Source of the DNA: a phage
DNA length: 64,000 bases
Sequence record: PX994957.1
Reading direction: 5' to 3' (one strand)
Shown: positions 1-64,000 of the stretch, piece by piece
Numbering within the stretch: position 1 is the first letter of the stretch
How the letters are laid out: each line of letters starts with the position of its first letter
Position numbers and translations under genes: made by a program
Notes under the pieces: generated by a model
Database searches by the model: none
What the model saw: the letters and a program-made list of their open reading frames with translations, nothing else
Told to the model about the DNA's origin: nothing

Positions 1-56
1 AGTTTAGTTTTCAAAATTTCACGAATTGCTACTTTTTGTTCAGTCGTCAGTTTCAT
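1..56 (-). CDS. 5' end (about 18 codons, start codon at 56..54) of a second copy of the 102-aa ORF; runs off the left edge
   Basis: bases 1-158 are identical to 500-657, so the ATG at 56..54 and the upstream RBS copy those of ORF 247..555. Confidence 0.5.
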   Translation of the reverse strand, partial: MKLTTEQKVAIREILKTK

Positions 57-130
57 TTATTTACCTATCACAGTTTTAATATGAGTTGTTCCACGTTCTT
101 TAAGAGTGGAAAGCAATTTTTGGCATTTTT

Positions 131-190
131 CTAAATCAGATTTCCAACTATATGGTCTGCACGAATTGGTAGCTGTTGTACTTCAGACAT
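131..190 (-). pseudogene. 31: 5' fragment of gene 31 (GroES-like co-chaperonin): native codons MSEVQQLPIR(A), then out-of-frame junction sequence to a stop
   Basis: ATG at 190..188 with AAGGAA RBS; N-terminus matches recalled T4 gp31; duplication junction at 158/159 falls in codon 11. Confidence 0.6.
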
Positions 191-246
191 CGTTTTTCCT
201 TTTTGTTAACAGATGAATTAATAATAACAAATAATTCTTAAAGCAT

Positions 247-555
247 TTATTTACCAATAAATTGGAGTAAATGCTCAACTTTCATACCATTAACAGAAAT
301 CAATTTGTCAATAGAAAAACCTCGCCATGCACCAAGTTCAACATCAAATACTGGAATCATGTCAGTAGATTCTTTCCGAGTCGATTCAGTCAATTTACCA
401 GTTTGCATGGTTGGCATAAAGTCTGCGTCACGAGTACCTTTCATAGTACGAATAGTACCATCAGACTTTTCAAAAACTACGTTTGAAACACCCATGGACA
501 GTTTAGTTTTCAAAATTTCACGAATTGCTACTTTTTGTTCAGTCGTCAGTTTCAT
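247..555 (-). CDS. hypothetical early protein, 102 aa (T4 31.1 position)
   Basis: ORF track; lies wholly inside the duplicated unit. Confidence 0.6.
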   Translation of the reverse strand: MKLTTEQKVAIREILKTKLSMGVSNVVFEKSDGTIRTMKGTRDADFMPTMQTGKLTESTRKESTDMIPVFDVELGAWRGFSIDKLISVNGMKVEHLLQFIGK

Positions 556-792
556 TTATTTACCTATCACAGTTTTAATATGAGTTGTTCCACGTTCTTT
601 AAGAGTGGAAAGCAATTTTTGGCATTTTTCTAAATCAGATTTCCAACTATATGGTCTATCTATACTAGTCCAATCAGTTTTATAATACTGCTTCCATTTA
701 GAGAAAAAATATTTCTTATACTCTACAGCAAATGAGATGTTCTCATTAGAATAAGAACTAATTGCTGTGAGCTTTACCAAACGAAATTTCAT
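556..792 (-). CDS. hypothetical early protein, 78 aa (T4 31.2 position)
   Basis: ORF track; 3' end lies in the duplicated unit; start overlaps the cd stop. Confidence 0.55.
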   Translation of the reverse strand: MKFRLVKLTAISSYSNENISFAVEYKKYFFSKWKQYYKTDWTSIDRPYSWKSDLEKCQKLLSTLKERGTTHIKTVIGK

Positions 793-1373
793 TATTCACC
801 ACAGAATTCGTTGATATTTTCCCAGTTTAACTTATTCAAGTTTTTCTTAGGAACATTAAACACTTCAACACCTGCATTTCGCAGAATATCATCCCAGCCA
901 GGTTTATTTTTATCGTATGTTTCGCAATAAACCAGTTTTTTAATACCAGATTGAGCTATCGCTTTTGCACAATCTGGACAAGGAGAAAGTGTTACATACA
1001 TAGTAGCACCTTCAATAGAAGAACCATTTCGTGCAGCAAACAAAATTGCATTTAGTTCAGCATGAATTTCATTTTTAGACGACCATTCAGAGTGAGCGCT
1101 CCGGTGTTCTTTTGCCAAGACAAAACGATCAGTTGAACCAAATGATACGCATTCAGGCTTATGGCCTTGAATGATAGTATGTTTAGGCTTATTCAGCAAC
1201 CAACCTTGCTCAGCAGCATAATCACAACAGTTCACACCACCAGCAGGTGAACCATTATATCCGGTAGAAATAATACGTCCATTCTTTTCAATTACTGCTC
1301 CTACCTTCCAGGAGCAACATTTTGATTCCTGCGATACTAAATATGCAATTTGAAGTACTGTACTCGCTTTCAT
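792..1373 (-). CDS. cd: dCMP deaminase
   Basis: 193 aa; HAE and PCxxC zinc-binding deaminase motifs; matches recalled T4 Cd. Confidence 0.93.
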   Translation of the reverse strand: MKASTVLQIAYLVSQESKCCSWKVGAVIEKNGRIISTGYNGSPAGGVNCCDYAAEQGWLLNKPKHTIIQGHKPECVSFGSTDRFVLAKEHRSAHSEWSSKNEIHAELNAILFAARNGSSIEGATMYVTLSPCPDCAKAIAQSGIKKLVYCETYDKNKPGWDDILRNAGVEVFNVPKKNLNKLNWENINEFCGE

Positions 1374-1708
1374 TTCATAATCACCAGATAAGCAGATTTA
1401 GCAGTTTCAACACGATAAATTTCGTGACGAAGTTTAGTTATACTTTTAATAACAGAACTAATTATATTCTGCCCATCTTTAAAGCGGTTTTTCTTATCAA
1501 TAAAAATTGCGCCAACCATCTTTTTGTGAAGCTCAACTGGATACTTCGTCACAATAATAGCATCATATACGGAAGGATGAATACTATTTACTAGAGTGTC
1601 ATTCATTAAAGTTATTCTAATGAACTGTGCTGTTTCAGAGTCAAGCGCTCTATGATCGCCAGTATCATTTTCAAGACAATTATCAATTATATCAGTTAAA
1701 TTCATCAT
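1370..1708 (-). CDS. hypothetical early protein, 112 aa
   Basis: ORF track; overlapping stop/start with neighbours. Confidence 0.55.
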   Translation of the reverse strand: MMNLTDIIDNCLENDTGDHRALDSETAQFIRITLMNDTLVNSIHPSVYDAIIVTKYPVELHKKMVGAIFIDKKNRFKDGQNIISSVIKSITKLRHEIYRVETAKSAYLVIMK

Positions 1709-1944
1709 AGTACGCCATACACCCTTTGTGCTTCAACTAATCCATCAAAATCTAATTTAAGATGCGATATTTGATCGCCATCACCTGGATTCACAATTAC
1801 TAATACTGAACGAGGAGTTTCAGTAATAACACGAACCGATGTTTCAGGAAATCGTTCAGAAACCTTATTTACCAATTCCTGTGCAAATAGCTTAACTTTT
1901 TCTTGGAATTCTTTAACAGTAATCGGTTTTTCACTTAGCAGCAT
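1705..1944 (-). CDS. hypothetical early protein, 79 aa
   Basis: ORF track; early promoter immediately upstream. Confidence 0.55.
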   Translation of the reverse strand: MLLSEKPITVKEFQEKVKLFAQELVNKVSERFPETSVRVITETPRSVLVIVNPGDGDQISHLKLDFDGLVEAQRVYGVL

Positions 1945-1973
1945 TTTGTTTTCCTCATTTGTTTGGTAGAGCT

Positions 1974-2003
1974 ATAATATCACAACTCTACCGTAAAGTA
2001 AAC
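1974..2003 (-). promoter_or_regulatory. sigma70-type early promoter (GTTTAC -35, TATTAT -10) flanked by GTAGAG/CTCTAC palindrome
   Basis: minus strand reads GTTTAC-N18-TATTAT upstream of ORF start 1944. Confidence 0.55.
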
Positions 2004-2005
2004 TA

Positions 2006-2281
2006 TTAAATTGCTTTGAATTCTGCTGTCTGCGATTCAAAACGAATATCGCCTTTGATAACTAACTCAGCATCAAGACCGAATACGACAATGATATGCG
2101 CGGAACCTGGATACAACGTGATGGCAACAGAATCCACCTGGTCTGGAAGCAAAGTGTTCAATACATGAGTCACTTGAGCATGAATTCGAAGCTCGGCTGC
2201 GTTATCAAGCTTTTCAAACATATTATTAGCGATAATTTGACTAAACACTACTTCTACAATTTTAGAATAAGTCGGAAACAT
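2006..2281 (-). CDS. hypothetical early protein, 91 aa (start at internal ATG with GAGG RBS)
   Basis: ORF track frame; ATG 2281..2279 preceded by GAGGTAAAT. Confidence 0.5.
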   Translation of the reverse strand: MFPTYSKIVEVVFSQIIANNMFEKLDNAAELRIHAQVTHVLNTLLPDQVDSVAITLYPGSAHIIVVFGLDAELVIKGDIRFESQTAEFKAI

Positions 2282-2283
2282 AT

Positions 2284-2484
2284 TTACCTCACATAATTTT
2301 CTTCGAGCCAATCAATAACATCCAACGCATTATCAAAAGTTGAACCATCTACTTTGTCTTCTGTTTCATAATCAAGAACATCTAAACCTACTCTTCCATT
2401 AACAATAGGCCATAAACAAAACAGGTATTTCTTTTCTTTTTCAATTTTATCACAAAGATGATAAATTTTTTCTATATTATTCAT
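2284..2484 (-). CDS. hypothetical early protein, 66 aa
   Basis: ORF track. Confidence 0.5.
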   Translation of the reverse strand: MNNIEKIYHLCDKIEKEKKYLFCLWPIVNGRVGLDVLDYETEDKVDGSTFDNALDVIDWLEENYVR

Positions 2485-2673
2485 AAGTTTTCCACGGTAA
2501 AGGCAGTTTAGTTTTCTTTACTGTTAGTTCAACATCAGGATTCTTTTCTCTTAATTTAAGGCATTCCTCCCAAGCTCTGATTTCACTAGTGAATACACAA
2601 AATTGCCCATTACTAGTACCGACTAAACCACTATTTACAATAATAATAGCCCAAATTTCATGATGCAAAGCCA

Positions 2674-2674
<1 letters not shown>
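2477..2674 (-). CDS. hypothetical early protein, 65 aa (start overlaps pseT stop)
   Basis: ORF track frame; internal ATG at 2674 abuts pseT stop. Confidence 0.45.
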
Positions 2675-3573
<899 letters not shown>

Positions 3574-3576
3574 TCA

Positions 3577-3879
3577 TCATTTAATTCCTAAGAAAACTTC
3601 AAGAATACGAATATTATGCTCACGCCGTCCTTTGTACAATTCAGCTGTTGATTGATTCGCTGATTTACTCTGAACATTGGATGAAATAAATTTTATCATG
3701 TGATTTTTAAGCTGATACATATCAAGCCCACGAGCTTTCGCTTCTTTTCGCAGGGCTTTACCAGCATCATCTAAAGCTTTAGCATGTTCAATGTCTTCGC
3801 TAATGCTTGATACATTTTCACGGCATACGTCAATGTAACGGTCTGAGCATTCAATATAACGTTCTAACAGAGTTTTCAT
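3577..3879 (-). CDS. hypothetical early protein, 100 aa
   Basis: ORF track; stop overlaps pseT-region ATG (ATGA). Confidence 0.55.
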   Translation of the reverse strand: MKTLLERYIECSDRYIDVCRENVSSISEDIEHAKALDDAGKALRKEAKARGLDMYQLKNHMIKFISSNVQSKSANQSTAELYKGRREHNIRILEVFLGIK

Positions 3880-4106
3880 TTATTTTTCTCAACCAATGAT
3901 TGAATATAATCATGCAGGTCTTTAGATGCTTTACCCCACTTATTTTGATATTCATTTTTGAGATTAGCGCGTGATTGAGCTAATAAAACATCATTAGTTG
4001 GAGGTAAAGATTCTAATCGTTGAATCTGTCGTCCATAAATCATTGCAGCCATCTCGGATTCATAAATTAATCCTTTTAGATGTTCAAATTGATACCATGA
4101 AATCAT
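3876..4106 (-). CDS. hypothetical early protein, 76 aa
   Basis: ORF track. Confidence 0.5.
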   Translation of the reverse strand: MISWYQFEHLKGLIYESEMAAMIYGRQIQRLESLPPTNDVLLAQSRANLKNEYQNKWGKASKDLHDYIQSLVEKNK

Positions 4107-4402
4107 TTACATTTATCCTCTTTTAGCTCTTGACGATAATAACATATCATAGTTTTCTGGTCATGTACATATCGTTTTACATCATTAAGCCAAATACGAA
4201 ATTCCTGAGAATCTTCAAATGGCATACCTACCCAAGCTTTACCATCAATAACTTTAACTTGCCAAGATAGTTTAGCTTCGTCATATGACTTTATTTGCAC
4301 AGGCCAATTAGGATGAACTGTTTCTTTCTTTACTTCTAGAGGCTTTGTCGAACAACCAACTAGAAGACCAATAGATAATATTACTGCAGATAATTTAATC
4401 AT
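4103..4402 (-). CDS. outer-membrane spanin (o-spanin lipoprotein; T4 pseT.2 equivalent)
   Basis: 99 aa; signal peptide with LVGC lipobox; directly downstream of the i-spanin-like ORF. Confidence 0.65.
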   Translation of the reverse strand: MIKLSAVILSIGLLVGCSTKPLEVKKETVHPNWPVQIKSYDEAKLSWQVKVIDGKAWVGMPFEDSQEFRIWLNDVKRYVHDQKTMICYYRQELKEDKCK

Positions 4403-4752
4403 TTAGAAAGGTCCTGGATGTCTTCTGCGAACTTGTTGAAGGAGTTGTTGATTTGTTTTTCAACCAATCCTGGCTTACGAGCCACCACATCCGCCTTCTT
4501 TGCATCTTTGCGCAGTTTTTCATTTTCACGCTCAATAGCAGCAATCGCCTCACGATTTTTATTATTCATCGCATCAATATAATTATACTGAATTCGCAAA
4601 TTATTTAATGCTAAGGCGTTTTCATTGGCCGTTTTTGTAATTTCTACAACAGACGTTTCTAATCTTTCTACCTTATTTTTTAAAATAATAGATGTTCCGC
4701 CAAATGCTATTACAAGTAATAGCAATCCAGCTGTAAAATTACTTACATGCAT
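4399..4752 (-). CDS. inner-membrane spanin (i-spanin; T4 pseT.3 equivalent)
   Basis: 117 aa; N-terminal TM helix then coiled-coil-like charged region; paired with lipoprotein ORF. Confidence 0.6.
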   Translation of the reverse strand: MHVSNFTAGLLLLVIAFGGTSIILKNKVERLETSVVEITKTANENALALNNLRIQYNYIDAMNNKNREAIAAIERENEKLRKDAKKADVVARKPGLVEKQINNSFNKFAEDIQDLSK

Positions 4753-5246
4753 AAAGTTTTAATAACCTCTATAATATCGTCTTGAGAAAGACCGTTAATT
4801 AAAATATGATGTTCAGCCGGAGATTTAGAAATTTTAAAGCACGCCGCAACATCTTCTGCCATATCCGATGCGCTACGATTTGGATTACTAATTCCAAGAC
4901 GATGCTTTCCTGTCAAAGGATTAACGATGATATAGCATTTGCAGCTATTGATATGAACATTAGGTTGAGTCTGATTAATAAACACTTCACAATCATACTT
5001 AGCGAGTTGATTTTCTAAAAAGACTTTCATCTCCTCAACCGCATCAGGAAGCATATCACGGGCTTGCTCAAGACGACGATTTCGATATTCTTTAATGGTC
5101 GTTTTCCGCTTGACTTGCTTAGCTAAATCTTTCTTAAGATCGGTGATATATCCAACTCGACGATTTCCTTTGAATACAGAAATCCCATCTGTAGTATCAC
5201 CGTATGCTTCAACGACCATTTCAGTAGTAATAAGCTGCAAATCCAT
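4743..5246 (-). CDS. alc: Alc, inhibitor of host transcription on cytosine-containing DNA
   Basis: 167 aa; matches recalled T4 Alc; position between pseT block and rnlA. Confidence 0.85.
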   Translation of the reverse strand: MDLQLITTEMVVEAYGDTTDGISVFKGNRRVGYITDLKKDLAKQVKRKTTIKEYRNRRLEQARDMLPDAVEEMKVFLENQLAKYDCEVFINQTQPNVHINSCKCYIIVNPLTGKHRLGISNPNRSASDMAEDVAACFKISKSPAEHHILINGLSQDDIIEVIKTLCM

Positions 5247-5277
5247 CATAAAGTCCTCATGTTATGTCAGTAAGACT

Positions 5278-5307
5278 ACTATAACACAACACGAGGGACT
5301 TGTAAAC
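5278..5307 (-). promoter_or_regulatory. sigma70-type early promoter upstream of alc
   Basis: minus strand GTTTAC-N17-TTATAGT. Confidence 0.5.
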
Positions 5308-5310
5308 AGC

Positions 5311-6898
<1,588 letters not shown>

Positions 6899-6906
6899 AA
6901 TAAAAT

Positions 6907-6920
6907 GGGCCTTGCGGCCC
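6907..6920 (-). terminator. GNRA-tetraloop stem-loop (GGGCC-GCAA-GGCCC) between nrdB stop and denA start; terminator or translation-initiation structure
   Basis: perfect 5-bp stem plus GCAA loop, followed on minus strand by AUUUUAUU and the denA ATG. Confidence 0.5.
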
Positions 6921-6925
6921 ACTCC

Positions 6926-8104
6926 TTAAAAATATTTTTTAAAACTCATCATAACTTTATCATCAACATCATTATCAATCTGTGCTACAAGGTAAGATGA
7001 CAGTTCTACTTCTTGCGGCGCGGATTGAACATTATCAGAATTAAGGTATTCACGAATCCAAGGATATGGATGTTTAACCGGAGCATCGGTAATTGGGCAT
7101 GGAAGACCACACTGTTTCATACGAGATACAGTTAAGTAATCAATAAAGCTCCACATGCTATTTGTATTTAATCCAGGAACATCGCCATCTTTAAATAAAT
7201 GAACTGCCCAATCTTTTTCTTGGCGGTTAACTTCCATGAAAATATCAACTGCTTCTTGTTCACACTCTTGAGCAATTTTAACCCATTCATCACCATCAGT
7301 GCCAAGTTGGAGCTGACGAATAATATACTGGGTGCCTTTAAGGTGGAGTTGTTCGTCTCGAGCAATGAATTTCATAATCTTCGCATTACCTTCCATGATT
7401 TCCATATTTTTATGGAAGTTGAAAGTACATGCAAAGGATACATAAAAACGAATAGCTTCCAGGGCATTGATAACATGAAGGCAGAGATAAAGCGACTTCA
7501 TCAATGCATATTTACATTCTTCCACATGCATAAGACTATTTGAATATGCATCTAAATCATATTCATTTTCGGAAAAACATTTAAAAATTTCTTTTGCATT
7601 TTCCCATTCGCGCGTCTTAACCAGAACATCATCATAATAACGACCAATAGATTCAGCACGTTTCATGATAGCTTTATCTAATACAATCTCATCAAATACC
7701 TTTGACGGATCAGTATAAAGATTTCGCATAATATGAGTGTATGAACGACTGTGAATAGTTTCACTAAAAGTCCATGTAGCAACCCATGTATCAAGACTTG
7801 GGTCTGAAATTAACGACATAAGTACAGCAGACGGTGCACGACCCTGAATGCTATCTAGAAGTGATTGATACTTCAGGTTATTAGTAAAAATATCTTGCTG
7901 ATATTGAGGAAGCTTGTTAAATTGCGCAGCATCCATCATTAAGTTTACTTCTTCAGGACGCCAGAAAAATGACAACTGCTTTTCGGTTAAATCTTCAAAA
8001 ACTTTATGACGTTGAATATCATAACGCGCAATACCAAGACCTGAACCAAAAAACATAGGTTCTTTTAAAACATCAACTGGATTTGTATTAAAAACTGTGC
8101 TCAT
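6926..8104 (-). CDS. nrdB: ribonucleotide reductase small subunit (aerobic), uninterrupted
   Basis: 392 aa continuous ORF; R2 family; T4 synteny. Confidence 0.92.
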   Translation of the reverse strand: MSTVFNTNPVDVLKEPMFFGSGLGIARYDIQRHKVFEDLTEKQLSFFWRPEEVNLMMDAAQFNKLPQYQQDIFTNNLKYQSLLDSIQGRAPSAVLMSLISDPSLDTWVATWTFSETIHSRSYTHIMRNLYTDPSKVFDEIVLDKAIMKRAESIGRYYDDVLVKTREWENAKEIFKCFSENEYDLDAYSNSLMHVEECKYALMKSLYLCLHVINALEAIRFYVSFACTFNFHKNMEIMEGNAKIMKFIARDEQLHLKGTQYIIRQLQLGTDGDEWVKIAQECEQEAVDIFMEVNRQEKDWAVHLFKDGDVPGLNTNSMWSFIDYLTVSRMKQCGLPCPITDAPVKHPYPWIREYLNSDNVQSAPQEVELSSYLVAQIDNDVDDKVMMSFKKYF

Positions 8105-8155
8105 AAATTTTCCGCTTAGTTAATAGTTGGTGACTCGTCCGTGAGTCAAATTATA

Positions 8156-10420
8156 TCATAATTTACAGGATGAACAATCTTCAGCTTTTGGAGTTTCTAT
8201 TTCATAATCATCAGTACCAGAACCGTCACGGGTATTATGATAATAGAAATTTTTTCCGCCAAAATACCAGAAATACAAAAGGTCATCAATCATTATTGAC
8301 ATTGGAACCTTGCCTTTAGGGAAGATTTGGGGGTCATAGTATGTATTCGCCGAAGCTGATTGACAAACCCATTTCAGCATAATAGCTACCTGCGTAAGAT
8401 AAGGTTTATTACCTTTCTTAGCTAATTTCCATGTATAATCATAAAGGTCTATGTTATGCTCAATATTGGGCACGACTTGATTAAAGGAGCCCTCTTTTGA
8501 TTCTTTAACAGAGACTGGTCCACGTGGAGGCTCGATACCGTTTGTACTGTTAGAAACTTGGGAAGATGACTCACATGGCATAAGTGCTGATAATGTGCTA
8601 TTACGGATGCCAAAGAGCTTAAGGTCTTCCCGCAGCGACGACCAGTCACAAACGTATTTTGGAGCTGCGATTTGGTCAATCTTTTTATTGTACCAGTCGA
8701 TAGGTAATTCGCCTCGAGACCAACGAGTGTCTGAATAATATTCACAAGGTCCTTTTTCTTTGGCGAGTTTAATGGATGCTTTAATGAGTCCATACTGTAA
8801 TCTCTCAAATAGTTCATGTGTTAAATCGTTAGCATCTTCATAAGAAGCAAAGTTACTTGCCAACCAAGCTGCATAGTTAGTAACACCTACACCGAGGTTA
8901 CGACGCTTTTTAGCTTTTTCTGCTTCAGGAACTGGATATCCTTGGTAATCCAAAAGATTATCAAGAGCACGAACCTGGACTTCTGCCAATTCATTAATTT
9001 TATCTTGGTCTTGCCAGTCAAAATTATCCAGCACGAATGCAGAGAGAGTACACAATCCAATTTCAGCATCAGGACTATTCACATCATTTGTTGGAATAGC
9101 AATTTCACAGCACAAGTTACTCTGACGAATAGGTGCCTTTTCACGAATAAACGGAGTATAGTTATTCGTATTATCAATGAACTGTACATAAATCCTTGCT
9201 GTTCCTGAGCGTTCAGTCATGAGCAATTCAAATAGTTCACGAGCTTTAATACGCTTTTTACGAATATTAGGGTCTTTTTCTGCGGCTTCATACAATTCAC
9301 GGAAACGGTCTTGGTCTTTAAAATAAGAATAATAAAGCTCTCCGCCCATTTCATGGGGACTGAACAAAGTAATGTAATCGTTCTTTCCAAAACGTTCCAT
9401 CATCAAATCATTCAGTTGAACACCATAATCCATATGACGAATGCGGTTTTCTTCTACGCCTTTGTTATTTTTCAAAACAAGAAGATTTTCAACTTCCAAA
9501 TGCCAAATAGGATAATAAGCAGTAGCAGCGCCGCCACGAATTCCACCCTGTGAGCATGATTTAACAGCAGTCTGAAAATGTTTCCAAAAAGGAATAACAC
9601 CAGTATGGCGTACTTCACCCATGCCAATCTTAGAACCTTCAGCACGAATCATACCAACGTTAATACCAATTCCAGCGCGTTTAGAGATATATTCAACAAT
9701 TGAAGCGGAAGCCTTATTGATAGACTTTAATGAATCACCTGCCTCAATAACAACGCATGAACTAAACTGCCGGGTTGGAGTACGGCAACCAGCCATAATA
9801 GGAGTTGGCAATGAAATCTGTCGAGTAGATACTGCTTCATAAAAACGGATAACGTGTTTTAATCTATCAACAGGTTCATCTTGATGCAATGCCATTCCAA
9901 TAGTCATAAATGCAAACTGTGGAGTTTCATAAATTTGACCAGTGGTTTTATCTTTAACTAGATATTTTTCTTTTAATTGCATCGCCCCGGAATAAGTAAA
10001 TTCCATATCCCGCTCGTGCTTAATTTTTGATTCTAAAAATGTAATTTCTTCTGCAGAATATTTTGACAACAATTCAGGGTCGTATTTACCTTCATTTACA
10101 CAGTAAGAAATATGGTCAATAAATGAACGTGGTTCATACTGCCCATAAACATGCTTACGAAGAGCAAACATTAAACAGCGTGCAGCTACATATTGATAAT
10201 CAGGTTCTTCAACCGAAATAGAATTCGCAGCGGCCTTAATGACAATAGTCTGAATATCATCAGTTGTCATTCCATCACGGAGATAAGATTTAATATTTTC
10301 ATATAATTCATAAGGATCTACTGATGTTCCTTCAGCTGCCCAAGATAAAACTTTAATAATTTTTTGTGGGTCAAAGCTCTGAGAAACACCACTACTTTTG
10401 ATAACATTAATTAATTGCAT
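8156..10420 (-). CDS. nrdA: ribonucleotide reductase large subunit (aerobic)
   Basis: 754 aa; C-terminal CSSCKL tail; T4 synteny. Confidence 0.93.
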   Translation of the reverse strand: MQLINVIKSSGVSQSFDPQKIIKVLSWAAEGTSVDPYELYENIKSYLRDGMTTDDIQTIVIKAAANSISVEEPDYQYVAARCLMFALRKHVYGQYEPRSFIDHISYCVNEGKYDPELLSKYSAEEITFLESKIKHERDMEFTYSGAMQLKEKYLVKDKTTGQIYETPQFAFMTIGMALHQDEPVDRLKHVIRFYEAVSTRQISLPTPIMAGCRTPTRQFSSCVVIEAGDSLKSINKASASIVEYISKRAGIGINVGMIRAEGSKIGMGEVRHTGVIPFWKHFQTAVKSCSQGGIRGGAATAYYPIWHLEVENLLVLKNNKGVEENRIRHMDYGVQLNDLMMERFGKNDYITLFSPHEMGGELYYSYFKDQDRFRELYEAAEKDPNIRKKRIKARELFELLMTERSGTARIYVQFIDNTNNYTPFIREKAPIRQSNLCCEIAIPTNDVNSPDAEIGLCTLSAFVLDNFDWQDQDKINELAEVQVRALDNLLDYQGYPVPEAEKAKKRRNLGVGVTNYAAWLASNFASYEDANDLTHELFERLQYGLIKASIKLAKEKGPCEYYSDTRWSRGELPIDWYNKKIDQIAAPKYVCDWSSLREDLKLFGIRNSTLSALMPCESSSQVSNSTNGIEPPRGPVSVKESKEGSFNQVVPNIEHNIDLYDYTWKLAKKGNKPYLTQVAIMLKWVCQSASANTYYDPQIFPKGKVPMSIMIDDLLYFWYFGGKNFYYHNTRDGSGTDDYEIETPKAEDCSSCKL

Positions 10421-10737
10421 AAGTCCTCAACTTGAAAATCGTCTTTAAACAATCGGTTAACTATATGAGCTATTATATCACCATGACACGGCTTTGGTTT
10501 ACATGTGCATCCTAGCCTCATTCCACGTAAAGGCTCTAAATGTGCTTTAGTTATTTCTCCGGATTTAATTCGACGTATAAAATCTTTTTTGAATAATTCA
10601 ATGGCAGCCTCCCGGCTGCCAGCATCTTTACCGACGTAATTTCCCCAAAATGTACCACGGTGAATATTAACATCAAAGTCGGATTTATATTTATTCACTA
10701 CTCGGCATATACGGCCTGCGCGGTTGTAAGTGTTCAT
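10411..10737 (-). CDS. hypothetical protein, 108 aa (nrdA.1 position)
   Basis: ORF track. Confidence 0.55.
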
Positions 10738-10966
10738 ATTGTTCTTCCGTTAAAACAGTAATATCGTAGTAACAGTCAGAAGAAGTTTTAACTGTGGAAA
10801 TTTTATTATCAAAATACTCACGAGTCATTTTATGAGTATAATATTTTTTGCCATAAATGATAATAGGCTGATTTGGTCCTGGAACTTCTAACTCACTTGG
10901 ATTAGGAAGTGTAAAAAGAACTACACCAGAAGTATCTTTAAATCGTAAAATCATATATCCTCGCAA
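10691..10966 (-). CDS. hypothetical protein, 91 aa (nrdA.2 position)
   Basis: ORF track. Confidence 0.5.
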
Positions 10967-10974
10967 TAATAAAA

Positions 10975-11835
10975 TTACACCGCCATCTTTCCTTTAATAG
11001 GAGGATGTGATTCATAGTTGTTAAGAACAAAATTATGAGGCTTTGCAAATTGACTCAACCAAAATACCTGCGATTCTGTGTCCCATTCATCAAATTCATC
11101 TGGAAATTTTAATTGTAATTCGCATAAATCCATAGGTTCACGACATAAAATTTCTTTACATTGTTCTACGTGATTCATATAGATATGAGTATTACCACCA
11201 GAAAATATCAAATCTCCCGGAATAAGATTACACATCTTAGCTACAATATGAACTAACGTAGCATATGATGCAATATTAAATGGAAGACCGAGGAAAACAT
11301 CTACCGAACGTTGATACCACTGAAGGTCAAGGTATCCATTACGCACATTAAACTGATAGAACATATGACAAGGCGGTAATGCCATATATTTAAGTTCAGC
11401 TGGATTCCACGCAGAAACAATTTGACGCCTATCATTTGGCAGTTTTTTAATACGATCAATAACTTCTATAATTTGATCTACACCGCCAAAATCACGCCAC
11501 TGTTTTCCATAAATTGGACCAAGTTCACCGCTATGGTATCCTAAATCTTTTGCTTGATTTTCGTAATTTTCATCCCAGACTGTTTTGCCTTGAATTAATG
11601 AATCATGTTGAATTAATCGCAAATCATTTACATTTGTGCTTCCTGATAAAAACCATATTAGCTCAGCAATGCATGCATTCCAGGCGAGCTTTTTAGTTGT
11701 TACTGCAGGAAAACCTTTGGTTAAATCCCAACGCAATTTAGTACCGAACAAAGCAATTGTTCCTGTGCCCGTTCGGTCATCGGTTTCATAGCCATTTTCA
11801 AAAATGTCTTTAATTAAATCTTGGTATTGTTTCAT
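10975..11835 (-). CDS. td: thymidylate synthase, uninterrupted (no group I intron)
   Basis: 286 aa continuous ORF; active-site PCH and conserved TS motifs. Confidence 0.93.
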
Positions 11836-11879
11836 TTAGTACCTTATATAAATTATAATACATTTTATGAAGCTAATAA

Positions 11880-12227
11880 TCAATACGGTTTAGCATCAAA
11901 TTTTCTTTCGATTTCAGGAGTGAAATATAATTCTTTACCACGTTTGGAAAAACGACCAATAATATGATAATTATTCTCATCAAACGTGATATTACCAATA
12001 TCCATAGCTTTCAACCAAATATCGATATTTCTATCTAGTTTTATATCAAAATTCCAATACGGAGAACTATTACCAAAAATACTACAAGCGGATTCAGTGA
12101 AACAACTGCTATAAATCTTGTCTTTAGGAACTACTAATTGATAGACACCTTTAATAAACTGAGGACCCTGCCATTTTGGCTGTTTCTCGTCTTTTTCTAA
12201 CAGAATAGGGTAATAATTAAAATTCAT
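11880..12227 (-). CDS. hypothetical protein, 115 aa, between frd and td
   Basis: ORF track; no recognisable motif. Confidence 0.5.
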   Translation of the reverse strand: MNFNYYPILLEKDEKQPKWQGPQFIKGVYQLVVPKDKIYSSCFTESACSIFGNSSPYWNFDIKLDRNIDIWLKAMDIGNITFDENNYHIIGRFSKRGKELYFTPEIERKFDAKPY

Positions 12228-12246
12228 ATTTCCGCCACGCGTTATT

Positions 12247-13076
<830 letters not shown>

Positions 13077-13087
13077 ATTATCTCCTA

Positions 13088-13420
13088 TTAAAAAGGATCA
13101 GGAACATATCCACTAGCTTTAATCATTTTAACTAATGTTACCATTCCTTTGTTAACTGCTTGTGAGATTTCATCAAAAACTTCATCATTAAAAAGTTCTA
13201 GCACACCCTTCTGAACTTTTAATTTACAGCCAACAATTTCGTCATCGCCTATAGTAAATTCATTACCGCCAATTCCACCGAAAAACTTAATTACCCCAGT
13301 TAACTGTTTTCCACGAGAATATGGGTCATGTGATAAAGTAATATGAGTCACCCCAGGTACAGTTTTAAATTGACAGCGAATATTTACTTGTGAAATTCCA
13401 GTTACATGAATGTCAGACAT
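13088..13420 (-). CDS. hypothetical protein, 110 aa (frd.2 position)
   Basis: ORF track. Confidence 0.55.
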   Translation of the reverse strand: MSDIHVTGISQVNIRCQFKTVPGVTHITLSHDPYSRGKQLTGVIKFFGGIGGNEFTIGDDEIVGCKLKVQKGVLELFNDEVFDEISQAVNKGMVTLVKMIKASGYVPDPF

Positions 13421-13430
13421 AATATTTTCC

Positions 13431-13673
13431 TCAAACAGACTTTTTCACAGTTTTCCAATCAGCTTTAAACTGATCAACATCAGAATGGTAAATCCAGAAT
13501 CCTGCGCTTTCTCCATCTTCATAAAGAGGACATCCATCGCATTCATCTTCCCATCCCATATCACGCAAAAGACGTTCAGCTTTTTCAACAAGTTCAGAAT
13601 CTTTACCGATGATATTAAAATACCATTTACCTCTAACTTCTGAATCTTTGATGCTCTGACGTTGTAATCTCAT
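13431..13673 (-). CDS. hypothetical protein, 80 aa (frd.3 position)
   Basis: ORF track. Confidence 0.55.
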   Translation of the reverse strand: MRLQRQSIKDSEVRGKWYFNIIGKDSELVEKAERLLRDMGWEDECDGCPLYEDGESAGFWIYHSDVDQFKADWKTVKKSV

Positions 13674-13782
13674 TTTATTCTCCTTAGCAAGCTTTAATCA
13701 AAAGATATAAACAGACCAACATAACTGCTGCCATAATATAAGGTGCGAACATTTTCTTTTCTCCATTAGTTTTGATAGGGTA

Positions 13783-13812
13783 ATAGTATCACACTACTAC
13801 CCTTCTGTAAAC
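13783..13812 (-). promoter_or_regulatory. sigma70-type early promoter
   Basis: minus strand GTTTAC-N18-GATACTAT. Confidence 0.5.
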
Positions 13813-14192
13813 TACTTTTTGAAAGTTTTTCGCAAAAGTTCAATGATTTCGTCTACATTGTTTTCATCTACAATGCAGTGAATTTTTGTTACGCCAGAAA
13901 CCGGGTCTTTGACTTCATCTTTTTCAGAAGTCGGTTCTTTATACTCACGAAAACAATGAAATTCGTCTTCGCAAATTTCTAAAAGTCTATCTTTGAGGTA
14001 AAAATGTTTTCCATTTGCGCATTCAATGTGTTTTACTGCTTTATATCCATTAGCGACGGAAACTTCTTTAACTTCAAACCATCCGCCATTCTCTCGAATG
14101 GCTTTAACTATTGATGAATTAGAACGTGGGCTATAATTAATAAATGTATCAATAAGTCTTGGAACAAGTTCATACTTTTTACCGGTATACAT
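13812..14192 (-). CDS. hypothetical protein, 126 aa
   Basis: ORF track. Confidence 0.55.
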   Translation of the reverse strand: MYTGKKYELVPRLIDTFINYSPRSNSSIVKAIRENGGWFEVKEVSVANGYKAVKHIECANGKHFYLKDRLLEICEDEFHCFREYKEPTSEKDEVKDPVSGVTKIHCIVDENNVDEIIELLRKTFKK

Positions 14193-14236
14193 TACGGTTT
14201 CCTCATTTTAACGGGGATGTAATAGCCCCTTGATAA

Positions 14237-14464
14237 TTATTGTTCAATCAATCCCATGTAAAATTCTGCGTCTTCAGAATCCATGCCATCGCAATATTCA
14301 TTAGCCATAAAGCGGGTGAGGTCTTCAAGAGGACCTTCAATAACGATTTGAATACTCCAAAACTTAGAATCTTGCACGCTTGTGATACTAAGTTCAGGAT
14401 AACGATTACGAATAATTTCTTCAATATATTCAAAATCAACGATGTCAATATCAACTTTAGCCAT
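14237..14464 (-). CDS. hypothetical acidic protein, 75 aa (start MAKVDID with AAAGAGGA RBS)
   Basis: ORF track frame; internal ATG at 14464 with strong RBS just downstream of early promoter. Confidence 0.55.
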
Positions 14465-14506
14465 ATTATTTTCCTCTTTAACTATCAGCAGTATTGCCGA
14501 TAGTTG

Positions 14507-14537
14507 TATAGTACCATGGAAGGACAAGGATGTAAAC
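14507..14537 (-). promoter_or_regulatory. sigma70-type early promoter with conserved leader box
   Basis: minus strand GTTTAC-N18-TACTAT; shares leader box with other promoters in the window. Confidence 0.55.
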
Positions 14538-14562
14538 CGTTTTGTGAAAAAATTTTTGAAAT

Positions 14563-14588
14563 AAAAAAAGGGGACCCTAGAGGTCCCC
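14563..14588 (-). terminator. rho-independent terminator downstream of gene 32
   Basis: GGGGACC-CUAGA-GGUCCCC hairpin followed by U7 on minus strand. Confidence 0.8.
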
Positions 14589-14610
14589 AATTAATTAGTA
14601 ATATAATCTA

Positions 14611-15519
14611 TTAAAGGTCATTCAAAAGGTCATCCAGGTCCGTGTCATCAGCACTAGATGAACTGCCAGAGCTTGAGCTCATAAAATCATCTTCAGTTTT
14701 TGTTTTGAAGTCATCAACATTGAATGCATCCAAATCATCAGCAACTTTATCAGCTTTCTTAGCAGCAGTTGCAGCGGCACCGCCCATCACAGCAGTTCCC
14801 ATAACTTGACCGAATTTAGTATTCAGTTCTTCAAACGATTTGAATTTATCTTTAGAAGTCATTTCAGAAAGGTCAACCATCTGTTCGAACAGTTCTTTCT
14901 GGAAAGATTCATCGTCAATGTTTGGAATCGCAGATTGATTCAGGAATTTAGATTCATCGTAGTTACTAAATCCAGAAACCTGTTTAACTTTCAGTACAAA
15001 GTTAGCACCTTCCCACGGACAAGTTACATCAACCGGAGTTTCACCCATTTCAACATCAACCGCAATCATCGCGTTGATTTTATCCCAGATTTTCTTACCG
15101 AAACGGTATTTAAATACTTTACCTTCATTTTCTGGAGCAGCTGGGTCTTTTACAACAAGAATGTTAGCCCAGTAAGAAGTTTTACGTTTAACAAGACTGT
15201 ACTCTTTATTGTCAGTGTTGTACAAATCATTTTTACTGATGTACTGACATACTGGACAAGAATCGTAATCACCGTGGGTAGATGAACAGTTTTCAATATA
15301 CCATTTACCATTTTTCTTGAAACCGTGATTTACAAGAATTGCGAATGGTGCTTGTTCATCATTTTTAGACGGAAGAAAACGAATTACTGCTTGACCGTTA
15401 CCCGCATTGTCGAGTTTCAGTTTCCACTCGCCTTTATCTTCAGAAGAAAAACCACCTTTATTTCCAGCCAGTTTAGCCATTTGTGCAGCGAGTTCAGCAG
15501 TAGATTTACGTTTAAACAT
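14611..15519 (-). CDS. 32: single-stranded DNA-binding protein gp32
   Basis: 302 aa; matches recalled T4 gp32 including acidic C-terminal tail. Confidence 0.95.
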
Positions 15520-15602
15520 TTTTATTTCCTTTTTAATTTAATTAACAGTTGGTGCTATGACGATGTATGACCTCATAGCTGGTCAGTGAGATAATTATAA
15601 TT
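15520..15602 (-). promoter_or_regulatory. gene 32 translational operator (5' pseudoknot plus unstructured A/U-rich leader)
   Basis: minus strand reads ACCAGCUAUGAGGUCAUACAUCGUCAUAGCAC then A/U-rich tract to the ATG; matches recalled T4 gene 32 autoregulatory leader. Confidence 0.6.
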
Positions 15603-15610
15603 TATTTATA
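15603..15610 (-). promoter_or_regulatory. late promoter TATAAATA upstream of gene 32
   Basis: exact TATAAATA on minus strand. Confidence 0.55.
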
Positions 15611-15618
15611 ATAAGCAA

Positions 15619-16272
15619 TTAATACTTACAAGATTTCACAGTTTCAATAAAAACTTTTTTAGCTTCCTGTGAATCGATATTTAAAATTTTTCTATAAGCT
15701 TTTAACTTTATAGAATAATTGTTCCAAACTAAATTATCAGTTTGTTCATCATGTTTATCAATTATATTTAAAAACGAATCAAGCAAGATAAACGTCTCAA
15801 ACGAAATTATGTTCGATTGCAGAAGTTTAAAAATATAACTTGATTGAACTTTTGGATTATATTCAAAAATTTCTTTAAAAGCAGAAACTTCAACTTTTTT
15901 ACTAAAATAATAAATGTTGCGAATATCTTCTTCAAACTTAAATTTAATTTGCTTTAAGCGTCCGATATATTCACGATAAAACACAAGTGCATCAGCGTCA
16001 GAGATGTCACCAATCCAAGCATCTTGGTTAGCAACCAAATTACTTATAAAGATTAAAGCAAGTTCCTTTAATTTATATTTTTCTGATAACTTCTGGAAAA
16101 AATACTTATCCCTTCGCTTTTGATAAGCGGCATCAGACACCCGCATGCACCAATTATACTTAATAACATCATACTTTCCATTCATATGCTGTTTTATCAT
16201 TAAGTATAATTTATAAACTGATTTACCATCAATGTATCTTTCACCACCAGCAGGCATGCGGAGTTTAATCAT
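15619..16272 (-). CDS. 59: helicase loader gp59
   Basis: 217 aa; matches recalled T4 gp59. Confidence 0.93.
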   Translation of the reverse strand: MIKLRMPAGGERYIDGKSVYKLYLMIKQHMNGKYDVIKYNWCMRVSDAAYQKRRDKYFFQKLSEKYKLKELALIFISNLVANQDAWIGDISDADALVFYREYIGRLKQIKFKFEEDIRNIYYFSKKVEVSAFKEIFEYNPKVQSSYIFKLLQSNIISFETFILLDSFLNIIDKHDEQTDNLVWNNYSIKLKAYRKILNIDSQEAKKVFIETVKSCKY

Positions 16273-16607
16273 AGCAGAAAATCTAATGTATTAGTTTTTT
16301 CACAACGAACAACAGAAGGACGTAAAAGATTTTCGTCAATGGCTTCTGACTGAATTTTTTCAATTATACCCGAAGGAATAAATTTAGCAAATTGAGTTTC
16401 AGGAATAGAGTTTTCTTCCAAGAATGCTGTCGTAGCTTCAAGATAACTCATTCCAAACTCTTCTACCATTTTTTCAATGATAAATCCATTTTCTTGACGA
16501 TCAAGAAGCTTTACAATTTCATCCTTTTCTTTCTTAATTGAAAGTTCTTTTTCTGAAAGCCCGGCCTCATCGACCGGGCGAATATCATTTAGAGAAAACT
16601 GTGTCAT
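16269..16607 (-). CDS. 33: late transcription co-activator gp33
   Basis: 112 aa from MTQFSLND; matches recalled T4 gp33. Confidence 0.88.
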   Translation of the reverse strand: MTQFSLNDIRPVDEAGLSEKELSIKKEKDEIVKLLDRQENGFIIEKMVEEFGMSYLEATTAFLEENSIPETQFAKFIPSGIIEKIQSEAIDENLLRPSVVRCEKTNTLDFLL

Positions 16608-16854
16608 AAAGTTCAACTACCTCTTCAGTTTCAGCTTCAAACACATCACGATTATCTTTATGATACAAAGCTAATAGACGATTAAACATCTTACCATCAA
16701 CACCAAGTTCATCTTTGGCACGAATTCGAATATCTTTAATCAATTCATTATAACCGGAAATTTTCAGTTTATGATCAGATGCTTCTTTAATAAATTTAGC
16801 CAAGTCTTCGCCATGGATAGCTTCATCAAATTCAACCATTTCTTTTTTAGCCAT
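16585..16854 (-). CDS. dsbA: dsDNA-binding protein DsbA (late transcription enhancer)
   Basis: 89 aa; T4 synteny between rnh and 33. Confidence 0.85.
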   Translation of the reverse strand: MAKKEMVEFDEAIHGEDLAKFIKEASDHKLKISGYNELIKDIRIRAKDELGVDGKMFNRLLALYHKDNRDVFEAETEEVVELYDTVFSK

Positions 16855-16862
16855 TATTCACC

Positions 16863-17780
16863 TCAAAATTCATTAATGCTATTAGTTAATTTAGAAAGAC
16901 CCGCTTTTACAAAATATGAATAAATTTTGCCACGCGGTGGTAATTTATATGAATTATAGTAATTCACAATGTTTGAAGCAATATTATCAGGAATATAATC
17001 AAAATCAATTAGAACTAAATTTTCTTTATAACGATTATATTCAGATTCTGTGAGAAGCACCTTAGCTTGCTCACGGTCATTAGCAATAGCTTCAACGATT
17101 GAAGTTTTCATTGAAGGAGTTCGTTCACCTTCAACTTTGGTAAACCAAAAGTCAGATCGTACTTTAACTGAAGCAACGTTATCCTTTTTATCGCCTTTAA
17201 GGATTTTAGTCATACAGTCAATTTCAGCAGAACCGCTTTTAATTTTAACCCATTTCTTGTGCATCGGTGACCATTGCTTAACATTTGGATATTTGTGAAG
17301 TTGAGTAAAGTCACCATCAGATGAAATGATTAAAATCTTGTGTCCTTCTAAAGAGAACTTTTTAACAAGAACAGCAATGTGGTCATCTGCTTCATACTTA
17401 TCGATATCCATAACAATGTATGGCATATAAGCTTTCAATTCATCTATAACTTTATGACTGGATTCAAAATAACCTTCCCAGTCCCAAGTAGATTCTTCTC
17501 GTGCTTTTCCACGGTTTTTCTTATAATAATACGCGAAATCACGACGCCAATATCCAGATTTCGCATTATCAATACACAGTACAATTTTAGTGTATCCAAG
17601 AGTTTTTGCTTTTTTGACATTAAACTTAATTGAGTTCAATATCAAATGACGAACCATTGATAAATTAATTTTTTCTTTATCTGGAAAGTTTACCAAAGCA
17701 GTTGAAAGCGCAATTTGACTAAAGTCAATAAAGCAAATTCCTTCTTTGTAATCTTCATCCAGCATCATTTCTAAATCCAT
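16863..17780 (-). CDS. rnh: RNase H (5'-3' exonuclease, FEN-1 family)
   Basis: 305 aa from MDLEMM; matches recalled T4 RNase H. Confidence 0.93.
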   Translation of the reverse strand: MDLEMMLDEDYKEGICFIDFSQIALSTALVNFPDKEKINLSMVRHLILNSIKFNVKKAKTLGYTKIVLCIDNAKSGYWRRDFAYYYKKNRGKAREESTWDWEGYFESSHKVIDELKAYMPYIVMDIDKYEADDHIAVLVKKFSLEGHKILIISSDGDFTQLHKYPNVKQWSPMHKKWVKIKSGSAEIDCMTKILKGDKKDNVASVKVRSDFWFTKVEGERTPSMKTSIVEAIANDREQAKVLLTESEYNRYKENLVLIDFDYIPDNIASNIVNYYNSYKLPPRGKIYSYFVKAGLSKLTNSINEF

Positions 17781-17809
17781 ATGAACCTCGTTCAATTAGT
17801 GAGATTTCT

Positions 17810-17839
17810 ATTATATACCATCCAAATCTTAAAGTAAAC
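17810..17839 (-). promoter_or_regulatory. sigma70-type early promoter for rnh
   Basis: minus strand GTTTAC-N17-TATATAAT. Confidence 0.6.
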
Positions 17840-17842
17840 AAG

Positions 17843-17850
17843 TATAAATA
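17843..17850 (+). promoter_or_regulatory. late promoter TATAAATA for gene 34
   Basis: exact TATAAATA 35 nt upstream of the gene 34 ATG; AGGAG RBS. Confidence 0.75.
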
Positions 17851-17884
17851 CTTATTATTGAAAACACAATAGGAGCCCGGGAGA

Positions 17885-20800
17885 ATGGCCGAGATTAAAA
17901 GAAAGTTCAGAGCAGAAGACGGTCTGGACGCAGGTGGTGATAAAATAATCAACGTAGCTTTAGCTGATCGTACCGTAGGAACTGACGGTGTAAACGTTGA
18001 TTACTTAATTCAAGAAAACACAGTTCAACAATATGATCCAACTCGTGGATATTTAAAAGATTTTGTAATCATTTATGATAACCGCTTTTGGGCTGCTATA
18101 AATGATATTCCAAAACCAGCAGGAGCTTTTAATAGCGTACGATGGAGAGCGTTACGCACTGATGCAAACTGGACAACTGTTTCGTCAGGACCTTATCAAT
18201 TAAAATCAGGCGAATCGATTTCAGTTAACACCGCAGCGGGTAATGACATTACATTTACTTTGCCATCTTCTCCAATTGATGGTGATACTATCGTTCTCCA
18301 AGATATTGGAGGAAAACCTGGAGTTAACCAGGTTTTAATTACAGCTCCGGTACAAAGCATTGTAAACTTTAGAGGTCAACAAGTACGCTCAGTACTAATG
18401 ACTCATCCAAAATCACAGATAGTTTTAATTTTTAGTAATCGTCTGTGGCAAATGTATGTTGCTGATTATAGCAGAGAAGCGGCAGTTGTAACACCAGCAA
18501 GTCTTTATCAAGCGCAATCAAACGATTTTATCGTACGTAGATTTACTTCTGCTTCAGCAATTAATATTAAACTTCCTAGATTTGCTAATCATGGGGATAT
18601 TATTAATTTTGTTGATTTAGATAAATTAAATCCACTTTATCACACAATTGTTACCACGTATGATGAAACAACTTCAGTACAAGAAGTTGGAACTCATTCT
18701 ATTGAAGGCCGTACATCTATTGATGGTTTCTTAATGTTTGATGATAATGAGAAATTGTGGAGATTGTTTGACGGGGATAGTAAAGCACGTTTACGCATTA
18801 TAACGACTAATTCTAATATTCGCCCAAATGAAGAAGTCATGGTATTTGGCGCGAATAATGGAACACCCCAAACAATTGAACTTCAGCTTCCAACTGATAT
18901 TTCTATCGGTGATACTGTTAAGATTTCCATGAATTATATGAGAAAAGGACAAACAGTTAAAATCAAAGCTGCCGGTGAAGATAAAATTGCTTCTTCAGTT
19001 CAATTGCTGCAATTTCCAAAACGTTCAGAATACCCACCTGAAACTAAATGGGTGACTGTTCAAGAATTAGTTTTTAATGGCGAAACCAATTATGTTCCAG
19101 TTTTACAGCTTGCTTATATTGAAGATTCCGATGGAAAATATTGGGTTGTACAGCAAAACGTTCCAACTGTAGAAAGAGTAGACTCTTTAAATAATTCTAC
19201 TAGAGCAAGATTAGGCGTAATTGCTTTAGCTACACAGGCTCAAGCTAATGCTGATCTAGAAAATTCTCCACAAAAAGAACTGGCAATTACTCCAGAAACG
19301 TTAGCTAATCGTACTGCTACAGAAACTCGTAGAGGTATTGCAAGAATAGCAACAACTGCGCAAGTAAACCAGGATACCACATTCTCTTTTGCAGATGATA
19401 TTATCATCACTCCTAAAAAGCTGAATGAAAGAACAGCTACTGAAACTCGTAGGGGTGTCGCTGAAATTGCTACGCAGCAAGAAACAAACACAGGAACAGA
19501 TGATACAACCATCATTACTCCTAAAAAGCTTCAAGCTCGTCAAGGTTCTGAATCATTATCTGGTATTGTAACTTTTGTATCTACTGCAGGTGCTACTCCG
19601 GCTTCTAGCCGTGAATTAAATGGTACAAATGTTTATAATAAAAACACTAATAACTTAGTTGTTTCACCTAAAGCATTGGATCAGTATAAAGCTACTCCAA
19701 CGCAACAAGGTGCAGTAATTTTAGCAGTTGAAAGTGAAGTAATTGCTGGTCAAAGTCAAGAAGGATGGGCAAATGCTGTTGTAACGCCAGAAACGTTACA
19801 TAAAAAGACATCAACTGATGGAAGAATTGGTTTAATTGAAATTGCTACGCAAAGTGAAGTTAATACAGGAACTGATTATACTCGTGCAGTCACTCCTAAA
19901 ACTTTAAATGACCGTAGAGCAACTGAAAGTTTAAGTGGTATAGCTGAAATTGCTACACAAGTTGAATTCGACGCAGGCGTCGACGATACTCGTATCTCTA
20001 CACCATTAAAAATTAAAACTAGATTTAATAGTACTGATCGTACTTCTGTTGTTGCTCTATCTGGATTAGTTGAATCAGGAACTCTCTGGGACCATTATAC
20101 CCTTAATATTCTTGAAGCAAATGAGACACAACGTGGTACACTTCGTGTGGCTACACAAGTTGAAGCTGCTGCTGGAAAATTAGATAATGTTTTAATAACT
20201 CCTAAAAAGCTTTTAGGTACTAAATCTACCGAATCGCAAGAAGGTGTTATTAAAGTTGCAACTCAGTCTGAAACTGTGGCTGGAACGTCAGCAAACACTG
20301 CTGTATCTCCAAAAAATTTAAAATGGATTGTACAGAGTGAACCTACCTGGGCAGCTACTACTGCGATAAGAGGTTTTGTTAAAACTTCATCTGGTTCAAT
20401 TACATTTGTCGGTAATGATACAGTCGGTTCTACCCAAGATTTAGAACTGTATGAGAAAAATAGCTATGCAGTATCACCATATGAATTAAACCGTGTATTA
20501 GCAAATTATTTACCGTTAAAAGCAAAAGCTGCTGATAGTAATTTATTGGATGGTCTAGATTCATCTCAGTTCATTCGTAGGGATATTGCACAGACGGTTA
20601 ATGGTTCACTAACCTTAACCCAACAAACGAATCTGAGTGCCCCTCTTGTATCATCTAGTACTGCTACGTTCGGTGGATCAGTTTCAGCAAATAGTACATT
20701 AACTATTTCTAATACTGGAACAGCAACTCGATTGATTTTTGAGAAAGGACCTCAAACTGGAACAAACCCAGCCCAAACGATGACTGTTAGAGTGTGGGGA

Positions 20801-21754
20801 AATCAATTTAGTGGGGAATTAGATACAACACGTTCTACCGTATTTGAAGTTAGTGATGAAACATCTAGTCATTTTTATTCTCAGCGCAATAAAGCCGGAA
20901 ATATAACATTTAATATCAACGGTACAGTAACACCGATAAATGTTAATGCTTCAGGAACATTGAATGCAAATGGCGTAGCAACATTTGGTAATTCAGTCAC
21001 TGCAACTGGTGAAATTATTTCTCGAAGCGCAAATGCTTTCCGTGCTATTAACGGAAATTACGGTTTCATTGTTCGCAATGATGGATCAGTAACGAATTTT
21101 ATGCTTACTGCATCGGGTGATCAGACTGGTGGATTTAATGGATTACGCCCATTAGCTATTAATAATGCATCTGGCCAAGTAACGATTGGTGAAAGCTTAA
21201 TCATTGCCAAAGGTGCTACTATAAATTCAGGTGGTTTGACTGTTAACTCGAGAATTCGTTCTCAAGGTACTAAAACATCTGACTTATATACACGTGCGCC
21301 AACATCTGATACTGTAGGATTCTGGTCAATTGATATTAACGATTCAGCTACTTATAACCAGTTCCCAGGTTATTTTAAAATGGTTGAAAAAACTAATGAA
21401 GTGACTGGTCTTCCATATTTAGAACGTGGCGAAGAAGTTAAATCTCCTGGTACACTGACTCAGTTTGGTAACACACTTGATTCGCTTTACCAAGATTGGA
21501 TTACTTATCCAACAACGCCAGAAGCGCGTACCACTCGCTGGACACGCACATGGCAGAAAACCAAAAATTCTTGGTCAAGTTTTGTTCAGGTATTTGATGG
21601 AGGTAATCCTCCTCAACCATCTGATATTGGTGCTTTACCATCTGATAATGCTACAATGGGTAATCTTACTATTCGTGATTTCTTACGAATTGGTAATGTT
21701 CGCATTATTCCTGACCCAGTGAATAAAACTGTTAAATTTGAATGGGTTGAATAA
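17885..21754 (+). CDS. 34: long tail fibre proximal subunit gp34
   Basis: 1289 aa; internal fibre repeats; T4 synteny. Confidence 0.93.
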   Translation: MAEIKRKFRAEDGLDAGGDKIINVALADRTVGTDGVNVDYLIQENTVQQYDPTRGYLKDFVIIYDNRFWAAINDIPKPAGAFNSVRWRALRTDANWTTVSSGPYQLKSGESISVNTAAGNDITFTLPSSPIDGDTIVLQDIGGKPGVNQVLITAPVQSIVNFRGQQVRSVLMTHPKSQIVLIFSNRLWQMYVADYSREAAVVTPASLYQAQSNDFIVRRFTSASAINIKLPRFANHGDIINFVDLDKLNPLYHTIVTTYDETTSVQEVGTHSIEGRTSIDGFLMFDDNEKLWRLFDGDSKARLRIITTNSNIRPNEEVMVFGANNGTPQTIELQLPTDISIGDTVKISMNYMRKGQTVKIKAAGEDKIASSVQLLQFPKRSEYPPETKWVTVQELVFNGETNYVPVLQLAYIEDSDGKYWVVQQNVPTVERVDSLNNSTRARLGVIALATQAQANADLENSPQKELAITPETLANRTATETRRGIARIATTAQVNQDTTFSFADDIIITPKKLNERTATETRRGVAEIATQQETNTGTDDTTIITPKKLQARQGSESLSGIVTFVSTAGATPASSRELNGTNVYNKNTNNLVVSPKALDQYKATPTQQGAVILAVESEVIAGQSQEGWANAVVTPETLHKKTSTDGRIGLIEIATQSEVNTGTDYTRAVTPKTLNDRRATESLSGIAEIATQVEFDAGVDDTRISTPLKIKTRFNSTDRTSVVALSGLVESGTLWDHYTLNILEANETQRGTLRVATQVEAAAGKLDNVLITPKKLLGTKSTESQEGVIKVATQSETVAGTSANTAVSPKNLKWIVQSEPTWAATTAIRGFVKTSSGSITFVGNDTVGSTQDLELYEKNSYAVSPYELNRVLANYLPLKAKAADSNLLDGLDSSQFIRRDIAQTVNGSLTLTQQTNLSAPLVSSSTATFGGSVSANSTLTISNTGTATRLIFEKGPQTGTNPAQTMTVRVWGNQFSGELDTTRSTVFEVSDETSSHFYSQRNKAGNITFNINGTVTPINVNASGTLNANGVATFGNSVTATGEIISRSANAFRAINGNYGFIVRNDGSVTNFMLTASGDQTGGFNGLRPLAINNASGQVTIGESLIIAKGATINSGGLTVNSRIRSQGTKTSDLYTRAPTSDTVGFWSIDINDSATYNQFPGYFKMVEKTNEVTGLPYLERGEEVKSPGTLTQFGNTLDSLYQDWITYPTTPEARTTRWTRTWQKTKNSWSSFVQVFDGGNPPQPSDIGALPSDNATMGNLTIRDFLRIGNVRIIPDPVNKTVKFEWVE

Positions 21755-21762
21755 GAGGTATT

Positions 21763-22878
21763 ATGGAAAAATTTATGGCAGAGTTTGGACAAGGATATGT
21801 CCAAACGCCATTTTTATCGGAAAGCAATTCAGTAAGATATAAAATAAGTATAGCGGGTTCTTGCCCGCTTTCTACCGCAGGACCATACGTTAAATTTCAA
21901 GATAATCCTGTAGGAAGTCAAACATTTAGTGCAGGTCTTCATTTAAGAGTTTTTGACCCTTCTACAGGAGCATTGGTTGATAGTAAGTCATATGTTTTTT
22001 CTACTTCAAATGATACAACATCTGCTGCTTTTGTTAGTTTCATGAATTCTTTTTCAAGCAATAGACTTGTTGCTATATTAACTAGCGGAAAGGTTAATTT
22101 TCCTCCTGAAGTAGTATCTTGGTTAAGAACGGCAGGAACATCTGCTTTTCCATCTGATTCTTTATTGTCAAGATTTGACGTATCATATGCTGCCTTTTAC
22201 ACTTCTTCTAAAAGAGCTATCGCACTAGAGCATGTTAAACTGAGTAACAGAAAAAGCACAGATGACTATCAAACTATATTAGATGTAGTATTTGATAGTT
22301 TAGAAGATGTTGGAGCGACAGGATTTCCTAAAAGAACATATGAAAGCGTTGAGCAATTTATGTCAGCTGTTGGTGGAACTAATAACGAAATTGCACGTCT
22401 ACCTACAGCATCTGCAATAAGTAAACTTTCTGACTATAATTTAATTCCTGGAGATGTTCTTTATCTTAAAGCACAACTATATGCTGACGCTGATTTATTA
22501 GCGTCGGGAACTACTAATATTTCAATTCGTTTTTATAATGCGTCAAATGGATATATTTCCTCGACACAAGCTGAGTTTACTGGACAGGCTGGGTCTTGGG
22601 AATTAAAGGAAGACTATGTAGTTGTTCCAGAAAATGCAGTTGGATTTACGATATATGCACAGAGAACTGCACAAGCGGGTCAAGGCGGTATGAGAAATTT
22701 AAGCTTTTCTGAAGTGTCAAGAAATGGTGGCATTTCAAAACCTGCTGAGTTTGGCGTCAATGGTATTCGAGTTAATTATATCTGTGAATCTGCTTCACCT
22801 CCTGATATAATGGTACTTCCTACACAAGCATCGTCTAAAACTGGTAAAGTGTTTGGGCAAGAATTTAGAGAAGTTTAA
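21763..22878 (+). CDS. 35: long tail fibre hinge (knee) protein gp35
   Basis: 371 aa; T4 synteny. Confidence 0.88.
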   Translation: MEKFMAEFGQGYVQTPFLSESNSVRYKISIAGSCPLSTAGPYVKFQDNPVGSQTFSAGLHLRVFDPSTGALVDSKSYVFSTSNDTTSAAFVSFMNSFSSNRLVAILTSGKVNFPPEVVSWLRTAGTSAFPSDSLLSRFDVSYAAFYTSSKRAIALEHVKLSNRKSTDDYQTILDVVFDSLEDVGATGFPKRTYESVEQFMSAVGGTNNEIARLPTASAISKLSDYNLIPGDVLYLKAQLYADADLLASGTTNISIRFYNASNGYISSTQAEFTGQAGSWELKEDYVVVPENAVGFTIYAQRTAQAGQGGMRNLSFSEVSRNGGISKPAEFGVNGIRVNYICESASPPDIMVLPTQASSKTGKVFGQEFREV

Positions 22879-22883
22879 ACTGA

Positions 22884-22910
22884 GGGAGCCTTCGGGTTCC
22901 CTTTTTCTTT
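22884..22910 (+). terminator. stem-loop terminator after gene 35 (UUCG tetraloop hairpin plus U-run)
   Basis: GGGAGCC-UUCG-GGUUCCC followed by UUUUUCUUU. Confidence 0.65.
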
Positions 22911-22917
22911 ATAAATA
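22910..22917 (+). promoter_or_regulatory. late promoter TATAAATACTATT for genes 36-37-38-t
   Basis: exact extended late consensus 23 nt upstream of the gene 36 ATG. Confidence 0.8.
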
Positions 22918-22940
22918 CTATTAAAATAAAGGGGCATACA

Positions 22941-23597
22941 ATGGCTGATTTAAAAGTAGGTTCAACAACTGGAGGCTCTGTCATTTGGCATCAAGGAAAT
23001 TTTCCATTGAATCCAGCCGGTGACGATGTACTCTACAAATCATTTAAAATATATTCAGAATATAATAAACCACAAGCAACTGATAACGATTTCGTTTCTA
23101 AAGCTAATGGTGGTACTTATTTAAATAAAGTAATTTTTAATAAAGGAATGACTGTTCCTGGTGCTGGGTCAGGTGACAACGGTATTTTTGCCGGTCCTGG
23201 TGATAATGCCACATATGATACTACAAATATGGATATTGTCTCATGGTATGGTATCGGCTTTAAATCATCACAAGGGGCAGCAGGTAGAACTGTAGTAATT
23301 AACACACGAAACGGAGATATTAGCTCAAAGGGTGTAATTGAAGCATCACAAATACGCGCAACTTCGTTATCACCAGTAAATAATTATGACCTTACGAGAA
23401 AAGATTATGTTGATGGGGCAATAAATATTGTTACAACAAATGCAAACTCTAGAGTATTACGCTCTGGAGACACTATGACAGGAAATTTAACTGCGCCAAA
23501 CCTTTTTTCACAGAATCCTGCATCTCAACCCTCGCATGTTCCGCGATTTGACCAAATCGTAATTAAGGATTCTGTTCAAGATTTCGGCTATTATTAA
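22941..23597 (+). CDS. 36: long tail fibre distal connector gp36
   Basis: 218 aa; T4 synteny. Confidence 0.88.
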   Translation: MADLKVGSTTGGSVIWHQGNFPLNPAGDDVLYKSFKIYSEYNKPQATDNDFVSKANGGTYLNKVIFNKGMTVPGAGSGDNGIFAGPGDNATYDTTNMDIVSWYGIGFKSSQGAAGRTVVINTRNGDISSKGVIEASQIRATSLSPVNNYDLTRKDYVDGAINIVTTNANSRVLRSGDTMTGNLTAPNLFSQNPASQPSHVPRFDQIVIKDSVQDFGYY

Positions 23598-23605
23598 GAG
23601 GACTT

Positions 23606-26600
23606 ATGGCTACTTTAAAACAAATACAATTTAAAAGAAGCAAAACGGCAGGTCAACGTCCAGCTGCTTCAGTATTAGCCGAAGGTGAATTGGCTATAAA
23701 CTTAAAAGATCGTGTACTTTTTACTAAAGATGATCAAGGAAATATTATTGACTTAGGTTTTGCTAAAGGCGGTAGTATTGACGGGAATGTTATTCATAAA
23801 GGTAATTATAACCAAACTGGTGATTATACTTTAAACGGTACATTCACCCAGACTGGTAATTTTAATTTAACTGGTATTGCTCGAGTAACTCGTGATATTA
23901 TTGCTGCTGGGCAGATTATGACTGAAGGCGGAGAACTTATTACAAAAAGTTCAGGTACATCACATGTTCGTTTTCATGATTCAGCTGACCGTGAACGTGG
24001 AATCATTTTTTCTCCTGCTAATGATGGATTAACTACACAAGTAATTAACATCAGAGTTCAAGATTACAAAGCTGGTTCAGAAAGCACTTTCGTTTTTAAT
24101 GGAAATGGTTTGTTTTCTTCACCAGAAGTTTTTGGGTGGAAATCTGTATCAACTCCGGTAATTTATACCAATAAAGTTATCACCAATAAAAAAGTTAAAG
24201 ATGATTATGACATCTATTCGATGGCAGATAATGTTCCATTATCTGAAAGCACTACTGCTATTAATCATCTTCGTGTTATGCGTAATGCAGTTGGTTCTGG
24301 TATTTTCCATGAAGTTAAAGATAATGATGGAATAACATGGTATAGTGGAGATGGATTAGACGCTTATCTTTGGTCATTTACTTGGAGCGGCGGAATTAAA
24401 TCAAGTCACTCAATTTCCATCGGTTTAACACCCGGACCTAAGGATTACTCAATATTAGGACCGTCTAGTATCGCTTTAGGAGATAATGATACTGGATTTA
24501 AATGGCATCAAGACGGATATTATTTCAGTGTTAATAATGGCACAAAAACGTTTTTATTTAGCCCTAGCGAAACAACTAGCCTAAGAAAATTTGTAGCTGG
24601 ATATTCTACTAATGGAACCGATTTAACTACTCCTCCGACTGAAAACTATGCTCTTGCTACTGTCGTGACATATCATGACAATAACGCGTTTGGAGATGGT
24701 CAGACTCTTTTGGGGTATTATCAAGGCGGTAGATATCACCATTACTTTCGCGGAAGAGGAACAACTAATATTAATACTGCTGGAGGGTTATTAGTTACTC
24801 CTGGTAATATTGATGTTATTGGCGGTTCTGTTAATATCGATGGTAGAAATAATGCTTCTACAGCTCTGTTTAAAGGTAACACAACAGGTAGTAGTTCTGT
24901 GGATAACATGACAATTTCTGTGTGGGGTAATACATTTACTAATCCTAGCGAAGGTAATCGCAAAAATGTCATGGAAATTTCCGATGCAACTAGCTGGATG
25001 AGCTATATTCAAAGACTTACTACTGGTGAAGTAGAAATGAACGTTAACGGTTCATTTGAATCATCTGGTGTTACTGCTGGAAATAGAGGAGTTCACACAA
25101 CAGGCGAAATTTCATCTGGAGCAGTGAATGCTCTTCGCATTTGGAATGCAGATTATGGAGCCATTTTTAGACGTTCAGAAGGTAGTCTTCATATTATTCC
25201 AACTGCTTACGGTGAAGGCAAAAATGGTGATATCGGTCCACTTCGTCCATTTAGTATTGCTTTGGATACTGGTAAGGTTGTTATTCCAGATTTAGAATCA
25301 AGTTATAACACGTTTGCTGCAAATGGCTACATTAAATTTGCTGGTCACGGCGCGGGTGCAGGTGGTTATGATATTCAGTATTCACAAGCTGCTCCTATTT
25401 TCCAAGAAATCGATGATGCTGCTGTAAGCAAATATTATCCTATTGTTAAACAGAAGTTTTTAAACGGTAAAGCTGTCTGGTCTTTAGGTACTGAAATTAA
25501 TTCAGGTACATTTGTTTTACATCATCTAAAAGAAGATGGTTCACAAGGCCATACATCAAGATTTAATGCTGATGGTACAGTTAATTTCCCCGATAATGTT
25601 CAAGTCGGCGGCGGTGAAGCTACTATTGCTCGTAATGGTAATATCTTCTCTGATATTTGGAAAACATTTACTTCTGCCGGAGATACTACAAATATTCGCG
25701 ATGCGATAGCTACTCGTGTTGCCAAAGAAGGCGATACGATGACTGGCAAATTAATCGTTAGAAGAGGCTCTGACGCTATTAACATTGCTGCCGATGAAAA
25801 TGATTCTTGCTATTTACTTGGAACATCGGGTGGAGCGAATTCATGGTACATCGGTAAAGGAGGAGCAGATGACACTGCTTCATTTTATAATTTCAAAACT
25901 ACCGCAGGAATTACTCTTAATAGTGTTGGTGATATTGATTTTAACGTCAAAAATCAAGCTACTGCAGCTTCATTAAATTTTTATCGTTTATATTTAAATG
26001 GAAGACAATGGACAGCTACACAAGGTCACGGCTATAATAATCAATGGCAAACAGAAGCCCCATTCTTCGTTGACTTTGGTGAATCTGTTCCGAAAGATAG
26101 TTATATGCCTATAATTAAAGGAAGAAGCCAAATCATTAACGAAGGATATGCCACAAAGGCAGATTTTGGTATTATTCGATTGGGTGGAAATGCTACTTGG
26201 GGAAATGCAGTAATTCGTGTTGGTTCTGCGGAAAGCGGAGATAGCAGCCATCCTAATGCAATATTTGTGTTTCAGGCTAATGGTGATTTTAAAGCTCCGG
26301 CTGGCCTTCGTGCTGGTGTTAACTTGGGCGTCGGCACAATTCCAGTATGGGGTGGAGCATCTATCGCCATCGGGGATGATGATACCGGTTTAGTTCATGG
26401 CGGCGATGGTCGAATTAATATGTATGCTAACGCGCAGCATATAGCATCATGGGGCACGATGTATCAATCTCATCCAGGCCTTTGGGATTCAAATGGAGCT
26501 TTTTGGACAGAAGTTGGCAAAGCAATTATTTCTCATGGCCATTTAGTTCAGGCGAATGACAGCTATTCAACGTATGTCCGCGATGTTTATGTCCGCTCTG

Positions 26601-26932
26601 ATATTCGTGTTAAAAAGGACCTAGTTAAATTTGAAAATGCTTCTGAGAAGCTTTCAAAAATTAATGGTTACACTTATATGCAGAAGCGAGGCCTAGATGA
26701 AGAAGGTAATCAGAAATGGGAACCAAACGCTGGGTTAATTGCTCAAGAAGTTCAAGCTATTTTACCTGAATTGGTTGAAGGCGATCAGGATAGTGAAGCT
26801 TTACTTCGTTTGAACTATAACGGTGTAATTGGTTTAAATACAGCTGCAATCAATGAGCATACTGCAGAAATTGCAGAACTTAAGTCAGAGATTGAAGAGC
26901 TTAAAAAATTAGTTAAATCATTGTTAAAATAA
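23606..26932 (+). CDS. 37: long tail fibre distal subunit gp37 with C-terminal intramolecular chaperone (autoproteolytic) domain
   Basis: 1108 aa; C-terminal RSDIRVKKD ... LNYNGVIGL ... coiled-coil resembles S74-type self-cleaving chaperone domains. Confidence 0.9.
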
Positions 26933-26936
26933 AATG

Positions 26937-26950
26937 AGGGGCTTCGGCCC
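26937..26950 (+). promoter_or_regulatory. UUCG-tetraloop hairpin between gene 37 stop and gene 38 RBS
   Basis: GGGGC-UUCG-GCCCC immediately 5' of GGAGG and the gene 38 ATG. Confidence 0.5.
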
Positions 26951-26963
26951 CTTGGAGGTTTAT

Positions 26964-27758
26964 ATGGCAGTTGAAGGACCGTGGGTAGGATGGTCTGCGA
27001 GGGTACAAACTGGAGACCCTTGGATGGGTGGTGCCGCGCAGAGATTGAGAATGGGAATTCCGTTTTGGATGAGTAATATGATAGGTCGATCTGTTGAAGT
27101 AATTCACACCCTTGGAGCGGACCATAACTTTAATGGTCAATGGTTCCGAGATAGATGTTTTGAGGCAGGTAGTGCACCTATAGTGTTTAATATTACCGGA
27201 AATTTGGTATCATATTCTAGAGACGTTCCTTTATTCTTCATGTACGGAGATACACCTAATGAATATGTTCAGTTGAATATTGGTGGCGGCGTCCATATGT
27301 GGGGTAGAGGTGGACAAGGTGGATGGACTCATTCCGGCGGAGATGGTAATGGTCAACAAGGTGGTCATTGTATTCAAAATGACATCGGTGGACGATTAAG
27401 AATTAATAACGGTGGAGTAATTTGTGGTGGAGGTGGAGGTGGAGGTGGTATCGCTTATCGTCCTCACTCTGGTGCAAATTGGCAAGATATTGGTGGTGGT
27501 GGAGGAAGACCATTTGGCCCAGGAGGAGGCGGAGGTTATTCCGGCGGCGCAGCTTCTTATGATGGCCCAGGAGGTGGTTATAATTATGGTAATGCTCACT
27601 CTGGCCAGGGTGGTGATGCTGGCGCAAATGGACAAAATGCCTGGTATGATGGCGGTAAAGTTCTAAAAGTTGGAGCTGGTGGCGCTGCCGGATATGCTGT
27701 TATAGGATCAGCTCCAACATGGCAAAATGTTGGAGTAATATATGGTCCAAGGGTATAA
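26964..27758 (+). CDS. 38: tail fibre adhesin gp38 (T2-type, glycine-rich)
   Basis: 264 aa from [10 protein letters not shown] with GGAGG RBS; several poly-Gly blocks. Confidence 0.85.
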
Positions 27759-27789
27759 TTTTGAATAAATATCCTTAAAAGGAGGGTCT

Positions 27790-28446
27790 ATGGCAGCACC
27801 TAGAATATCATTTTCGCCCTCTGATATTCTATTTGGTGTTCTAGATCGCTTGTTCAAAGATAACGCTACCGGGAAAGTTCTTGCTTCCCGGGTAGCTGTC
27901 GTAATTCTTTTGTTTATGATGGCGATTGTTTGGTATAGGGGAGATAGTTTCTTTGAGTACTATAAGCAATCAAAGTATGAAACATACAGTGAAATTATTG
28001 AAAAGGAAAGAAATGCACGCTTTGAATCTGTCGTCCTGGAACAACTCCAGATAGTTCACATATCATCTGAGGCAGACTTTAGTGCGGTGTATTCTTTCCG
28101 CCCTAAAAACTTAAACTATTTTGTTGATATTATAGCATATGAAGGAAAATTACCTTCAACAATAAGTGAAAAATCACTTGGAGGATATCCTGTTGATAAA
28201 ACTATGGATGAATATGCAGTTCATTTAAATGGACGTCATTATTATTCCAACTCAAAATTTGCTTTTTTACCAACTAAAAAGCCTACTCCCGAAATAAACT
28301 ACATGTACAGTTGTCCATATTTTAATTTGGATAATATCTATGCTGGAACAATAACCATGTACTGGTATAGAAATGATCATATAAGTAATGACCGCCTTGA
28401 ATCAATATGTGCCCAGGCGGCCAGAATATTAGGAAGGACTAAATAA
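27790..28446 (+). CDS. t: holin T
   Basis: 218 aa; N-terminal TM segment; matches recalled T4 T. Confidence 0.93.
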   Translation: MAAPRISFSPSDILFGVLDRLFKDNATGKVLASRVAVVILLFMMAIVWYRGDSFFEYYKQSKYETYSEIIEKERNARFESVVLEQLQIVHISSEADFSAVYSFRPKNLNYFVDIIAYEGKLPSTISEKSLGGYPVDKTMDEYAVHLNGRHYYSNSKFAFLPTKKPTPEINYMYSCPYFNLDNIYAGTITMYWYRNDHISNDRLESICAQAARILGRTK

Positions 28447-28719
28447 TTATTTGTTCGTATACATCTCTAGATATCGATATACACCCTCAAAACCCTCGTT
28501 GAATTCGTCGATGAGGGTTTTCTTATCTTCTTGAGTTAATTCAGAAACAATTTTACGGAATGAATTCTGATTTAATTTTCTACCTTCATGCATTACTCCA
28601 ATCTCATTCAGAAATGCAATAAAATTAGCACGATTCTCAACAATATCTTCTCTGGAAAATTTAATCAAAATAGACGCAACAGTAATAATTTCACGAACTG
28701 TATCAATATTTTTATTCAT
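28447..28719 (-). CDS. asiA: anti-sigma70 factor AsiA
   Basis: 90 aa; matches recalled T4 AsiA. Confidence 0.92.
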   Translation of the reverse strand: MNKNIDTVREIITVASILIKFSREDIVENRANFIAFLNEIGVMHEGRKLNQNSFRKIVSELTQEDKKTLIDEFNEGFEGVYRYLEMYTNK

Positions 28720-28731
28720 TAACTATACCAC

Positions 28732-28884
28732 TCAATTAGTTGACTTTGTTATAATATCATCAGACGTTTGTTTTGTAAACTGGTCTGTGTTATTTTCTTG
28801 AAAAATTTTTTCTACGAATTCCTTGAACGACTCACGTTCCTGAGCTACATTATGCTCGATTACTTTTTCAAGATTATGACTCAT
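28732..28884 (-). CDS. hypothetical small protein, 50 aa
   Basis: own translation; ATG overlaps the arn stop (ATGA). Confidence 0.4.
   Translation of the reverse strand: MSHNLEKVIEHNVAQERESFKEFVEKIFQENNTDQFTKQTSDDIITKSTN
28750..28780 (-). promoter_or_regulatory. sigma70-type early promoter upstream of asiA
   Basis: minus strand GTTTAC-N18-TATTATAAC. Confidence 0.5.
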
Positions 28885-29159
28885 TCGAAATAATCTTCAA
28901 TTTCATAATCATGGACATAAATCATTATAGTTTTTAATACATCATCAATACTTTTTCCTGGAGCTGGAATTACGTAAAAATATCCTGCTTTTGAGAGGTC
29001 TTTATAAGTTCCAATCAAGAAATCATTATTCTCGAGATGTAGTTCTTCAACTAATTCATTAACAATTGAGTGGTATAAATTTGGTAGAAACTTATACAGC
29101 TTTTCTAGAATATCAATTTTGATTGTGTATTGAACCACAGACTGAGAATCAATAATCAT
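28881..29159 (-). CDS. arn: anti-restriction nuclease Arn (McrBC inhibitor)
   Basis: 92 aa acidic protein; size and position as T4 arn. Confidence 0.75.
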   Translation of the reverse strand: MIIDSQSVVQYTIKIDILEKLYKFLPNLYHSIVNELVEELHLENNDFLIGTYKDLSKAGYFYVIPAPGKSIDDVLKTIMIYVHDYEIEDYFE

Positions 29160-29242
29160 AGACCTTCCCCTTATGTTTCTGTTTGCGATTAGATTCTTTA
29201 AACGCTTTCTTCTTATCCTTATGAACAGAAGCTTTATTAAAA

Positions 29243-29461
29243 TTATGTTTTGCGACTAAATTGTTCATAATGCTGAATTACCTCTCTTAAACATTTGCAT
29301 GTGAATGAGAACTTTTTAGCTACACCACATTCAAATATATGTTCTCTTAAATCACGTATATCAGTATATCCCATCTCAACAATAAAATGCCTTATTAGAT
29401 TTTTATCTTTATCATTGAGAGAATTAAAATAATCAGATTTTGAATTAATTTCCCTGGCCAA
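29243..29461 (-). CDS. hypothetical protein, 72 aa
   Basis: ORF track. Confidence 0.5.
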   Translation of the reverse strand: MAREINSKSDYFNSLNDKDKNLIRHFIVEMGYTDIRDLREHIFECGVAKKFSFTCKCLREVIQHYEQFSRKT

Positions 29462-29741
29462 ATTGAATCACCTTCAGTTGACGTTTTAATTCTTTTATCA
29501 TTTCTTCGTTCATCGCAATATAAAGATCGCGTAAAGCAGGTTTTAGCATTCCATTTACCGGAGAACTAAATGGGCATACATAATCTTTTCCTACAAGCTT
29601 TTTGGTAAATTCCATATCACAAAATTTAAATGCTGGCTCATTCGCATAAATTCCCCAATTAGTTGACATCATTTTATTGGCATATTCCAATGCCTGAATT
29701 TGATTCATAATTCCATCGATTTGAAACTTTTTAATATTCAT
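29445..29741 (-). CDS. hypothetical protein, 98 aa
   Basis: ORF track. Confidence 0.5.
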   Translation of the reverse strand: MNIKKFQIDGIMNQIQALEYANKMMSTNWGIYANEPAFKFCDMEFTKKLVGKDYVCPFSSPVNGMLKPALRDLYIAMNEEMIKELKRQLKVIQFGQGN

Positions 29742-30202
29742 TAGTAAAGGTCCTCAGAGTAAAGTTCTTTTTCACTACCACCACGTTCAATACGTACTTG
29801 TCCAGCGTAAGTTGCAATAATCATTGCTTCTTCACGTGTCCAATAATTACTATATTGGTCAATAAACCCTTGGTCATCATCACAAACTTGTTGAGTAACT
29901 AATTGAGGTTTAACTACATCTAAAACTTCGGCCATATCTTTAGAATAATGACGAGCACCTGGAATAATAAGAGTTCGTCCATCTTTTAATTTAAAACGGT
30001 TGGCTGCGCAGACAATTCGTCGTTGATACTTTTGGTTTTCATCCCAATATGCAGTCTGCCAACATATTTCAGGAACTTCTTTTAGAATATCTTCTTCTGT
30101 GCATTTATAACCATGCGCTTTAAATTTTTCAGCAAGACTTTCTGGAGTTTCACGAGATAAAGGAACATTCAGCATTTTTAAACGATTGATAAATGGGTTC
30201 AT
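29741..30202 (-). CDS. hypothetical protein, 153 aa
   Basis: ORF track. Confidence 0.55.
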
Positions 30203-30528
30203 TTAAACCATCCTTTAATACGTTGCCACAAAGTTTTCTGTTGAGCTTTGTTAACACCAATTGAGCGAATAACTGGTTGAGATTCCTGGAATTCTTTATA
30301 ATCAGCAAGGTAAATTTCGTAAGCTGCATCTGTAAAGGAACTTATCGCTGCCATGAAATTATTGCGAATACCTACTGGAGCATCTTTACTTTCACGAATA
30401 ATCATGTATTTACCAGTCTTAATCTTTACAATAGTTCCAAGATAAGCTCCATGGTACCAAATATCCCAACCCTCTTGAGTAGGTTCTGCACAACGACGAA
30501 GTTCATTGACAATTTCTAACTTGTTCAT
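30199..30528 (-). CDS. hypothetical protein, 109 aa
   Basis: ORF track. Confidence 0.55.
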
Positions 30529-30538
30529 TATTTATTCC

Positions 30539-31174
30539 TCACAGTTCAGATGCTACAGTGATTACAGCTTCAATGTTTTCTGCCGAGCGTTTAATGTCAA
30601 GATACACATTACCGTTTTTAGCGATTTTACATGACATTCCGATATCAGTAAATTTCTGAATATGATGTTCCATCATTTTGTATCCAAAAATTCGCATATT
30701 TCCATTGTTGTTAATTTCAAAATTACGAATTCCGTGAGTACGTTTTTCTAAAATAGCGAGATAGTTACTACGATAAGTTTCAACCTTTTTAAGAACAAAT
30801 CCATTTTCATCTAAAAGTTTTAACATGAGGTCTTTATCTTCTTCCATATCAGAAGTAATTTCGCGAGCTTTACGAGTTGCTCGTTTTTTCAGTAGTTCCG
30901 GAGCATTTTCCTGTGCGTATAAAGTTGCTGCATTTGAAATAATATCCTGAGCTTCACCAGTAATGATTAATCCATCACCTGATTTCTCCACCAGGCCTTT
31001 TTTAATCAACACCCCAATATTACTATTAACTACTGCGTTACCTAAATCTGGATGCACCTCACGAACTTCTGCAGCTGTAATGAAATCTTTCTTAGCAATA
31101 GTAATTAAAATCGCAGCAGTTTTTTCATTCAGAACATCGTTAGAAGCTTTGATGATGTAAGTTACTTTAGACAT
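30539..31174 (-). CDS. motA: middle-transcription activator MotA (intact)
   Basis: 211 aa; matches recalled T4 MotA. Confidence 0.93.
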   Translation of the reverse strand: MSKVTYIIKASNDVLNEKTAAILITIAKKDFITAAEVREVHPDLGNAVVNSNIGVLIKKGLVEKSGDGLIITGEAQDIISNAATLYAQENAPELLKKRATRKAREITSDMEEDKDLMLKLLDENGFVLKKVETYRSNYLAILEKRTHGIRNFEINNNGNMRIFGYKMMEHHIQKFTDIGMSCKIAKNGNVYLDIKRSAENIEAVITVASEL

Positions 31175-31215
31175 TTTCTAATCTCCGTAATTCTGTATCA
31201 GTAGTTGATAGTTGT

Positions 31216-31245
31216 ATAGTACCACAGTATGCTTTGGTTGTAAAC
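31216..31245 (-). promoter_or_regulatory. sigma70-type early promoter for motA with conserved leader box
   Basis: minus strand GTTTAC-N18-TACTAT; leader box gtagttgatagttgtatagtacca. Confidence 0.6.
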
Positions 31246-31271
31246 CGTTTTGTGAAAAAAAAAATTAAAAT

Positions 31272-31297
31272 AAAAAAGGGAGAGCCTCGGCTCTCCC
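31272..31297 (-). terminator. rho-independent terminator (copy A)
   Basis: GGGAGAGCC-GAG-GCUCUCCC followed by U6 on minus strand. Confidence 0.7.
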
Positions 31298-31302
31298 TAA
31301 AA

Positions 31303-31452
31303 TTACTGCATGACTGTGATAACTGTCATGATAACACGTTGAATTCCGAACGCAAGAAGACCTCCTGCTACGGCTGGAACAACACCTAAACCCGCCAGTA
31401 AAATGCTACCGGATACTAATGCAGCGCTTGTAATACCTATGAATGGACTCAT
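31303..31452 (-). CDS. small hydrophobic membrane protein, 49 aa (copy A)
   Basis: own translation MSPFIGITSAALVSG...; ATG overlaps upstream stop (ATGA). Confidence 0.5.
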   Translation of the reverse strand: MSPFIGITSAALVSGSILLAGLGVVPAVAGGLLAFGIQRVIMTVITVMQ

Positions 31453-32174
31453 TTGATTTCCTCTAAATCTTTAGTGTATTCGGTAACTACATTAGTAGTT
31501 TTCCAATATTCGTTTTCTTCTTTCTTAGCTTTAGCTTCTTCAGCAAGTTTCTTTGCTTCGTCGGAAGTCATATGAAAAATATTCATTCCAACTAGTTTAT
31601 CAACATAAGAAGAATACATATCGATTTTCGAAAGTTCTTCGGTCAGTTCTTTGCGAGTTTTACCCTGCACAACGATTTCACCTGAAATTACTTTCTTAAT
31701 GAAATGTGCCTTGGCAAAGGCTAAACGAAAAGCTGACTCAGTTTCTTTGATTTTGTTATCAATTCGTTTTTGGACATAAGTTTTACGAACTTCAACAAAG
31801 TCTTTAATTAAATCAAGTTTTAACATGAGGTCTTTATCTTCTTCCATATCAGAAGTAATTTCGCGAGCTTTACGAGTTGCTCGTTTTTTCAGTAGTTCCG
31901 GAGCATTTTCCTGTGCGTATAAAGTTGCTGCATTTGAAATAATATCCTGAGCTTCACCAGTAATGATTAATCCATCACCTGATTTCTCCACCAGGCCTTT
32001 TTTAATCAACACCCCAATATTACTATTAACTACTGCGTTACCTAAATCTGGATGCACCTCACGAACTTCTGCAGCTGTAATGAAATCTTTCTTAGCAATA
32101 GTAATTAAAATCGCAGCAGTTTTTTCATTCAGAACATCGTTAGAAGCTTTGATGATGTAAGTTACTTTAGACAT
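31449..32174 (-). CDS. chimeric ORF: MotA residues 1-120 fused in frame to gp52 residues 322-442
   Basis: 241-aa ORF; N-terminal half identical to motA, C-terminal half identical to the gene 52 3' end; lies on the duplication junction 31816/31817. Confidence 0.8.
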   Translation of the reverse strand: MSKVTYIIKASNDVLNEKTAAILITIAKKDFITAAEVREVHPDLGNAVVNSNIGVLIKKGLVEKSGDGLIITGEAQDIISNAATLYAQENAPELLKKRATRKAREITSDMEEDKDLMLKLDLIKDFVEVRKTYVQKRIDNKIKETESAFRLAFAKAHFIKKVISGEIVVQGKTRKELTEELSKIDMYSSYVDKLVGMNIFHMTSDEAKKLAEEAKAKKEENEYWKTTNVVTEYTKDLEEIK

Positions 32175-32215
32175 TTTCTAATCTCCGTAATTCTGTATCA
32201 GTAGTTGATAGTTGT

Positions 32216-32245
32216 ATAGTACCACAGTATGCTTTGGTTGTAAAC
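32216..32245 (-). promoter_or_regulatory. duplicate copy of the motA early promoter, now upstream of the chimeric ORF
   Basis: identical to 31216-31245. Confidence 0.6.
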
Positions 32246-32271
32246 CGTTTTGTGAAAAAAAAAATTAAAAT

Positions 32272-32297
32272 AAAAAAGGGAGAGCCTCGGCTCTCCC
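32272..32297 (-). terminator. rho-independent terminator (copy B)
   Basis: identical to 31272-31297. Confidence 0.7.
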
Positions 32298-32302
32298 TAA
32301 AA

Positions 32303-32452
32303 TTACTGCATGACTGTGATAACTGTCATGATAACACGTTGAATTCCGAACGCAAGAAGACCTCCTGCTACGGCTGGAACAACACCTAAACCCGCCAGTA
32401 AAATGCTACCGGATACTAATGCAGCGCTTGTAATACCTATGAATGGACTCAT
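32303..32452 (-). CDS. small hydrophobic membrane protein, 49 aa (copy B)
   Basis: identical to 31303-31452. Confidence 0.5.
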   Translation of the reverse strand: MSPFIGITSAALVSGSILLAGLGVVPAVAGGLLAFGIQRVIMTVITVMQ

Positions 32453-33777
32453 TTGATTTCCTCTAAATCTTTAGTGTATTCGGTAACTACATTAGTAGTT
32501 TTCCAATATTCGTTTTCTTCTTTCTTAGCTTTAGCTTCTTCAGCAAGTTTCTTTGCTTCGTCGGAAGTCATATGAAAAATATTCATTCCAACTAGTTTAT
32601 CAACATAAGAAGAATACATATCGATTTTCGAAAGTTCTTCGGTCAGTTCTTTGCGAGTTTTACCCTGCACAACGATTTCACCTGAAATTACTTTCTTAAT
32701 GAAATGTGCCTTGGCAAAGGCTAAACGAAAAGCTGACTCAGTTTCTTTGATTTTGTTATCAATTCGTTTTTGGACATAAGTTTTACGAACTTCAACAAAG
32801 TCTTTAATTAAATCAACTACGTTATCGTAAACTTGTAGTTTTCCTTTCTCATTAATAACCGTAATATTCTGAGAACGACGCTCAATCAACCCGAAGTCTT
32901 TCATAATTTTTGCATGGCGTTCTTCTTCGTTATCGCTCAAAGAATATTCTTTACGGAATTTAACTTTGAATCCAAAACCATGCTCACCACAAGCATCATC
33001 CCATGTAATGAAGCCTTTATCTTCAAGTGGGTCTAAGATTTTACTCACATAAGTTTCACGATCATACTTATACGGAATCTCAGTGATATGCATTTGAGTT
33101 CGTGAAGTAAACTTATATGTTCCACGAATTTCATATTGGCCATCAATCTCAACGACTTCACCACGAAATTCTGGGAATTCTACCTTCGGTTTAGTTACTT
33201 TCTTTCCTTGAAGAGCTTGTAATACAGCTTTCTTAACAGAAGAAACACTATGAGGAAGAATGTAAGTTGCATAACCAGTTGCAATACCGGAAACACCATT
33301 AAGAAGAACAGTAGGAATAATAGGCAAATAGAAAGCAGGCGGAATGTGTTCTTTATCTTGATGTACCGGAGCATATTCAGTATCTTTATATACGTTATAG
33401 AAATTTTTACTTACACGAGCAAAAATATAACGACTTGCTGCTGCTTTTTGGACGGTACGAGAACCAAAGTTTCCTTGACCATCTAACAGAGGAAAATTAT
33501 TATTCCAAGTGTTAGCCATCAAAGCACCTGCGTCTTGCGCAGAGTTTTCACCATGATGATATCCAAGGTCCGCTACACCACCTGCAATAGAAGCGAGTTT
33601 GTGAAACTTATCTTTATTTCCTCGTGCCAAATCAAGAGCTCGAGCAATAACAAATCGTTGAACTGGCTTAAATCCGTCAATCATATTTGGAATGGCACGA
33701 TTTTCAACCGTGTACATAGCATAAGCCAATGCTTCATTATCAATGATACTTTTTAAATCGCGATTATTCAGTTGCAT
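32449..33777 (-). CDS. 52: DNA topoisomerase II medium subunit gp52 (GyrA-like, intact)
   Basis: 442 aa; catalytic-Tyr region AASRYI; T4 synteny. Confidence 0.93.
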   Translation of the reverse strand: MQLNNRDLKSIIDNEALAYAMYTVENRAIPNMIDGFKPVQRFVIARALDLARGNKDKFHKLASIAGGVADLGYHHGENSAQDAGALMANTWNNNFPLLDGQGNFGSRTVQKAAASRYIFARVSKNFYNVYKDTEYAPVHQDKEHIPPAFYLPIIPTVLLNGVSGIATGYATYILPHSVSSVKKAVLQALQGKKVTKPKVEFPEFRGEVVEIDGQYEIRGTYKFTSRTQMHITEIPYKYDRETYVSKILDPLEDKGFITWDDACGEHGFGFKVKFRKEYSLSDNEEERHAKIMKDFGLIERRSQNITVINEKGKLQVYDNVVDLIKDFVEVRKTYVQKRIDNKIKETESAFRLAFAKAHFIKKVISGEIVVQGKTRKELTEELSKIDMYSSYVDKLVGMNIFHMTSDEAKKLAEEAKAKKEENEYWKTTNVVTEYTKDLEEIK

Positions 33778-33781
33778 AAAT

Positions 33782-33928
33782 TTACCATACTAGTGAATGT
33801 AGTGCCATAATAACATCAGAAATGAAAAGCACGACTTGAATTAATCCGAACATTACTCCATAATATAGTGCTACTAATAAAGTAGCAAGGGCTAATGAAT
33901 AGCCCAAGATTTTCTTAATCATTTTCAT
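33782..33928 (-). CDS. small hydrophobic membrane protein, 48 aa
   Basis: own translation MKMIKKILGYSLALATLLVAL... Confidence 0.4.
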   Translation of the reverse strand: MKMIKKILGYSLALATLLVALYYGVMFGLIQVVLFISDVIMALHSLVW

Positions 33929-34067
33929 TTAATAGCCAAAACAATGATAAAATTGCTAATACGCCTTGAGCTGTTGCTTGTAAAAATACTGAAGTTTCTC
34001 CAGTTATTACTGTTCCGGCGAATAAAAAGGACCAGCAGAAAAAGGCTATACCATAAACAAATTTCAT
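33915..34067 (-). CDS. ac: small hydrophobic membrane protein, 50 aa (position and size like T4 ac)
   Basis: own translation MKFVYGIAFFCWSFLFAG...; immediately downstream of stp. Confidence 0.4.
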   Translation of the reverse strand: MKFVYGIAFFCWSFLFAGTVITGETSVFLQATAQGVLAILSLFWLLNEND

Positions 34068-34074
34068 ATTTTCC

Positions 34075-34155
34075 TCACTGGCGTCCGAAGACGCCTTTAG
34101 TTTTAAAATTATTACGATAGAACTGCATCACATGTTCGTTATGGAAATTACTCAT
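34075..34155 (-). CDS. stp: Stp peptide (26 aa)
   Basis: own translation [26 protein letters not shown] matches recalled T4 Stp; ATG overlaps the ndd stop. Confidence 0.7.
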
Positions 34156-34613
34156 TAATATGCCTGCAAAACGAATTTAAAGTTATCAGCCAACATACGG
34201 TTCATTTCTTCAAGTGTTTGATACTCAGAATGATGATTACGAGTAAACGCTAAAGCTAACTGTCCTTTTCCAAATCCCGTCGTCAGAGGTTTCATCTTAG
34301 AAGCAGGCAGATAAAACACTGTGTATGGAACATTGTTATTTGCAATAGTACGTGCAAGCTGAGACCGACGTTGACGAATATGACTTAGAACTGCACTGAA
34401 TCCTTGCTTAGAACGCTGATTACCTACATAAAATCGTGCTGACACACATGGATTACTAAATGGACGACCATCTAATTTACTTACTAAAAAGTAAAATCCA
34501 GGTTTAGATAAAATATCTTTATGCGGAGTTCCCAAAAACCACTCACCGCCCTTGATTGTACCAATAACAGTAGCACCTGCATCATTCAGATCAGTAACAG
34601 TCATATATTTCAT
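34155..34613 (-). CDS. ndd: nucleoid disruption protein Ndd
   Basis: 152 aa from MKYMTVTDL; matches recalled T4 Ndd. Confidence 0.88.
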
Positions 34614-34673
34614 ATTAATTTCCTCTAAATTATTTTCTACTCCAAGGCCGCATGAATACACACGGCCATTAAA

Positions 34674-34889
34674 TTAATCGTCGCAGTCGACGCTCAATTC
34701 CCAAAACTCTTCTACGGTATAAGTTTCAGTATCATTTTCAATACAGAAACGTTCATTACTGTTATTTGCTAAAGTAGCGTTAACTGTCGGTTTCTCGCTA
34801 GTGCTCTTAAGAGGTGAAATACGAATTAACTGATCACCGTTATCTAAACAGAAAATTTCACCAACTTTTACATCTTTAAAACTTTTCAT
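34674..34889 (-). CDS. hypothetical protein, 71 aa
   Basis: ORF track. Confidence 0.5.
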   Translation of the reverse strand: MKSFKDVKVGEIFCLDNGDQLIRISPLKSTSEKPTVNATLANNSNERFCIENDTETYTVEEFWELSVDCDD

Positions 34890-35004
34890 AATTCACCTCA
34901 AGGAGTATAAAATCCAAATGCAGTTGTTGACCATCCCATCCAATATGGAAAATTTGCACCAATGTAAAACATAAGAATATAAAACCAACCGCTCAACAAA
35001 TTCA

Positions 35005-35223
35005 TCATTTTACACCATTCCAAATTGTTTCAACTACTGATTTTAAACCATTTTGATAAATATCCATTCCGACTACTGCCATCAAATAGATTCCAACTAC
35101 AACTGAACCTAAGGCGAAAATCAGCATAAAAATAAATAAAGTCGGAAAAATATTATCGAAAAACCATTCAATAAATGTAAAAGCACCGCGTTTACGCTTC
35201 ATATTTTCCTCACATAAATCCAA
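35005..35223 (-). CDS. small membrane protein, 72 aa
   Basis: ORF track; hydrophobic. Confidence 0.5.
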   Translation of the reverse strand: MDLCEENMKRKRGAFTFIEWFFDNIFPTLFIFMLIFALGSVVVGIYLMAVVGMDIYQNGLKSVVETIWNGVK

Positions 35224-35323
35224 AATAAGCGTTTAACATATCAATCATTAAAACGATTGGGAATATACTCAAAACTATTAGTATTATAACTACATTCCAT
35301 ATAGCTTTAACAATCTTTTTCAT
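35210..35323 (-). CDS. small membrane protein, 37 aa (MKKIVKAIWNVVIILIVL...)
   Basis: internal ATG with GGAGGAA RBS directly downstream of early promoter. Confidence 0.45.
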   Translation of the reverse strand: MKKIVKAIWNVVIILIVLSIFPIVLMIDMLNAYFGFM

Positions 35324-35350
35324 TTTGTGTTCCTCCGTAGTTGATAGTTG

Positions 35351-35381
35351 TATAGTACCACAGAGGAACAGTCTTGTAAAC
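35351..35381 (-). promoter_or_regulatory. sigma70-type early promoter with conserved leader box
   Basis: minus strand GTTTAC-N18-TACTAT. Confidence 0.55.
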
Positions 35382-35598
35382 AACTTTTTTAAAAATATTC
35401 GTAATAAATGTGAATACCAACTACTACCGCTGAAACCTGTGCAACCCACCACGCGCAAGCAATAAGTACAGAATTAAAAATTTTCATAATAACCTCATCA
35501 CAAAAGTAAATGTTAAACAAATTAATGGAATACTAATTAACCAAACAAAACACCACCATAATGAACTCATAGTTCAATCTCAACGATTTTCATTTTAC

Positions 35599-35817
35599 TC
35601 AATAATCCGCTAAAAGATCGACGATTGCATCACGAAGACACTTATTCGCAATACGTTTAAGAGCAATTTCAGTTTCTGGAGCATTTTGAATAATCATTGA
35701 ATTCAATTCAGCCTCAGCAAACTGAAGTTCTTTAACTAATTCAGCTTTATATTTTCCTTGCCCTTTCTTAGCTTTTGCTCGTTTTAATTCAGCTGTAGTA
35801 AACATTTTATTCTCCAA
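35599..35817 (-). CDS. hypothetical basic protein, about 69-72 aa
   Basis: ORF track. Confidence 0.5.
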   Translation of the reverse strand: MENKMFTTAELKRAKAKKGQGKYKAELVKELQFAEAELNSMIIQNAPETEIALKRIANKCLRDAIVDLLADY

Positions 35818-35838
35818 ATCCGTATCAGTTGATAGTTG

Positions 35839-35869
35839 TATATTACCACAGTCCTTGTGGTATGTAAAC
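35839..35869 (-). promoter_or_regulatory. sigma70-type early promoter with CCACA-N5-TGTGG palindrome between -35 and -10
   Basis: minus strand GTTTAC ... CCACAAGGACTGTGG TAATAT. Confidence 0.55.
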
Positions 35870-35884
35870 CGTTTGTGAAAATTT

Positions 35885-36442
35885 TTAAATGGAAAGATAC
35901 CATCCGTTGTAGTTGCTTTTTCTTACAACCTTACGAAGGTCTTCTCTGTCACCGATGAACTTCGGAGTGTACTGGATGACACCTGGATGAATTTCTTTAG
36001 TGTTGAATATAATTATACAGTCAGCGACTTGATGATTTAGAATGGGCCCTAAATTTATTCCAGAACCATATGGATACTCTCCGCTGCATCCCGTTGTTAC
36101 CGAAATCCAACGCGAGTCAGTTTGATGTGTTTTGACTTCTACACGAAGCCCGCAATATTTTGGATGCGCTAAAACATCCCATGCATACGTGTACGGGTCA
36201 TTAACGTCCTCTTGGCCTTTGTTAACATACCCGCTTAGCCAATCTGCTACAAAAAACTCTGCGTACACCGCGATACGGCATCTTTCGATAACTTCTGCTT
36301 TATCCTGGTTCGGGTTTTGTTTTAAAGAGTATCTTGCTGTATCAGCAATTTTGACCTTCATTTCACTAGTCAAATCACTGTTCGATAGGGTAAATGTCGG
36401 AATCTGAAATAGTCTCTGTAAACCCGGATTCGTTTTCTGCAT
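35885..36442 (-). CDS. denB: endonuclease IV
   Basis: 185 aa; size and position as T4 denB. Confidence 0.8.
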   Translation of the reverse strand: MQKTNPGLQRLFQIPTFTLSNSDLTSEMKVKIADTARYSLKQNPNQDKAEVIERCRIAVYAEFFVADWLSGYVNKGQEDVNDPYTYAWDVLAHPKYCGLRVEVKTHQTDSRWISVTTGCSGEYPYGSGINLGPILNHQVADCIIIFNTKEIHPGVIQYTPKFIGDREDLRKVVRKSNYNGWYLSI

Positions 36443-36704
36443 TTAGACTTTCCTTTTTACCGCTGAGATAAGCGTTATATACTTTAAGAGTGCCGTAATA
36501 AATTCGGTCATTTTCATCTAAAGACTCACGGTCAAGTTCATCGAGTTCCTTTTTATCCATGACTATAACATCATTGCAATAAAGAAACCCAAGTTTTTTG
36601 TGTCCAAACTCAAATTTATTACAGTACACAATATTAGCGTGATGATTACCATGTAGAGAAATTTCTTTTATGTCGGAATCACCGATATTCATACAATAAA
36701 TCAT
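36375..36704 (-). CDS. hypothetical protein, about 105-109 aa; 3' end overlaps the denB start by 68 nt
   Basis: ORF track. Confidence 0.45.
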   Translation of the reverse strand: MIYCMNIGDSDIKEISLHGNHHANIVYCNKFEFGHKKLGFLYCNDVIVMDKKELDELDRESLDENDRIYYGTLKVYNAYLSGKKESLNAENESGFTETISDSDIYPIEQ

Positions 36705-36723
36705 AATTCACCTTAAAACAAAA

Positions 36724-36735
36724 GGGCCGAAGCCC
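36724..36735 (-). terminator. stem-loop GGGC-CGAA-GCCC flanked by U-runs (possibly bidirectional)
   Basis: perfect hairpin read in sequence. Confidence 0.5.
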
Positions 36736-36740
36736 TTATT

Positions 36741-36935
36741 TTATTTGAATTGTGCAATTCTTTTCTCTAGACACTCAGCATAAGATTTCATTGAGATGAA
36801 CTGTGAAAGCAGCAGTTCTTGCTCAACTGCACTAACCGTTAGAAACTTTGTGCTTTCTAAAAATTTGCTCAGTGCATTAATTTTGAGCATTAATTGATCG
36901 TATTCTTCTTTTACTCGTGCTTGATAACCTAACAT
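36741..36935 (-). CDS. hypothetical protein, 64 aa
   Basis: ORF track. Confidence 0.5.
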   Translation of the reverse strand: MLGYQARVKEEYDQLMLKINALSKFLESTKFLTVSAVEQELLLSQFISMKSYAECLEKRIAQFK

Positions 36936-36963
36936 AATTTTCCTTAGTTAAGGGCCGAAGCCC

Positions 36964-37902
36964 TTATTTAAATTGTTCAGTAACGTCTTCAATTACTTCG
37001 TATTGGCAGGTACGCATTTTAGCGTCGTTGTAATCAATCGGAATTGATACTACATCACGAGGATGAACTTTAACTTTTACAACTCGGCTGGTTGAACCAC
37101 CGAAGTGACGAATATAAGATTTAGAACACACATGCAGACCACGAGAACAAGTTTGTGTATCATCGTCATTCACACGAGTACGCGGCATTTTAACTACTTT
37201 ACCAGGACTGTTATCAAAGGTATTTGAGTGACAGTCAAAGTAATTGCTGCGAACTACTTTCCAAGCATAGAAGTAACCATCTTCTGTAATTTCAATATCG
37301 TTTGCTACCAAGAAATCAAAAAGTCGAGATACCGCTTTCTGGCTTGGGTTTTCCAGCAGATTTTCCAAGAACGGAAAATAAACTTCAAAGTTTTCGCCTT
37401 TTTCCATCGAATCAAGAATACGATCAACCAAACCAGACCGCAATTCAATATTTTGATAGAATAAGCTTCCACCTTCAATTCGAACATCGCCGGAAATATA
37501 TTTTTCAACAGCGCGACGAACATTAATTTTTTGTGCCGCTTCTTCCAGCTTATCCGCTACAAGCAGATTGAGAATTTCCTGGAAGTTTGAATGAGTATTA
37601 GGTGTTGCATTATAAGTTACACCATCGACAGTAATCGAAATGAATTTTTTAGATGCATTCCAAATAATGTCAGATTTAGTAACTGGAGCAATAACTGCAT
37701 CGCTATTAACTTTAACTGTAATATCACCGCTAATAGTAACTTTAGAGCGTTTAGCTTCTTCAGCATTTTTCAAAACACGACGGATTGTATCAACCGATAC
37801 ACCTTGCCAATCAGCCAATTCCTGCTGAGTATAATTACCGCTTGAATACAGTTTAACAATTTCAGCTTGTTCGTTTTTGGTCAGGCATTTAATATTGTAC
37901 AT
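36964..37902 (-). CDS. rIIB: rapid-lysis protein rIIB
   Basis: 312 aa; N-terminus MYNIKCLTKNEQAEIV matches recalled T4 rIIB. Confidence 0.93.
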   Translation of the reverse strand: MYNIKCLTKNEQAEIVKLYSSGNYTQQELADWQGVSVDTIRRVLKNAEEAKRSKVTISGDITVKVNSDAVIAPVTKSDIIWNASKKFISITVDGVTYNATPNTHSNFQEILNLLVADKLEEAAQKINVRRAVEKYISGDVRIEGGSLFYQNIELRSGLVDRILDSMEKGENFEVYFPFLENLLENPSQKAVSRLFDFLVANDIEITEDGYFYAWKVVRSNYFDCHSNTFDNSPGKVVKMPRTRVNDDDTQTCSRGLHVCSKSYIRHFGGSTSRVVKVKVHPRDVVSIPIDYNDAKMRTCQYEVIEDVTEQFK

Positions 37903-37913
37903 AATTTTCCTTA

Positions 37914-40091
37914 TTAGGCCGCAAGGGCCTTCATAGTTTTAGCGATTTGGGAAACTTCATCATCACTTAAAGAGTTGCGATATCCGATGAAGTCGGAAAC
38001 AATACGGAATTTCTTGGTAAACTCAGCAACCATTTTATCACTGTTTTTTGAAGCATTATTTGATAATACATCAAAAAGATTAGTTACTGTCCAGATATCA
38101 TGACCGATGGTATCTTTTCCACCATTAAAATATACACCGCGCAATGAACTAACTATATTAGCGAGTCGTGTATATTCTTCAGAAACTTCATCTGTACTGA
38201 AGTACTTCATCATAAAATCTAGCTCAGGATACTTGATAATTTTATCAATATATCGTTGAGCTGAACTTGAATAACCTACATACTTATCATAATCTACATC
38301 ATCAAAAGCATCTACATATAAATCACGCAAAGCTTCAAAAATACATTGGCACTGACCGAGTTCTTTTACCTTTTTCTGTAAAAGCGGACGAATAACATAA
38401 AATTCATTAATGCCAATAAGATTAGCCATACGAATCAAAATATTCATAGATGGATGACAAAGTGATGTAGTACCATCCATAGAGAAAATATCAGAACGAT
38501 GCATATACGCTACATAACCAGTAATTTCATCTGCTTCTGACGTAAGTGTAAATAGTTCCTCTTTTTCCCAGCGCCCATCTTTAATTTCAAATTTAAATGC
38601 TGTAGCAGCTTTAGGACGAGGAGCTTTACTTTTAACTACCTTTGGAATATAACTTTTAACCAAAGCTTCAATTTCTGACAAATAGTGAATGTTAACTTCA
38701 TCACTTTCAAACATCGCCATAATATCAGGGAGTAAATCAATCTGCGATTCTACTTCCGGATTAATAAACAGAAGACGCTCATTGTGATGAATATTCAAAG
38801 TGTTATTAAATTCACTATCATCTAACGCGTGTGCTAATCCACGGACAATATTAACACGATTTTTAATATTATCAATAACGATATTAATTTTTGTTGTATT
38901 AATACCAAACAGACGATAACTTGATGCAACGGCTGAAGTTTCATGACTTTGCTTAATGCGTTTCAGTCGAGGGTCAAGATTTACTTCATACACCACGCCT
39001 GCATTACATAACTTACTGTCAGGTTCAAACATGCTCTGCATCTTCTTATATGACAGATTTTTAGTCGTGAATTTGACTGAATTACTAATCATATAATCTC
39101 GAGCAGAATAGCCCATTTTCATTAACTCGCGATACGTATGGCGAGGAGATGTAGATTCTTTAAATCGTTTTACATCTTCATTAAATGCTTTCTCACTAAG
39201 CTCTTTAACTCGTTCAATAATATTTTTACGAGTACGATCATCCAATGAAAGAGCTTCACGTGATGGAGCAATATCAAGTGAACCCATTGGAAACTTAATG
39301 TAATTCACTTCATTGCGAATGCTTAGCCAGTTACGGTCTCTAATAACACCATCGATAGGATAAACAATACCGCCATAGATAGCATATAATCCACCACGAT
39401 CAGGCCAGTATCTTTCTGGATTTACACCGTAATAATCATCAAAATCCGGAAAATAATCAATTTCACGGTCAAGACCATTAATAATAGCCAAATCTTTGAA
39501 CGGTCGCATGATATAAGAAACTTCATAAGCAAAGTTTCTAAAGTCTTTTTCTTCAACTGGAACTACGATTTCAATACCAGTTTTATCATCTGGACCCATT
39601 TCTTTTACGAATGTAGGTTTAATCTGTGGGCCATCACCATCCATGTAAGCTACATAACCACGAATTTCACCTTTATGATACGAAGTAATACTAAACGTAT
39701 CAGTATAACTAAACGGAGATTTAGAACCTAAACCAAATCCGCCAATGAAATCGTTAGATTCAGCCTTAGATGAACTGAAGTATGAATTATACAAACCAGG
39801 AGAATTATCATCACCCTGAATATCAAAATCACTCATACCCGGACCAAAATCTCGGCAAACAAATCGTGGATCTAAACGTCCAGGAACTTGAATGATAAAT
39901 TTTTCAGGATTTCCATTGAGAGCATGGGCATCAATCATGTTGGTAATCAATTCACGAACAACTGCGCGAATCTTATTTGTATACAAATCAGATGATAAGA
40001 TTTTAAATACTTTAGGAGATGCTGTGATGCTAAATGCTTTTGATTTAGAACCATTACCAAGAATTGTTTCTTTTTCAGTGGTGATAATCAT
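37914..40091 (-). CDS. rIIA: rapid-lysis protein rIIA
   Basis: 725 aa; GHKL-ATPase-like N-terminal motif; T4 synteny. Confidence 0.93.
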
Positions 40092-40101
40092 AATTTCCTC
40101 A

Positions 40102-40305
40102 TTAATTCATATTACGCTTAATAACTTCAGCAACTTCTAGTAGTTCGTCTTTAGTTGCGGTGTCGGATTGAATTTTATCTCTAATATCTTTAAAGCGGTT
40201 TTTAAATTCTTCGGCTTCTCCCATATCGAAAAAGCGTTGAATGATTCTATATTCTCGATGAACTGCTTTATCAAAAAGTTCTAAATTTACTTTATATGAT
40301 TTCAT
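40102..40305 (-). CDS. hypothetical protein, 67 aa (rIIA.1 position)
   Basis: ORF track. Confidence 0.6.
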
Positions 40306-40330
40306 TCCAATATCCTCATTTGCCCAATTA

Positions 40331-40360
40331 ATTATACCACATCCTTGTGGTAAAGTAAAC
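40331..40360 (-). promoter_or_regulatory. sigma70-type early promoter with extended -10 (TGTGGTATAAT) and CCACA-N4-TGTGG palindrome
   Basis: minus strand GTTTAC-N17-TATAAT. Confidence 0.65.
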
Positions 40361-42180
40361 TACTGGCTCATCCATTCTTTACGAAGGTCAGCATTATCTC
40401 CCATGAGCATTTCAAAAAGCTCTTTCCAGTTCTCAGGAAGTTTAACAACATCATATACTGGATTTTGAATCATCTCACGATATTCAGATTTTTCCAAAGA
40501 GCCAAGTCCCTTAATATAACGGATGCTATGTTTAGGTAGAGCATCTTTAGCACTCTCATATTCAGCGACTGTATAAAACCATTCTTGTTTTTTACCGACC
40601 TGAGCGATGATTACAGGAGTTTTGACAAAGCGAATTCGTCCTTGCTCAAACAATTCTGGCCAATTACTAAAAAATCCGAGCAGAGAAGGATAAATGCTTC
40701 CTAGACCATCATGGTCAGCATCGGTCATAATAGCAATATTATGATAATTCAAGTTTTCAGCTTTTTCACCAAGAACTAATCCAGTGATTGCGCAAATATC
40801 AAACAGTTCTTTGTTTTTAAGCATATCAGCATATGACATACCCCAACTGTTGAGAACTTTACCACGCAATGGATAACCACCGTGAAGTTCTTTATCACGA
40901 ACATCAATAAGATATCCGATAGCAGAATCACCCTCAGTCAAGAAAAGAGTAGTGTCAGCATCTTTACCACAAAGATTCGCTTTGATATGTTTATGAACCT
41001 TAGCTTTAGAAGCCTTTTTAGCTGCTTTAGTTTCTGCCGCTTTTTCTGCTGCCAATTTACGGGCCAAGGCAGCTTCAATAATTGGCATCAAAATAGCTTC
41101 ATTATTTAGAATAGCGCGTGAAATCTTTTTAGCATCAAGTTGAATATGACTACGAATTTCGCCAAATGGAGAAGTCAAACGCTCTTTAGTCTGAGAATCA
41201 AATCGCATGTTTTTCATATCACGAACAAACATAACGATAGTCAAACATTCTTTAACACGTGCTTTAGTCACATCAATTTTGAACTTACGTTTGATTTGTG
41301 GAATAAGGTCTTCACAAATATCATCCATAACACAGTCAATGTGATGGCCACCATTCTTAGTGTGAATGTTATTCACATAAGTTAATTGACGAAATCCATC
41401 CGGTGAACGACCAACAGCAATAGAACAATTTTCTTGTTCTTGAACAATAGCATGCTCATCATATTGGCGTGCATATTTCTTAAAATTACCCTGAACCTTT
41501 TTACCATTAAAGGTAAATTGAATATCAGGATAAACGACAGCAAGTGTCTGGAGACGATCCAGTGTAATGTCAAGATAAACCTGAGACAGCTCATTAGTTT
41601 CAAATGACATAAAATCAGGAATGAAAGTAACACGAGTTCCTTTCCATTTTCCAGGAATAGTTTCCCAGGATTTATTTTCCATACCATTTGAACAACGAAC
41701 TACAATATTATTTTGACCATCGCCAGTTTCACCGACAAACATCACAGAAAAAATGTTTGTCAAACTAGAACCAACACCATTCATACCACCGGTGACGCGT
41801 TCTTTATCATCACCGAAGTTACCACCTGCTTTTGGAATAGTCCAGGCAGCAACAGGACCAGGAATTTCTTCACCGGTAGGTGTTTTAACCATCGCTTGTG
41901 GAATACCGCGACCGTTATCTTCAACTGTTACCTGATTATTTTTAATGGTAACATTAATTTTATTCGCGAATTTAAACTTAGTACGAATACCTTCATCTAC
42001 TGAGTTATCGATAATTTCATCAATAAGCTTAACAAGACCAGGTACATACTGAACACTTTCCCATTTACCAAACAGAAAGCGCTCATGCATTTCATTAGCA
42101 GAAGAGCCAATATACATGCCGCTACGCTTTTTGATATGTTCAATATCGCTCAGAATTTTAATTTCATTCTTAATCATCAC
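40360..42180 (-). CDS. 39: DNA topoisomerase II large subunit (GyrB-like ATPase plus Toprim), single uninterrupted gene
   Basis: 606 aa continuous; covers what T4 splits into genes 39 and 60. Confidence 0.93.
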   Translation of the reverse strand: MMIKNEIKILSDIEHIKKRSGMYIGSSANEMHERFLFGKWESVQYVPGLVKLIDEIIDNSVDEGIRTKFKFANKINVTIKNNQVTVEDNGRGIPQAMVKTPTGEEIPGPVAAWTIPKAGGNFGDDKERVTGGMNGVGSSLTNIFSVMFVGETGDGQNNIVVRCSNGMENKSWETIPGKWKGTRVTFIPDFMSFETNELSQVYLDITLDRLQTLAVVYPDIQFTFNGKKVQGNFKKYARQYDEHAIVQEQENCSIAVGRSPDGFRQLTYVNNIHTKNGGHHIDCVMDDICEDLIPQIKRKFKIDVTKARVKECLTIVMFVRDMKNMRFDSQTKERLTSPFGEIRSHIQLDAKKISRAILNNEAILMPIIEAALARKLAAEKAAETKAAKKASKAKVHKHIKANLCGKDADTTLFLTEGDSAIGYLIDVRDKELHGGYPLRGKVLNSWGMSYADMLKNKELFDICAITGLVLGEKAENLNYHNIAIMTDADHDGLGSIYPSLLGFFSNWPELFEQGRIRFVKTPVIIAQVGKKQEWFYTVAEYESAKDALPKHSIRYIKGLGSLEKSEYREMIQNPVYDVVKLPENWKELFEMLMGDNADLRKEWMSQ

Positions 42181-42231
42181 TTATCCTCGTTTGGTTTCGG
42201 GAATATTATACTCCGGCAATCATAAAGCTAA

Positions 42232-42243
42232 AGGCCCGAAGGC
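42232..42243 (-). terminator. stem-loop GGCC-CGAA-GGCC with flanking U-runs
   Basis: hairpin read in sequence. Confidence 0.45.
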
Positions 42244-42246
42244 CTT

Positions 42247-42516
42247 TTATTTAAAACGAATAGTTGAATCCTTAAAGAACAACCCAGAACATACTGTTCC
42301 TTCTACTTTCTGCCCAGTAGGTCCAATAGCACGAAATCCAGTATGTTGGAAATCATTTTCAGAGCAACCGAACCAATTATATCCAGTGATTTCAATATTC
42401 GTAAAACCACTCGATGATAAAATTTTAGTTGCATTATCAGCATCAGTACATCCTACTAAAGATACTGCTAATACTAATGCTGCAATAGAACGATTAATAT
42501 ATTTCATAGTTTTCAC
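42247..42516 (-). CDS. predicted lipoprotein, 89 aa
   Basis: signal peptide with LVGC lipobox. Confidence 0.55.
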   Translation of the reverse strand: MKTMKYINRSIAALVLAVSLVGCTDADNATKILSSSGFTNIEITGYNWFGCSENDFQHTGFRAIGPTGQKVEGTVCSGLFFKDSTIRFK

Positions 42517-42893
42517 TTAAATTTAATGGCTTGAAGGAGACTAATAATTCTCAAACGGCTTCTTTCATCTTTAACTGTAAAAGAAAGAGGGTCGCCAGAT
42601 TTCATAGTGATAGTGCATTCAAAATCAAAATCTTCAGGAACTTCTTCGAAGAAGTCAAATTCTTCATCATAAATTAGAACTTCACTCCGCAGACTGTGAA
42701 GAATTTTTCCAGCATTTCTGCTAGTTGCTGTACTAATCATTGTAACATTATGACCTTTCATATCTTCAACGATAAATTCGCTTGTAGATATTACGGCATT
42801 AATAGAACCATTCCTATTACTAGCAGAAAGTAGATATTTCTTTTCTTCACCTTCGCGAACACGATATTTCTTACCGATTTTAAACATAATCAC
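42513..42893 (-). CDS. hypothetical protein, 126 aa (GTG or nearby ATG start)
   Basis: ORF track. Confidence 0.5.
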   Translation of the reverse strand: MIMFKIGKKYRVREGEEKKYLLSASNRNGSINAVISTSEFIVEDMKGHNVTMISTATSRNAGKILHSLRSEVLIYDEEFDFFEEVPEDFDFECTITMKSGDPLSFTVKDERSRLRIISLLQAIKFK

Positions 42894-43066
42894 CCTTTAA
42901 GTAAATCGTAAAAACCGCCATTCACATGCTTAGGAGCAGAAGGCCGACGAGTAGACAAACGATGACATTTAGGGCAAACATCATTTTCTCGTTCAGAAAT
43001 CTTTTTAATTTTTTCATATTCATGCCCGCAATCTTCGGATTGGCATTTATAATCATACATTGGCAT
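42890..43066 (-). CDS. zinc-ribbon mini-protein, 58 aa (CxxC ... CxxC)
   Basis: own translation MPMYDYKCQSEDCGHEYEKIKKISERENDVCPKCHRL... Confidence 0.5.
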   Translation of the reverse strand: MPMYDYKCQSEDCGHEYEKIKKISERENDVCPKCHRLSTRRPSAPKHVNGGFYDLLKG

Positions 43067-43068
43067 AA

Positions 43069-43494
43069 TTATTCCTTAAAGTGTGCTTTCAACATCTGAT
43101 ACAAAGACCATGCCTGTTCATTATTTTCAATAGTAACTTTCATGACCGGGAATTCTGTGAAATCTTCTATTTGTTCTTGCTCTTTCTCTTCCTGCTCTTG
43201 CTCTTCAGCTGCCTGGTATGGATTTTCCACTTCATCAAAGAACACAGCTTCACTCGTTGAAAGCCAGATAAAATCTTCATCCAAAATATCTTTACCAGAA
43301 GATAACGCCAATTTTCCACTAGATGTCACAAGTTTAGTAGGACGACCAAGATAGTCAATATCTGTAACTCTAAAAGGTTCCATACCAAGACGTCGTGCAT
43401 AAATTCCGTTTTCAGTATGGTCCTTGATAAAATCTTCTTGAGCTTGTTTATTTTTAAATTGATACCATTTATTAACTTCAAATTTAATAGCCAT
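43069..43494 (-). CDS. hypothetical acidic protein, 141 aa (size and position compatible with T4 goF)
   Basis: ORF track frame with start at MAIKFEV. Confidence 0.5.
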
Positions 43495-43709
43495 TAATAA
43501 GTTTCCTTCCAATAAGTTGTACCATCTTCAGTAATTTCGCGAAACACACCATAAATTGGTTGTTTATCACCAACTTTTTCGTACACATAAACCGAAGTCA
43601 AGTGAGTAAACTTATTAGTATGTTCCTTTTGAACTACTACAAGATTTGGATCAAATAATACATCTTCAAATTCGTCATTAGTGCAATTCTGAACAATTTT
43701 ACGTTTCAT
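43494..43709 (-). CDS. hypothetical protein, 71 aa
   Basis: ORF track. Confidence 0.5.
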
Positions 43710-43722
43710 TACAATTTCCTCA

Positions 43723-44004
43723 TTAATTGAACAGTGGAGCGATGCGTTTCAGAAGAGTAGCAGCACCTTTAGCGAATTTTACATCATGAAAAACAGTTTC
43801 TTCTTCCGTTACAACACGAGCTTTAATGTTTTCACAATCCCAATTTTTGCGAACAATCTTCAAAAGCTGCAGTAAATCTTTACATTCAGCAATATCGATA
43901 ACACATCCACGAGAATCTTCCATTATTGCACGATAACCGTAAGCCATACCATAATCGTTGAAAGATTGCTCGATGATAATTAAGTTTTCCATTTTATTCT
44001 CCAA
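43723..44004 (-). CDS. hypothetical protein, 93 aa
   Basis: ORF track; promoter-like leader box upstream. Confidence 0.55.
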   Translation of the reverse strand: MENKMENLIIIEQSFNDYGMAYGYRAIMEDSRGCVIDIAECKDLLQLLKIVRKNWDCENIKARVVTEEETVFHDVKFAKGAATLLKRIAPLFN

Positions 44005-44088
44005 GTTATTTTCTGTATCAGTAGTTGATATTGATATAGTACCATAATCAACTACTGATGTATATAGTTTTATGAAAAAATTTAAACT

Positions 44089-44586
44089 TTATGCACAGCG
44101 AGCTTTGCTATAGTGTTTAATCCAGCTTTCAGGAATGACTTTGTATGTTCCTAAAAATACCGCGTTGTACAGCTTAACACCGTCTTCTACCCACTGATCG
44201 GTAATGTATGCGCACATAGCACGAGTACGGTGTTTTTGAACAACCCCTTCCTCATCTTCAGTAAATTCGAATTCATAAGGAGCAACGAACTTAATAGCCT
44301 GACCGAGTTTCCACTTAAAGTATACACCTACATGCGAAGTATCAATCGTTTCAATTCCTTTAGCAGGAACAGCTTTCAAAAACGCAGATTCAAGAAATTT
44401 CGCACGAACATAGCCAAACTGAGGTTTAGACTTTCCATCTTTAGGAATGATACGCACTTTTACTTCAGAATCTTCATCTTTAACGCCGTGTTTAAGCTGA
44501 ATGCTTACAATTTCGACCAATTTTCCTGCTGCTTTAGAACGGGATTTATCAGATACACGAGCAATTTCACCAATATTAATAATCAT
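44089..44586 (-). CDS. hypothetical protein, 165 aa; shares a C-terminal module with ORF 44663..45202
   Basis: ORF track; shared motif ITDQWVEDGVKLYNAVF. Confidence 0.6.
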   Translation of the reverse strand: MIINIGEIARVSDKSRSKAAGKLVEIVSIQLKHGVKDEDSEVKVRIIPKDGKSKPQFGYVRAKFLESAFLKAVPAKGIETIDTSHVGVYFKWKLGQAIKFVAPYEFEFTEDEEGVVQKHRTRAMCAYITDQWVEDGVKLYNAVFLGTYKVIPESWIKHYSKARCA

Positions 44587-44630
44587 AGTTATCTCTCACT
44601 TGTTAAAAAGATTTTATACTCCACAGGACC

Positions 44631-44660
44631 ATTATACTCTGGTCCCAAGAGTTTGTAAAC
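44631..44660 (-). promoter_or_regulatory. sigma70-type early promoter with GGACC palindrome around -10
   Basis: minus strand GTTTAC-N18-TATAAT. Confidence 0.55.
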
Positions 44661-44662
44661 TA

Positions 44663-45202
44663 TTAATTCAAAATAGCTACCACTGCACTACGAGGTACTA
44701 CGCTAAAATCACCTGCATGAACAACGTTCAGAAGTTCAACACCATCTTCAATCCATTGGTCTGTTACCCAACCACAGACCGAAATAAATGGAGTCTTGAT
44801 AGCTACCGCACGAGTTAAAAGGTCAGTAGGATCGCATTCTTGAAAGAGGATGAACTCTGCTTCAAAGACTATAGTTTTAATTACTTCATCATTATCTAAG
44901 CGATGTGCTCGAATCACGTAAGCTTTATTTTTATCATACCAGTTACTTTTTGAAAAGCTTTTAACCACAAACTCACCTTCACCAAAAACACTAGTCAATG
45001 CTTTATAACCCAAATTTAGTTCAGTTGTTTTAATTTCAGTTTCAACTAGTTTGTAGGTTTTGCCGATTTCAATAGCGGTAGTCATAGTAGGTTCCTTAAT
45101 TTCCAGTGGTTTAACAGGGCATACATAAGTGCTTACAACATCAAAATCAATCAGTTTAGCTACCGGATTTGGTATGTATTCAGGATTATAATTAAATTTC
45201 AT
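44663..45202 (-). CDS. hypothetical protein, 179 aa; paralogue of ORF 44089..44586 in the C-terminal region
   Basis: ORF track; shared motif VTDQWIEDGVELLNVV. Confidence 0.6.
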   Translation of the reverse strand: MKFNYNPEYIPNPVAKLIDFDVVSTYVCPVKPLEIKEPTMTTAIEIGKTYKLVETEIKTTELNLGYKALTSVFGEGEFVVKSFSKSNWYDKNKAYVIRAHRLDNDEVIKTIVFEAEFILFQECDPTDLLTRAVAIKTPFISVCGWVTDQWIEDGVELLNVVHAGDFSVVPRSAVVAILN

Positions 45203-45204
45203 AA

Positions 45205-45705
45205 TTATCTCATTTCAATAAAATCTACAAGTTCAGCATGGGATTTACGGAACATTACTTGATGCCCACCAATAATAACTTGGTCATCTGGTACTTCGTA
45301 TACAGCAAGATAAAATCCTTTCGAAGATAATTCTTCACGCTCTTCTCGTGTGAACCATCTCATCATATCATATTCGCTAGCAAAAGCAAAATGATAAAGA
45401 GCTATAAACCATCCGGGAATATGATATTCTACTCCAACATAATCTTTCTTGAACTTAGTATTAATTACGATATTAGCATTTTTAACTAATAGTTTATCTT
45501 CGTGTGGTAAAGGAATTCTTTTATTATTATCGCTATGATGCATAAAATTAGGTCTGTCATAACCTACGTGTAATAGCCACTCTTCGCTCCATGAATCTAT
45601 TATACTCCTGTACGGCGTTATTTGAACACAAAGATTTCGACGTATTGTTATAGCATCTTCATAATCAAGAATACTAAACGATGATTCAACACGATAAATT
45701 TTCAT
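45205..45705 (-). CDS. hypothetical protein, about 166 aa (start MKIYRVESS with GAGGA RBS)
   Basis: ORF track frame; the upstream ATG would lie 5' of the promoter-predicted transcript start. Confidence 0.5.
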   Translation of the reverse strand: MKIYRVESSFSILDYEDAITIRRNLCVQITPYRSIIDSWSEEWLLHVGYDRPNFMHHSDNNKRIPLPHEDKLLVKNANIVINTKFKKDYVGVEYHIPGWFIALYHFAFASEYDMMRWFTREEREELSSKGFYLAVYEVPDDQVIIGGHQVMFRKSHAELVDFIEMR

Positions 45706-45730
45706 TTTATTATCCTCAGTAGCTATGGTG

Positions 45731-45762
45731 TTATAATACCACAACTAACCGAGGAAGTAAAC
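45731..45762 (-). promoter_or_regulatory. sigma70-type early promoter
   Basis: minus strand GTTTAC-N18-TATTATAAC. Confidence 0.5.
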
Positions 45763-45768
45763 AACTTT

Positions 45769-46452
45769 TTATCGTTTTGTTGGAAGAGATAGAGGATCGC
45801 ATTCTTCCTCTGATGGAGCGTCTTCAAGACCCATAGCATACCGCAAAGCATACTTCATCATCAGGATGTCTTTCGCACAGTCATGAATAGAATCATGTGC
45901 AACGAATCCATCTAAAGTTCCCTTTGGAAGAGGACAAGTGGTCATATCACGAACAAGTAGAAGTGCTTCAATTCTGGTACGAATATCACGCTGATTCCAG
46001 AATTTACACGGTTCTAACTTAAATGTATCAAGCTCATTCTCGGAAACGCCATTAAGACGTTGAATATCACGAATGAGATCGACTAAAATTGGAAAATCAA
46101 ACGACATTCCACGGCACCAACCCTGAGATTTCCAAGGATCGATATTATGCGCATTGATGTAATCATTGAATTTTGCAATACCATCAATAGTGCTTACATC
46201 TTCATCTGACGGTGCAATATTTTTTCGAGCTTCAGGGGATTGATTCTTCCACCATTCGATAGTGCTTTTAGTAAAAAGACGATGTCCTTTTTGGCTTTTT
46301 AAATCAAATTTGATTTTAATGCCACGTGAAACTAATTCATCGAATGTTTCAACGACTTCTGGATTAGGGTCAAAAGCAATTACAGCTAAATCAATAACAG
46401 CTGCCTTTTCGCCGCTTCCCATTGTTTCAAAATCTATAATAAAATCAAACAT
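45769..46452 (-). CDS. dexA: exonuclease A (DEDDh 3'-5' exonuclease)
   Basis: 227 aa; N-terminal DFETMG exonuclease motif. Confidence 0.85.
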   Translation of the reverse strand: MFDFIIDFETMGSGEKAAVIDLAVIAFDPNPEVVETFDELVSRGIKIKFDLKSQKGHRLFTKSTIEWWKNQSPEARKNIAPSDEDVSTIDGIAKFNDYINAHNIDPWKSQGWCRGMSFDFPILVDLIRDIQRLNGVSENELDTFKLEPCKFWNQRDIRTRIEALLLVRDMTTCPLPKGTLDGFVAHDSIHDCAKDILMMKYALRYAMGLEDAPSEEECDPLSLPTKR

Positions 46453-46694
46453 TAAATTTTCCTTGCTAAATCGCGAATTTGACCTACAGTATAGTCTTGA
46501 ATATAAACTTTATTAATAGGCTCATCAATAAATTTTGCAATAGATTCAATGTCTTTTTGTATCTCTTCAAGACTGTATACTATCTTTGAAGCTTTTTCGC
46601 GAATAGTAATATTTTCAGGACCCGGATTTTCTTCAATGACAGCTTTAACATTTGTCATAAGAGATTTAAACTGACACCAACTTAATTCAATCAT
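46452..46694 (-). CDS. hypothetical protein, 80 aa
   Basis: ORF track. Confidence 0.5.
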   Translation of the reverse strand: MIELSWCQFKSLMTNVKAVIEENPGPENITIREKASKIVYSLEEIQKDIESIAKFIDEPINKVYIQDYTVGQIRDLARKI

Positions 46695-46947
46695 TAATAA
46701 TCGCCTTATAAAGATAGCTAATTTCGCCTAAAATATAATCATTGATTGTAACAGTTTTCACTTCACCACAAAAGAATTCTAACGCAATTAAATCTCGTTC
46801 AATTTCTTCTAATTGAAGCCTCAACTTACTAGATTCTATTTTTACAGTTTCACGATTTTTGCTATAAGCAATTTCATAAATTTCGCTTACTTTATCTTGA
46901 AGAAGATAAAACTGATCTTTAGTTATTTCCACGAATAGCTTCCTCAA
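46687..46947 (-). CDS. hypothetical protein, 86 aa
   Basis: ORF track. Confidence 0.5.
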   Translation of the reverse strand: MRKLFVEITKDQFYLLQDKVSEIYEIAYSKNRETVKIESSKLRLQLEEIERDLIALEFFCGEVKTVTINDYILGEISYLYKAIIND

Positions 46948-47179
46948 ATTTAATTAGTAATTTACAGACACTTTCATCTAGTGTAATTACCGTATCTGTA
47001 TTACTGTGATATGATTGTTTTTCAATTCGTTTAATTGCTAATATAGTATCACTTATAAGATAAAGCTTATGAAGGAGCTCAGCTCCTGTTACCATAACAT
47101 TAAGATTATCTTGCTTATTAGTATGCTTCCTTATACCATCTATTAGACGATTTAAATATTTTGAATTGATGTTAATCAT
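46919..47179 (-). CDS. hypothetical protein, 86 aa
   Basis: ORF track. Confidence 0.5.
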   Translation of the reverse strand: MININSKYLNRLIDGIRKHTNKQDNLNVMVTGAELLHKLYLISDTILAIKRIEKQSYHSNTDTVITLDESVCKLLIKFEEAIRGNN

Positions 47180-47185
47180 ATATCC

Positions 47186-48505
47186 TCACACATAAAATAC
47201 GTCATAACGACCACGGGTAACACCAACATAAAGAAGCTGCTGAGCTAGTTCAGCATCTGCATAATGAATACAAGGCGTATAAATGAAAGCACGGTCTACA
47301 GACATACCCTGAGCTTTATGGAATGTTGATGCAGGAAGCGCTTTCACTTTACTAAACTGTGATTTAGCATCCCAAAAATCACTCCACGGAGCTTTTCCGC
47401 CTTTATTCCAATTTTTATAAGTTTCTGCCGTTTTACCTAAAAACAGGTTAAACTTATATAGCTCTTCATCAGATGAAATTATTTTAATCTTTTCACGATA
47501 ATATTCATCATCGCCGTAAGTTTCTACTGTTAAATCCCAATGACGAATTAAGTATTCTCCAGGAACACCACGAGCTTTAACAAACGTTGATGTATACTCT
47601 GCTTCTATAATACGAACTAATTGTCCATTATTAAAAATAATTTCTGATACAGGCTTTCCATCAATTTTATATGTTTTAATTAATGGTTCCTGCATTACAA
47701 TAATTTCACCGACAATAAAATCTTTATCAGTTTCAAAAATCTTTTTACGAATAATGCTATTTAACTTATCAACAGATTTATTCGTAAATGCCATTACGCG
47801 ATTTTCAAACAAATCATCTAAAGATTTGACGATTGAAAAATAATTTACCATAAAATCGCGTAAAGCGGTATCACCAGTAAATCCACGTACTCCATGCCCG
47901 TCAACAACTTTATCATAAATCCACTTACCGTTACGAACATCAGTAGCTACATCAATAATAGGAGCATTACTGCGTTTAACTTCAGTAAGTTCACATTGAT
48001 AAAAATCTTTGTGTGTAAAGAATGGACTGATATAAGCAGTATTTTCTCCTGGATCAACAGGTCTAATTTGCTTATTATCACCTATTCCAATTATTGTGCA
48101 CCACGGCGGAATAGTTGAAAGCAGAATTTTAAATAGCTTTCTATCATACATTGACACTTCGTCGCAGATTAATACCCTGCATTTAGCTAAATCTGGTACT
48201 TCCTTCTGTTCAAAAAGAACGTTTTCTTCATACGTAACTGGGTTAATTTTAAGAATACTGTGAATAGTACTCGCTTCTTTCCCCGACAGTTTTGAAAGAA
48301 TCTTTTTAGCTGCATGAGTAGGAGCTGCCAAAATGATACCAGTTTCACCCGTAGATATTAAAGCTTCAATGATGAACTTAGTAAGAGTAGTCTTACCAGT
48401 ACCAGCAGGTCCATTAATAGTTACATGATGTTTCTTTTCTTTAATAGCCCTCATAACGATGTTAAAGGCATTTTTCTGGCCTTCTGTCAAATCATCAAAT
48501 GTCAT
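47186..48505 (-). CDS. dda: Dda DNA helicase (SF1B)
   Basis: 439 aa; Walker A GPAGTGKT; T4 synteny. Confidence 0.93.
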   Translation of the reverse strand: MTFDDLTEGQKNAFNIVMRAIKEKKHHVTINGPAGTGKTTLTKFIIEALISTGETGIILAAPTHAAKKILSKLSGKEASTIHSILKINPVTYEENVLFEQKEVPDLAKCRVLICDEVSMYDRKLFKILLSTIPPWCTIIGIGDNKQIRPVDPGENTAYISPFFTHKDFYQCELTEVKRSNAPIIDVATDVRNGKWIYDKVVDGHGVRGFTGDTALRDFMVNYFSIVKSLDDLFENRVMAFTNKSVDKLNSIIRKKIFETDKDFIVGEIIVMQEPLIKTYKIDGKPVSEIIFNNGQLVRIIEAEYTSTFVKARGVPGEYLIRHWDLTVETYGDDEYYREKIKIISSDEELYKFNLFLGKTAETYKNWNKGGKAPWSDFWDAKSQFSKVKALPASTFHKAQGMSVDRAFIYTPCIHYADAELAQQLLYVGVTRGRYDVFYV

Positions 48506-48813
48506 CGGAAAGTCCCTGCAATTGGAATACTAACAATACGCCCAGTATCTAGAATTCGTTGATATAATCTTTGTGTATCTACATCAGGCTTAACATGTTT
48601 AACTTCTATTTTATTAAACCAAAACTTGCGTGGAGTCTCAACTAGTCTTGGAATTCCCATACCTAAAGCTAGTTTATATTGGTCTTTGAGAGTAGTAAAA
48701 ACTCTATCAGCAATCTCTCTTTCAAAAAATACAGCAGGACGATGTTCATCAAGTGGAACTGGCGCCGTAAATCCGTCTTTGTCTCGGTAAACTATCGCAT
48801 ATACATAAACCAT
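48502..48813 (-). CDS. hypothetical protein, 103 aa (dda.1 position)
   Basis: ORF track. Confidence 0.55.
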   Translation of the reverse strand: MVYVYAIVYRDKDGFTAPVPLDEHRPAVFFEREIADRVFTTLKDQYKLALGMGIPRLVETPRKFWFNKIEVKHVKPDVDTQRLYQRILDTGRIVSIPIAGTFR

Positions 48814-48814
48814 A

Positions 48815-49561
48815 TTATCCTCGGATAAGTTTAAAAATTGAACAATTTAGTGGGTATCCTCTTTTCAGTTTAAGTTTATCAATAAAAGACAAGTTTTGAT
48901 ACCGCTCTACACCTTGAATAATTTTATCACACATATCATATTGCATTTCTGCTTCTGACAACTTTTTCACAATTTTCCAATCCGAGCCTTTAAGAAGAAC
49001 GTTCAGTTTAACAACTTCAGCGCCTTCTGCTATGCGAGAACCATCAATACGAGCTTTAAGTGCTATAATCCTTAGCTTAATGTCAGAGGTCTGTTTTGAT
49101 TTAGAAAGCTGAGAAATGTGTTCAATTCGATTTTCACGCTTTTTCTGTATAGCTTTAATTTGATTATAAGTCTTTTTGATTTTAGCCCATTTCTTTTCAT
49201 CTAAATTTAGTTTATGAACTTTTTTCGCAGATGAACGACCAATTCGCAAAGCAAATAAATCCCGTTTTTCAATCAACTCTTCTAAAGTATAATCAGAACG
49301 AAATGTATTATACTTTTTCTTTACTGCAATAACGTTCCCTTTAATGTATCCAATGTTATTATCAAAACGTTCTAATGATAATTTCTCTCCTTCAATACGA
49401 TTATCAAAAGGTTCTCCTGAATAGGCACAAACTTTTTGATCTAAAATGTTCTTAATGTAATTGAAGTCTAAGTTAAAATCTTTAGAACGTCTTTTTGCAG
49501 ATGCCTGAGTATGCTCTAAACGACGTTTAATTTTACGAATTTGGTTATTAGACAGTTTCAT
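48815..49561 (-). CDS. srd: basic 248-aa protein at the T4 srd position (Srd-like); assignment is positional
   Basis: size and synteny between dda.1 and modA; early promoter upstream. Confidence 0.45.
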   Translation of the reverse strand: MKLSNNQIRKIKRRLEHTQASAKRRSKDFNLDFNYIKNILDQKVCAYSGEPFDNRIEGEKLSLERFDNNIGYIKGNVIAVKKKYNTFRSDYTLEELIEKRDLFALRIGRSSAKKVHKLNLDEKKWAKIKKTYNQIKAIQKKRENRIEHISQLSKSKQTSDIKLRIIALKARIDGSRIAEGAEVVKLNVLLKGSDWKIVKKLSEAEMQYDMCDKIIQGVERYQNLSFIDKLKLKRGYPLNCSIFKLIRG

Positions 49562-49590
49562 ATTTTTCTCACGGACGGTTAACTTACTTA

Positions 49591-49621
49591 TACTATATCA
49601 TTTTTACTTCAGCTTGTAAAC
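49591..49621 (-). promoter_or_regulatory. sigma70-type early promoter
   Basis: minus strand GTTTAC-N18-TATAGT. Confidence 0.5.
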
Positions 49622-49677
49622 AACTTTATGTAAAATGCTTTAAAACTTTCGTGGTATAATGAATCTAAGTCCTTCCA

Positions 49678-50280
49678 TTATAGATTAAATCCTTCAAAAT
49701 CAAGAGTATAGATAGTGTATGTTGAATACTTTTTATACTCATATCTATCTGCAATTCTAAATACACTTCCAGCTGGTATCATTACTTCTTGTTCATCTGA
49801 AACTAATTCCATATTACGATAACGATGGCTATCCGGAAACTTAAAGTTTGGATTGTATTCTTTACAGCGTAGAGCTTTTATAGCATACTCCTGGAAATTG
49901 AATACCATAGGAGCTTTGAATTCAAAAATAACCTGTGTGTTATACTCTAAACCGGAAGCAAAATGTAGAGCTATATTTTTATCATATGAAGCTGATACTA
50001 CTTTATCAAATGTAATAATATCAATTCCTTGATTTAACACTTGCTTAGTCTCGACTGGAACACCTCTCCAAAGAGGTTTATCGTTTGGTTCCAAACGAGA
50101 TTTGATTATTTCATTTAACCAAGTATGGTCATCTGGTTTGTTGGTAATACAATGAATTAAAAGTTCAATTTCAGATAAATTAAACCCTTCAGAAAGTAAT
50201 TCTTCACGAATAGAAGCACGCACCGATGCATCCATTGATTTTATTTTAAAATCTTTTAGTTGCATTACTGAGTATTTCAT
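49678..50280 (-). CDS. modA: ADP-ribosyltransferase ModA
   Basis: 200 aa; T4 synteny; paralogue of the adjacent ModB. Confidence 0.8.
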   Translation of the reverse strand: MKYSVMQLKDFKIKSMDASVRASIREELLSEGFNLSEIELLIHCITNKPDDHTWLNEIIKSRLEPNDKPLWRGVPVETKQVLNQGIDIITFDKVVSASYDKNIALHFASGLEYNTQVIFEFKAPMVFNFQEYAIKALRCKEYNPNFKFPDSHRYRNMELVSDEQEVMIPAGSVFRIADRYEYKKYSTYTIYTLDFEGFNL

Positions 50281-50900
50281 TCAACTACCTCAATATCATA
50301 AACTTTAAATGTTCCAAATGAATCGTGTAATTTTTCTTTTGAAATAGAAGTTATTTTATACTTTCCAATTGGAATCATCCATTCTTGTTCACGCACAATC
50401 ATCATTAAGTTATCAGTTCTTTCTGAATCTAACCCGTCAGTATCTTCATACGTGTACTTAAACTCAGTATTAGGAGAAGAAAGTATAATATCGCTGATAT
50501 GGTCAGAATAATTAAAAGCTTTATCAGTTTTTAAGCGAAAAATTATTTCAGTGAAATATTCAGCATAAGAAAAAGAACACGCTGTATGCAAACTAGTAGT
50601 AAATGAATCTACCCTGTTCGTTGAAAACACTTCTCCAACTTGTAAATCTTTAATGAGTTCTTTTGTCGATTTTGATATACCACGATATAATTGATAAGGC
50701 GATTTAATTAAATGCTTTTTAATGATTTTATTCAACTGTCTGTGAAGAGCTTCATTCTTTTTGGCTTCCATACATTGCCAAAGAACAGACTGCTCAAAGT
50801 CAGTAAATTTTTCACAGACCTTTTTATACATATCATATTGAAAATCAACGCTTTCAGCTTTTATAGATAACTGTTCAACATCTGCAAGATTAATAATCAT
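50277..50900 (-). CDS. modB: ADP-ribosyltransferase ModB
   Basis: 207 aa; T4 synteny. Confidence 0.8.
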   Translation of the reverse strand: MIINLADVEQLSIKAESVDFQYDMYKKVCEKFTDFEQSVLWQCMEAKKNEALHRQLNKIIKKHLIKSPYQLYRGISKSTKELIKDLQVGEVFSTNRVDSFTTSLHTACSFSYAEYFTEIIFRLKTDKAFNYSDHISDIILSSPNTEFKYTYEDTDGLDSERTDNLMMIVREQEWMIPIGKYKITSISKEKLHDSFGTFKVYDIEVVE

Positions 50901-50927
50901 GATAGCCTCCGTATACTTCAGAAGCTA

Positions 50928-50956
50928 TCATATCATCGTTAGAAAGGAAAGTAAAC
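50928..50956 (-). promoter_or_regulatory. sigma70-type early promoter upstream of modB
   Basis: minus strand GTTTAC-N18-TATGAT. Confidence 0.5.
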
Positions 50957-50967
50957 AACTTTTTGAA

Positions 50968-51150
50968 TTATTTTGCCCAGGGAGCCCAAGGCGGAGGGTC
51001 AAGATGGTATGAAGCTAGTTCTTCTAGAAGAGCATCTGGAGCTTCAATTCCATAATTCTGTAATACTATACGGTATTCTTTCTTATAATCACTAGAATCA
51101 TTCTGGTTATTCGTAGAATGATTATCTTCTAACATCTCAAATAAATCCAT
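50968..51150 (-). CDS. hypothetical protein, 60 aa
   Basis: ORF track. Confidence 0.45.
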   Translation of the reverse strand: MDLFEMLEDNHSTNNQNDSSDYKKEYRIVLQNYGIEAPDALLEELASYHLDPPPWAPWAK

Positions 51151-51158
51151 ATTAATTC

Positions 51159-51629
51159 CTAGCGATAAAAACCAAATTGACGATTAGCTTCAACAATCTT
51201 TCTTTCTTCTTCAGACATTCTCCAGCGTAGTCCAACGTCAAAATGAGCCCAGACCATCTTAACAAATGCATTTATATCTTTAATATCTTCAATAATGAAT
51301 GTTTTACTTTTCGAAGGTTGACTCGCTAATTTAACTTTATCATCTTCAAACAGGTCAAAAAGACCATATTCATGAGCTCTTTTATAGCCTTTAATAGTTA
51401 AAGCTTCAGAAGAAGAAAACGGTGAATCAGTATTCTGCAAAATATCTTCAGTATGCTTTATAATTAGAATAACATTTTCTGGATATTTTCTTTCTTTTAT
51501 ATCTTTAATTAAAAAATCCGGATTTTCTGCTAAAGGAATAATTAACGAGCATTTTTTACCAAGAGTATTTACTGATTTACCTTCTTTAGACATAAATTCT
51601 ATTGAATAATGTTTTGCTACTTCAATCAT
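51159..51629 (-). CDS. hypothetical protein, 156 aa (mrh region)
   Basis: ORF track. Confidence 0.55.
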
Positions 51630-51782
51630 GTGATTTCCTTTTGCCTACTAATGGACCGTCGGGAATTTTGTTTTCCTGGATATATTTCTCATTTTCTTCC
51701 ATCATTTTACTACCGATTTTAAGAAGCAAATCCATTGCTTCATTTGCTTTAGCTTTAGCCTCTTCTAACGTCATATCTTTGT

Positions 51783-51986
51783 TCATGATTTATCACCATA
51801 GATGTCTCTCATCAATTTAAGCGCTGAGCGTTCTAATTTCTTTTCTTTCTCAGCACTAATCATTGATTTCATCCATTCTTCCGATTCGTTCTGCATTTCT
51901 TTATTTGCTTGTTCAACCCAGCCATCATCAATATACATTGAGTTTGGTCGATTAAACCATTCAAATATTTTCTTTAGGACTTTCAT
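51783..51986 (-). CDS. hypothetical protein, 67 aa
   Basis: ORF track. Confidence 0.5.
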
Positions 51987-52467
51987 TCATTTTACCTAAA
52001 ACAATAGTAGGAGCATCGTCAAATTTATGAATTTTTAGCAAATTTGGAGTTAATTTATTCCATAAAGAAGTAATAAAATATGATAGCGCAATTTCTTCCG
52101 CAATTATGAATTTATTTCCCTTATCTCCCTTATCTATTTTCCAGTCATGTACTGAATCATATGAATAGAAGGACAGCGGTTTATTGTTATAAAATGCTTC
52201 ACCAACATCAATATAGTTAGATTTAGTAAATGCTTGAATTGACGTAAATGGAGAATTTTGTACAGTTTCAATAATTCCGATCTTTTTAAGTTTTATTTCA
52301 ACATCTTCTGGAACTGGCATTGAAATAAAATCTTCTACTAGATACATGCTATTGTCATATCTTTTGTCAATCATTACTGCTACAGTAATTGGAACATCCT
52401 TGACAAACGCCATACTAATACTATTAATAAACATTTCAAACAAAATTGCTTCCATAATTTTCCTCAA
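51961..52467 (-). CDS. hypothetical protein, 168 aa
   Basis: ORF track. Confidence 0.55.
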
Positions 52468-52796
52468 TCACAAGATGTAGATGAACAACTAGAATCACAA
52501 GAACTTCCGCATGAATCACTTGCCCATACGTGAACAGGAACATTTGTATCATATGAAGAATTAGAACTTTTAACTTCGTTAGAAGATGTAGGTACTGACC
52601 ATCGCCAAGGATTTTTATAATATTCTTGGGCTTCTTCATAAGTCATAGTAACTGCTTCTACTGTTCCATCTCCCATATAAACATACTCAACTACAGTTAA
52701 AGGAAGGTAGTCATTTGAAATAGGAACTACACCTTCCCCAGGAGTCGTAGAGAAAAAATCCGTAAAGAAACTTTTAAACCAATTAAAGATAAACAC
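52464..52796 (-). CDS. hypothetical protein, 110 aa, with Cys/Ser-rich C-terminal tail
   Basis: ORF track; tail [18 protein letters not shown]. Confidence 0.5.
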
Positions 52797-53002
52797 TACA
52801 AAAAACCTCTCTTGAATTCAACTTGCTTCTCGCCATAATCATATCGAATCTCTGCATTAAATTCGACAGAACCATCTGCGTACATCATAAATGAATGCAC
52901 AACAACTTCTGTGGACCATGGCTGCAGTTCATATTTCTTCATTACATGTCGTGAAATGATAATATCTAAATCTTCATTTGGTTTAATCCAACGATTTAAC
53001 AT
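52796..53002 (-). CDS. hypothetical protein, 68 aa
   Basis: ORF track; early promoter upstream. Confidence 0.5.
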   Translation of the reverse strand: MLNRWIKPNEDLDIIISRHVMKKYELQPWSTEVVVHSFMMYADGSVEFNAEIRYDYGEKQVEFKRGFL

Positions 53003-53028
53003 AGTGCTCTCCTCTATAAGATAATTTT

Positions 53029-53057
53029 ATTATACCATACTCATTTTGGAAAGTAAA
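53029..53057 (-). promoter_or_regulatory. sigma70-type early promoter (TGGTATAAT extended -10)
   Basis: minus strand GTTTAC-N18-TATAAT. Confidence 0.55.
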
Positions 53058-53068
53058 CCGGTAAAATG

Positions 53069-53092
53069 AAAAAGGACTCCCTAGGGAGTCCT
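53069..53092 (-). terminator. rho-independent terminator downstream of soc
   Basis: perfect palindrome AGGACUCCC-UA-GGGAGUCCU followed by U-run on minus strand. Confidence 0.75.
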
Positions 53093-53099
53093 TGAATTA

Positions 53100-53336
53100 T
53101 TAACCACCTATTTCTGTAGGCGTAAACATTGCAGCATTCTTAGTTTTCCAAGTTGCTGCATCGGAAACTACATCAGAATAAGCTGCTTTTTCTGACGGAA
53201 AGATTTGATAATGAGAATCTGCAATACGGTGTTCATTTGAATATACATCAAATGCTACAGAAACTTCCATACCTTTAACTTCTTTGCCTTCACCTGCTGG
53301 ATGAGTAAAGGTCTTGATGTTAACGAAACCACCCAT
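53100..53336 (-). CDS. soc: small outer capsid protein Soc
   Basis: 78 aa; VNIKTF ... SVAF ... HYQ.FPSEKAAYS pattern matches recalled T4 Soc. Confidence 0.85.
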   Translation of the reverse strand: MGGFVNIKTFTHPAGEGKEVKGMEVSVAFDVYSNEHRIADSHYQIFPSEKAAYSDVVSDAATWKTKNAAMFTPTEIGG

Positions 53337-53367
53337 AATAAACTCCTTTATTGTTTAATTACAGGTG

Positions 53368-53375
53368 TATTTATA
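53368..53375 (-). promoter_or_regulatory. late promoter TATAAATA upstream of soc
   Basis: exact TATAAATA on minus strand 32 nt upstream of the soc ATG. Confidence 0.65.
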
Positions 53376-53517
53376 ACTTACAATTTAGCGGCTTTCCAGA
53401 GTTGTTCAATAATCTCTTGGTCTATTTCTTTAGTTATTTCATTACGTAATAAAGCAGTAAGGGCTTTCGCCCTTTTCTTATTCAACTTTTTGAGTTGACG
53501 TTTATTTAAACAAGCCA

Positions 53518-54036
53518 TTAATAACCTCGGTCTTGACGTGCGAAATTTTCAGCATTTTTCAGGTAATAAAGTTTAAAGATTTCTTCTGCTGTAAGACCAA
53601 GACCTTGGAACATGTTCAGAACGAAATGGAGAATATCAATCATTTCAAACTTAATTTCCAGTTGGTCTTGTGGAGACAAATCAGTAATCAGAGTTTCACG
53701 GCGTTCACCATGCTGCGACTTCCAAGGCTTCCATACAGCAGATGCATCTTTTTCACCATTGCTCATACCACCAAGAGAAGTCAGAAGTTCACGGAATTCA
53801 TCATCAATATAATCTTTCTGATTACGCAACCAATCAACAACTTCACCGGCAGTAGCCAAGTCATCAGGATGACGATTATATTCAGGTTTATCTTTAGCTA
53901 AACGAATTTGCAGAGATTTCTGCATGTCAAGCATTACCTGCAGCGGGTCTTTTTCATCACCGAGAATATCCCAATATTCATTTTGAGCTTTATCAGCGCC
54001 TTCGATCAGTTGACTACATTCGTTGAAATGTGGCAT
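53518..54036 (-). CDS. 56: dCTPase/dUTPase gp56 (MazG-like pyrophosphatase)
   Basis: 172 aa; T4 synteny. Confidence 0.88.
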   Translation of the reverse strand: MPHFNECSQLIEGADKAQNEYWDILGDEKDPLQVMLDMQKSLQIRLAKDKPEYNRHPDDLATAGEVVDWLRNQKDYIDDEFRELLTSLGGMSNGEKDASAVWKPWKSQHGERRETLITDLSPQDQLEIKFEMIDILHFVLNMFQGLGLTAEEIFKLYYLKNAENFARQDRGY

Positions 54037-54109
54037 GTTATTTTTCCTTTCAATTCATGGGTTAGTAGATTAATTATACAATAAATATATAAAGCAATAA
54101 GGAGGACAT

Positions 54110-54310
54110 ATGGTACAAAAATTAATGGCACTTGTTAATGCCATAAAAGGTAATAAAAAACGTATAGCTTTTACTATTTCTGCTATGGTAGGAATTTTAC
54201 TCTGGAACTTTATTCTATCACCTGTTGCAATTGCGCATGGTATTAATATTCCAGTAGTTACTCTTGATACATTTGTAGATTTAGCATTTGCTTTAGTTGG
54301 GTTAATTTAA
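54110..54310 (+). CDS. small predicted membrane protein, 66 aa, on the opposite strand between genes 56 and 61
   Basis: ATG preceded by AAGGAGGA RBS; two hydrophobic segments; fills the gap exactly. Confidence 0.5.
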   Translation: MVQKLMALVNAIKGNKKRIAFTISAMVGILLWNFILSPVAIAHGINIPVVTLDTFVDLAFALVGLI

Positions 54311-55335
54311 ATCTTAGCATATTTAGATAGCCGCATTTTAGCCATCAACCCCTGGGCAATATTATTTTTCATATATTCCATAATTTGTTCAGGGGTTGCA
54401 CCTTCCTTTCTAATCATATCATTAACATCTTTTGATTTCCAGGGAGATTTATCCCAAAACATAACCCTTTCTCCTGCATCAACTAATTTAGTCATTCGCT
54501 TAATAGTGTCAGGATGACGAGGTTCATTATCTAAGACCCACACACGCCTATCTTTAAATGGAACAACTTCTAGGTCTAATTGACCACCCGTAATAGCTAT
54601 ACCATTTTCAATAAAAAGTGAATCTATAGGTCCTTCTAGAACATATACATCGCCATCTTTAACTCGTTCAACACCGTAAATTTTTGTTGCCTCAGGATAA
54701 GCTTTAATGGTGATATATTTTTGAGGAGCATCTTTCTTTAATGCACGTCCTTGAAAAGACTCAGCTTTTCCATTAGCATTATAAATTGGAATAACAAGAC
54801 GAGGCTCAGAAATTTCCTTTTTGTATGTTCCCGGTGCTATGCTATTAACTAATTTAGGCCATTCGGTTGTAAACCAAAGATATTTCCATTTATCCTTTGG
54901 AATACAACGAGCTTTTACATATTTTATAATTGGATGGTCTTCCGCCAGTTTATCTAATCTAACACACGACGGAAGAGATTTAATTATTTTCTTCTCAGGT
55001 TGTTTAGGAAGTTCTTTAGGTTTTTCTACTGGACGACTTTTACCTTTTTCTTTTCTTATTTCAAAGATATACTCACGATATAAATCGGGTTCAAACTCCT
55101 TTAAATATATTCCGATTGGTGCATGATAGTTACAGTTATAACAATGAATATTTCCTTCATTATTATCACCATAATACCATCCACGAGCTTTATTCTGATC
55201 GGTTTTTGAATCTCCACAAACAGGGCATCTAAACCGCAATTTAAAAGTTGAACTATTATTTACTTGTGTGAATTTAGGTAAATGAGCTAATGCACGATAC
55301 GCAAACTCATTATCAATCCAAGGTATTGATGACAT
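54307..55335 (-). CDS. 61: DNA primase gp61
   Basis: 342 aa; zinc-ribbon CPVCGDSK ... CYNC; Toprim region. Confidence 0.93.
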   Translation of the reverse strand: MSSIPWIDNEFAYRALAHLPKFTQVNNSSTFKLRFRCPVCGDSKTDQNKARGWYYGDNNEGNIHCYNCNYHAPIGIYLKEFEPDLYREYIFEIRKEKGKSRPVEKPKELPKQPEKKIIKSLPSCVRLDKLAEDHPIIKYVKARCIPKDKWKYLWFTTEWPKLVNSIAPGTYKKEISEPRLVIPIYNANGKAESFQGRALKKDAPQKYITIKAYPEATKIYGVERVKDGDVYVLEGPIDSLFIENGIAITGGQLDLEVVPFKDRRVWVLDNEPRHPDTIKRMTKLVDAGERVMFWDKSPWKSKDVNDMIRKEGATPEQIMEYMKNNIAQGLMAKMRLSKYAKI

Positions 55336-55503
55336 TTTTACTCTTCTTTTTCTTTAGATTCCTCTTTCTTCTTTTTAGGAATCTGTTCAGGACCTTTATT
55401 TACTACAGCGCCCGACGTTGTTCCAGTAGAGATATTTTCAGGATTACCACCTGAATCTCCAGCGACCATATCTTCTTTGATAAATTCTTTATATGTTTTC
55501 ATA

Positions 55504-55860
55504 TTAACCTCTATTCATAAAAGCATTAAAAATTTGGTCATCAATAGATGGAATAGCAACCTTTTCGGCATCATTTAGCAAATCATTAATTTCATCAGAT
55601 AGCATAACACATGTGCCTTTATTTCCTGTAATTGTTACTGCGCAATTACGAACGTTTTCTTTATCAAATTTTAGGTTAATATTTTCGTAGTGAAAATCCT
55701 TTAATGCCGAATATATCTTTAAAATGAAATTGTCTTTTACTACAATAAACCCAACCTCACTATTAAAACGTGGTTCATGGAAACTGTAATAAACCTTTTC
55801 ATCTATAAAATCGTATGAAATTTTTTCCATTTTTAAATATGAAAATTCAGAACTATACAT
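55504..55860 (-). CDS. hypothetical protein, 118 aa (61.1 position); shares a C-terminal tail with the next ORF
   Basis: ORF track; tail SIDDQIFNAFMNRG. Confidence 0.55.
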   Translation of the reverse strand: MYSSEFSYLKMEKISYDFIDEKVYYSFHEPRFNSEVGFIVVKDNFILKIYSALKDFHYENINLKFDKENVRNCAVTITGNKGTCVMLSDEINDLLNDAEKVAIPSIDDQIFNAFMNRG

Positions 55861-55861
55861 A

Positions 55862-56503
55862 TTAACCTTTATTCATAAAAGCATTAAAAATTTGATCATC
55901 AATAGAAACATTTACTTTAGACTGTTTTTCTGATGGTAATTCATATCCACATATTACAATTTTGTGATCAATATCAAAATACACAGAAGCAATATGATTA
56001 ATGATGTTTTCAGTAAAGTCTAAATCAACATCAATATCTTTTTGACCACAGCCCAAAGGATAAATAATGCGAGTAATTCGATTATCTTTAACAAATATTC
56101 CACCGACATACTCTGTGCTGCGTTTAAAGTTTACACGTTTCCTAAATGAAAAATATTCAGGTTCTTTATGAGCCCGACTCATAGGACACAATGAGTAGCT
56201 AGAATAAGAGATGTCAAATCCTACACCTTCAATATGAGCCAACGCGTCATGATTAAACCAATTATAATCATATGCCAAATCCATTATATTGTAATATGTG
56301 AAAGGCACCGGATTAACATCATGTGTTGTACCTTTAAAATCTGCCCAGGCAACGATTTCGTTATCTTTAACAATTACAAAAATTGTGTCAATAAGATATC
56401 CACGGTTATTTTCATCAGGCGTTATATTATAACATTGTGCATCAGGAAATTTACCGTATTTAAACGGTGGATTTTTGTGCATATAATAAATCATATTATT
56501 CAC
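55862..56503 (-). CDS. hypothetical protein, 213 aa (61.2 position)
   Basis: ORF track; tail SIDDQIFNAFMNKG. Confidence 0.55.
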   Translation of the reverse strand: MNNMIYYMHKNPPFKYGKFPDAQCYNITPDENNRGYLIDTIFVIVKDNEIVAWADFKGTTHDVNPVPFTYYNIMDLAYDYNWFNHDALAHIEGVGFDISYSSYSLCPMSRAHKEPEYFSFRKRVNFKRSTEYVGGIFVKDNRITRIIYPLGCGQKDIDVDLDFTENIINHIASVYFDIDHKIVICGYELPSEKQSKVNVSIDDQIFNAFMNKG

Positions 56504-56789
56504 CTGTGATTTCGGTTACGATATTTTTGTTATTAAAGTTTTTATCGCAATACAGAACATAATTATACTGCATTACACCACCAAACTTAAGTTGTTTTTG
56601 CACTTCAGCTTTCATTTTAGGACGATCGCGCTCAACAATATTCATAATATCCGCTTCAATTTGAGTTTCAACTTCAGTCTGATCTGCAGTCATAGACCAT
56701 TCACACAAGTCTTTATCATATCCTGCCATAGCAGGCTGAGCAGCACAAGAAGCCAAAGTAAAAATTGTAGCAAAAATAAATTTTTTCAT
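56496..56789 (-). CDS. sp: secreted/periplasmic 97-aa protein, probably spackle (61.3)
   Basis: 97 aa with cleavable signal peptide; size and position as T4 sp. Confidence 0.55.
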   Translation of the reverse strand: MKKFIFATIFTLASCAAQPAMAGYDKDLCEWSMTADQTEVETQIEADIMNIVERDRPKMKAEVQKQLKFGGVMQYNYVLYCDKNFNNKNIVTEITGE

Positions 56790-56849
56790 GATAATCTCCT
56801 CAGTAGTTTATGTTTATATAATATCTCAATTTCCAACAAAAGTAAACAG

Positions 56850-57107
56850 CTATTTTAAAACTTCTGCATAATCACATGTTACAAACTGTTTCTCTAGCTT
56901 AACGATCTTACGAAAGTATCTTTTGCATTGACGAATCTGCCGTTTCGTAGGACGTACAGCAAACTTAATAAATTCCACTCGACCAAATGGAGGGCTTTCT
57001 TCTGCCGGAATATCTAACACCAATTCCCACGTATCCGCAATAAGTGCTTTGAATTGAGTATTTTTCCTGACGTTATACGGAGTAGGTTTAAATAAAACAA
57101 TATGCAT
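56850..57107 (-). CDS. hypothetical basic protein, 85 aa (61.4 position)
   Basis: ORF track. Confidence 0.5.
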   Translation of the reverse strand: MHIVLFKPTPYNVRKNTQFKALIADTWELVLDIPAEESPPFGRVEFIKFAVRPTKRQIRQCKRYFRKIVKLEKQFVTCDYAEVLK

Positions 57108-57108
57108 A

Positions 57109-57291
57109 TTATCCTCGGCAATCTACTTCACATACTTTCTTGTCATCAATGAAAGCTTTAACTAATGCTTTATTAACTTCAGCATATTGAGTAGTAGCCC
57201 ATTGAACGTCATCTTTCATCATTGTGGTTTCTTTAGTAAACATGCTTTCATTCTTAAACCACCCCATAAAAACTACCTTTACCAATTCCAT
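57109..57291 (-). CDS. dmd: Dmd antitoxin (discrimination of mRNA degradation, 61.5)
   Basis: 60 aa; size and position immediately before gene 41 as T4 dmd; sequence fits recollection. Confidence 0.6.
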   Translation of the reverse strand: MELVKVVFMGWFKNESMFTKETTMMKDDVQWATTQYAEVNKALVKAFIDDKKVCEVDCRG

Positions 57292-57321
57292 AACAATCTC
57301 CTCATTTAACCAACAAGACTA

Positions 57322-57350
57322 CTATACCATAGTCTTGTCAGTTTGTAAAC
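57322..57350 (-). promoter_or_regulatory. sigma70-type early promoter with CAAGACTA/TAGTCTTG palindrome over the -10
   Basis: minus strand GTTTAC-N18-TATAGT. Confidence 0.55.
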
Positions 57351-58777
57351 TAAAATTTTAATTCATTTGCCAAAGCATCTAACTGAGCTCGAGTGGATTC
57401 ATTTCTTTGATAGCGATTCTGTTCAGCCTGAATCTGTTGTGAACCTGCTACTTCACTCACTTCAGTTGGAGTAGAATCTTGTTCAATTTCTACCCATTTT
57501 TGATTTCCTTTTTGAACACCCATCAAAAACTTATTCCACTTATTCTTATCACCATATCGTGATTTGATTTGCTTAATAAGTTGTTGTTCAGCAGCTGCTA
57601 GCTCCTCGGTTTCAATGACCGCAAGCATAAAATCAGCTGTTGCTGGAAGACCAGCAGATTCTGCAATATCGCTCATGTTAACATCGGAAGAGTCCCAAGC
57701 TTGTTTACCGACCTGTGCTGCAGTCCAAAGAACAGTTTCGGTTTCAACAGCCAGAGCACGCAATTCCTCTGCGATAGCTTTAACAGTTGTGTAACTATTT
57801 TCTGAATAAACTCTAATGCGGCAAGATTTACAAATACCTAGATAGTCGACAATAATGATTGTTGGAACAAAATTCTTCTTGAGCTTCAATTCATTCAAGA
57901 GAGACCTGAATGTGTTAGCATCTGCCCCACCAGTGGGATACTGTTTAACGATTAAACGACCAAGAGTAGATTTCTCACGCCATTTTTCCATTTTTCCTTT
58001 ATACTCAGCGTAAGAAATATGCCCATCATCAATGTCATCAAGAGAAACATCAAGCATATTAGCATCAATACGCTTAGCACAGACTTCTTCTGCCATTTCC
58101 ATGGAAATGTAAAGAACATTATGTCCGAGCTGCAAATAATCTGCTGCCAATGAACAAAGTCCTAATGATTTACCAACGTTAACGCCAGCCATTAAAACGT
58201 TCAGTGTCCCAGTCTCAGCTCCGCCTTTAGTAATTTTGTTTAGAATTCTGAGTTTAAATGGAACCTTACGAGCTTTATTCATATAAGATAGCCAACGTGC
58301 TTCGTAGTCATCCATCCAATCATGACCAACGTAACTATCAAATGAAATTGATAATGCTTGGCGCATGATGTCAGGAATAGCACCAACGTCCGGCATTTTC
58401 TTATTTCGTTTTTCCGGAGGAAGCTCAGCATTAGTTTGAATTTCGATTATTTTAGACGTAGCATTAAACATCGCCCTTTGCTGAACATATTTTTCTGTTT
58501 CTTTTACTAACCAGCTGTGGTCTTCCGGAGAATCAGCTAGTTTTGAAATAAGTGTTTTTACACCAGAATATTCTGTTTCAGTAAATGAACTATTTTCTAA
58601 TGCAACATTTAACGCATTAATAGATGGAACGCTATGGTACTCGTTAACATGAGATTTAATTAATTTGAACGTATTTTTAGCTGGACCACTTTCAAAATAT
58701 TCTGAATCCATATATGGCCAAACTTTTGAAAAATAAGCTTGATCAAATATGAGATGAGAAAGAATAATTTCTACCAC
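57350..58777 (-). CDS. 41: replicative DNA helicase gp41 (DnaB-like)
   Basis: 475 aa; Walker A GVNVGKS; T4 synteny. Confidence 0.93.
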   Translation of the reverse strand: MVEIILSHLIFDQAYFSKVWPYMDSEYFESGPAKNTFKLIKSHVNEYHSVPSINALNVALENSSFTETEYSGVKTLISKLADSPEDHSWLVKETEKYVQQRAMFNATSKIIEIQTNAELPPEKRNKKMPDVGAIPDIMRQALSISFDSYVGHDWMDDYEARWLSYMNKARKVPFKLRILNKITKGGAETGTLNVLMAGVNVGKSLGLCSLAADYLQLGHNVLYISMEMAEEVCAKRIDANMLDVSLDDIDDGHISYAEYKGKMEKWREKSTLGRLIVKQYPTGGADANTFRSLLNELKLKKNFVPTIIIVDYLGICKSCRIRVYSENSYTTVKAIAEELRALAVETETVLWTAAQVGKQAWDSSDVNMSDIAESAGLPATADFMLAVIETEELAAAEQQLIKQIKSRYGDKNKWNKFLMGVQKGNQKWVEIEQDSTPTEVSEVAGSQQIQAEQNRYQRNESTRAQLDALANELKF

Positions 58778-58786
58778 ACTTACTCC

Positions 58787-59149
58787 TTAAAAGAATTTAA
58801 ACTTTTTCTTTGACCTTTTATTAAATGCATCTTGTAGTTGCATTGTAATACATTTTTCTACATGAGGAGCTAACTCAGCTTTTCTTTTTTGGTCAAGAAC
58901 AGCAAAGTCCATTACGACTTTTCCATCAACCCAATCTAATTTTGTCACATACACAATATGTGTAGAACCATCTTCTAGTTTAATGACAATCTCCTGGATA
59001 ACATTTTCCATGGCAGATTTAATTATCTTAAGAGATTCATTAAAAAGACGTTCTTTTCTTTCTTCTTCCCCCTCCGAAGAGGGGGATTCATCGATAATTT
59101 CTAGATCTAAATCTAAATCATCTTTATTCATTAAATTCTTCCATATCAC
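58787..59149 (-). CDS. 40: head vertex assembly chaperone gp40
   Basis: 120 aa; T4 synteny between 41 and uvsX. Confidence 0.7.
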   Translation of the reverse strand: MIWKNLMNKDDLDLDLEIIDESPSSEGEEERKERLFNESLKIIKSAMENVIQEIVIKLEDGSTHIVYVTKLDWVDGKVVMDFAVLDQKRKAELAPHVEKCITMQLQDAFNKRSKKKFKFF

Positions 59150-60305
59150 TTAACTGCTCGAGGTCAGTTTCTAAATCAGCTGCTGATTTACTTTTACTTT
59201 CTGGAGATTTAAATTTTTCAACCTTTGAGTTAATCAATTCATCAACTTCAGCTTCAACAATTTCATTACTATCAATAGCACCTAACTGATAAGCACGTTT
59301 AATAGCATCTCGGAATGGTTGATGCTTAAATAAAGGACCCCAGAATGTAGTGCAGTTGGTATCTTTTGCACGCCAAGATTTTTCTTCGCGAATCATCTCG
59401 CCGGTTTCTTCGTCAAGAAATTCACGAGCATACCAACCATTCTTAGGTTTTACTACAAATCCTAATTCTAGAGCCATATCTAACAATCCAGAATAAGGAT
59501 CGATACCACCGTCAAATTTAACATCAATAAAGAATTTACTTTTTTCTTTAACGGTACGAGATTTTTCTACATTTAGAACAAATTGATACCCCTGAAGATC
59601 AGAACCATCTTTAATCTGACGCTTACCGATAATGAATACAGTATCAGCCGAATACATTACGCCTGTACCACCTGTCATCACGGTTTTACTAAACATTTCA
59701 ATTGTTTCAATTGTATGGTTAACCGCAACACATGGAATATTTTTAATGCTAAAATAAGGAGTAACAATACGAAATAATGACTTCAGTGATTTAGCACGAG
59801 TCATATCTGCCACAGATTTTTCATTCAAGGCGTCTTCCGTTTCTTTCTTAGAAGCCATATTACCGATTGAGTCGATGAATACAATAACCTTTTCACCACG
59901 CTCAATAGCTTCAAGTTGATTCACCATATCAATTTTCAGCTGTTCAACTGACTGAATTGGCGTATGAATTACTCGTTCCGGGTCAACTCCCATGGATCGC
60001 AAATAAGCTGGAGTAATACCAAATTCGCTATCATAGAATAGACAAACCGCGTCAGGATATTTGTTCAAATATGCCGCAACCATAGTCAAAGACATATTTG
60101 ATTTAAAGTGTTTAGAAGGCCCTGCGAAAATAGTTAAACCAGACTGCATACCGCCATCAATCGCACCAGAAATAGCAATATTCAGCATTGGAATTTTTGT
60201 ACGGATTACATCCTTTTCATTAAAGAATTTAGATGTAGTCAGTTCAGCAGTCATTTTAGAAGTGGAAGCTTTAATCAAACGGGATTTTAAATCTGCAATA
60301 GACAT
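59124..60305 (-). CDS. uvsX: RecA-like recombinase UvsX
   Basis: 393 aa; Walker A GPSKHFKS; matches recalled T4 UvsX. Confidence 0.93.
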   Translation of the reverse strand: MSIADLKSRLIKASTSKMTAELTTSKFFNEKDVIRTKIPMLNIAISGAIDGGMQSGLTIFAGPSKHFKSNMSLTMVAAYLNKYPDAVCLFYDSEFGITPAYLRSMGVDPERVIHTPIQSVEQLKIDMVNQLEAIERGEKVIVFIDSIGNMASKKETEDALNEKSVADMTRAKSLKSLFRIVTPYFSIKNIPCVAVNHTIETIEMFSKTVMTGGTGVMYSADTVFIIGKRQIKDGSDLQGYQFVLNVEKSRTVKEKSKFFIDVKFDGGIDPYSGLLDMALELGFVVKPKNGWYAREFLDEETGEMIREEKSWRAKDTNCTTFWGPLFKHQPFRDAIKRAYQLGAIDSNEIVEAEVDELINSKVEKFKSPESKSKSAADLETDLEQLSDMEEFNE

Positions 60306-60384
60306 TCATTTTTTTTCCATAGGCATCATTATATTTTCCTCACTGGTTAAAGATAGAGTAATTATAACACAATAAATTTAGGCA

Positions 60385-61233
60385 TTAATCAACTGCTATT
60401 GGATGAATAGCATTAAACTTATGAAATGCTTCTGATTTTTCTTTACGTGAAACGCACATGCGAAGAACCTTTAATGGCTCGTCTTCTTCACCCAACGATT
60501 TTCGTTTTTCAATATTCGACGTTTTCCAACGAGCTTGCTCTGGAAACTCTCTATTGATTTGCTCAAGCGCTCTATTATGTTTAGAATTACTACGAATTGA
60601 ACTGCACCCGCCAGGAGCTTGTGCTTTTCCAGATACAACCAGATATTTGAACAAGGCCAAATGCGGATAACCTTGATTAATTAAATTGAGAAATGCATAC
60701 ATATCTTCGCACAAATCAATTTTTCCATACCCAATTTGTTCTGTCGTAAGTTTTCCAAGGTCATACCATGTATTCGTGAATCCATATGAATTTTCACGAT
60801 AATTACCCCAAGATGAAGTAATTTTAAAAATAGGTAGACGAGCATGACCATGATAATACCCGCAATCCATGGCATCTTCGACGTATTGAATCAATTCATA
60901 GAACTGTTCATGAGTCAATTGATTAACTTTATCCACACAACGACGGTCATCTCTTTTTCGCATTGAACTCATACGAATAGTAGTATCATCGTCAATCATC
61001 CAGATTCGTTGACCTGCATACATATCAGTAATTGCTTTACGAGTACCGGCAATTCCGTTTACATCATCAGGAATAGTTATAATTTTAGCTCTAGACCCAT
61101 AGGCATCATAATAAGCTTTTTCTTCATGTTCACGCACTACAATATGGGGTTCATAATCAGTCGGAAACATATCAAGGGCAGAAACTGCCCCGACACGCTG
61201 ATAACTTGGAATTACGAATTGAATCATTTCCAC
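60385..61233 (-). CDS. putative hmC-DNA glycosyltransferase (DxD motif) in the slot occupied by beta-gt in T4
   Basis: 282 aa; WMIDDDTTI DxD-like motif; not the T4 beta-gt sequence; lies between uvsX and 42. Confidence 0.45.
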   Translation of the reverse strand: MEMIQFVIPSYQRVGAVSALDMFPTDYEPHIVVREHEEKAYYDAYGSRAKIITIPDDVNGIAGTRKAITDMYAGQRIWMIDDDTTIRMSSMRKRDDRRCVDKVNQLTHEQFYELIQYVEDAMDCGYYHGHARLPIFKITSSWGNYRENSYGFTNTWYDLGKLTTEQIGYGKIDLCEDMYAFLNLINQGYPHLALFKYLVVSGKAQAPGGCSSIRSNSKHNRALEQINREFPEQARWKTSNIEKRKSLGEEDEPLKVLRMCVSRKEKSEAFHKFNAIHPIAVD

Positions 61234-61964
61234 TCACCTTTATAGTCTTTTTTCACAATATGAGTTTCGCCAGTATTCCACCAATGATCAACCAAGTAAA
61301 AATGACGAGAATATACATGAAGACTTCCGACATTCCATATAATAGAACCTGCTTTATACTGACGAGTTGAATCGCCGGCATTCAAATCAGATACTAATTT
61401 ATCTAATACGTATTTTTGCCATGCATAATCATTACGGAATCCGAAGACTACGTCATTTGAGCGCATGCTTACTACTGCATTGACTTTCTTATCACGAATC
61501 AGGTACTGTACTGTATTAGTACACATGAAATCTGACATGCCATCTTTATTGTAGTCAAATTGCATGGATGGACGAGTATAAATCATGATACCACGTCGAG
61601 AATCAGGATTTTGACCAAGTTCAGCTAAACACATATCATACTGAGCATAGTTATCTTCTGACCAAATAGCCCAACCATAATTCGAGTTAATTTCGCCTTT
61701 AGAAGATGCTACCTGCTGCCAAATCTTTGGTGTTTCACCTGGAATATCTTTAACAAACAAGCTCTTAGATTTATACCATTCAAGTTCGCGCTGAATGTAT
61801 TCATCATTAAGAGCGCCAAAAATAAACGGTTCATCTGCTACAAATGATGCGCCAATAATTTCAATAGTTTTAACACCAGTTTTATCAACTACGAAATCTT
61901 TTTCCTTTAATGCAGTTCCCAAATAAAAACGGATTTCTTCAACTGTCATAGAGTCATTAATCAT
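61224..61964 (-). CDS. 42: dCMP hydroxymethylase gp42
   Basis: 246 aa; near-identical to recalled T4 gp42. Confidence 0.93.
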   Translation of the reverse strand: MINDSMTVEEIRFYLGTALKEKDFVVDKTGVKTIEIIGASFVADEPFIFGALNDEYIQRELEWYKSKSLFVKDIPGETPKIWQQVASSKGEINSNYGWAIWSEDNYAQYDMCLAELGQNPDSRRGIMIYTRPSMQFDYNKDGMSDFMCTNTVQYLIRDKKVNAVVSMRSNDVVFGFRNDYAWQKYVLDKLVSDLNAGDSTRQYKAGSIIWNVGSLHVYSRHFYLVDHWWNTGETHIVKKDYKGEWK

Positions 61965-61971
61965 TTAAACC

Positions 61972-62121
61972 TCAATTGATGCATTCATATTTAAATTGTA
62001 ACAGTAATAAACCCCACCCTATGATAAGAGTTGGAATCATAGCAGGAACTGTTACGCTATAGTATATACTTATTATAACCATCAAGATTAAAAGCAACAC
62101 TGTTATAATTTTGCTTTTCAT
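61972..62121 (-). CDS. small hydrophobic membrane protein, 49 aa
   Basis: own translation MKSKIITVLLLILMVIISIYY...; ATG overlaps the imm stop. Confidence 0.45.
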   Translation of the reverse strand: MKSKIITVLLLILMVIISIYYSVTVPAMIPTLIIGWGLLLLQFKYECIN

Positions 62122-62369
62122 TCCTTCTCTCTGATGATAATTACTTGATTTGGTTGTGCGGATTTTTTAGTTTCACCCGCAATTGACCAAATAAATGTAA
62201 TAAACCAACCAATAATTGACCAGTTAAACAGTAAAGATGTGAAAAAGATTCCTACTGTTGATTTTGACCCACGCATCAAGGCGATGAACCATGGAAGCAT
62301 GTATATAATAATAGCCAACACACCTGAAACTAAAACCATAAAAATTGAACCTGCTACTAAAGTTTCCAT
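62118..62369 (-). CDS. imm: superinfection immunity protein Imm
   Basis: 83 aa; two TM helices; T4 synteny. Confidence 0.85.
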   Translation of the reverse strand: METLVAGSIFMVLVSGVLAIIIYMLPWFIALMRGSKSTVGIFFTSLLFNWSIIGWFITFIWSIAGETKKSAQPNQVIIIREKE

Positions 62370-62376
62370 GCTTTCC

Positions 62377-62757
62377 TCACTTAGTCAAATTTTTTACACA
62401 TGAATTATAAGAATTCACTACATACTCCATCGGAGCATTTTTACCAGTACGCCATTGGTAATTATTAGCCCAATTAGCCCAAAGTTCGGCGCAGTAGTTT
62501 TCAATTTTTTCTTCGCGTGTAATTACATCTGAATTACGATATGCTTGAGCAGATTCATCTGGACGAATAGCTTCGTCAAAATTTGCCTGCATTTGTTCTA
62601 CTGTTTGCTTTGGAGCTTCTTTATAACACTTGACATTAGGATTATAAAACTTGCTTGAACAGTTTACAATTTTTCCTACATCAGACTGATTTACTACCGG
62701 TCCTTGAGCCACACAACCAGTAAGACCTAATGCAATAACCAAAATAGCGATTTTCAT
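62377..62757 (-). CDS. predicted lipoprotein, 126 aa
   Basis: signal peptide with LTGC lipobox. Confidence 0.55.
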   Translation of the reverse strand: MKIAILVIALGLTGCVAQGPVVNQSDVGKIVNCSSKFYNPNVKCYKEAPKQTVEQMQANFDEAIRPDESAQAYRNSDVITREEKIENYCAELWANWANNYQWRTGKNAPMEYVVNSYNSCVKNLTK

Positions 62758-62767
62758 AATAATTTCC

Positions 62768-63004
62768 TCAAATGCAAGTAGTAATTACTCCAGTAGTGCT
62801 TATGCAGGTATTACCAATTTGCACACCTAAAGATCCATTTGTATTCACATGAAGATTATCATCAATTTTAACTGATATTTTACCATTAGTGTGAATAACG
62901 GTGCTAGATTCAATCACAGGTTGAGTATCATTTTCAACACTAACAAATGGAACTGCTGCTAATGCAACTAAACAAACTGCTAAGCATCCCATAACAATTT
63001 TCAT
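62768..63004 (-). CDS. secreted/membrane protein, about 78 aa (start MKIVMG with GGAG RBS)
   Basis: ORF track frame; signal-peptide-like N-terminus; early promoter upstream. Confidence 0.5.
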   Translation of the reverse strand: MKIVMGCLAVCLVALAAVPFVSVENDTQPVIESSTVIHTNGKISVKIDDNLHVNTNGSLGVQIGNTCISTTGVITTCI

Positions 63005-63040
63005 TTTATTCTCCAAATCCGTATCAGTAGTTGATAGTTG

Positions 63041-63071
63041 TATAGTACCATGGAAGAACATTCTTGTAAAC
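63041..63071 (-). promoter_or_regulatory. sigma70-type early promoter with conserved leader box
   Basis: minus strand GTTTAC-N18-TACTAT. Confidence 0.55.
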
Positions 63072-63158
63072 AGTTTTGTGAAAATTTTTTAGGGAATTTT
63101 AAATGTCCAGAATCATCTGTTTTTCATAAGTATAGATTTATATTACTTGTATGAAAAA

Positions 63159-63174
63159 GGGACCCGGAGGTCCC
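63159..63174 (-). terminator. rho-independent terminator downstream of gene 43
   Basis: GGGACC-UCCG-GGUCCC followed by U5 on minus strand. Confidence 0.7.
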
Positions 63175-63187
63175 TAGATTTATTCTA

Positions 63188-64000
63188 TCAGCCAAACAGG
63201 AAGTCTAACGAAGCTTTTTCTTCATAGTCCATACCAGCCGATTCACACATGCCCGCAAGCGGTTTAACAAACGATTTTTGGAACAAAGTTGAGTAGTCAA
63301 TCCAAAACAGTACGTCAGAACGAATTTCTTTTGGAAGTTCTGTACCCGACGGCCAAGCAATGCATTTGTCACCAAATGGATTTCCTTCACGCAATGGAAG
63401 AACCATTACTTTATTTCCATCCAAAATTGGAGCTACACCTAAACCGCTAACAGCTCGACGATAAGTTAGCACACCACGAATATGGAACGGACATTTAAAT
63501 CCTGGCCAACCTTTATCATCATATTTCGCTATATCGTTCGCAGTTTTTACTTCAGCAATAACTTTATAATCAAGTTGACGATATTCTTTCTCAAAGTTCT
63601 TGTAGTATTCTTGGACAGACTCTTCACCTTCTTGAAGAATACGACGAATACTTTCTTCGAGAGCTTCTTGGACCGCTTTAGGCGTTGAACTCTGCTGAGT
63701 TTCCATACCCATGATTTTTAGATGTGGTTCAGCAAAACGCTTATCTTCCATATCATAAACGTTCAGAGCATAACGCTTTTTCGCTTTCCAAAATCCACCA
63801 ACACCCTTTGAACCAAGCGGAGGGCAAGAAATAGCTTCACGGTCCATATGCATCAGATGCTCGCGGTTATTCATATAATCACATAACTCACGATATGCAA
63901 CATCAATCATAGGTTCCATCTTTTTCTTACCAAACTGATTCATGAATTCAACTAAATCATTTTGTTCTTTAAAGCGGTCAAGACCTACTTTTTCAATTAC
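63188..64000 (-). CDS. 43: DNA polymerase gp43, C-terminal part (gene continues beyond the right edge)
   Basis: frame open to 64000; C-terminal clamp-binding tail ...KASLDFLFG. Confidence 0.9.
   Translation of the reverse strand, partial: VIEKVGLDRFKEQNDLVEFMNQFGKKKMEPMIDVAYRELCDYMNNREHLMHMDREAISCPPLGSKGVGGFWKAKKRYALNVYDMEDKRFAEPHLKIMGMETQQSSTPKAVQEALEESIRRILQEGEESVQEYYKNFEKEYRQLDYKVIAEVKTANDIAKYDDKGWPGFKCPFHIRGVLTYRRAVSGLGVAPILDGNKVMVLPLREGNPFGDKCIAWPSGTELPKEIRSDVLFWIDYSTLFQKSFVKPLAGMCESAGMDYEEKASLDFLFG

Follow-up and report, generated by a model that had tools for sequence, protein, structure and literature searches.

The opposite-strand dam.1 gene beside the primase gene of T-even-type phages very likely encodes a late small membrane protein

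What is a lone plus-strand reading frame doing in a long block of early genes that otherwise run on the minus strand? We analysed a 64,000-nt stretch of phage DNA (record PX994957.1; hereafter the window, numbered from its first letter) in which a preliminary description, drawn up from the sequence alone, had placed a 66-aa membrane mini-protein of uncertain expression on the opposite strand between genes 56 and 61. The source is a T4-type phage of the genus Tequatrovirus, and positions 53900-54450 of the window are 100% identical to Shigella phage Sf23. The ORF is indeed present, running on the plus strand for 66 codons from an ATG at 54110 to a TAA at 54308..54310 (Table 1). The span first given for it, 54037-54310, has the correct end, but position 54037 is the first base past the start codon of gene 56 and not the start of the ORF. 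In the Sf23 annotation the ORF is the sole plus-strand CDS among 41 features within 10 kb on either side, which bears out the claim that it alone interrupts the minus-strand early block, here about 20 kb long.

Several features of the locus are those expected of a gene. The strong Shine-Dalgarno sequence reported 4 nt before the ATG is in place, and the combination AAGGAGG-N3-9-ATG occurs at three sites on the two strands of the 64-kb window, one of them the ORF considered here and another the holin gene t (27779). The stop codon of gene 61 (54309..54307, minus strand) shares 2 nt with that of the ORF, confirming that the two stops overlap. When the 274-nt gap between genes 56 and 61 is shuffled, a plus-strand ORF of at least 66 codons arises by chance in 1.1-1.6% of cases. 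The ORF list holds no minus-strand ORF spanning this stretch, and no Rfam family matches between 53400 and 55000.

Table 1 Features of the dam.1 locus in the window.
Feature	Position	Strand	Basis and remarks
Gene 56, dCTP pyrophosphatase	53518..54036	-	Divergent neighbour of the dam.1 ORF
MotA-type middle promoter of gene 56	54073..54096	-	Sequence read; MotA box TGCTTTA 54096..54090, -10 TATAAT 54078..54073
Late-promoter-like box AATAAATA, A(-13) variant of TATAAATA	54080..54087	+	22 nt before ATG
Shine-Dalgarno AAGGAGG of the dam.1 ORF	54099..54105	+	ACAT spacer, 4 nt, then ATG
Small membrane protein CDS (predicted), 66 aa	54110..54310	+	ORF list, PHROG 2024, tblastn; orthologue of T4T dam.1, RB69ORF029w and Sf23 gp153
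Terminator-like hairpin and T-run	54115..54144	-	Consensus scan; hairpin 54144..54125, then T-run; inside codons 2-12 of the dam.1 ORF
Predicted transmembrane helix IAFTISAMVGILLWNFILSPVAIA, codons 19-42	54164..54235	+	Hydropathy 2.0, AlphaFold2 helix 16-42; W32-N33-(F/Y)34, P38
Short C-terminal amphipathic helix (predicted), codons 52-63	54263..54298	+	AlphaFold2 helix 52-63, family alignment; D53 (E in distant members)
Gene 61, DNA primase	54307..55335	-	Convergent neighbour of the dam.1 ORF; tail-to-tail overlap 4 nt

The ORF is already known: it is annotated in hundreds of genomes, where it is uncharacterised, and is not a new kind of element. Its product is 100% identical to Sf23 gp153 ("predicted membrane protein") and 98.5% identical to Dam.1 of phage T4T (ADJ39749.1; T4T is HM137666), whose gene name we use here. 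It matches PHROG 2024 (function unknown) with an E-value of 1.4e-31, protein residues 2-66 aligning with profile positions 1-65, and it is related to RB69ORF029w, to which the record of phage PhAPEC2 refers. In the T4 reference record, NC_000866, dam and 61 are separated by 309 bp without annotation, yet an intact ORF lies there (1739..1939 of our T4 locus L007). The gene is thus missing from the annotation on which most omics studies and knockout screens are based. We found no papers mentioning dam.1 or RB69ORF029w in the searchable literature, including work on T4 start-site mapping and ribosome profiling.

Two further observations concern the window at large. First, the interval between genes 61 and 41, said to hold five 61.x-type genes, contains six ORFs: 61.1, an extra 118-aa ORF, 61.2, sp, 61.4 and dmd. 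The extra ORF (55504..55860, minus strand), which lies between 61.1 and 61.2 and is absent from T4, corresponds to Sf23 gp156, annotated as 'similar to phage slur07 gp168'; its C-terminus (…SIDDQIFNAFMNRG) repeats that of the adjoining 213-aa 61.2-like ORF (…SIDDQIFNAFMNKG), and the shared ending suggests a partial duplication. Second, exactly 1000 bp are perfectly repeated in tandem in the region of motA and gene 52 (topoisomerase), 30815..31814 being identical at 100% to 31815..32814, and the repeat creates a truncated extra ORF of 241 aa (31449..32174). Among the matches listed, the best relatives account for the 3001-bp query with only some 2002 bp of sequence and thus lack the extra copy. 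The round length and perfect identity of the repeat suggest an artefact of assembly or construction and not biology.

How widely is the gene kept? A tblastn search with the window protein found it in 697 phage records. At 90% identity or above there were 503 records, all Tequatrovirus-like, a number similar to that for gp61 at 95% or above (502 records); another 194 records fell below 60% identity and include Mosigvirus, Gaprivervirus and Kanagawavirus. Searching with a distant family member, P0046, recovered 183 records, mostly from other genera and mostly phages of Klebsiella, Citrobacter and Salmonella. In every locus that we opened, covering Tequatro-, Mosig-, Gapriver-, Kanagawa-, Karam-, Jiaoda- and Gelderlandvirus, the ORF lies on the strand opposite its neighbours, tail to tail with gene 61. 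The gene on its other side varies, being 56, dam, a homing endonuclease, a MazG-like gene or an unknown gene of 1.5 kb. Conservation of the reading frame in relatives had been proposed as a check, and the frame is kept in all seven of these Tevenvirinae genera with the same position and orientation.

The substitutions in the ORF have the pattern of a coding sequence. Between Tequatrovirus and Mosigvirus the differences at codon positions 1, 2 and 3 number 29, 12 and 40, and the near-constant second position is compatible with a hydrophobic protein. Comparisons inside Tequatrovirus and inside Mosigvirus give a dN/dS (Nei-Gojobori) of 0.09-0.14; for those inside Gaprivervirus the value is 0.28. 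Across genera the frame stays open at 25-55% amino-acid identity, and GGAGG or GGAG followed by the ATG is kept at the start of the ORF in all related loci compared. Judged from these patterns, dam.1 is a real protein-coding gene under purifying selection; the conserved frame, a dN/dS of about 0.1 and the excess of third- over first- and of first- over second-position differences uphold the original reading of a real gene for a small membrane protein.

We found no small opposite-strand ORF beside gene 61 in four more distant T4-like phages, namely Krischvirus, Pseudotevenvirus, an Acinetobacter Lazarusvirus and Serratia phage 4S, and the gene therefore appears to be confined to the Tevenvirinae. 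Given that dam.1 is retained across the sampled genera of the subfamily, is under purifying selection and has no counterpart beside gene 61 in these four phages, it is probably useful and subfamily-specific. An unannotated gap of 590 bp after the primase gene of Krischvirus KFS-EC (L019) contains no member of the family; it holds a 187-aa ORF on the same strand (2344..2907) that looks like a candidate homing endonuclease.

When would such a gene be expressed? The early and middle transcripts of T4 all have one polarity, and its late transcripts have either polarity (PMC2988020); we infer that the shared early and middle polarity is that of the minus strand in this window. It had been noted that no exact late promoter is visible upstream of the ORF. 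That is correct for the exact sequence TATAAATA, which is missing from the near upstream region, but the A(-13) variant AATAAATA is present there (Table 1). Of the 50 late promoters listed for T4, 32 are exact and 9 have A at -13, making this the commonest variant, and the others are mostly single changes, with two exceptions, one of which is a TA-to-AT change (PMC2988020). Position -13 is also poorly conserved in T4-related phages, according to Nolan et al. (PMC1524935).

Within the window, the motif ATAAATA occurs 13 times on both strands (128 kb counted), and at 5 of these 13 sites a ribosome-binding site and an ATG follow within 18-34 nt. The five genes downstream are the holin gene t, soc, the dam.1 ORF and two whose products start MAEIKR and MADLKVGSTT; from their N-termini, we take the last two to be the counterparts of T4 genes 34 and 36. 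The variant found upstream of dam.1, AATAAATA, also precedes gene t (27764..27771), and TATAAATA precedes soc.

The box is conserved in relatives as well. A late-type box lies 14-22 nt before the ATG in all 11 related loci and departs from the consensus in the first two positions at most. The form NATAAATA stands 15-22 nt before the ATG in 9 of the 11, with exact TATAAATA found in Kanagawavirus Q7622; the Karamvirus and Gelderlandvirus loci (2 of the 11) have ATTAAATA at the equivalent place. The box is close to the consensus but not exact in this window, and the T4 version begins with G. T4 and the IMG/VR contig L012 have unrelated sequence further upstream, with similarity starting at about the box. 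The presence of the box in 11 of 11 loci lessens the earlier doubt about expression, and the promoter sequences indicate that dam.1 is very probably a gp55-dependent late gene.

The same short spacer also serves the minus strand. Within the 73 nt that separate the ATG of the ORF from the start of gene 56 lie both the plus-strand late box and the middle promoter of gene 56, the box falling inside the spacer of that promoter. At the equivalent place, the record of phage fPS-90 carries the annotation 'predicted middle promoter'. By alignment, this promoter is also found upstream of gene 56 in T4; its spacer differs there, as dam intervenes between 56 and dam.1.

Comparison of window positions 54037..54109 with 786..1739 of the T4 locus shows that there is no dam between gene 56 and the small ORF here. 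Similar promoter-like sequences (…AATTATACAAT…) stand upstream of gene 56 in this phage and upstream of dam in T4, so dam looks to have been inserted or deleted between the two. In other relatives this spot holds some 650 bp encoding a homing endonuclease.

A second minus-strand signal is the terminator-like hairpin among the first dozen codons of the ORF. Several records, that of fPS-90 included, annotate a terminator here, and gene 61 transcripts probably end at it. We saw this hairpin in Tequatrovirus only; it does not form in the other genera tested, so a conserved terminator does not account for conservation of the 5' part of the ORF.

The arrangement of the two strands raises the question of whether the RNA, and not the peptide, is the main product. 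According to this explanation, late transcription into gene 61 and beyond would silence the primase and neighbouring early mRNAs, and the peptide would be secondary. In most genera the tails of the dam.1 ORF and gene 61 do share 4 nt, and T4 transcribes both strands at several sites at different times (PMC2988020). No terminator-like site is found on the plus strand after the ORF before 58864, about 4.5 kb away, and a late dam.1 transcript may therefore run antisense through gene 61 in this phage. In Tequatrovirus, moreover, the probable end point of gene 61 transcripts is the hairpin in the 5' part of the ORF, which would leave about 190 nt of complementarity between the two RNAs; in this genus, and not in the others, the gene 61 mRNA would have its 3' end antisense to the dam.1 ORF.

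In spite of these points, we consider antisense control improbable as the main role. The protein sequence itself is under purifying selection, and the hairpin inside the ORF is limited to Tequatrovirus. In addition, Jiaodavirus has a G+C-rich stem-loop between the ORF and gene 61, and the two genes of Gaprivervirus stand about 110 nt apart, with hairpins in between; read-through is therefore not a feature that the genera share. An antisense effect could still be a side effect in this phage.

What kind of protein would this be? Residues 1-18 include five Lys or Arg and no acidic residue, giving a net charge of +5. In Kyte-Doolittle windows of 19 residues, hydropathy peaks at 2.0 for residues 19-43 and at 1.86 for residues 47-66, the latter containing two Asp, in agreement with the two hydrophobic segments first described. 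An AlphaFold2 model built from a 13-sequence alignment has a mean pLDDT of 78.7 and helices at residues 2-12, 16-42 and 52-63. In this window the second segment is hydrophobic enough (1.86) to cross the membrane, but distant members have a short, partly polar C-terminal segment (e.g. PLEKAIQYIMLGGF), and family-wide it looks like an interfacial amphipathic helix and not a second span. Basic segments stay cytoplasmic according to the positive-inside rule, and the likeliest topology therefore has a single span, with the N-terminal end cytoplasmic and the C-terminal end periplasmic.

The family alignment shows where the constraint lies. P38 is invariant, W32 and N33 reach at least 90% conservation, and G44 and P48 are common, as is an acidic residue at position 53. 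The most conserved residues (W32-N33-F/Y34, P38, G44, P48 and D/E53) thus fall within the outer half of the membrane helix or shortly after it. Such a location suggests a protein that acts through binding to a membrane partner, of phage or host origin, and not an enzyme.

Could residues 1-42 instead be a cleavable signal peptide, so that a peptide of about 24 residues (HGINIPVVTLDTFVDLAFALVGLI) is secreted into the periplasm? In favour of this, the N-terminus is basic, invariant Pro38 would be at -5, and the residues at -3 and -1 are usually small (AIA|HG here; ALA, AAT, AAS or AGT elsewhere). Nevertheless, a hydrophobic core of 19-24 residues suits a membrane anchor better, the near-invariant WN(F/Y) lies inside that core, where a disposable signal peptide would have no need of it, and the residue at -1 is Phe in one member and Thr in several. 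We therefore find a cleaved, secreted product hard to credit, and an anchored membrane protein accounts better for the conserved core.

Searches for relatives outside the family were uninformative as to function. Among 1.84 billion representative proteins, a profile search retrieved 15 matches of 44-72 aa, the shortest of them fragments; those that could be placed by tblastn or synteny are all in T-even-type phages, none with a known function. Scans of 13 family members against Pfam and NCBIfam, with E-values up to 10, yielded chance-level matches and no holin family. In type I toxin-antitoxin systems a dedicated antisense RNA overlaps the mRNA of a small hydrophobic toxin; the one match to a toxin family, Ldr_toxin (E 0.1, in 1 of the 13), was likewise at chance level. 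A profile search with the family model found no paralogue among all ORFs of the window. The AlphaFold2 model had no fold match in BFVD outside its own family, and a 66-aa model of a helix, a loop and a helix would give little fold information.

These searches bear on the possibility that dam.1 encodes a lysis protein of the holin or pinholin type. The product is small and hydrophobic, the late-type box is the same variant as that of gene t, and a close homologue, from phage OE5505, is named 'Holin' in UniProt/UniRef and BFVD. That name is not supported by our data: 0 of 13 family members match a Pfam or NCBIfam holin model even at E-values up to 10. The C-terminus, …DLAFALVGLI, is hydrophobic without a charged tail, the charges being at the N-terminus, and the second hydrophobic segment of distant members is neither long nor apolar enough to cross a membrane. 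Furthermore, the gene is not beside endolysin or spanin genes, and a full-length T holin is already present at 27790..28446. We consider a holin quite implausible on these grounds. The weakest explanation, that the ORF is untranslated and the stretch is conserved because gene 61 has its 3' untranslated end and terminator here and gene 56 its promoter, can point to a terminator-like hairpin and a MotA-type middle promoter that do occur on the minus strand and to the missing annotation in the T4 reference record, but it is made very improbable by the codon-position periodicity and dN/dS of about 0.1, the frame that stays open at 25-55% identity across genera, the hairpin that is not conserved outside Tequatrovirus, the strong Shine-Dalgarno sequence and ATG in every locus compared, and the lack of an Rfam match.

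Taken jointly, that dam.1 is a real gene, of the late class, for a membrane protein is a reading in which we have high confidence. Its ORF, conservation, purifying selection, synteny, promoter-like box and hydrophobicity are direct observations; late transcription, topology in the membrane and function are inferred from them. We propose the following scheme for its expression and assembly. After DNA replication begins, RNA polymerase carrying gp55 would initiate a few bases downstream of the AATAAATA box and produce an mRNA with a short leader, on which the strong Shine-Dalgarno sequence would drive translation of the 66-aa protein. The product would insert in the inner membrane, where its Lys/Arg-rich N-terminal amphipathic helix (residues 1-18, +5) would stay cytoplasmic; a single transmembrane helix at about residues 19-42 would follow, and an acidic tail of about 24 residues with a short amphipathic helix would lie at the periplasmic face.

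What the protein might do there is much more speculative. Our best guess is that it binds a membrane partner through its conserved residues in and near the membrane, and the likeliest setting is the cell envelope in late infection, for example lysis timing or membrane integrity; we hold this last step with low confidence, and any lysis-related role seems to us rather unlikely, if worth keeping in view. More specifically, and with slightly less confidence still, dam.1 might be an overlooked late envelope factor of most or all Tevenvirinae, such as a partner of the T holin helix or of another inner-membrane machine that tunes lysis or membrane integrity. If so, the missing annotation in the T4 reference record would explain why it was overlooked. 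The protein would also evade shotgun proteomics, because it consists almost wholly of one 48-residue hydrophobic tryptic peptide.

How does dam.1 compare with known systems? The closest are T4T Dam.1, RB69ORF029w and Sf23 gp153, which are the same gene, with the same length, opposite orientation and position between 56 or dam and 61. This phage differs from T4T and T4 in having no dam; for this reason the ORF starts just 73 nt from the start of gene 56 and its late box lies within the spacer of the gene 56 middle promoter. The box itself also differs, being GATAAATA in T4 and AATAAATA in this window.

Three other small membrane proteins offer more distant parallels. The T4 RI antiholin (97 aa, with a signal-anchor-release segment and a periplasmic domain) is also a small T-even protein that has its membrane segment at the N-terminus and its C-terminal part in the periplasm, and the membrane segments of both contain '…LSP…'. 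In contrast to dam.1, rI is on the early strand; the periplasmic part of dam.1 is only about 24 residues long, and there is no detectable homology. Indeed, a kinship suggested by eye from the '…LSP…' motif was rejected, with an hhalign probability of 0.3% and a BLASTP E-value of 0.32. Class II holins or pinholins, such as S68 of phage 21 (about 68 aa, two membrane segments), are similar in size, with two hydrophobic stretches, and share the probable late expression of dam.1, whereas dam.1 has its charge at the N-terminus with no charged C-terminal tail, is not part of a lysis cassette and matches no holin model. Finally, the superinfection immunity protein Imm of T4, encoded near gene 42, is like dam.1 in being a small T-even inner-membrane protein without an enzymatic domain; imm, however, is on the minus (early) strand, and dam.1 is on the plus strand.

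Follow-up and report, generated by a model that had tools for sequence, protein, structure and literature searches.

Two adjacent minus-strand ORFs in a 64,000-nucleotide stretch of phage DNA (sequence record PX994957.1; the whole stretch is referred to here as the window) both end in SIDDQIFNAFMN(R/K)G, and the DNA encoding these ends is almost the same in both. The question raised by this locus is what has made, or kept, the two tails alike. An earlier sequence-only reading suggested recent gene conversion or the modular exchange of a C-terminal tail between neighbouring accessory genes. The analysis presented here leads us to a composite answer that we consider probable: the two genes are AdfA paralogues, the tail is maintained by selection on the protein, recombination homogenises its DNA copies and the repeat serves as a substrate for gene insertion and deletion.

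The genome from which the window derives is that of a Tequatrovirus (T4-like). The 1.5 kb surrounding the tails is 99.2% identical to Escherichia phage AugustSocin and 96–98% identical to RB51, RB68, AR1 and wV7. Comparison with these relatives identifies the genes (Table 1). The two ORFs had been taken for 61.1 and 61.2; the upstream one is indeed 61.2 (adfA), but the 118-residue ORF is of the RB32ORF033c type (hereafter ORF033c), which the RB51 annotators labelled 'similar to gp61.2', and the true 61.1 is the next gene downstream. Annotated relatives start adfA at the ATG at 56494, giving 210 residues, while the mechanical ORF list starts it at a GTG at 56503. From sp to 61.1 a single base separates successive genes in the layout TAA-T-ATG, the sp/adfA junction included. 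The interval between sp and 61.1 is a slot for 0, 1 or 2 AdfA-family genes, and this genome holds two.

Table 1. Features of the sp–61.1 region and its surroundings (window coordinates)
Feature	Position	Strand	Description
Gene 41	57350-58777	minus	Helicase
dmd	57109-57291	minus	
61.4 / tifA	56850-57107	minus	
sp / 61.3	56496-56789	minus	Spackle; conserved left neighbour of the cassette slot
adfA / 61.2	55862-56494	minus	Anti-DarT factor A, 210 aa; Pfam PF23813; 'anti-DarT factor A' in PV857777
Repeat copy A	55858..55906	minus	Last 14 codons of adfA (SIDDQIFNAFMNKG), TAA, one base, ATG of the ORF033c-type gene
RB32ORF033c type (ORF033c)	55504-55860	minus	118 aa; short AdfA paralogue; phrog_4122; RB51 annotation
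Repeat copy B	55500..55548	minus	Last 14 codons of the ORF033c-type gene (SIDDQIFNAFMNRG), TAA, one base, ATG of 61.1
Gene 61.1	55338-55502	minus	54 aa; conserved right neighbour; repeat copy B ends with its start codon
Gene 61	54307-55335	minus	Primase

The shared DNA is a direct repeat of 49 nt, identical at 47 positions, with a start-to-start distance of 358 nt. Shuffling the 64-kb window 100 times with its dinucleotide composition preserved gave an expectation of 0.00 matches at three or fewer mismatches, which rules out the low-complexity coincidence that the sequence-only reading had named as the outcome that would speak against it. In gene sense the repeat reads TCT ATT GAT GAC/T CAA ATT TTT AAT GCT TTT ATG AAT AGA/AAA GGT TAA T ATG, the two mismatches being AGA/AAA (Arg/Lys) and the synonymous Asp pair GAC/GAT. 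Identity ends sharply at the Ser codon on the 5′ side. The near-identical DNA and the 14 common C-terminal residues noticed earlier are thereby confirmed; the repeat was, however, too narrowly described as a 3′ module of the two ORFs, since beyond the last 14 codons it runs through the TAA stop and one further base to the ATG of the next gene. A Shine–Dalgarno sequence lies within each copy, a weak AAAGG in copy A (55866-55870) and AGAGG in copy B (55508-55512). The adfA/61.1 junction of T4 matches window positions 55498-55548 at 100% (positions 1-51 of the query 55498-55552).

Other repeats occur elsewhere in the window. A perfect tandem duplication of 1002 identical nucleotides with a period of exactly 1000 (30815-31816 and 31815-32816) lies in the region of motA and gene 52 (topoisomerase); a 3001-nt query corresponds to about 2002 nt in the closest relatives, which are thus without the extra copy, and the duplication could be either an assembly artefact or a genuine segmental amplification. 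An exact 158-nt repeat (1-158 and 500-657, 499 nt apart) lies in the cd/31.1/31.2/31 region, where relatives are 158 nt shorter. A family of 48–74-nt repeats (families D2/D3; GATAGTTGTATAGTACCA...TGTAAAC...) at 14495, 31203, 32203, 35339, 35827, 44023 and 63029 looks like the strongly conserved T4 early-promoter consensus on the opposite strand; these early-promoter-like repeats lie away from the 49-nt repeat.

Membership of the Pfam AdfA family is set by a gathering score of 27 bits, which both genes exceed. The adfA product matches PF23813 over its full length (E = 1.4e-136, 453.1 bits), and ORF033c scores 34.1 bits over profile positions 113-211 only. ORF033c belongs to phrog_4122 (E = 7e-73) and adfA to a separate PHROG, 3781, the two of which hit each other. 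BLASTP aligns the two products at 34% identity over 106 residues. With the tails removed from both alignments, hhalign still pairs ORF033c residues 21-76 with AdfA residues 111-171 (E = 0.0015), and a Smith–Waterman comparison against shuffles gives P = 0.003. These comparisons lend modest support to homology of the bodies beyond the tail. ORF033c is about half the length of AdfA, is without the AdfA N-terminal domain and corresponds to the C-terminal half. Its dN/dS among orthologues is 0.13–0.33, a sign of purifying selection, and it is therefore a real gene. The suggestion of modular tail exchange between neighbouring accessory genes thus needs to be amended in one respect: the exchange, if such it was, did not join otherwise unrelated genes, as the Pfam match to positions 113-211 and the tail-less alignment indicate. 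AdfA itself contains two copies of a [FI]-[FV]-[IV]-V-K-D-N-x-I hairpin motif, at residues 39-48 and 133-142, and the type II body of phage VR20 (see below) resembles the AdfA N-terminal half (shuffle P = 0.001); these sequence similarities suggest that AdfA may be an internal duplication or fusion of two single-domain units.

The tail is not a peculiarity of this pair but a family-wide invariant peptide. A search for the tail in other phage proteins, as had been proposed, yielded genes from 30 loci with three body types. All follow sp immediately, in the early-gene island of the Tevenvirinae, and they come from Tequatro-, Mosig-, Dhaka- and Gaprivervirus as well as from metagenomic T4-like contigs. 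Type I is AdfA (208–216 residues; Tequatrovirus, Mosigvirus). Type II is ORF033c-like (117–125 residues; Tequatrovirus, Gaprivervirus, metagenomic T4-like phages) and includes one member, P0025, with a body identity of only about 20%. Type III (122–146 residues from the first Met, 145 as annotated for VR20) occurs in Dhakavirus and Gaprivervirus, with C6, VR20 and ABTNLsp5 as examples. Every family member recovered ends in [ST][IVT]DDQIFNAFM[NK][RK][GD], with DDQIFNAFM unvarying in four or more T-even genera. A type III gene and a type II gene, each with its tail, stand in tandem in VR20 and in the related contig L015, like the pair in the window. A census of 50,697 phage records located the tail at 910 places, spread over 710 records; 299 records had the ORF033c body and 487 the adfA body.

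Wider searches enlarged the family little. Word-indexed protein searches returned close relatives only, and a profile search centred on the tail added nothing but truncated gene calls of the AdfA family, with no new body type. HMMER against 1.84 billion representative proteins gave seven hits, five of which are T4-like phage loci or AdfA fragments, and found no family member outside the sp-adjacent phage slot; the hit P0022 (119 aa) has the same sequence as the ORF033c-type gene of L015, and a weak repeat match in a 1658-residue protein (E = 9.5e-4) was taken as spurious. A 41-residue AdfA C-terminal fragment from a 574-bp contig (P0024), named 'anti-DarT factor AdfA family protein [Xanthomonas pisi]', probably comes from T-even phage DNA that contaminated a bacterial assembly.

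An invariant peptide might by itself account for similar DNA, and the most durable of the alternatives is that protein-level purifying selection alone has acted on tails that have been independent since an ancient duplication, with T4 codon bias supplying the likeness of the DNA. The invariance of DDQIFNAFM in all members is what this reading predicts, and every tail codon is indeed the preferred A/T-ending one. Selection on the protein is also visible between orthologues: ORF033c tails have a dN of 0–0.06 and a dS of 0.34 (Elenatom) and 1.43 (VR20), comparable to the body dS of 0.50 and 2.06 for the same phages, so that the tail nucleotides are not specially constrained. On the evidence of these rates, the constraint on the tail is on the protein and not on the nucleotides. 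The paralogues in the window behave otherwise. Their tail dS is 0.15, against 1.63 for the bodies and 0.34–1.43 for the orthologous tails, and at identical residues with synonymous codons the same codon is used in 11 of 12 cases in the tail and in 9 of 24 in the aligned bodies (Fisher p = 0.002), although with a tail of only 14 codons the error on both the dS values and the codon tests is wide. Under the codon usage of the window, at least 11 of 12 identical tail codons have a probability of 0.008, a test that corrects only on average for the raised chance identity of preferred A/T-ending codons. The DNA identity thus goes beyond what protein conservation predicts, as the idea of recent gene conversion requires, and points to recent homogenisation of the paralogous tails by recombination or gene conversion. 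Selection alone is already disfavoured by these comparisons and we consider it improbable, with the qualification that selection and conversion acting on the same 49 nt are not fully separable with 14 codons.

Comparison across genera is consistent with homogenisation by recombination. Paralogous tails within one genome differ on average at 3.0 of 49 nt and same-type tails across genera at 6.5 of 49, in samples that are non-independent and with GC bias as a possible confounder. The Gaprivervirus tails (GC about 0.39–0.40) share GC-richer synonymous codons, and part of the clustering of tails by genome could be mutation bias. All 49 positions agree between the adfA tail of T4 and the ORF033c tail of RB14. 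The two tails of L015 differ at 7 of 49 positions, and homogenisation is therefore not universal. None of the collected loci yielded a chimeric tail from which a crossover could be placed exactly. The locus is visibly a mosaic: Kha5h has an ORF033c 99.4% identical to that of the window, but over the 5′ part of adfA the identity falls to 76%. The first ~290 nt of adfA (window 56201-56494) exist as two alleles, window/RB51 and T4/Kha5h, about 75% identical to each other, the 3′ parts being about 93% identical; each 5′ allele goes with a corresponding variant of the final ~25 nt of sp, which implies a recombination breakpoint inside adfA.

The gene content of the slot varies in nature. Four states are found: both genes, adfA only (T4), ORF033c only (RB14, T2) and neither (RB6). 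Relative to the window, ECP52 and T4 are shorter by exactly 358 bp, which is one repeat period and corresponds to ORF033c plus one repeat copy. RB14 and C2-3 are without 624 bp (adfA) and keep TAGAGGTTA[A/G]TATG after sp (also given as TAATTAGAGGTTA[A/G]TATG). This RB14-type junction is not derivable from the window type by simple microhomology deletion; a deletion between 7-nt TGAATAA repeats was considered and rejected, its predicted product mismatching the observed TAATTAGAGG. In RB6, which has neither gene, the empty site contains TAGAGGCTAATATG. By these alignments the repeat marks the loss and gain of cassettes. Two T2 records, MH751506 (18086-18380) and LC348380 (tail at 18030-18083), contain an ORF033c-type gene 96.6% identical to that of the window. 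Decay is seen as well: in Elenatom (L026 1165-1787) adfA is broken into two short ORFs with the tail DNA intact, and 33-residue ORF033c remnants (MLSDEINDLL...; P0030-P0032) have been called in several T4-like genomes, for example phage FL12, so that pseudogenisation does occur in the slot. On a metagenomic T4-like contig (L031:4340-4400) the tail ends AGA GGC TAA and is followed immediately by a second AGAGGCTAATG before the next gene; the Shine–Dalgarno/stop element is thus present twice in tandem, as if the copies belonging to the cassette and to the empty site had both been kept.

These junctions bear on a further alternative, which we judge very improbable, namely that the sequence of the 49 nt is itself constrained as a nucleic-acid element. 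It might then be a structured RNA, a site of regulation, a signal for translational coupling or a target of a nuclease or of recombination. Its final ~13 nt (AGAGGTTAATATG) comprise Shine–Dalgarno sequence, stop and start, and they persist in the empty RB6 site and in the adfA-less RB14 and C2-3; only this part has an obvious nucleic-acid role. The Arg/Lys difference, moreover, tracks the downstream gene: six two-copy Tequatrovirus genomes were examined, all of them with AAA (Lys) in the upstream copy and AGA (Arg) in the copy next to 61.1, and single-copy Tequatrovirus tails are always of the 61.1-adjacent AGA form. This pattern fits deletion between the repeats and fits equally well a selective advantage of AGAGG, the stronger ribosome-binding site, in front of 61.1. 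The upstream 36 nt do not behave as such an element, their synonymous positions varying freely between genera. An RNA structure is rejected in that none of four junction versions folded significantly (z −0.13 to +1.97), and copy A has no counterpart of the weak hairpin in copy B. A regulatory cassette fares no better: a scan for promoters and terminators found the repeat free of terminators and of any credible promoter on the gene strand, the sole promoter-like match that overlaps it being a weak 9/12 on the plus strand (55477-55505), opposite to the genes.

The remaining alternative is true module shuffling, in which a portable C-terminal tail has been joined to unrelated bodies, ORF033c being one of the resulting chimeras. 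It draws on type III, whose members carry the tail on bodies without significant sequence similarity to AdfA or ORF033c (hhalign E = 0.11–0.14; shuffle P = 0.03–0.75); in the C6 member, ORF33, the Pfam match is confined to the last 14 residues. Yet the bodies of the window pair are homologous, type III shares a G-x-[FI]-[LIV]-V-[KD]-[DS]-[ND] hairpin motif and Foldseek aligns the BFVD model of a type III protein from VR25 with the ORF033c model (E = 3e-4, TMq 0.55), in a match that includes the identical tail and has a high r.m.s.d. We consider module shuffling highly improbable, and even less likely than a constrained nucleic-acid element. A relation of type III to the AdfA N-terminal domain was also considered; the resemblance in KxPxAQxY and the hairpin is suggestive and not significant. 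A homing-endonuclease or transposable insertion can be dismissed, since the interval between sp and 61 holds only the two AdfA-family genes and 61.1, with no endonuclease or transposase gene, and the repeat search returned no notable inverted repeat of the kind that would form the termini of an insertion.

The account that we favour, in which selection keeps the tail peptide and recombination homogenises its DNA, would work as follows. Selection on the protein would hold the peptide constant while synonymous sites drift between genera. In AGA GGT TAA T ATG the last two codons, the stop and the start also serve the next gene, as its ribosome-binding site and coupled start. The near-identity of the DNA copies, both within a genome and between the alternative cassettes of different Tequatroviruses, would arise by homologous recombination, a mechanism that we infer, in the form of gene conversion or unequal crossing-over among co-infecting T-even phages. 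The tail would act as part of a conserved right flank (tail, 61.1 and 61) that is homogenised among co-infecting Tequatroviruses, with the bodies to its left as alternative or additive cassettes, and the 49-bp direct repeats, 358 bp apart, would provide the substrate for loss or regain of the ORF033c cassette.

Structure prediction gives some indication of what the tail may be. The AlphaFold2 (AF2) model of ORF033c (mean pLDDT 83.9) consists of a five-stranded antiparallel sheet (8-64), a helix (67-78), a strand (84-87) and a second helix (89-100), followed by a low-confidence linker (102-104) and a final helix (106-115) with a pLDDT of ~60. The AdfA model is weaker (mean pLDDT 63) and ends in a helix at 198-207. 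The tail is accordingly predicted, at a low local confidence (pLDDT about 55–64), to be a short amphipathic helix tethered to the folded body by a variable linker. A sequence search of the PDB found no solved structure for the family, and a Foldseek search of BFVD matched family members only and no other fold. Helix 67-78 of ORF033c (KENVRNCAVTIT) aligns with an AdfA segment (TENIINHIASVY) that includes the equivalent of residue 164 in the RB69 protein. At this position the window adfA has His (TENIINHIAS, aligned to the Mosigvirus-type NINRIAS), and ORF033c has Cys73 instead of His and so differs from the neutralising allele.

That residue has a known role. AdfA, the product of a characterised anti-defence gene (LeRoux et al. 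2022, as cited in PMC11825919 and PMC9391042), binds DarT1, and residue 164 of the RB69 protein decides binding and specificity (PMC11825919). The published experiments on DarT1 binding and neutralisation concern AdfA of RB69 and T4; what has been published on the mechanism of AdfA comprises these two points only. In T4 adfA is dispensable for DarTG1 resistance, that task being performed by AdfN (30.3), and T2 is described as a phage that by nature has no adfA homolog (PMC11825919). The counter to DarTG2 is tk.4/AdfM (bioRxiv 10.1101/2025.11.20.689424). We found no paper that mentions ORF033c. It would most plausibly be a single-domain toxin binder of the AdfA type with a different specificity.

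The invariant amphipathic helix may, we infer, be needed for the common activity of the family, presumably anti-toxin function, for instance as a common contact or docking element with the body setting specificity. A more specific proposal, which at present seems rather unlikely, is that the DDQIFNAFM helix is the common functional element of a set of toxin inhibitors whose interchangeable bodies determine which DarT or other ADP-ribosyltransferase is recognised, that ORF033c is a second anti-toxin factor and that tail and junction form a homology arm. If this were true, the helix might insert into the active or DNA-binding site of the toxin or dock on a conserved partner, ORF033c would be an overlooked anti-toxin factor in about 300 T-even genomes including T2, and tail plus junction would be a built-in homology arm for swapping specificity cassettes by recombination. 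The tail also bears a superficial resemblance to the clamp-binding ends of gp43 and gp55, which on the sequences compared is a lead only. A gp45 sliding-clamp motif S-L-D-F-L-F/Y (ASLDFLFG in gp43, PSLDFLYEAND in gp55) was rejected, S-I-D-D-Q-I-F of the tail sharing S-[IL]-D alone, and even that part is not invariant (TTDDQIF in P0025, AIDDQIF in L015).

Independently of that proposal, the most conserved part of the AdfA family is a C-terminal helix of 9–14 residues on very divergent bodies, which offers a concrete element to mutate. The short paralogue has been overlooked, in that T2, the phage described as having no adfA homolog, carries ORF033c.

Comparison with known systems places the locus among several partial parallels. 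The closest is AdfA itself: the upstream gene is adfA (Pfam PF23813, T4 61.2) with the His allele, and ORF033c, which passes the Pfam threshold, occupies the same slot and ends in the same tail; it differs in being about half as long, in having no N-terminal domain and in the replacement of His by Cys. Gene conversion between tandem paralogues offers a second parallel, with a short near-identical tract in otherwise saturated paralogues and, as in concerted evolution, tails that tend to be closer within a genome or genus than between orthologues. Here, however, the boundaries of the tract are exactly those of a strongly selected peptide plus a gene junction.

The PeSL elements of T4-type phages, which Arbiol and colleagues reportedly described in 2010, are mobile regulatory cassettes, with promoter-early stem-loops that flank ORFs in hyperplastic regions. 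The likeness lies in short conserved sequences at gene boundaries that allow recombination to shuffle small early genes. The repeat in the window, in contrast, is coding sequence plus Shine–Dalgarno, stop and start, with neither an early promoter nor a significant stem-loop, and we reject a cassette of the PeSL type on both counts (plus-strand 9/12 match only; z −0.13 to +1.97).

The dmd–tifA 'anti-TA island' of T4 undergoes amplification and deletion by recombination at short repeats (Srikant et al., eLife 2022, PMC9391042). It lies in the same neighbourhood (41-dmd-tifA-sp-adfA-61) and shows the same repeat-bounded indels and variable gene content. Its repeats are chance microhomologies of 6–10 bp brought into play by laboratory evolution, whereas the slot described here has a conserved 49-bp coding tail and junction in natural genomes. 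A tail apparently kept alike by recombination is ordinary for this variable T-even region, will not surprise a T4 specialist and refines the existing picture; beside the laboratory island, the locus stands as a natural example in T-even phages of a coding tail and junction serving as a boundary for the gain, loss and exchange of anti-defence cassettes.

Follow-up and report, generated by a model that had tools for sequence, protein, structure and literature searches.

A gene between uvsX and gene 42 of a phage genome very probably encodes the T2/T6-type glucosyltransferase of hydroxymethylcytosine DNA

Which sugar is added to phage DNA by the product of the gene between uvsX and gene 42, and to what acceptor? 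The question is raised by a 64,000-nucleotide stretch of phage DNA (sequence record PX994957.1), here called the window, in which an original prediction made from the letters alone had noted an ORF of 282 aa in this slot. The product was held not to be the T4 beta-glucosyltransferase; it could be a beta-glucosyl-HMC alpha-glucosyltransferase as in T2 and T6, or another sugar transferase acting on hydroxymethylcytosine (hmC) DNA. In T-even DNA the T2/T6 enzyme decides between mono-glucosyl and gentiobiosyl hydroxymethylcytosine. Its gene, named ba-gt, ggt or g-gt, was reportedly cloned from T2 and T6 by Winkler and Ruger in 1993, and the TAGT family is said to have been defined by Iyer et al. 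in 2013. The mono- or gentiobiosyl state alters the sensitivity of the DNA to the Brig1 glycosylase, the BapA deglucosylase and nucleases of the GmrSD/BrxU type (PMC13160076, PMC13216743, PMC13390438).

No record in the phage collection is close to the window throughout. The best matches are Sa45lw over positions 44000-64000 (98.3% over 20 kb) and AugustSocin over positions 1-24000 (97.4%), and this change of the best relative by segment would fit a mosaic Tequatrovirus of sf23/AR1 type. The locus is arranged as follows.

59124..60305, minus strand: uvsX recombinase, the downstream neighbour (Pfam T4_UVSX_C 4.7e-39, RecA 2.4e-11)
60385..61227, minus strand: ba-gt / ggt / TAGT CDS, 280 aa plus stop, very probably beta-glucosyl-HMC-alpha-glucosyltransferase
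61224..61964, minus strand: gene 42, dCMP hydroxymethylase, which makes the hmC precursor; upstream and overlapping (Pfam Thymidylat_synt 1e-15; thymidylate-synthase fold)
61234..61239, minus strand: Shine-Dalgarno sequence AGGTGA, read from the sequence, within the 3' end of gene 42 and 6 nt upstream of the ATG at 61227

The minus-strand frame at 60385..61233 is open and unbroken, and encodes 282 aa if counted from a GTG at 61233. The predicted ORF and its slot are therefore as described; the predicted length is not, since translation almost certainly begins with the ATG at 61227, which gives a protein of 280 aa. The ATG is preferred because the Shine-Dalgarno sequence lies 6 nt from it but directly adjoins the GTG with no spacing, because the start codon shares an ATGA overlap with the stop codon of gene 42 (61224..61226), and because an 843-nt CDS is called in most of the annotated relatives examined. 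In two T6 records the CDS is 786 nt and 840 nt, as a result of lesions in those records. The ATGA overlap suggests co-transcription with the dCMP hydroxymethylase gene, and translation of the two may possibly be coupled.

The spacer between uvsX and the transferase gene is only 79 nt (60306-60384), and past gene 42, whose counterparts in T6, T2 and Sa45lw are annotated as dCMP hydroxymethylase, lie imm, imm.1 and then the C-terminal part of gene 43. The transferase gene has 35-38% GC, the same as its neighbours, and recent import is not indicated by base composition. A promoter and terminator scan of 60200-62500 gave 9 matches against 10.1 expected and 1 against 0.9; these are chance levels, and we therefore claim no transcription signal for this interval.

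Several smaller observations were made in the same region. Codons 13-18 of the transferase gene contain a 7-bp GC-rich hairpin, GGGGCAG TTT CTGCCCT (61175-61191, minus strand), a short way before M20 and its in-frame ATG. The hairpin is kept in the window, T6 and Sa45lw, and was picked up by the terminator scan, though at chance frequency. Two small ORFs, 62768-63061 and 61972-62121, both on the minus strand, flank imm and imm.1; both are predicted to be membrane-protein-like, and neither is matched by Pfam. Between imm.1 and gene 43 the content varies: T2 and Sa45lw have different small ORFs there, and both T6 records are without an annotated gene. The dCMP hydroxymethylase gene is labelled 'thymidylate synthase' in many RefSeq records. 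Several GenBank records have clearly mistaken automatic names in this region; the ORF at the alpha-gt position of T2 AP018813, for instance, is called 'N-acetylmuramoyl-L-alanine amidase'.

What, then, does the gene encode? This is no chance ORF, since it has protein homologues down to E=6.8e-188 and is carried by 475 phage records, at nucleotide identities of 90-99%. These records are mostly of Escherichia, Shigella and Yersinia Tequatrovirus phages, and in most of them the annotation is beta-glucosyl-HMC-alpha-glucosyltransferase. By tblastn, the protein of Citrobacter phage PhiZZ6 is 100% identical and a remoter group from T4-like phages of Klebsiella, Enterobacter and Citrobacter is about 65% identical. 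Direct comparison with T2 gives 277 of 280 identical residues, the changes being R11H, H106R and P251S. There are likewise three differences from T6 MH550421 (Q10*, Y40N and D55G); the 261-aa ORF annotated in that record is identical at 259 of 261 positions, and the amber codon at Q10, upstream of it, is the third difference. QOTSP differs at two positions (D24N and H106R), Sa45lw also at two, and BGP at eight. A match to PHROG 842 (6e-89) places the protein in an orthologue group, with full-length orthology to the T2/T6 enzyme, and the slot between uvsX and gene 42 of a Tequatrovirus genome is that of the T2/T6 enzyme.

A search of profile families, which the original prediction had proposed as a check, identified a glycosyltransferase: Pfam PF20691 (TET-associated glycosyltransferase, TAGT) scored 39.1 bits against a gathering threshold of 27.5, and its domain is covered whole, residues 3-207 aligning with profile positions 2-205 of 205. 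No NCBIfam model matches the transferase, and a search of PDB sequences gave only chance matches (E above 1), so that no solved structure of the family is detectable by sequence. The claim that this is not the T4 beta-glucosyltransferase is borne out by BLASTP, in which the best alignment between the two has an E value of 0.28 over 10 residues. We consider it very probable that the gene product is the T2/T6-type beta-glucosyl-HMC-alpha-glucosyltransferase, a TAGT-family (PF20691) enzyme of GT-A fold that uses UDP-glucose to form gentiobiosyl-hmC. This rests on its identity with enzymes already characterised, on synteny and fold, and on the intact state of the family-invariant residues; the chemistry and phenotype are taken from the literature, and the residue roles proposed below are putative.

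The T2/T6 enzyme places a second glucose, in beta-1,6 linkage, on alpha-glucosyl-hmC to give gentiobiosyl-hmC, which accounts for about 5% of the hmC in T2 and about 72% in T6 (PMC13160076, PMC13216743). The suggested enzyme name thus identified the right protein, but it is not to be read as an alpha-transferase acting on beta-glucosyl-hmC, for the reaction is the transfer of beta-1,6-glucose onto alpha-glucosyl-hmC (PMC13160076, PMC13216743, PMC13390438). The further proposal that the gene sets the modification state and the restriction sensitivity of the DNA is backed by published T6 deletion mutants (PMC13160076). Deletion leaves alpha-glucosyl-hmC only, at about 75%, and wild-type T6 has about 25% bare hmC; the deletion DNA gains sensitivity to the Brig1 glycosylase and is a substrate of the BapA deglucosylase (PMC13160076). 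In Tequatrovirus phages of the Durham collection, including QOTSP and BGP, HPLC/MS found 5-hmdC along with its alpha-gentiobiosyl and alpha-glucosyl forms; in these close relatives a beta-glucosyl form was not detectable (PMC13390438). The authors ascribe the second glucose to a TAGT gene syntenic with T4 beta-gt (PMC13390438). About one third of the 5-hmdC is unmodified in the QOTSP group, and QOTSP itself is a measured high-gentiobiosyl phage (PMC13390438).

For TAGT homologues as a whole, the specificity for the acceptor has yet to be settled (PMC13216743). Might the enzyme instead be a primary transferase that acts on bare 5-hmC and stands in for T4 beta-gt? Its slot is exactly that of T4 beta-gt, and some phages have solitary TAGT homologues with neither alpha-gt nor beta-gt (PMC13216743). 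Such an enzyme would not leave alpha-glucosyl-hmC or bare hmC, however, and is contradicted by T6, whose protein is 99% identical, where the deletion keeps about 75% alpha-glucosyl-hmC and the wild type about 25% bare hmC (PMC13160076), as well as by the QOTSP group with its bare third and its lack of beta-glucosyl-hmC (PMC13390438). We regard direct action on hmC as extremely improbable. Or, does it transfer another sugar, such as galactose or the arabinose of RB69-like phages, or make another linkage? Donor specificity varies among TAGT-family and other GT-A enzymes, and arabinosylating T4-like phages are known (PMC13216743, PMC13390438). This too is very unlikely, since the protein is two to three residues from the enzymes of gentiobiose-containing phages with no change at invariant positions, and arabinosylation, in the phages that have it, runs through a 5-hydroxy-dCMP pathway and other gene clusters (PMC13390438), whereas gene 42 of the window is T6-like.

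The fold and the conserved residues agree with a T2/T6-type glucosyltransferase. A profile built from the window protein was used to search 1.84 billion representative proteins and found 2143 family members at E<=0.001; conservation was counted in an alignment of 140 representatives that are 17-64% identical. Invariance is limited to four columns (R11, D80, D175 and G207), and P7, R63, D79 (138/140), D81 (132/140), G186, G206 and R212 are nearly so. The window protein keeps all of these residues. Three of the motifs concerned map as follows.

60703..60708, minus strand: E174-D175 codons, xED-like motif at the start of helix 174-184 (D175 in 140/140, E174 in 110/140)
60985..60993, minus strand: D79-D80-D81 codons, DxD motif (D79 138/140, D80 140/140, D81 132/140)
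61195..61197, minus strand: R11 codon, within the N-terminal motif IPSYQR, where strand beta-1 ends (R11 in 140/140)

The DxD-like motif WMIDDDTTI, to which the original prediction had drawn attention, corresponds to residues 76-84, and its DDD is kept across the family. An AF2 model made with the 140-member alignment (pLDDT 94.7, pTM 0.92) is a single Rossmann-like alpha/beta/alpha nucleotide-sugar domain, that is, a GT-A glycosyltransferase fold. The DDD follows directly on strand 74-78, beta-4, in the canonical GT-A position for a DxD motif. For the T6 protein, an earlier AF3 model was likewise given a GT-A fold, and a place as sister group to GT2 (PMC13216743). E174-D175, at the opening of its helix, would correspond to the xED motif of inverting GT2 enzymes. 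The DDD presumably binds the metal and the UDP diphosphate, R11 would have a part in nucleotide-sugar binding, and D175, by analogy with GT2 enzymes, is the likely candidate for the catalytic base of an inverting GT-A enzyme.

Copies of this gene in laboratory stocks are not always intact. R11H is present in all seven T2 records and in SV76 (8/8), at a position that is otherwise Arg in every one of the 140 representatives, and an exact 33-nt probe for the T2 allele had no other match among 50,697 phage records. The affected T2 genes, in which R11H corresponds to window codon 61195-61197, include the following.

AP018813, L004:3283-4125: T2 gene, R11H
MH751506, L008:2286-3128: T2 gene, R11H

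As judged from the sequence, T2 R11H is a candidate hypomorph, and may explain why gentiobiosyl-hmC is so much scarcer in T2 than in T6. In T6 MH550421 a CAG to TAG change makes codon 10 an amber (L001:3951-3953), which is seen in no other record; the product is annotated as 261 aa from M20, without strand beta-1. The second T6 record, AP018814, which is RefSeq NC_054907 (L007:2135-2974), has lost one GAT of (GAT)3, so that DDD becomes DD and the protein 279 aa. The same GAT loss, again with DDD to DD and 279 aa, is found in HP3.2 (L010:477-1316), a directed-evolution derivative; in its parent HP3 the gene is otherwise identical and the DDD intact. A literature search for HP3.2 found no paper.

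Is the window gene likewise inactive or attenuated, so that the DNA would be mostly mono-alpha-glucosyl-hmC as in T2? The lesions in the stocks of T2 (R11H), T6 (the Q10 amber or loss of one Asp from DDD) and HP3.2 show how this could come about, but none of them is present in the window allele. Its invariant and near-invariant residues are intact, its reading frame runs the full length behind a good Shine-Dalgarno sequence, and its protein is identical to that of PhiZZ6 and nearly so to that of QOTSP, with its high gentiobiosyl content (PMC13390438). There is accordingly only the slightest chance that this copy is defective. The lesions suggest that gentiobiosylation is easily lost in culture, a hypothesis about the other phages, the window allele being intact. 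The DDD codons of the window, GAC GAT GAT, form an interrupted repeat. We put forward tentatively, and with considerable doubt, a wider scheme in which the level of second glucosylation is often tuned or lost through this one gene, R11H explaining T2 and the (GAT)3 of some lineages acting as a slippage-prone off switch, with the window allele stable and highly active and its DNA T6-like.

For an active T2/T6-type enzyme the following course can be proposed. The transferase gene would be expressed together with gene 42. UDP-glucose would be held through the DDD and a divalent metal, and glucose passed with inversion, D175 being the likely general base, to the 6-OH of the alpha-linked glucose on 5-hydroxymethylcytosine in duplex phage DNA; the product would be gentiobiosyl-hmC. 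The acceptor would be supplied by alpha-gt. Neither T6 alpha-gt nor T4 beta-gt was found in the 64-kb window by tblastn; in T6, T2 and Sa45lw alpha-gt lies about 12 kb past gene 42, which would be about 10-12 kb beyond the window's end. We assume that the phage has alpha-gt, and nothing in the sequence speaks against the T2/T6-type assignment. If alpha-gt is carried as in the relatives, the DNA of this phage should resemble that of T6 and QOTSP, with about two thirds gentiobiosyl-hmC, about one third bare hmC and little mono-glucosyl-hmC.

Every part of the idea from which this analysis started had already been published, and the gene is an ordinary intact copy of a known enzyme. For the window the result is a routine annotation together with a prediction of T6-like DNA modification; the finding itself adds no new biology.

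T4 beta-gt (GT63) occupies the same slot, and it too uses UDP-glucose and makes a beta linkage on a modified cytosine in DNA (PMC13216743). It has no sequence similarity to the window protein, however, and its fold is GT-B, unlike the GT-A fold modelled here; its acceptor is bare hmC, whereas that of the T2/T6-type enzyme is alpha-glucosyl-hmC. In T4 the GIY-YIG homing endonuclease gene segA stands between uvsX and beta-gt, and the window lacks it. Relative to T4, the slot therefore shows both replacement of the cassette and absence of the homing endonuclease. The inverting GT2-like GT-A enzymes (WrtF 9omh, AvpGT 9jma, TarP 6h1j and SpsA 1h7l) have the same Rossmann-like nucleotide-diphospho-sugar transferase fold, and they too carry a DxD behind strand beta-4 as well as an acidic motif of xED type. 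With the TAGT family of PF20691 the protein shares a whole-domain match and the four family-invariant residues, but the T-even enzyme is without the link to a TET/JBP dioxygenase that gave the family its name; T-even phages obtain hmC through gp42 at the level of the nucleotide, and what the enzyme glucosylates is a sugar already on the DNA instead of the hydroxyl of the base (PMC13216743, PMC13390438). The window protein differs from the T2 records in keeping the R11 that is replaced there by His, and from the two T6 records in having neither the Q10 amber nor the DDD-to-DD deletion. In its residues, its length, its position between uvsX and gene 42 and its ATGA overlap with gene 42, it is like the T2/T6 enzyme.
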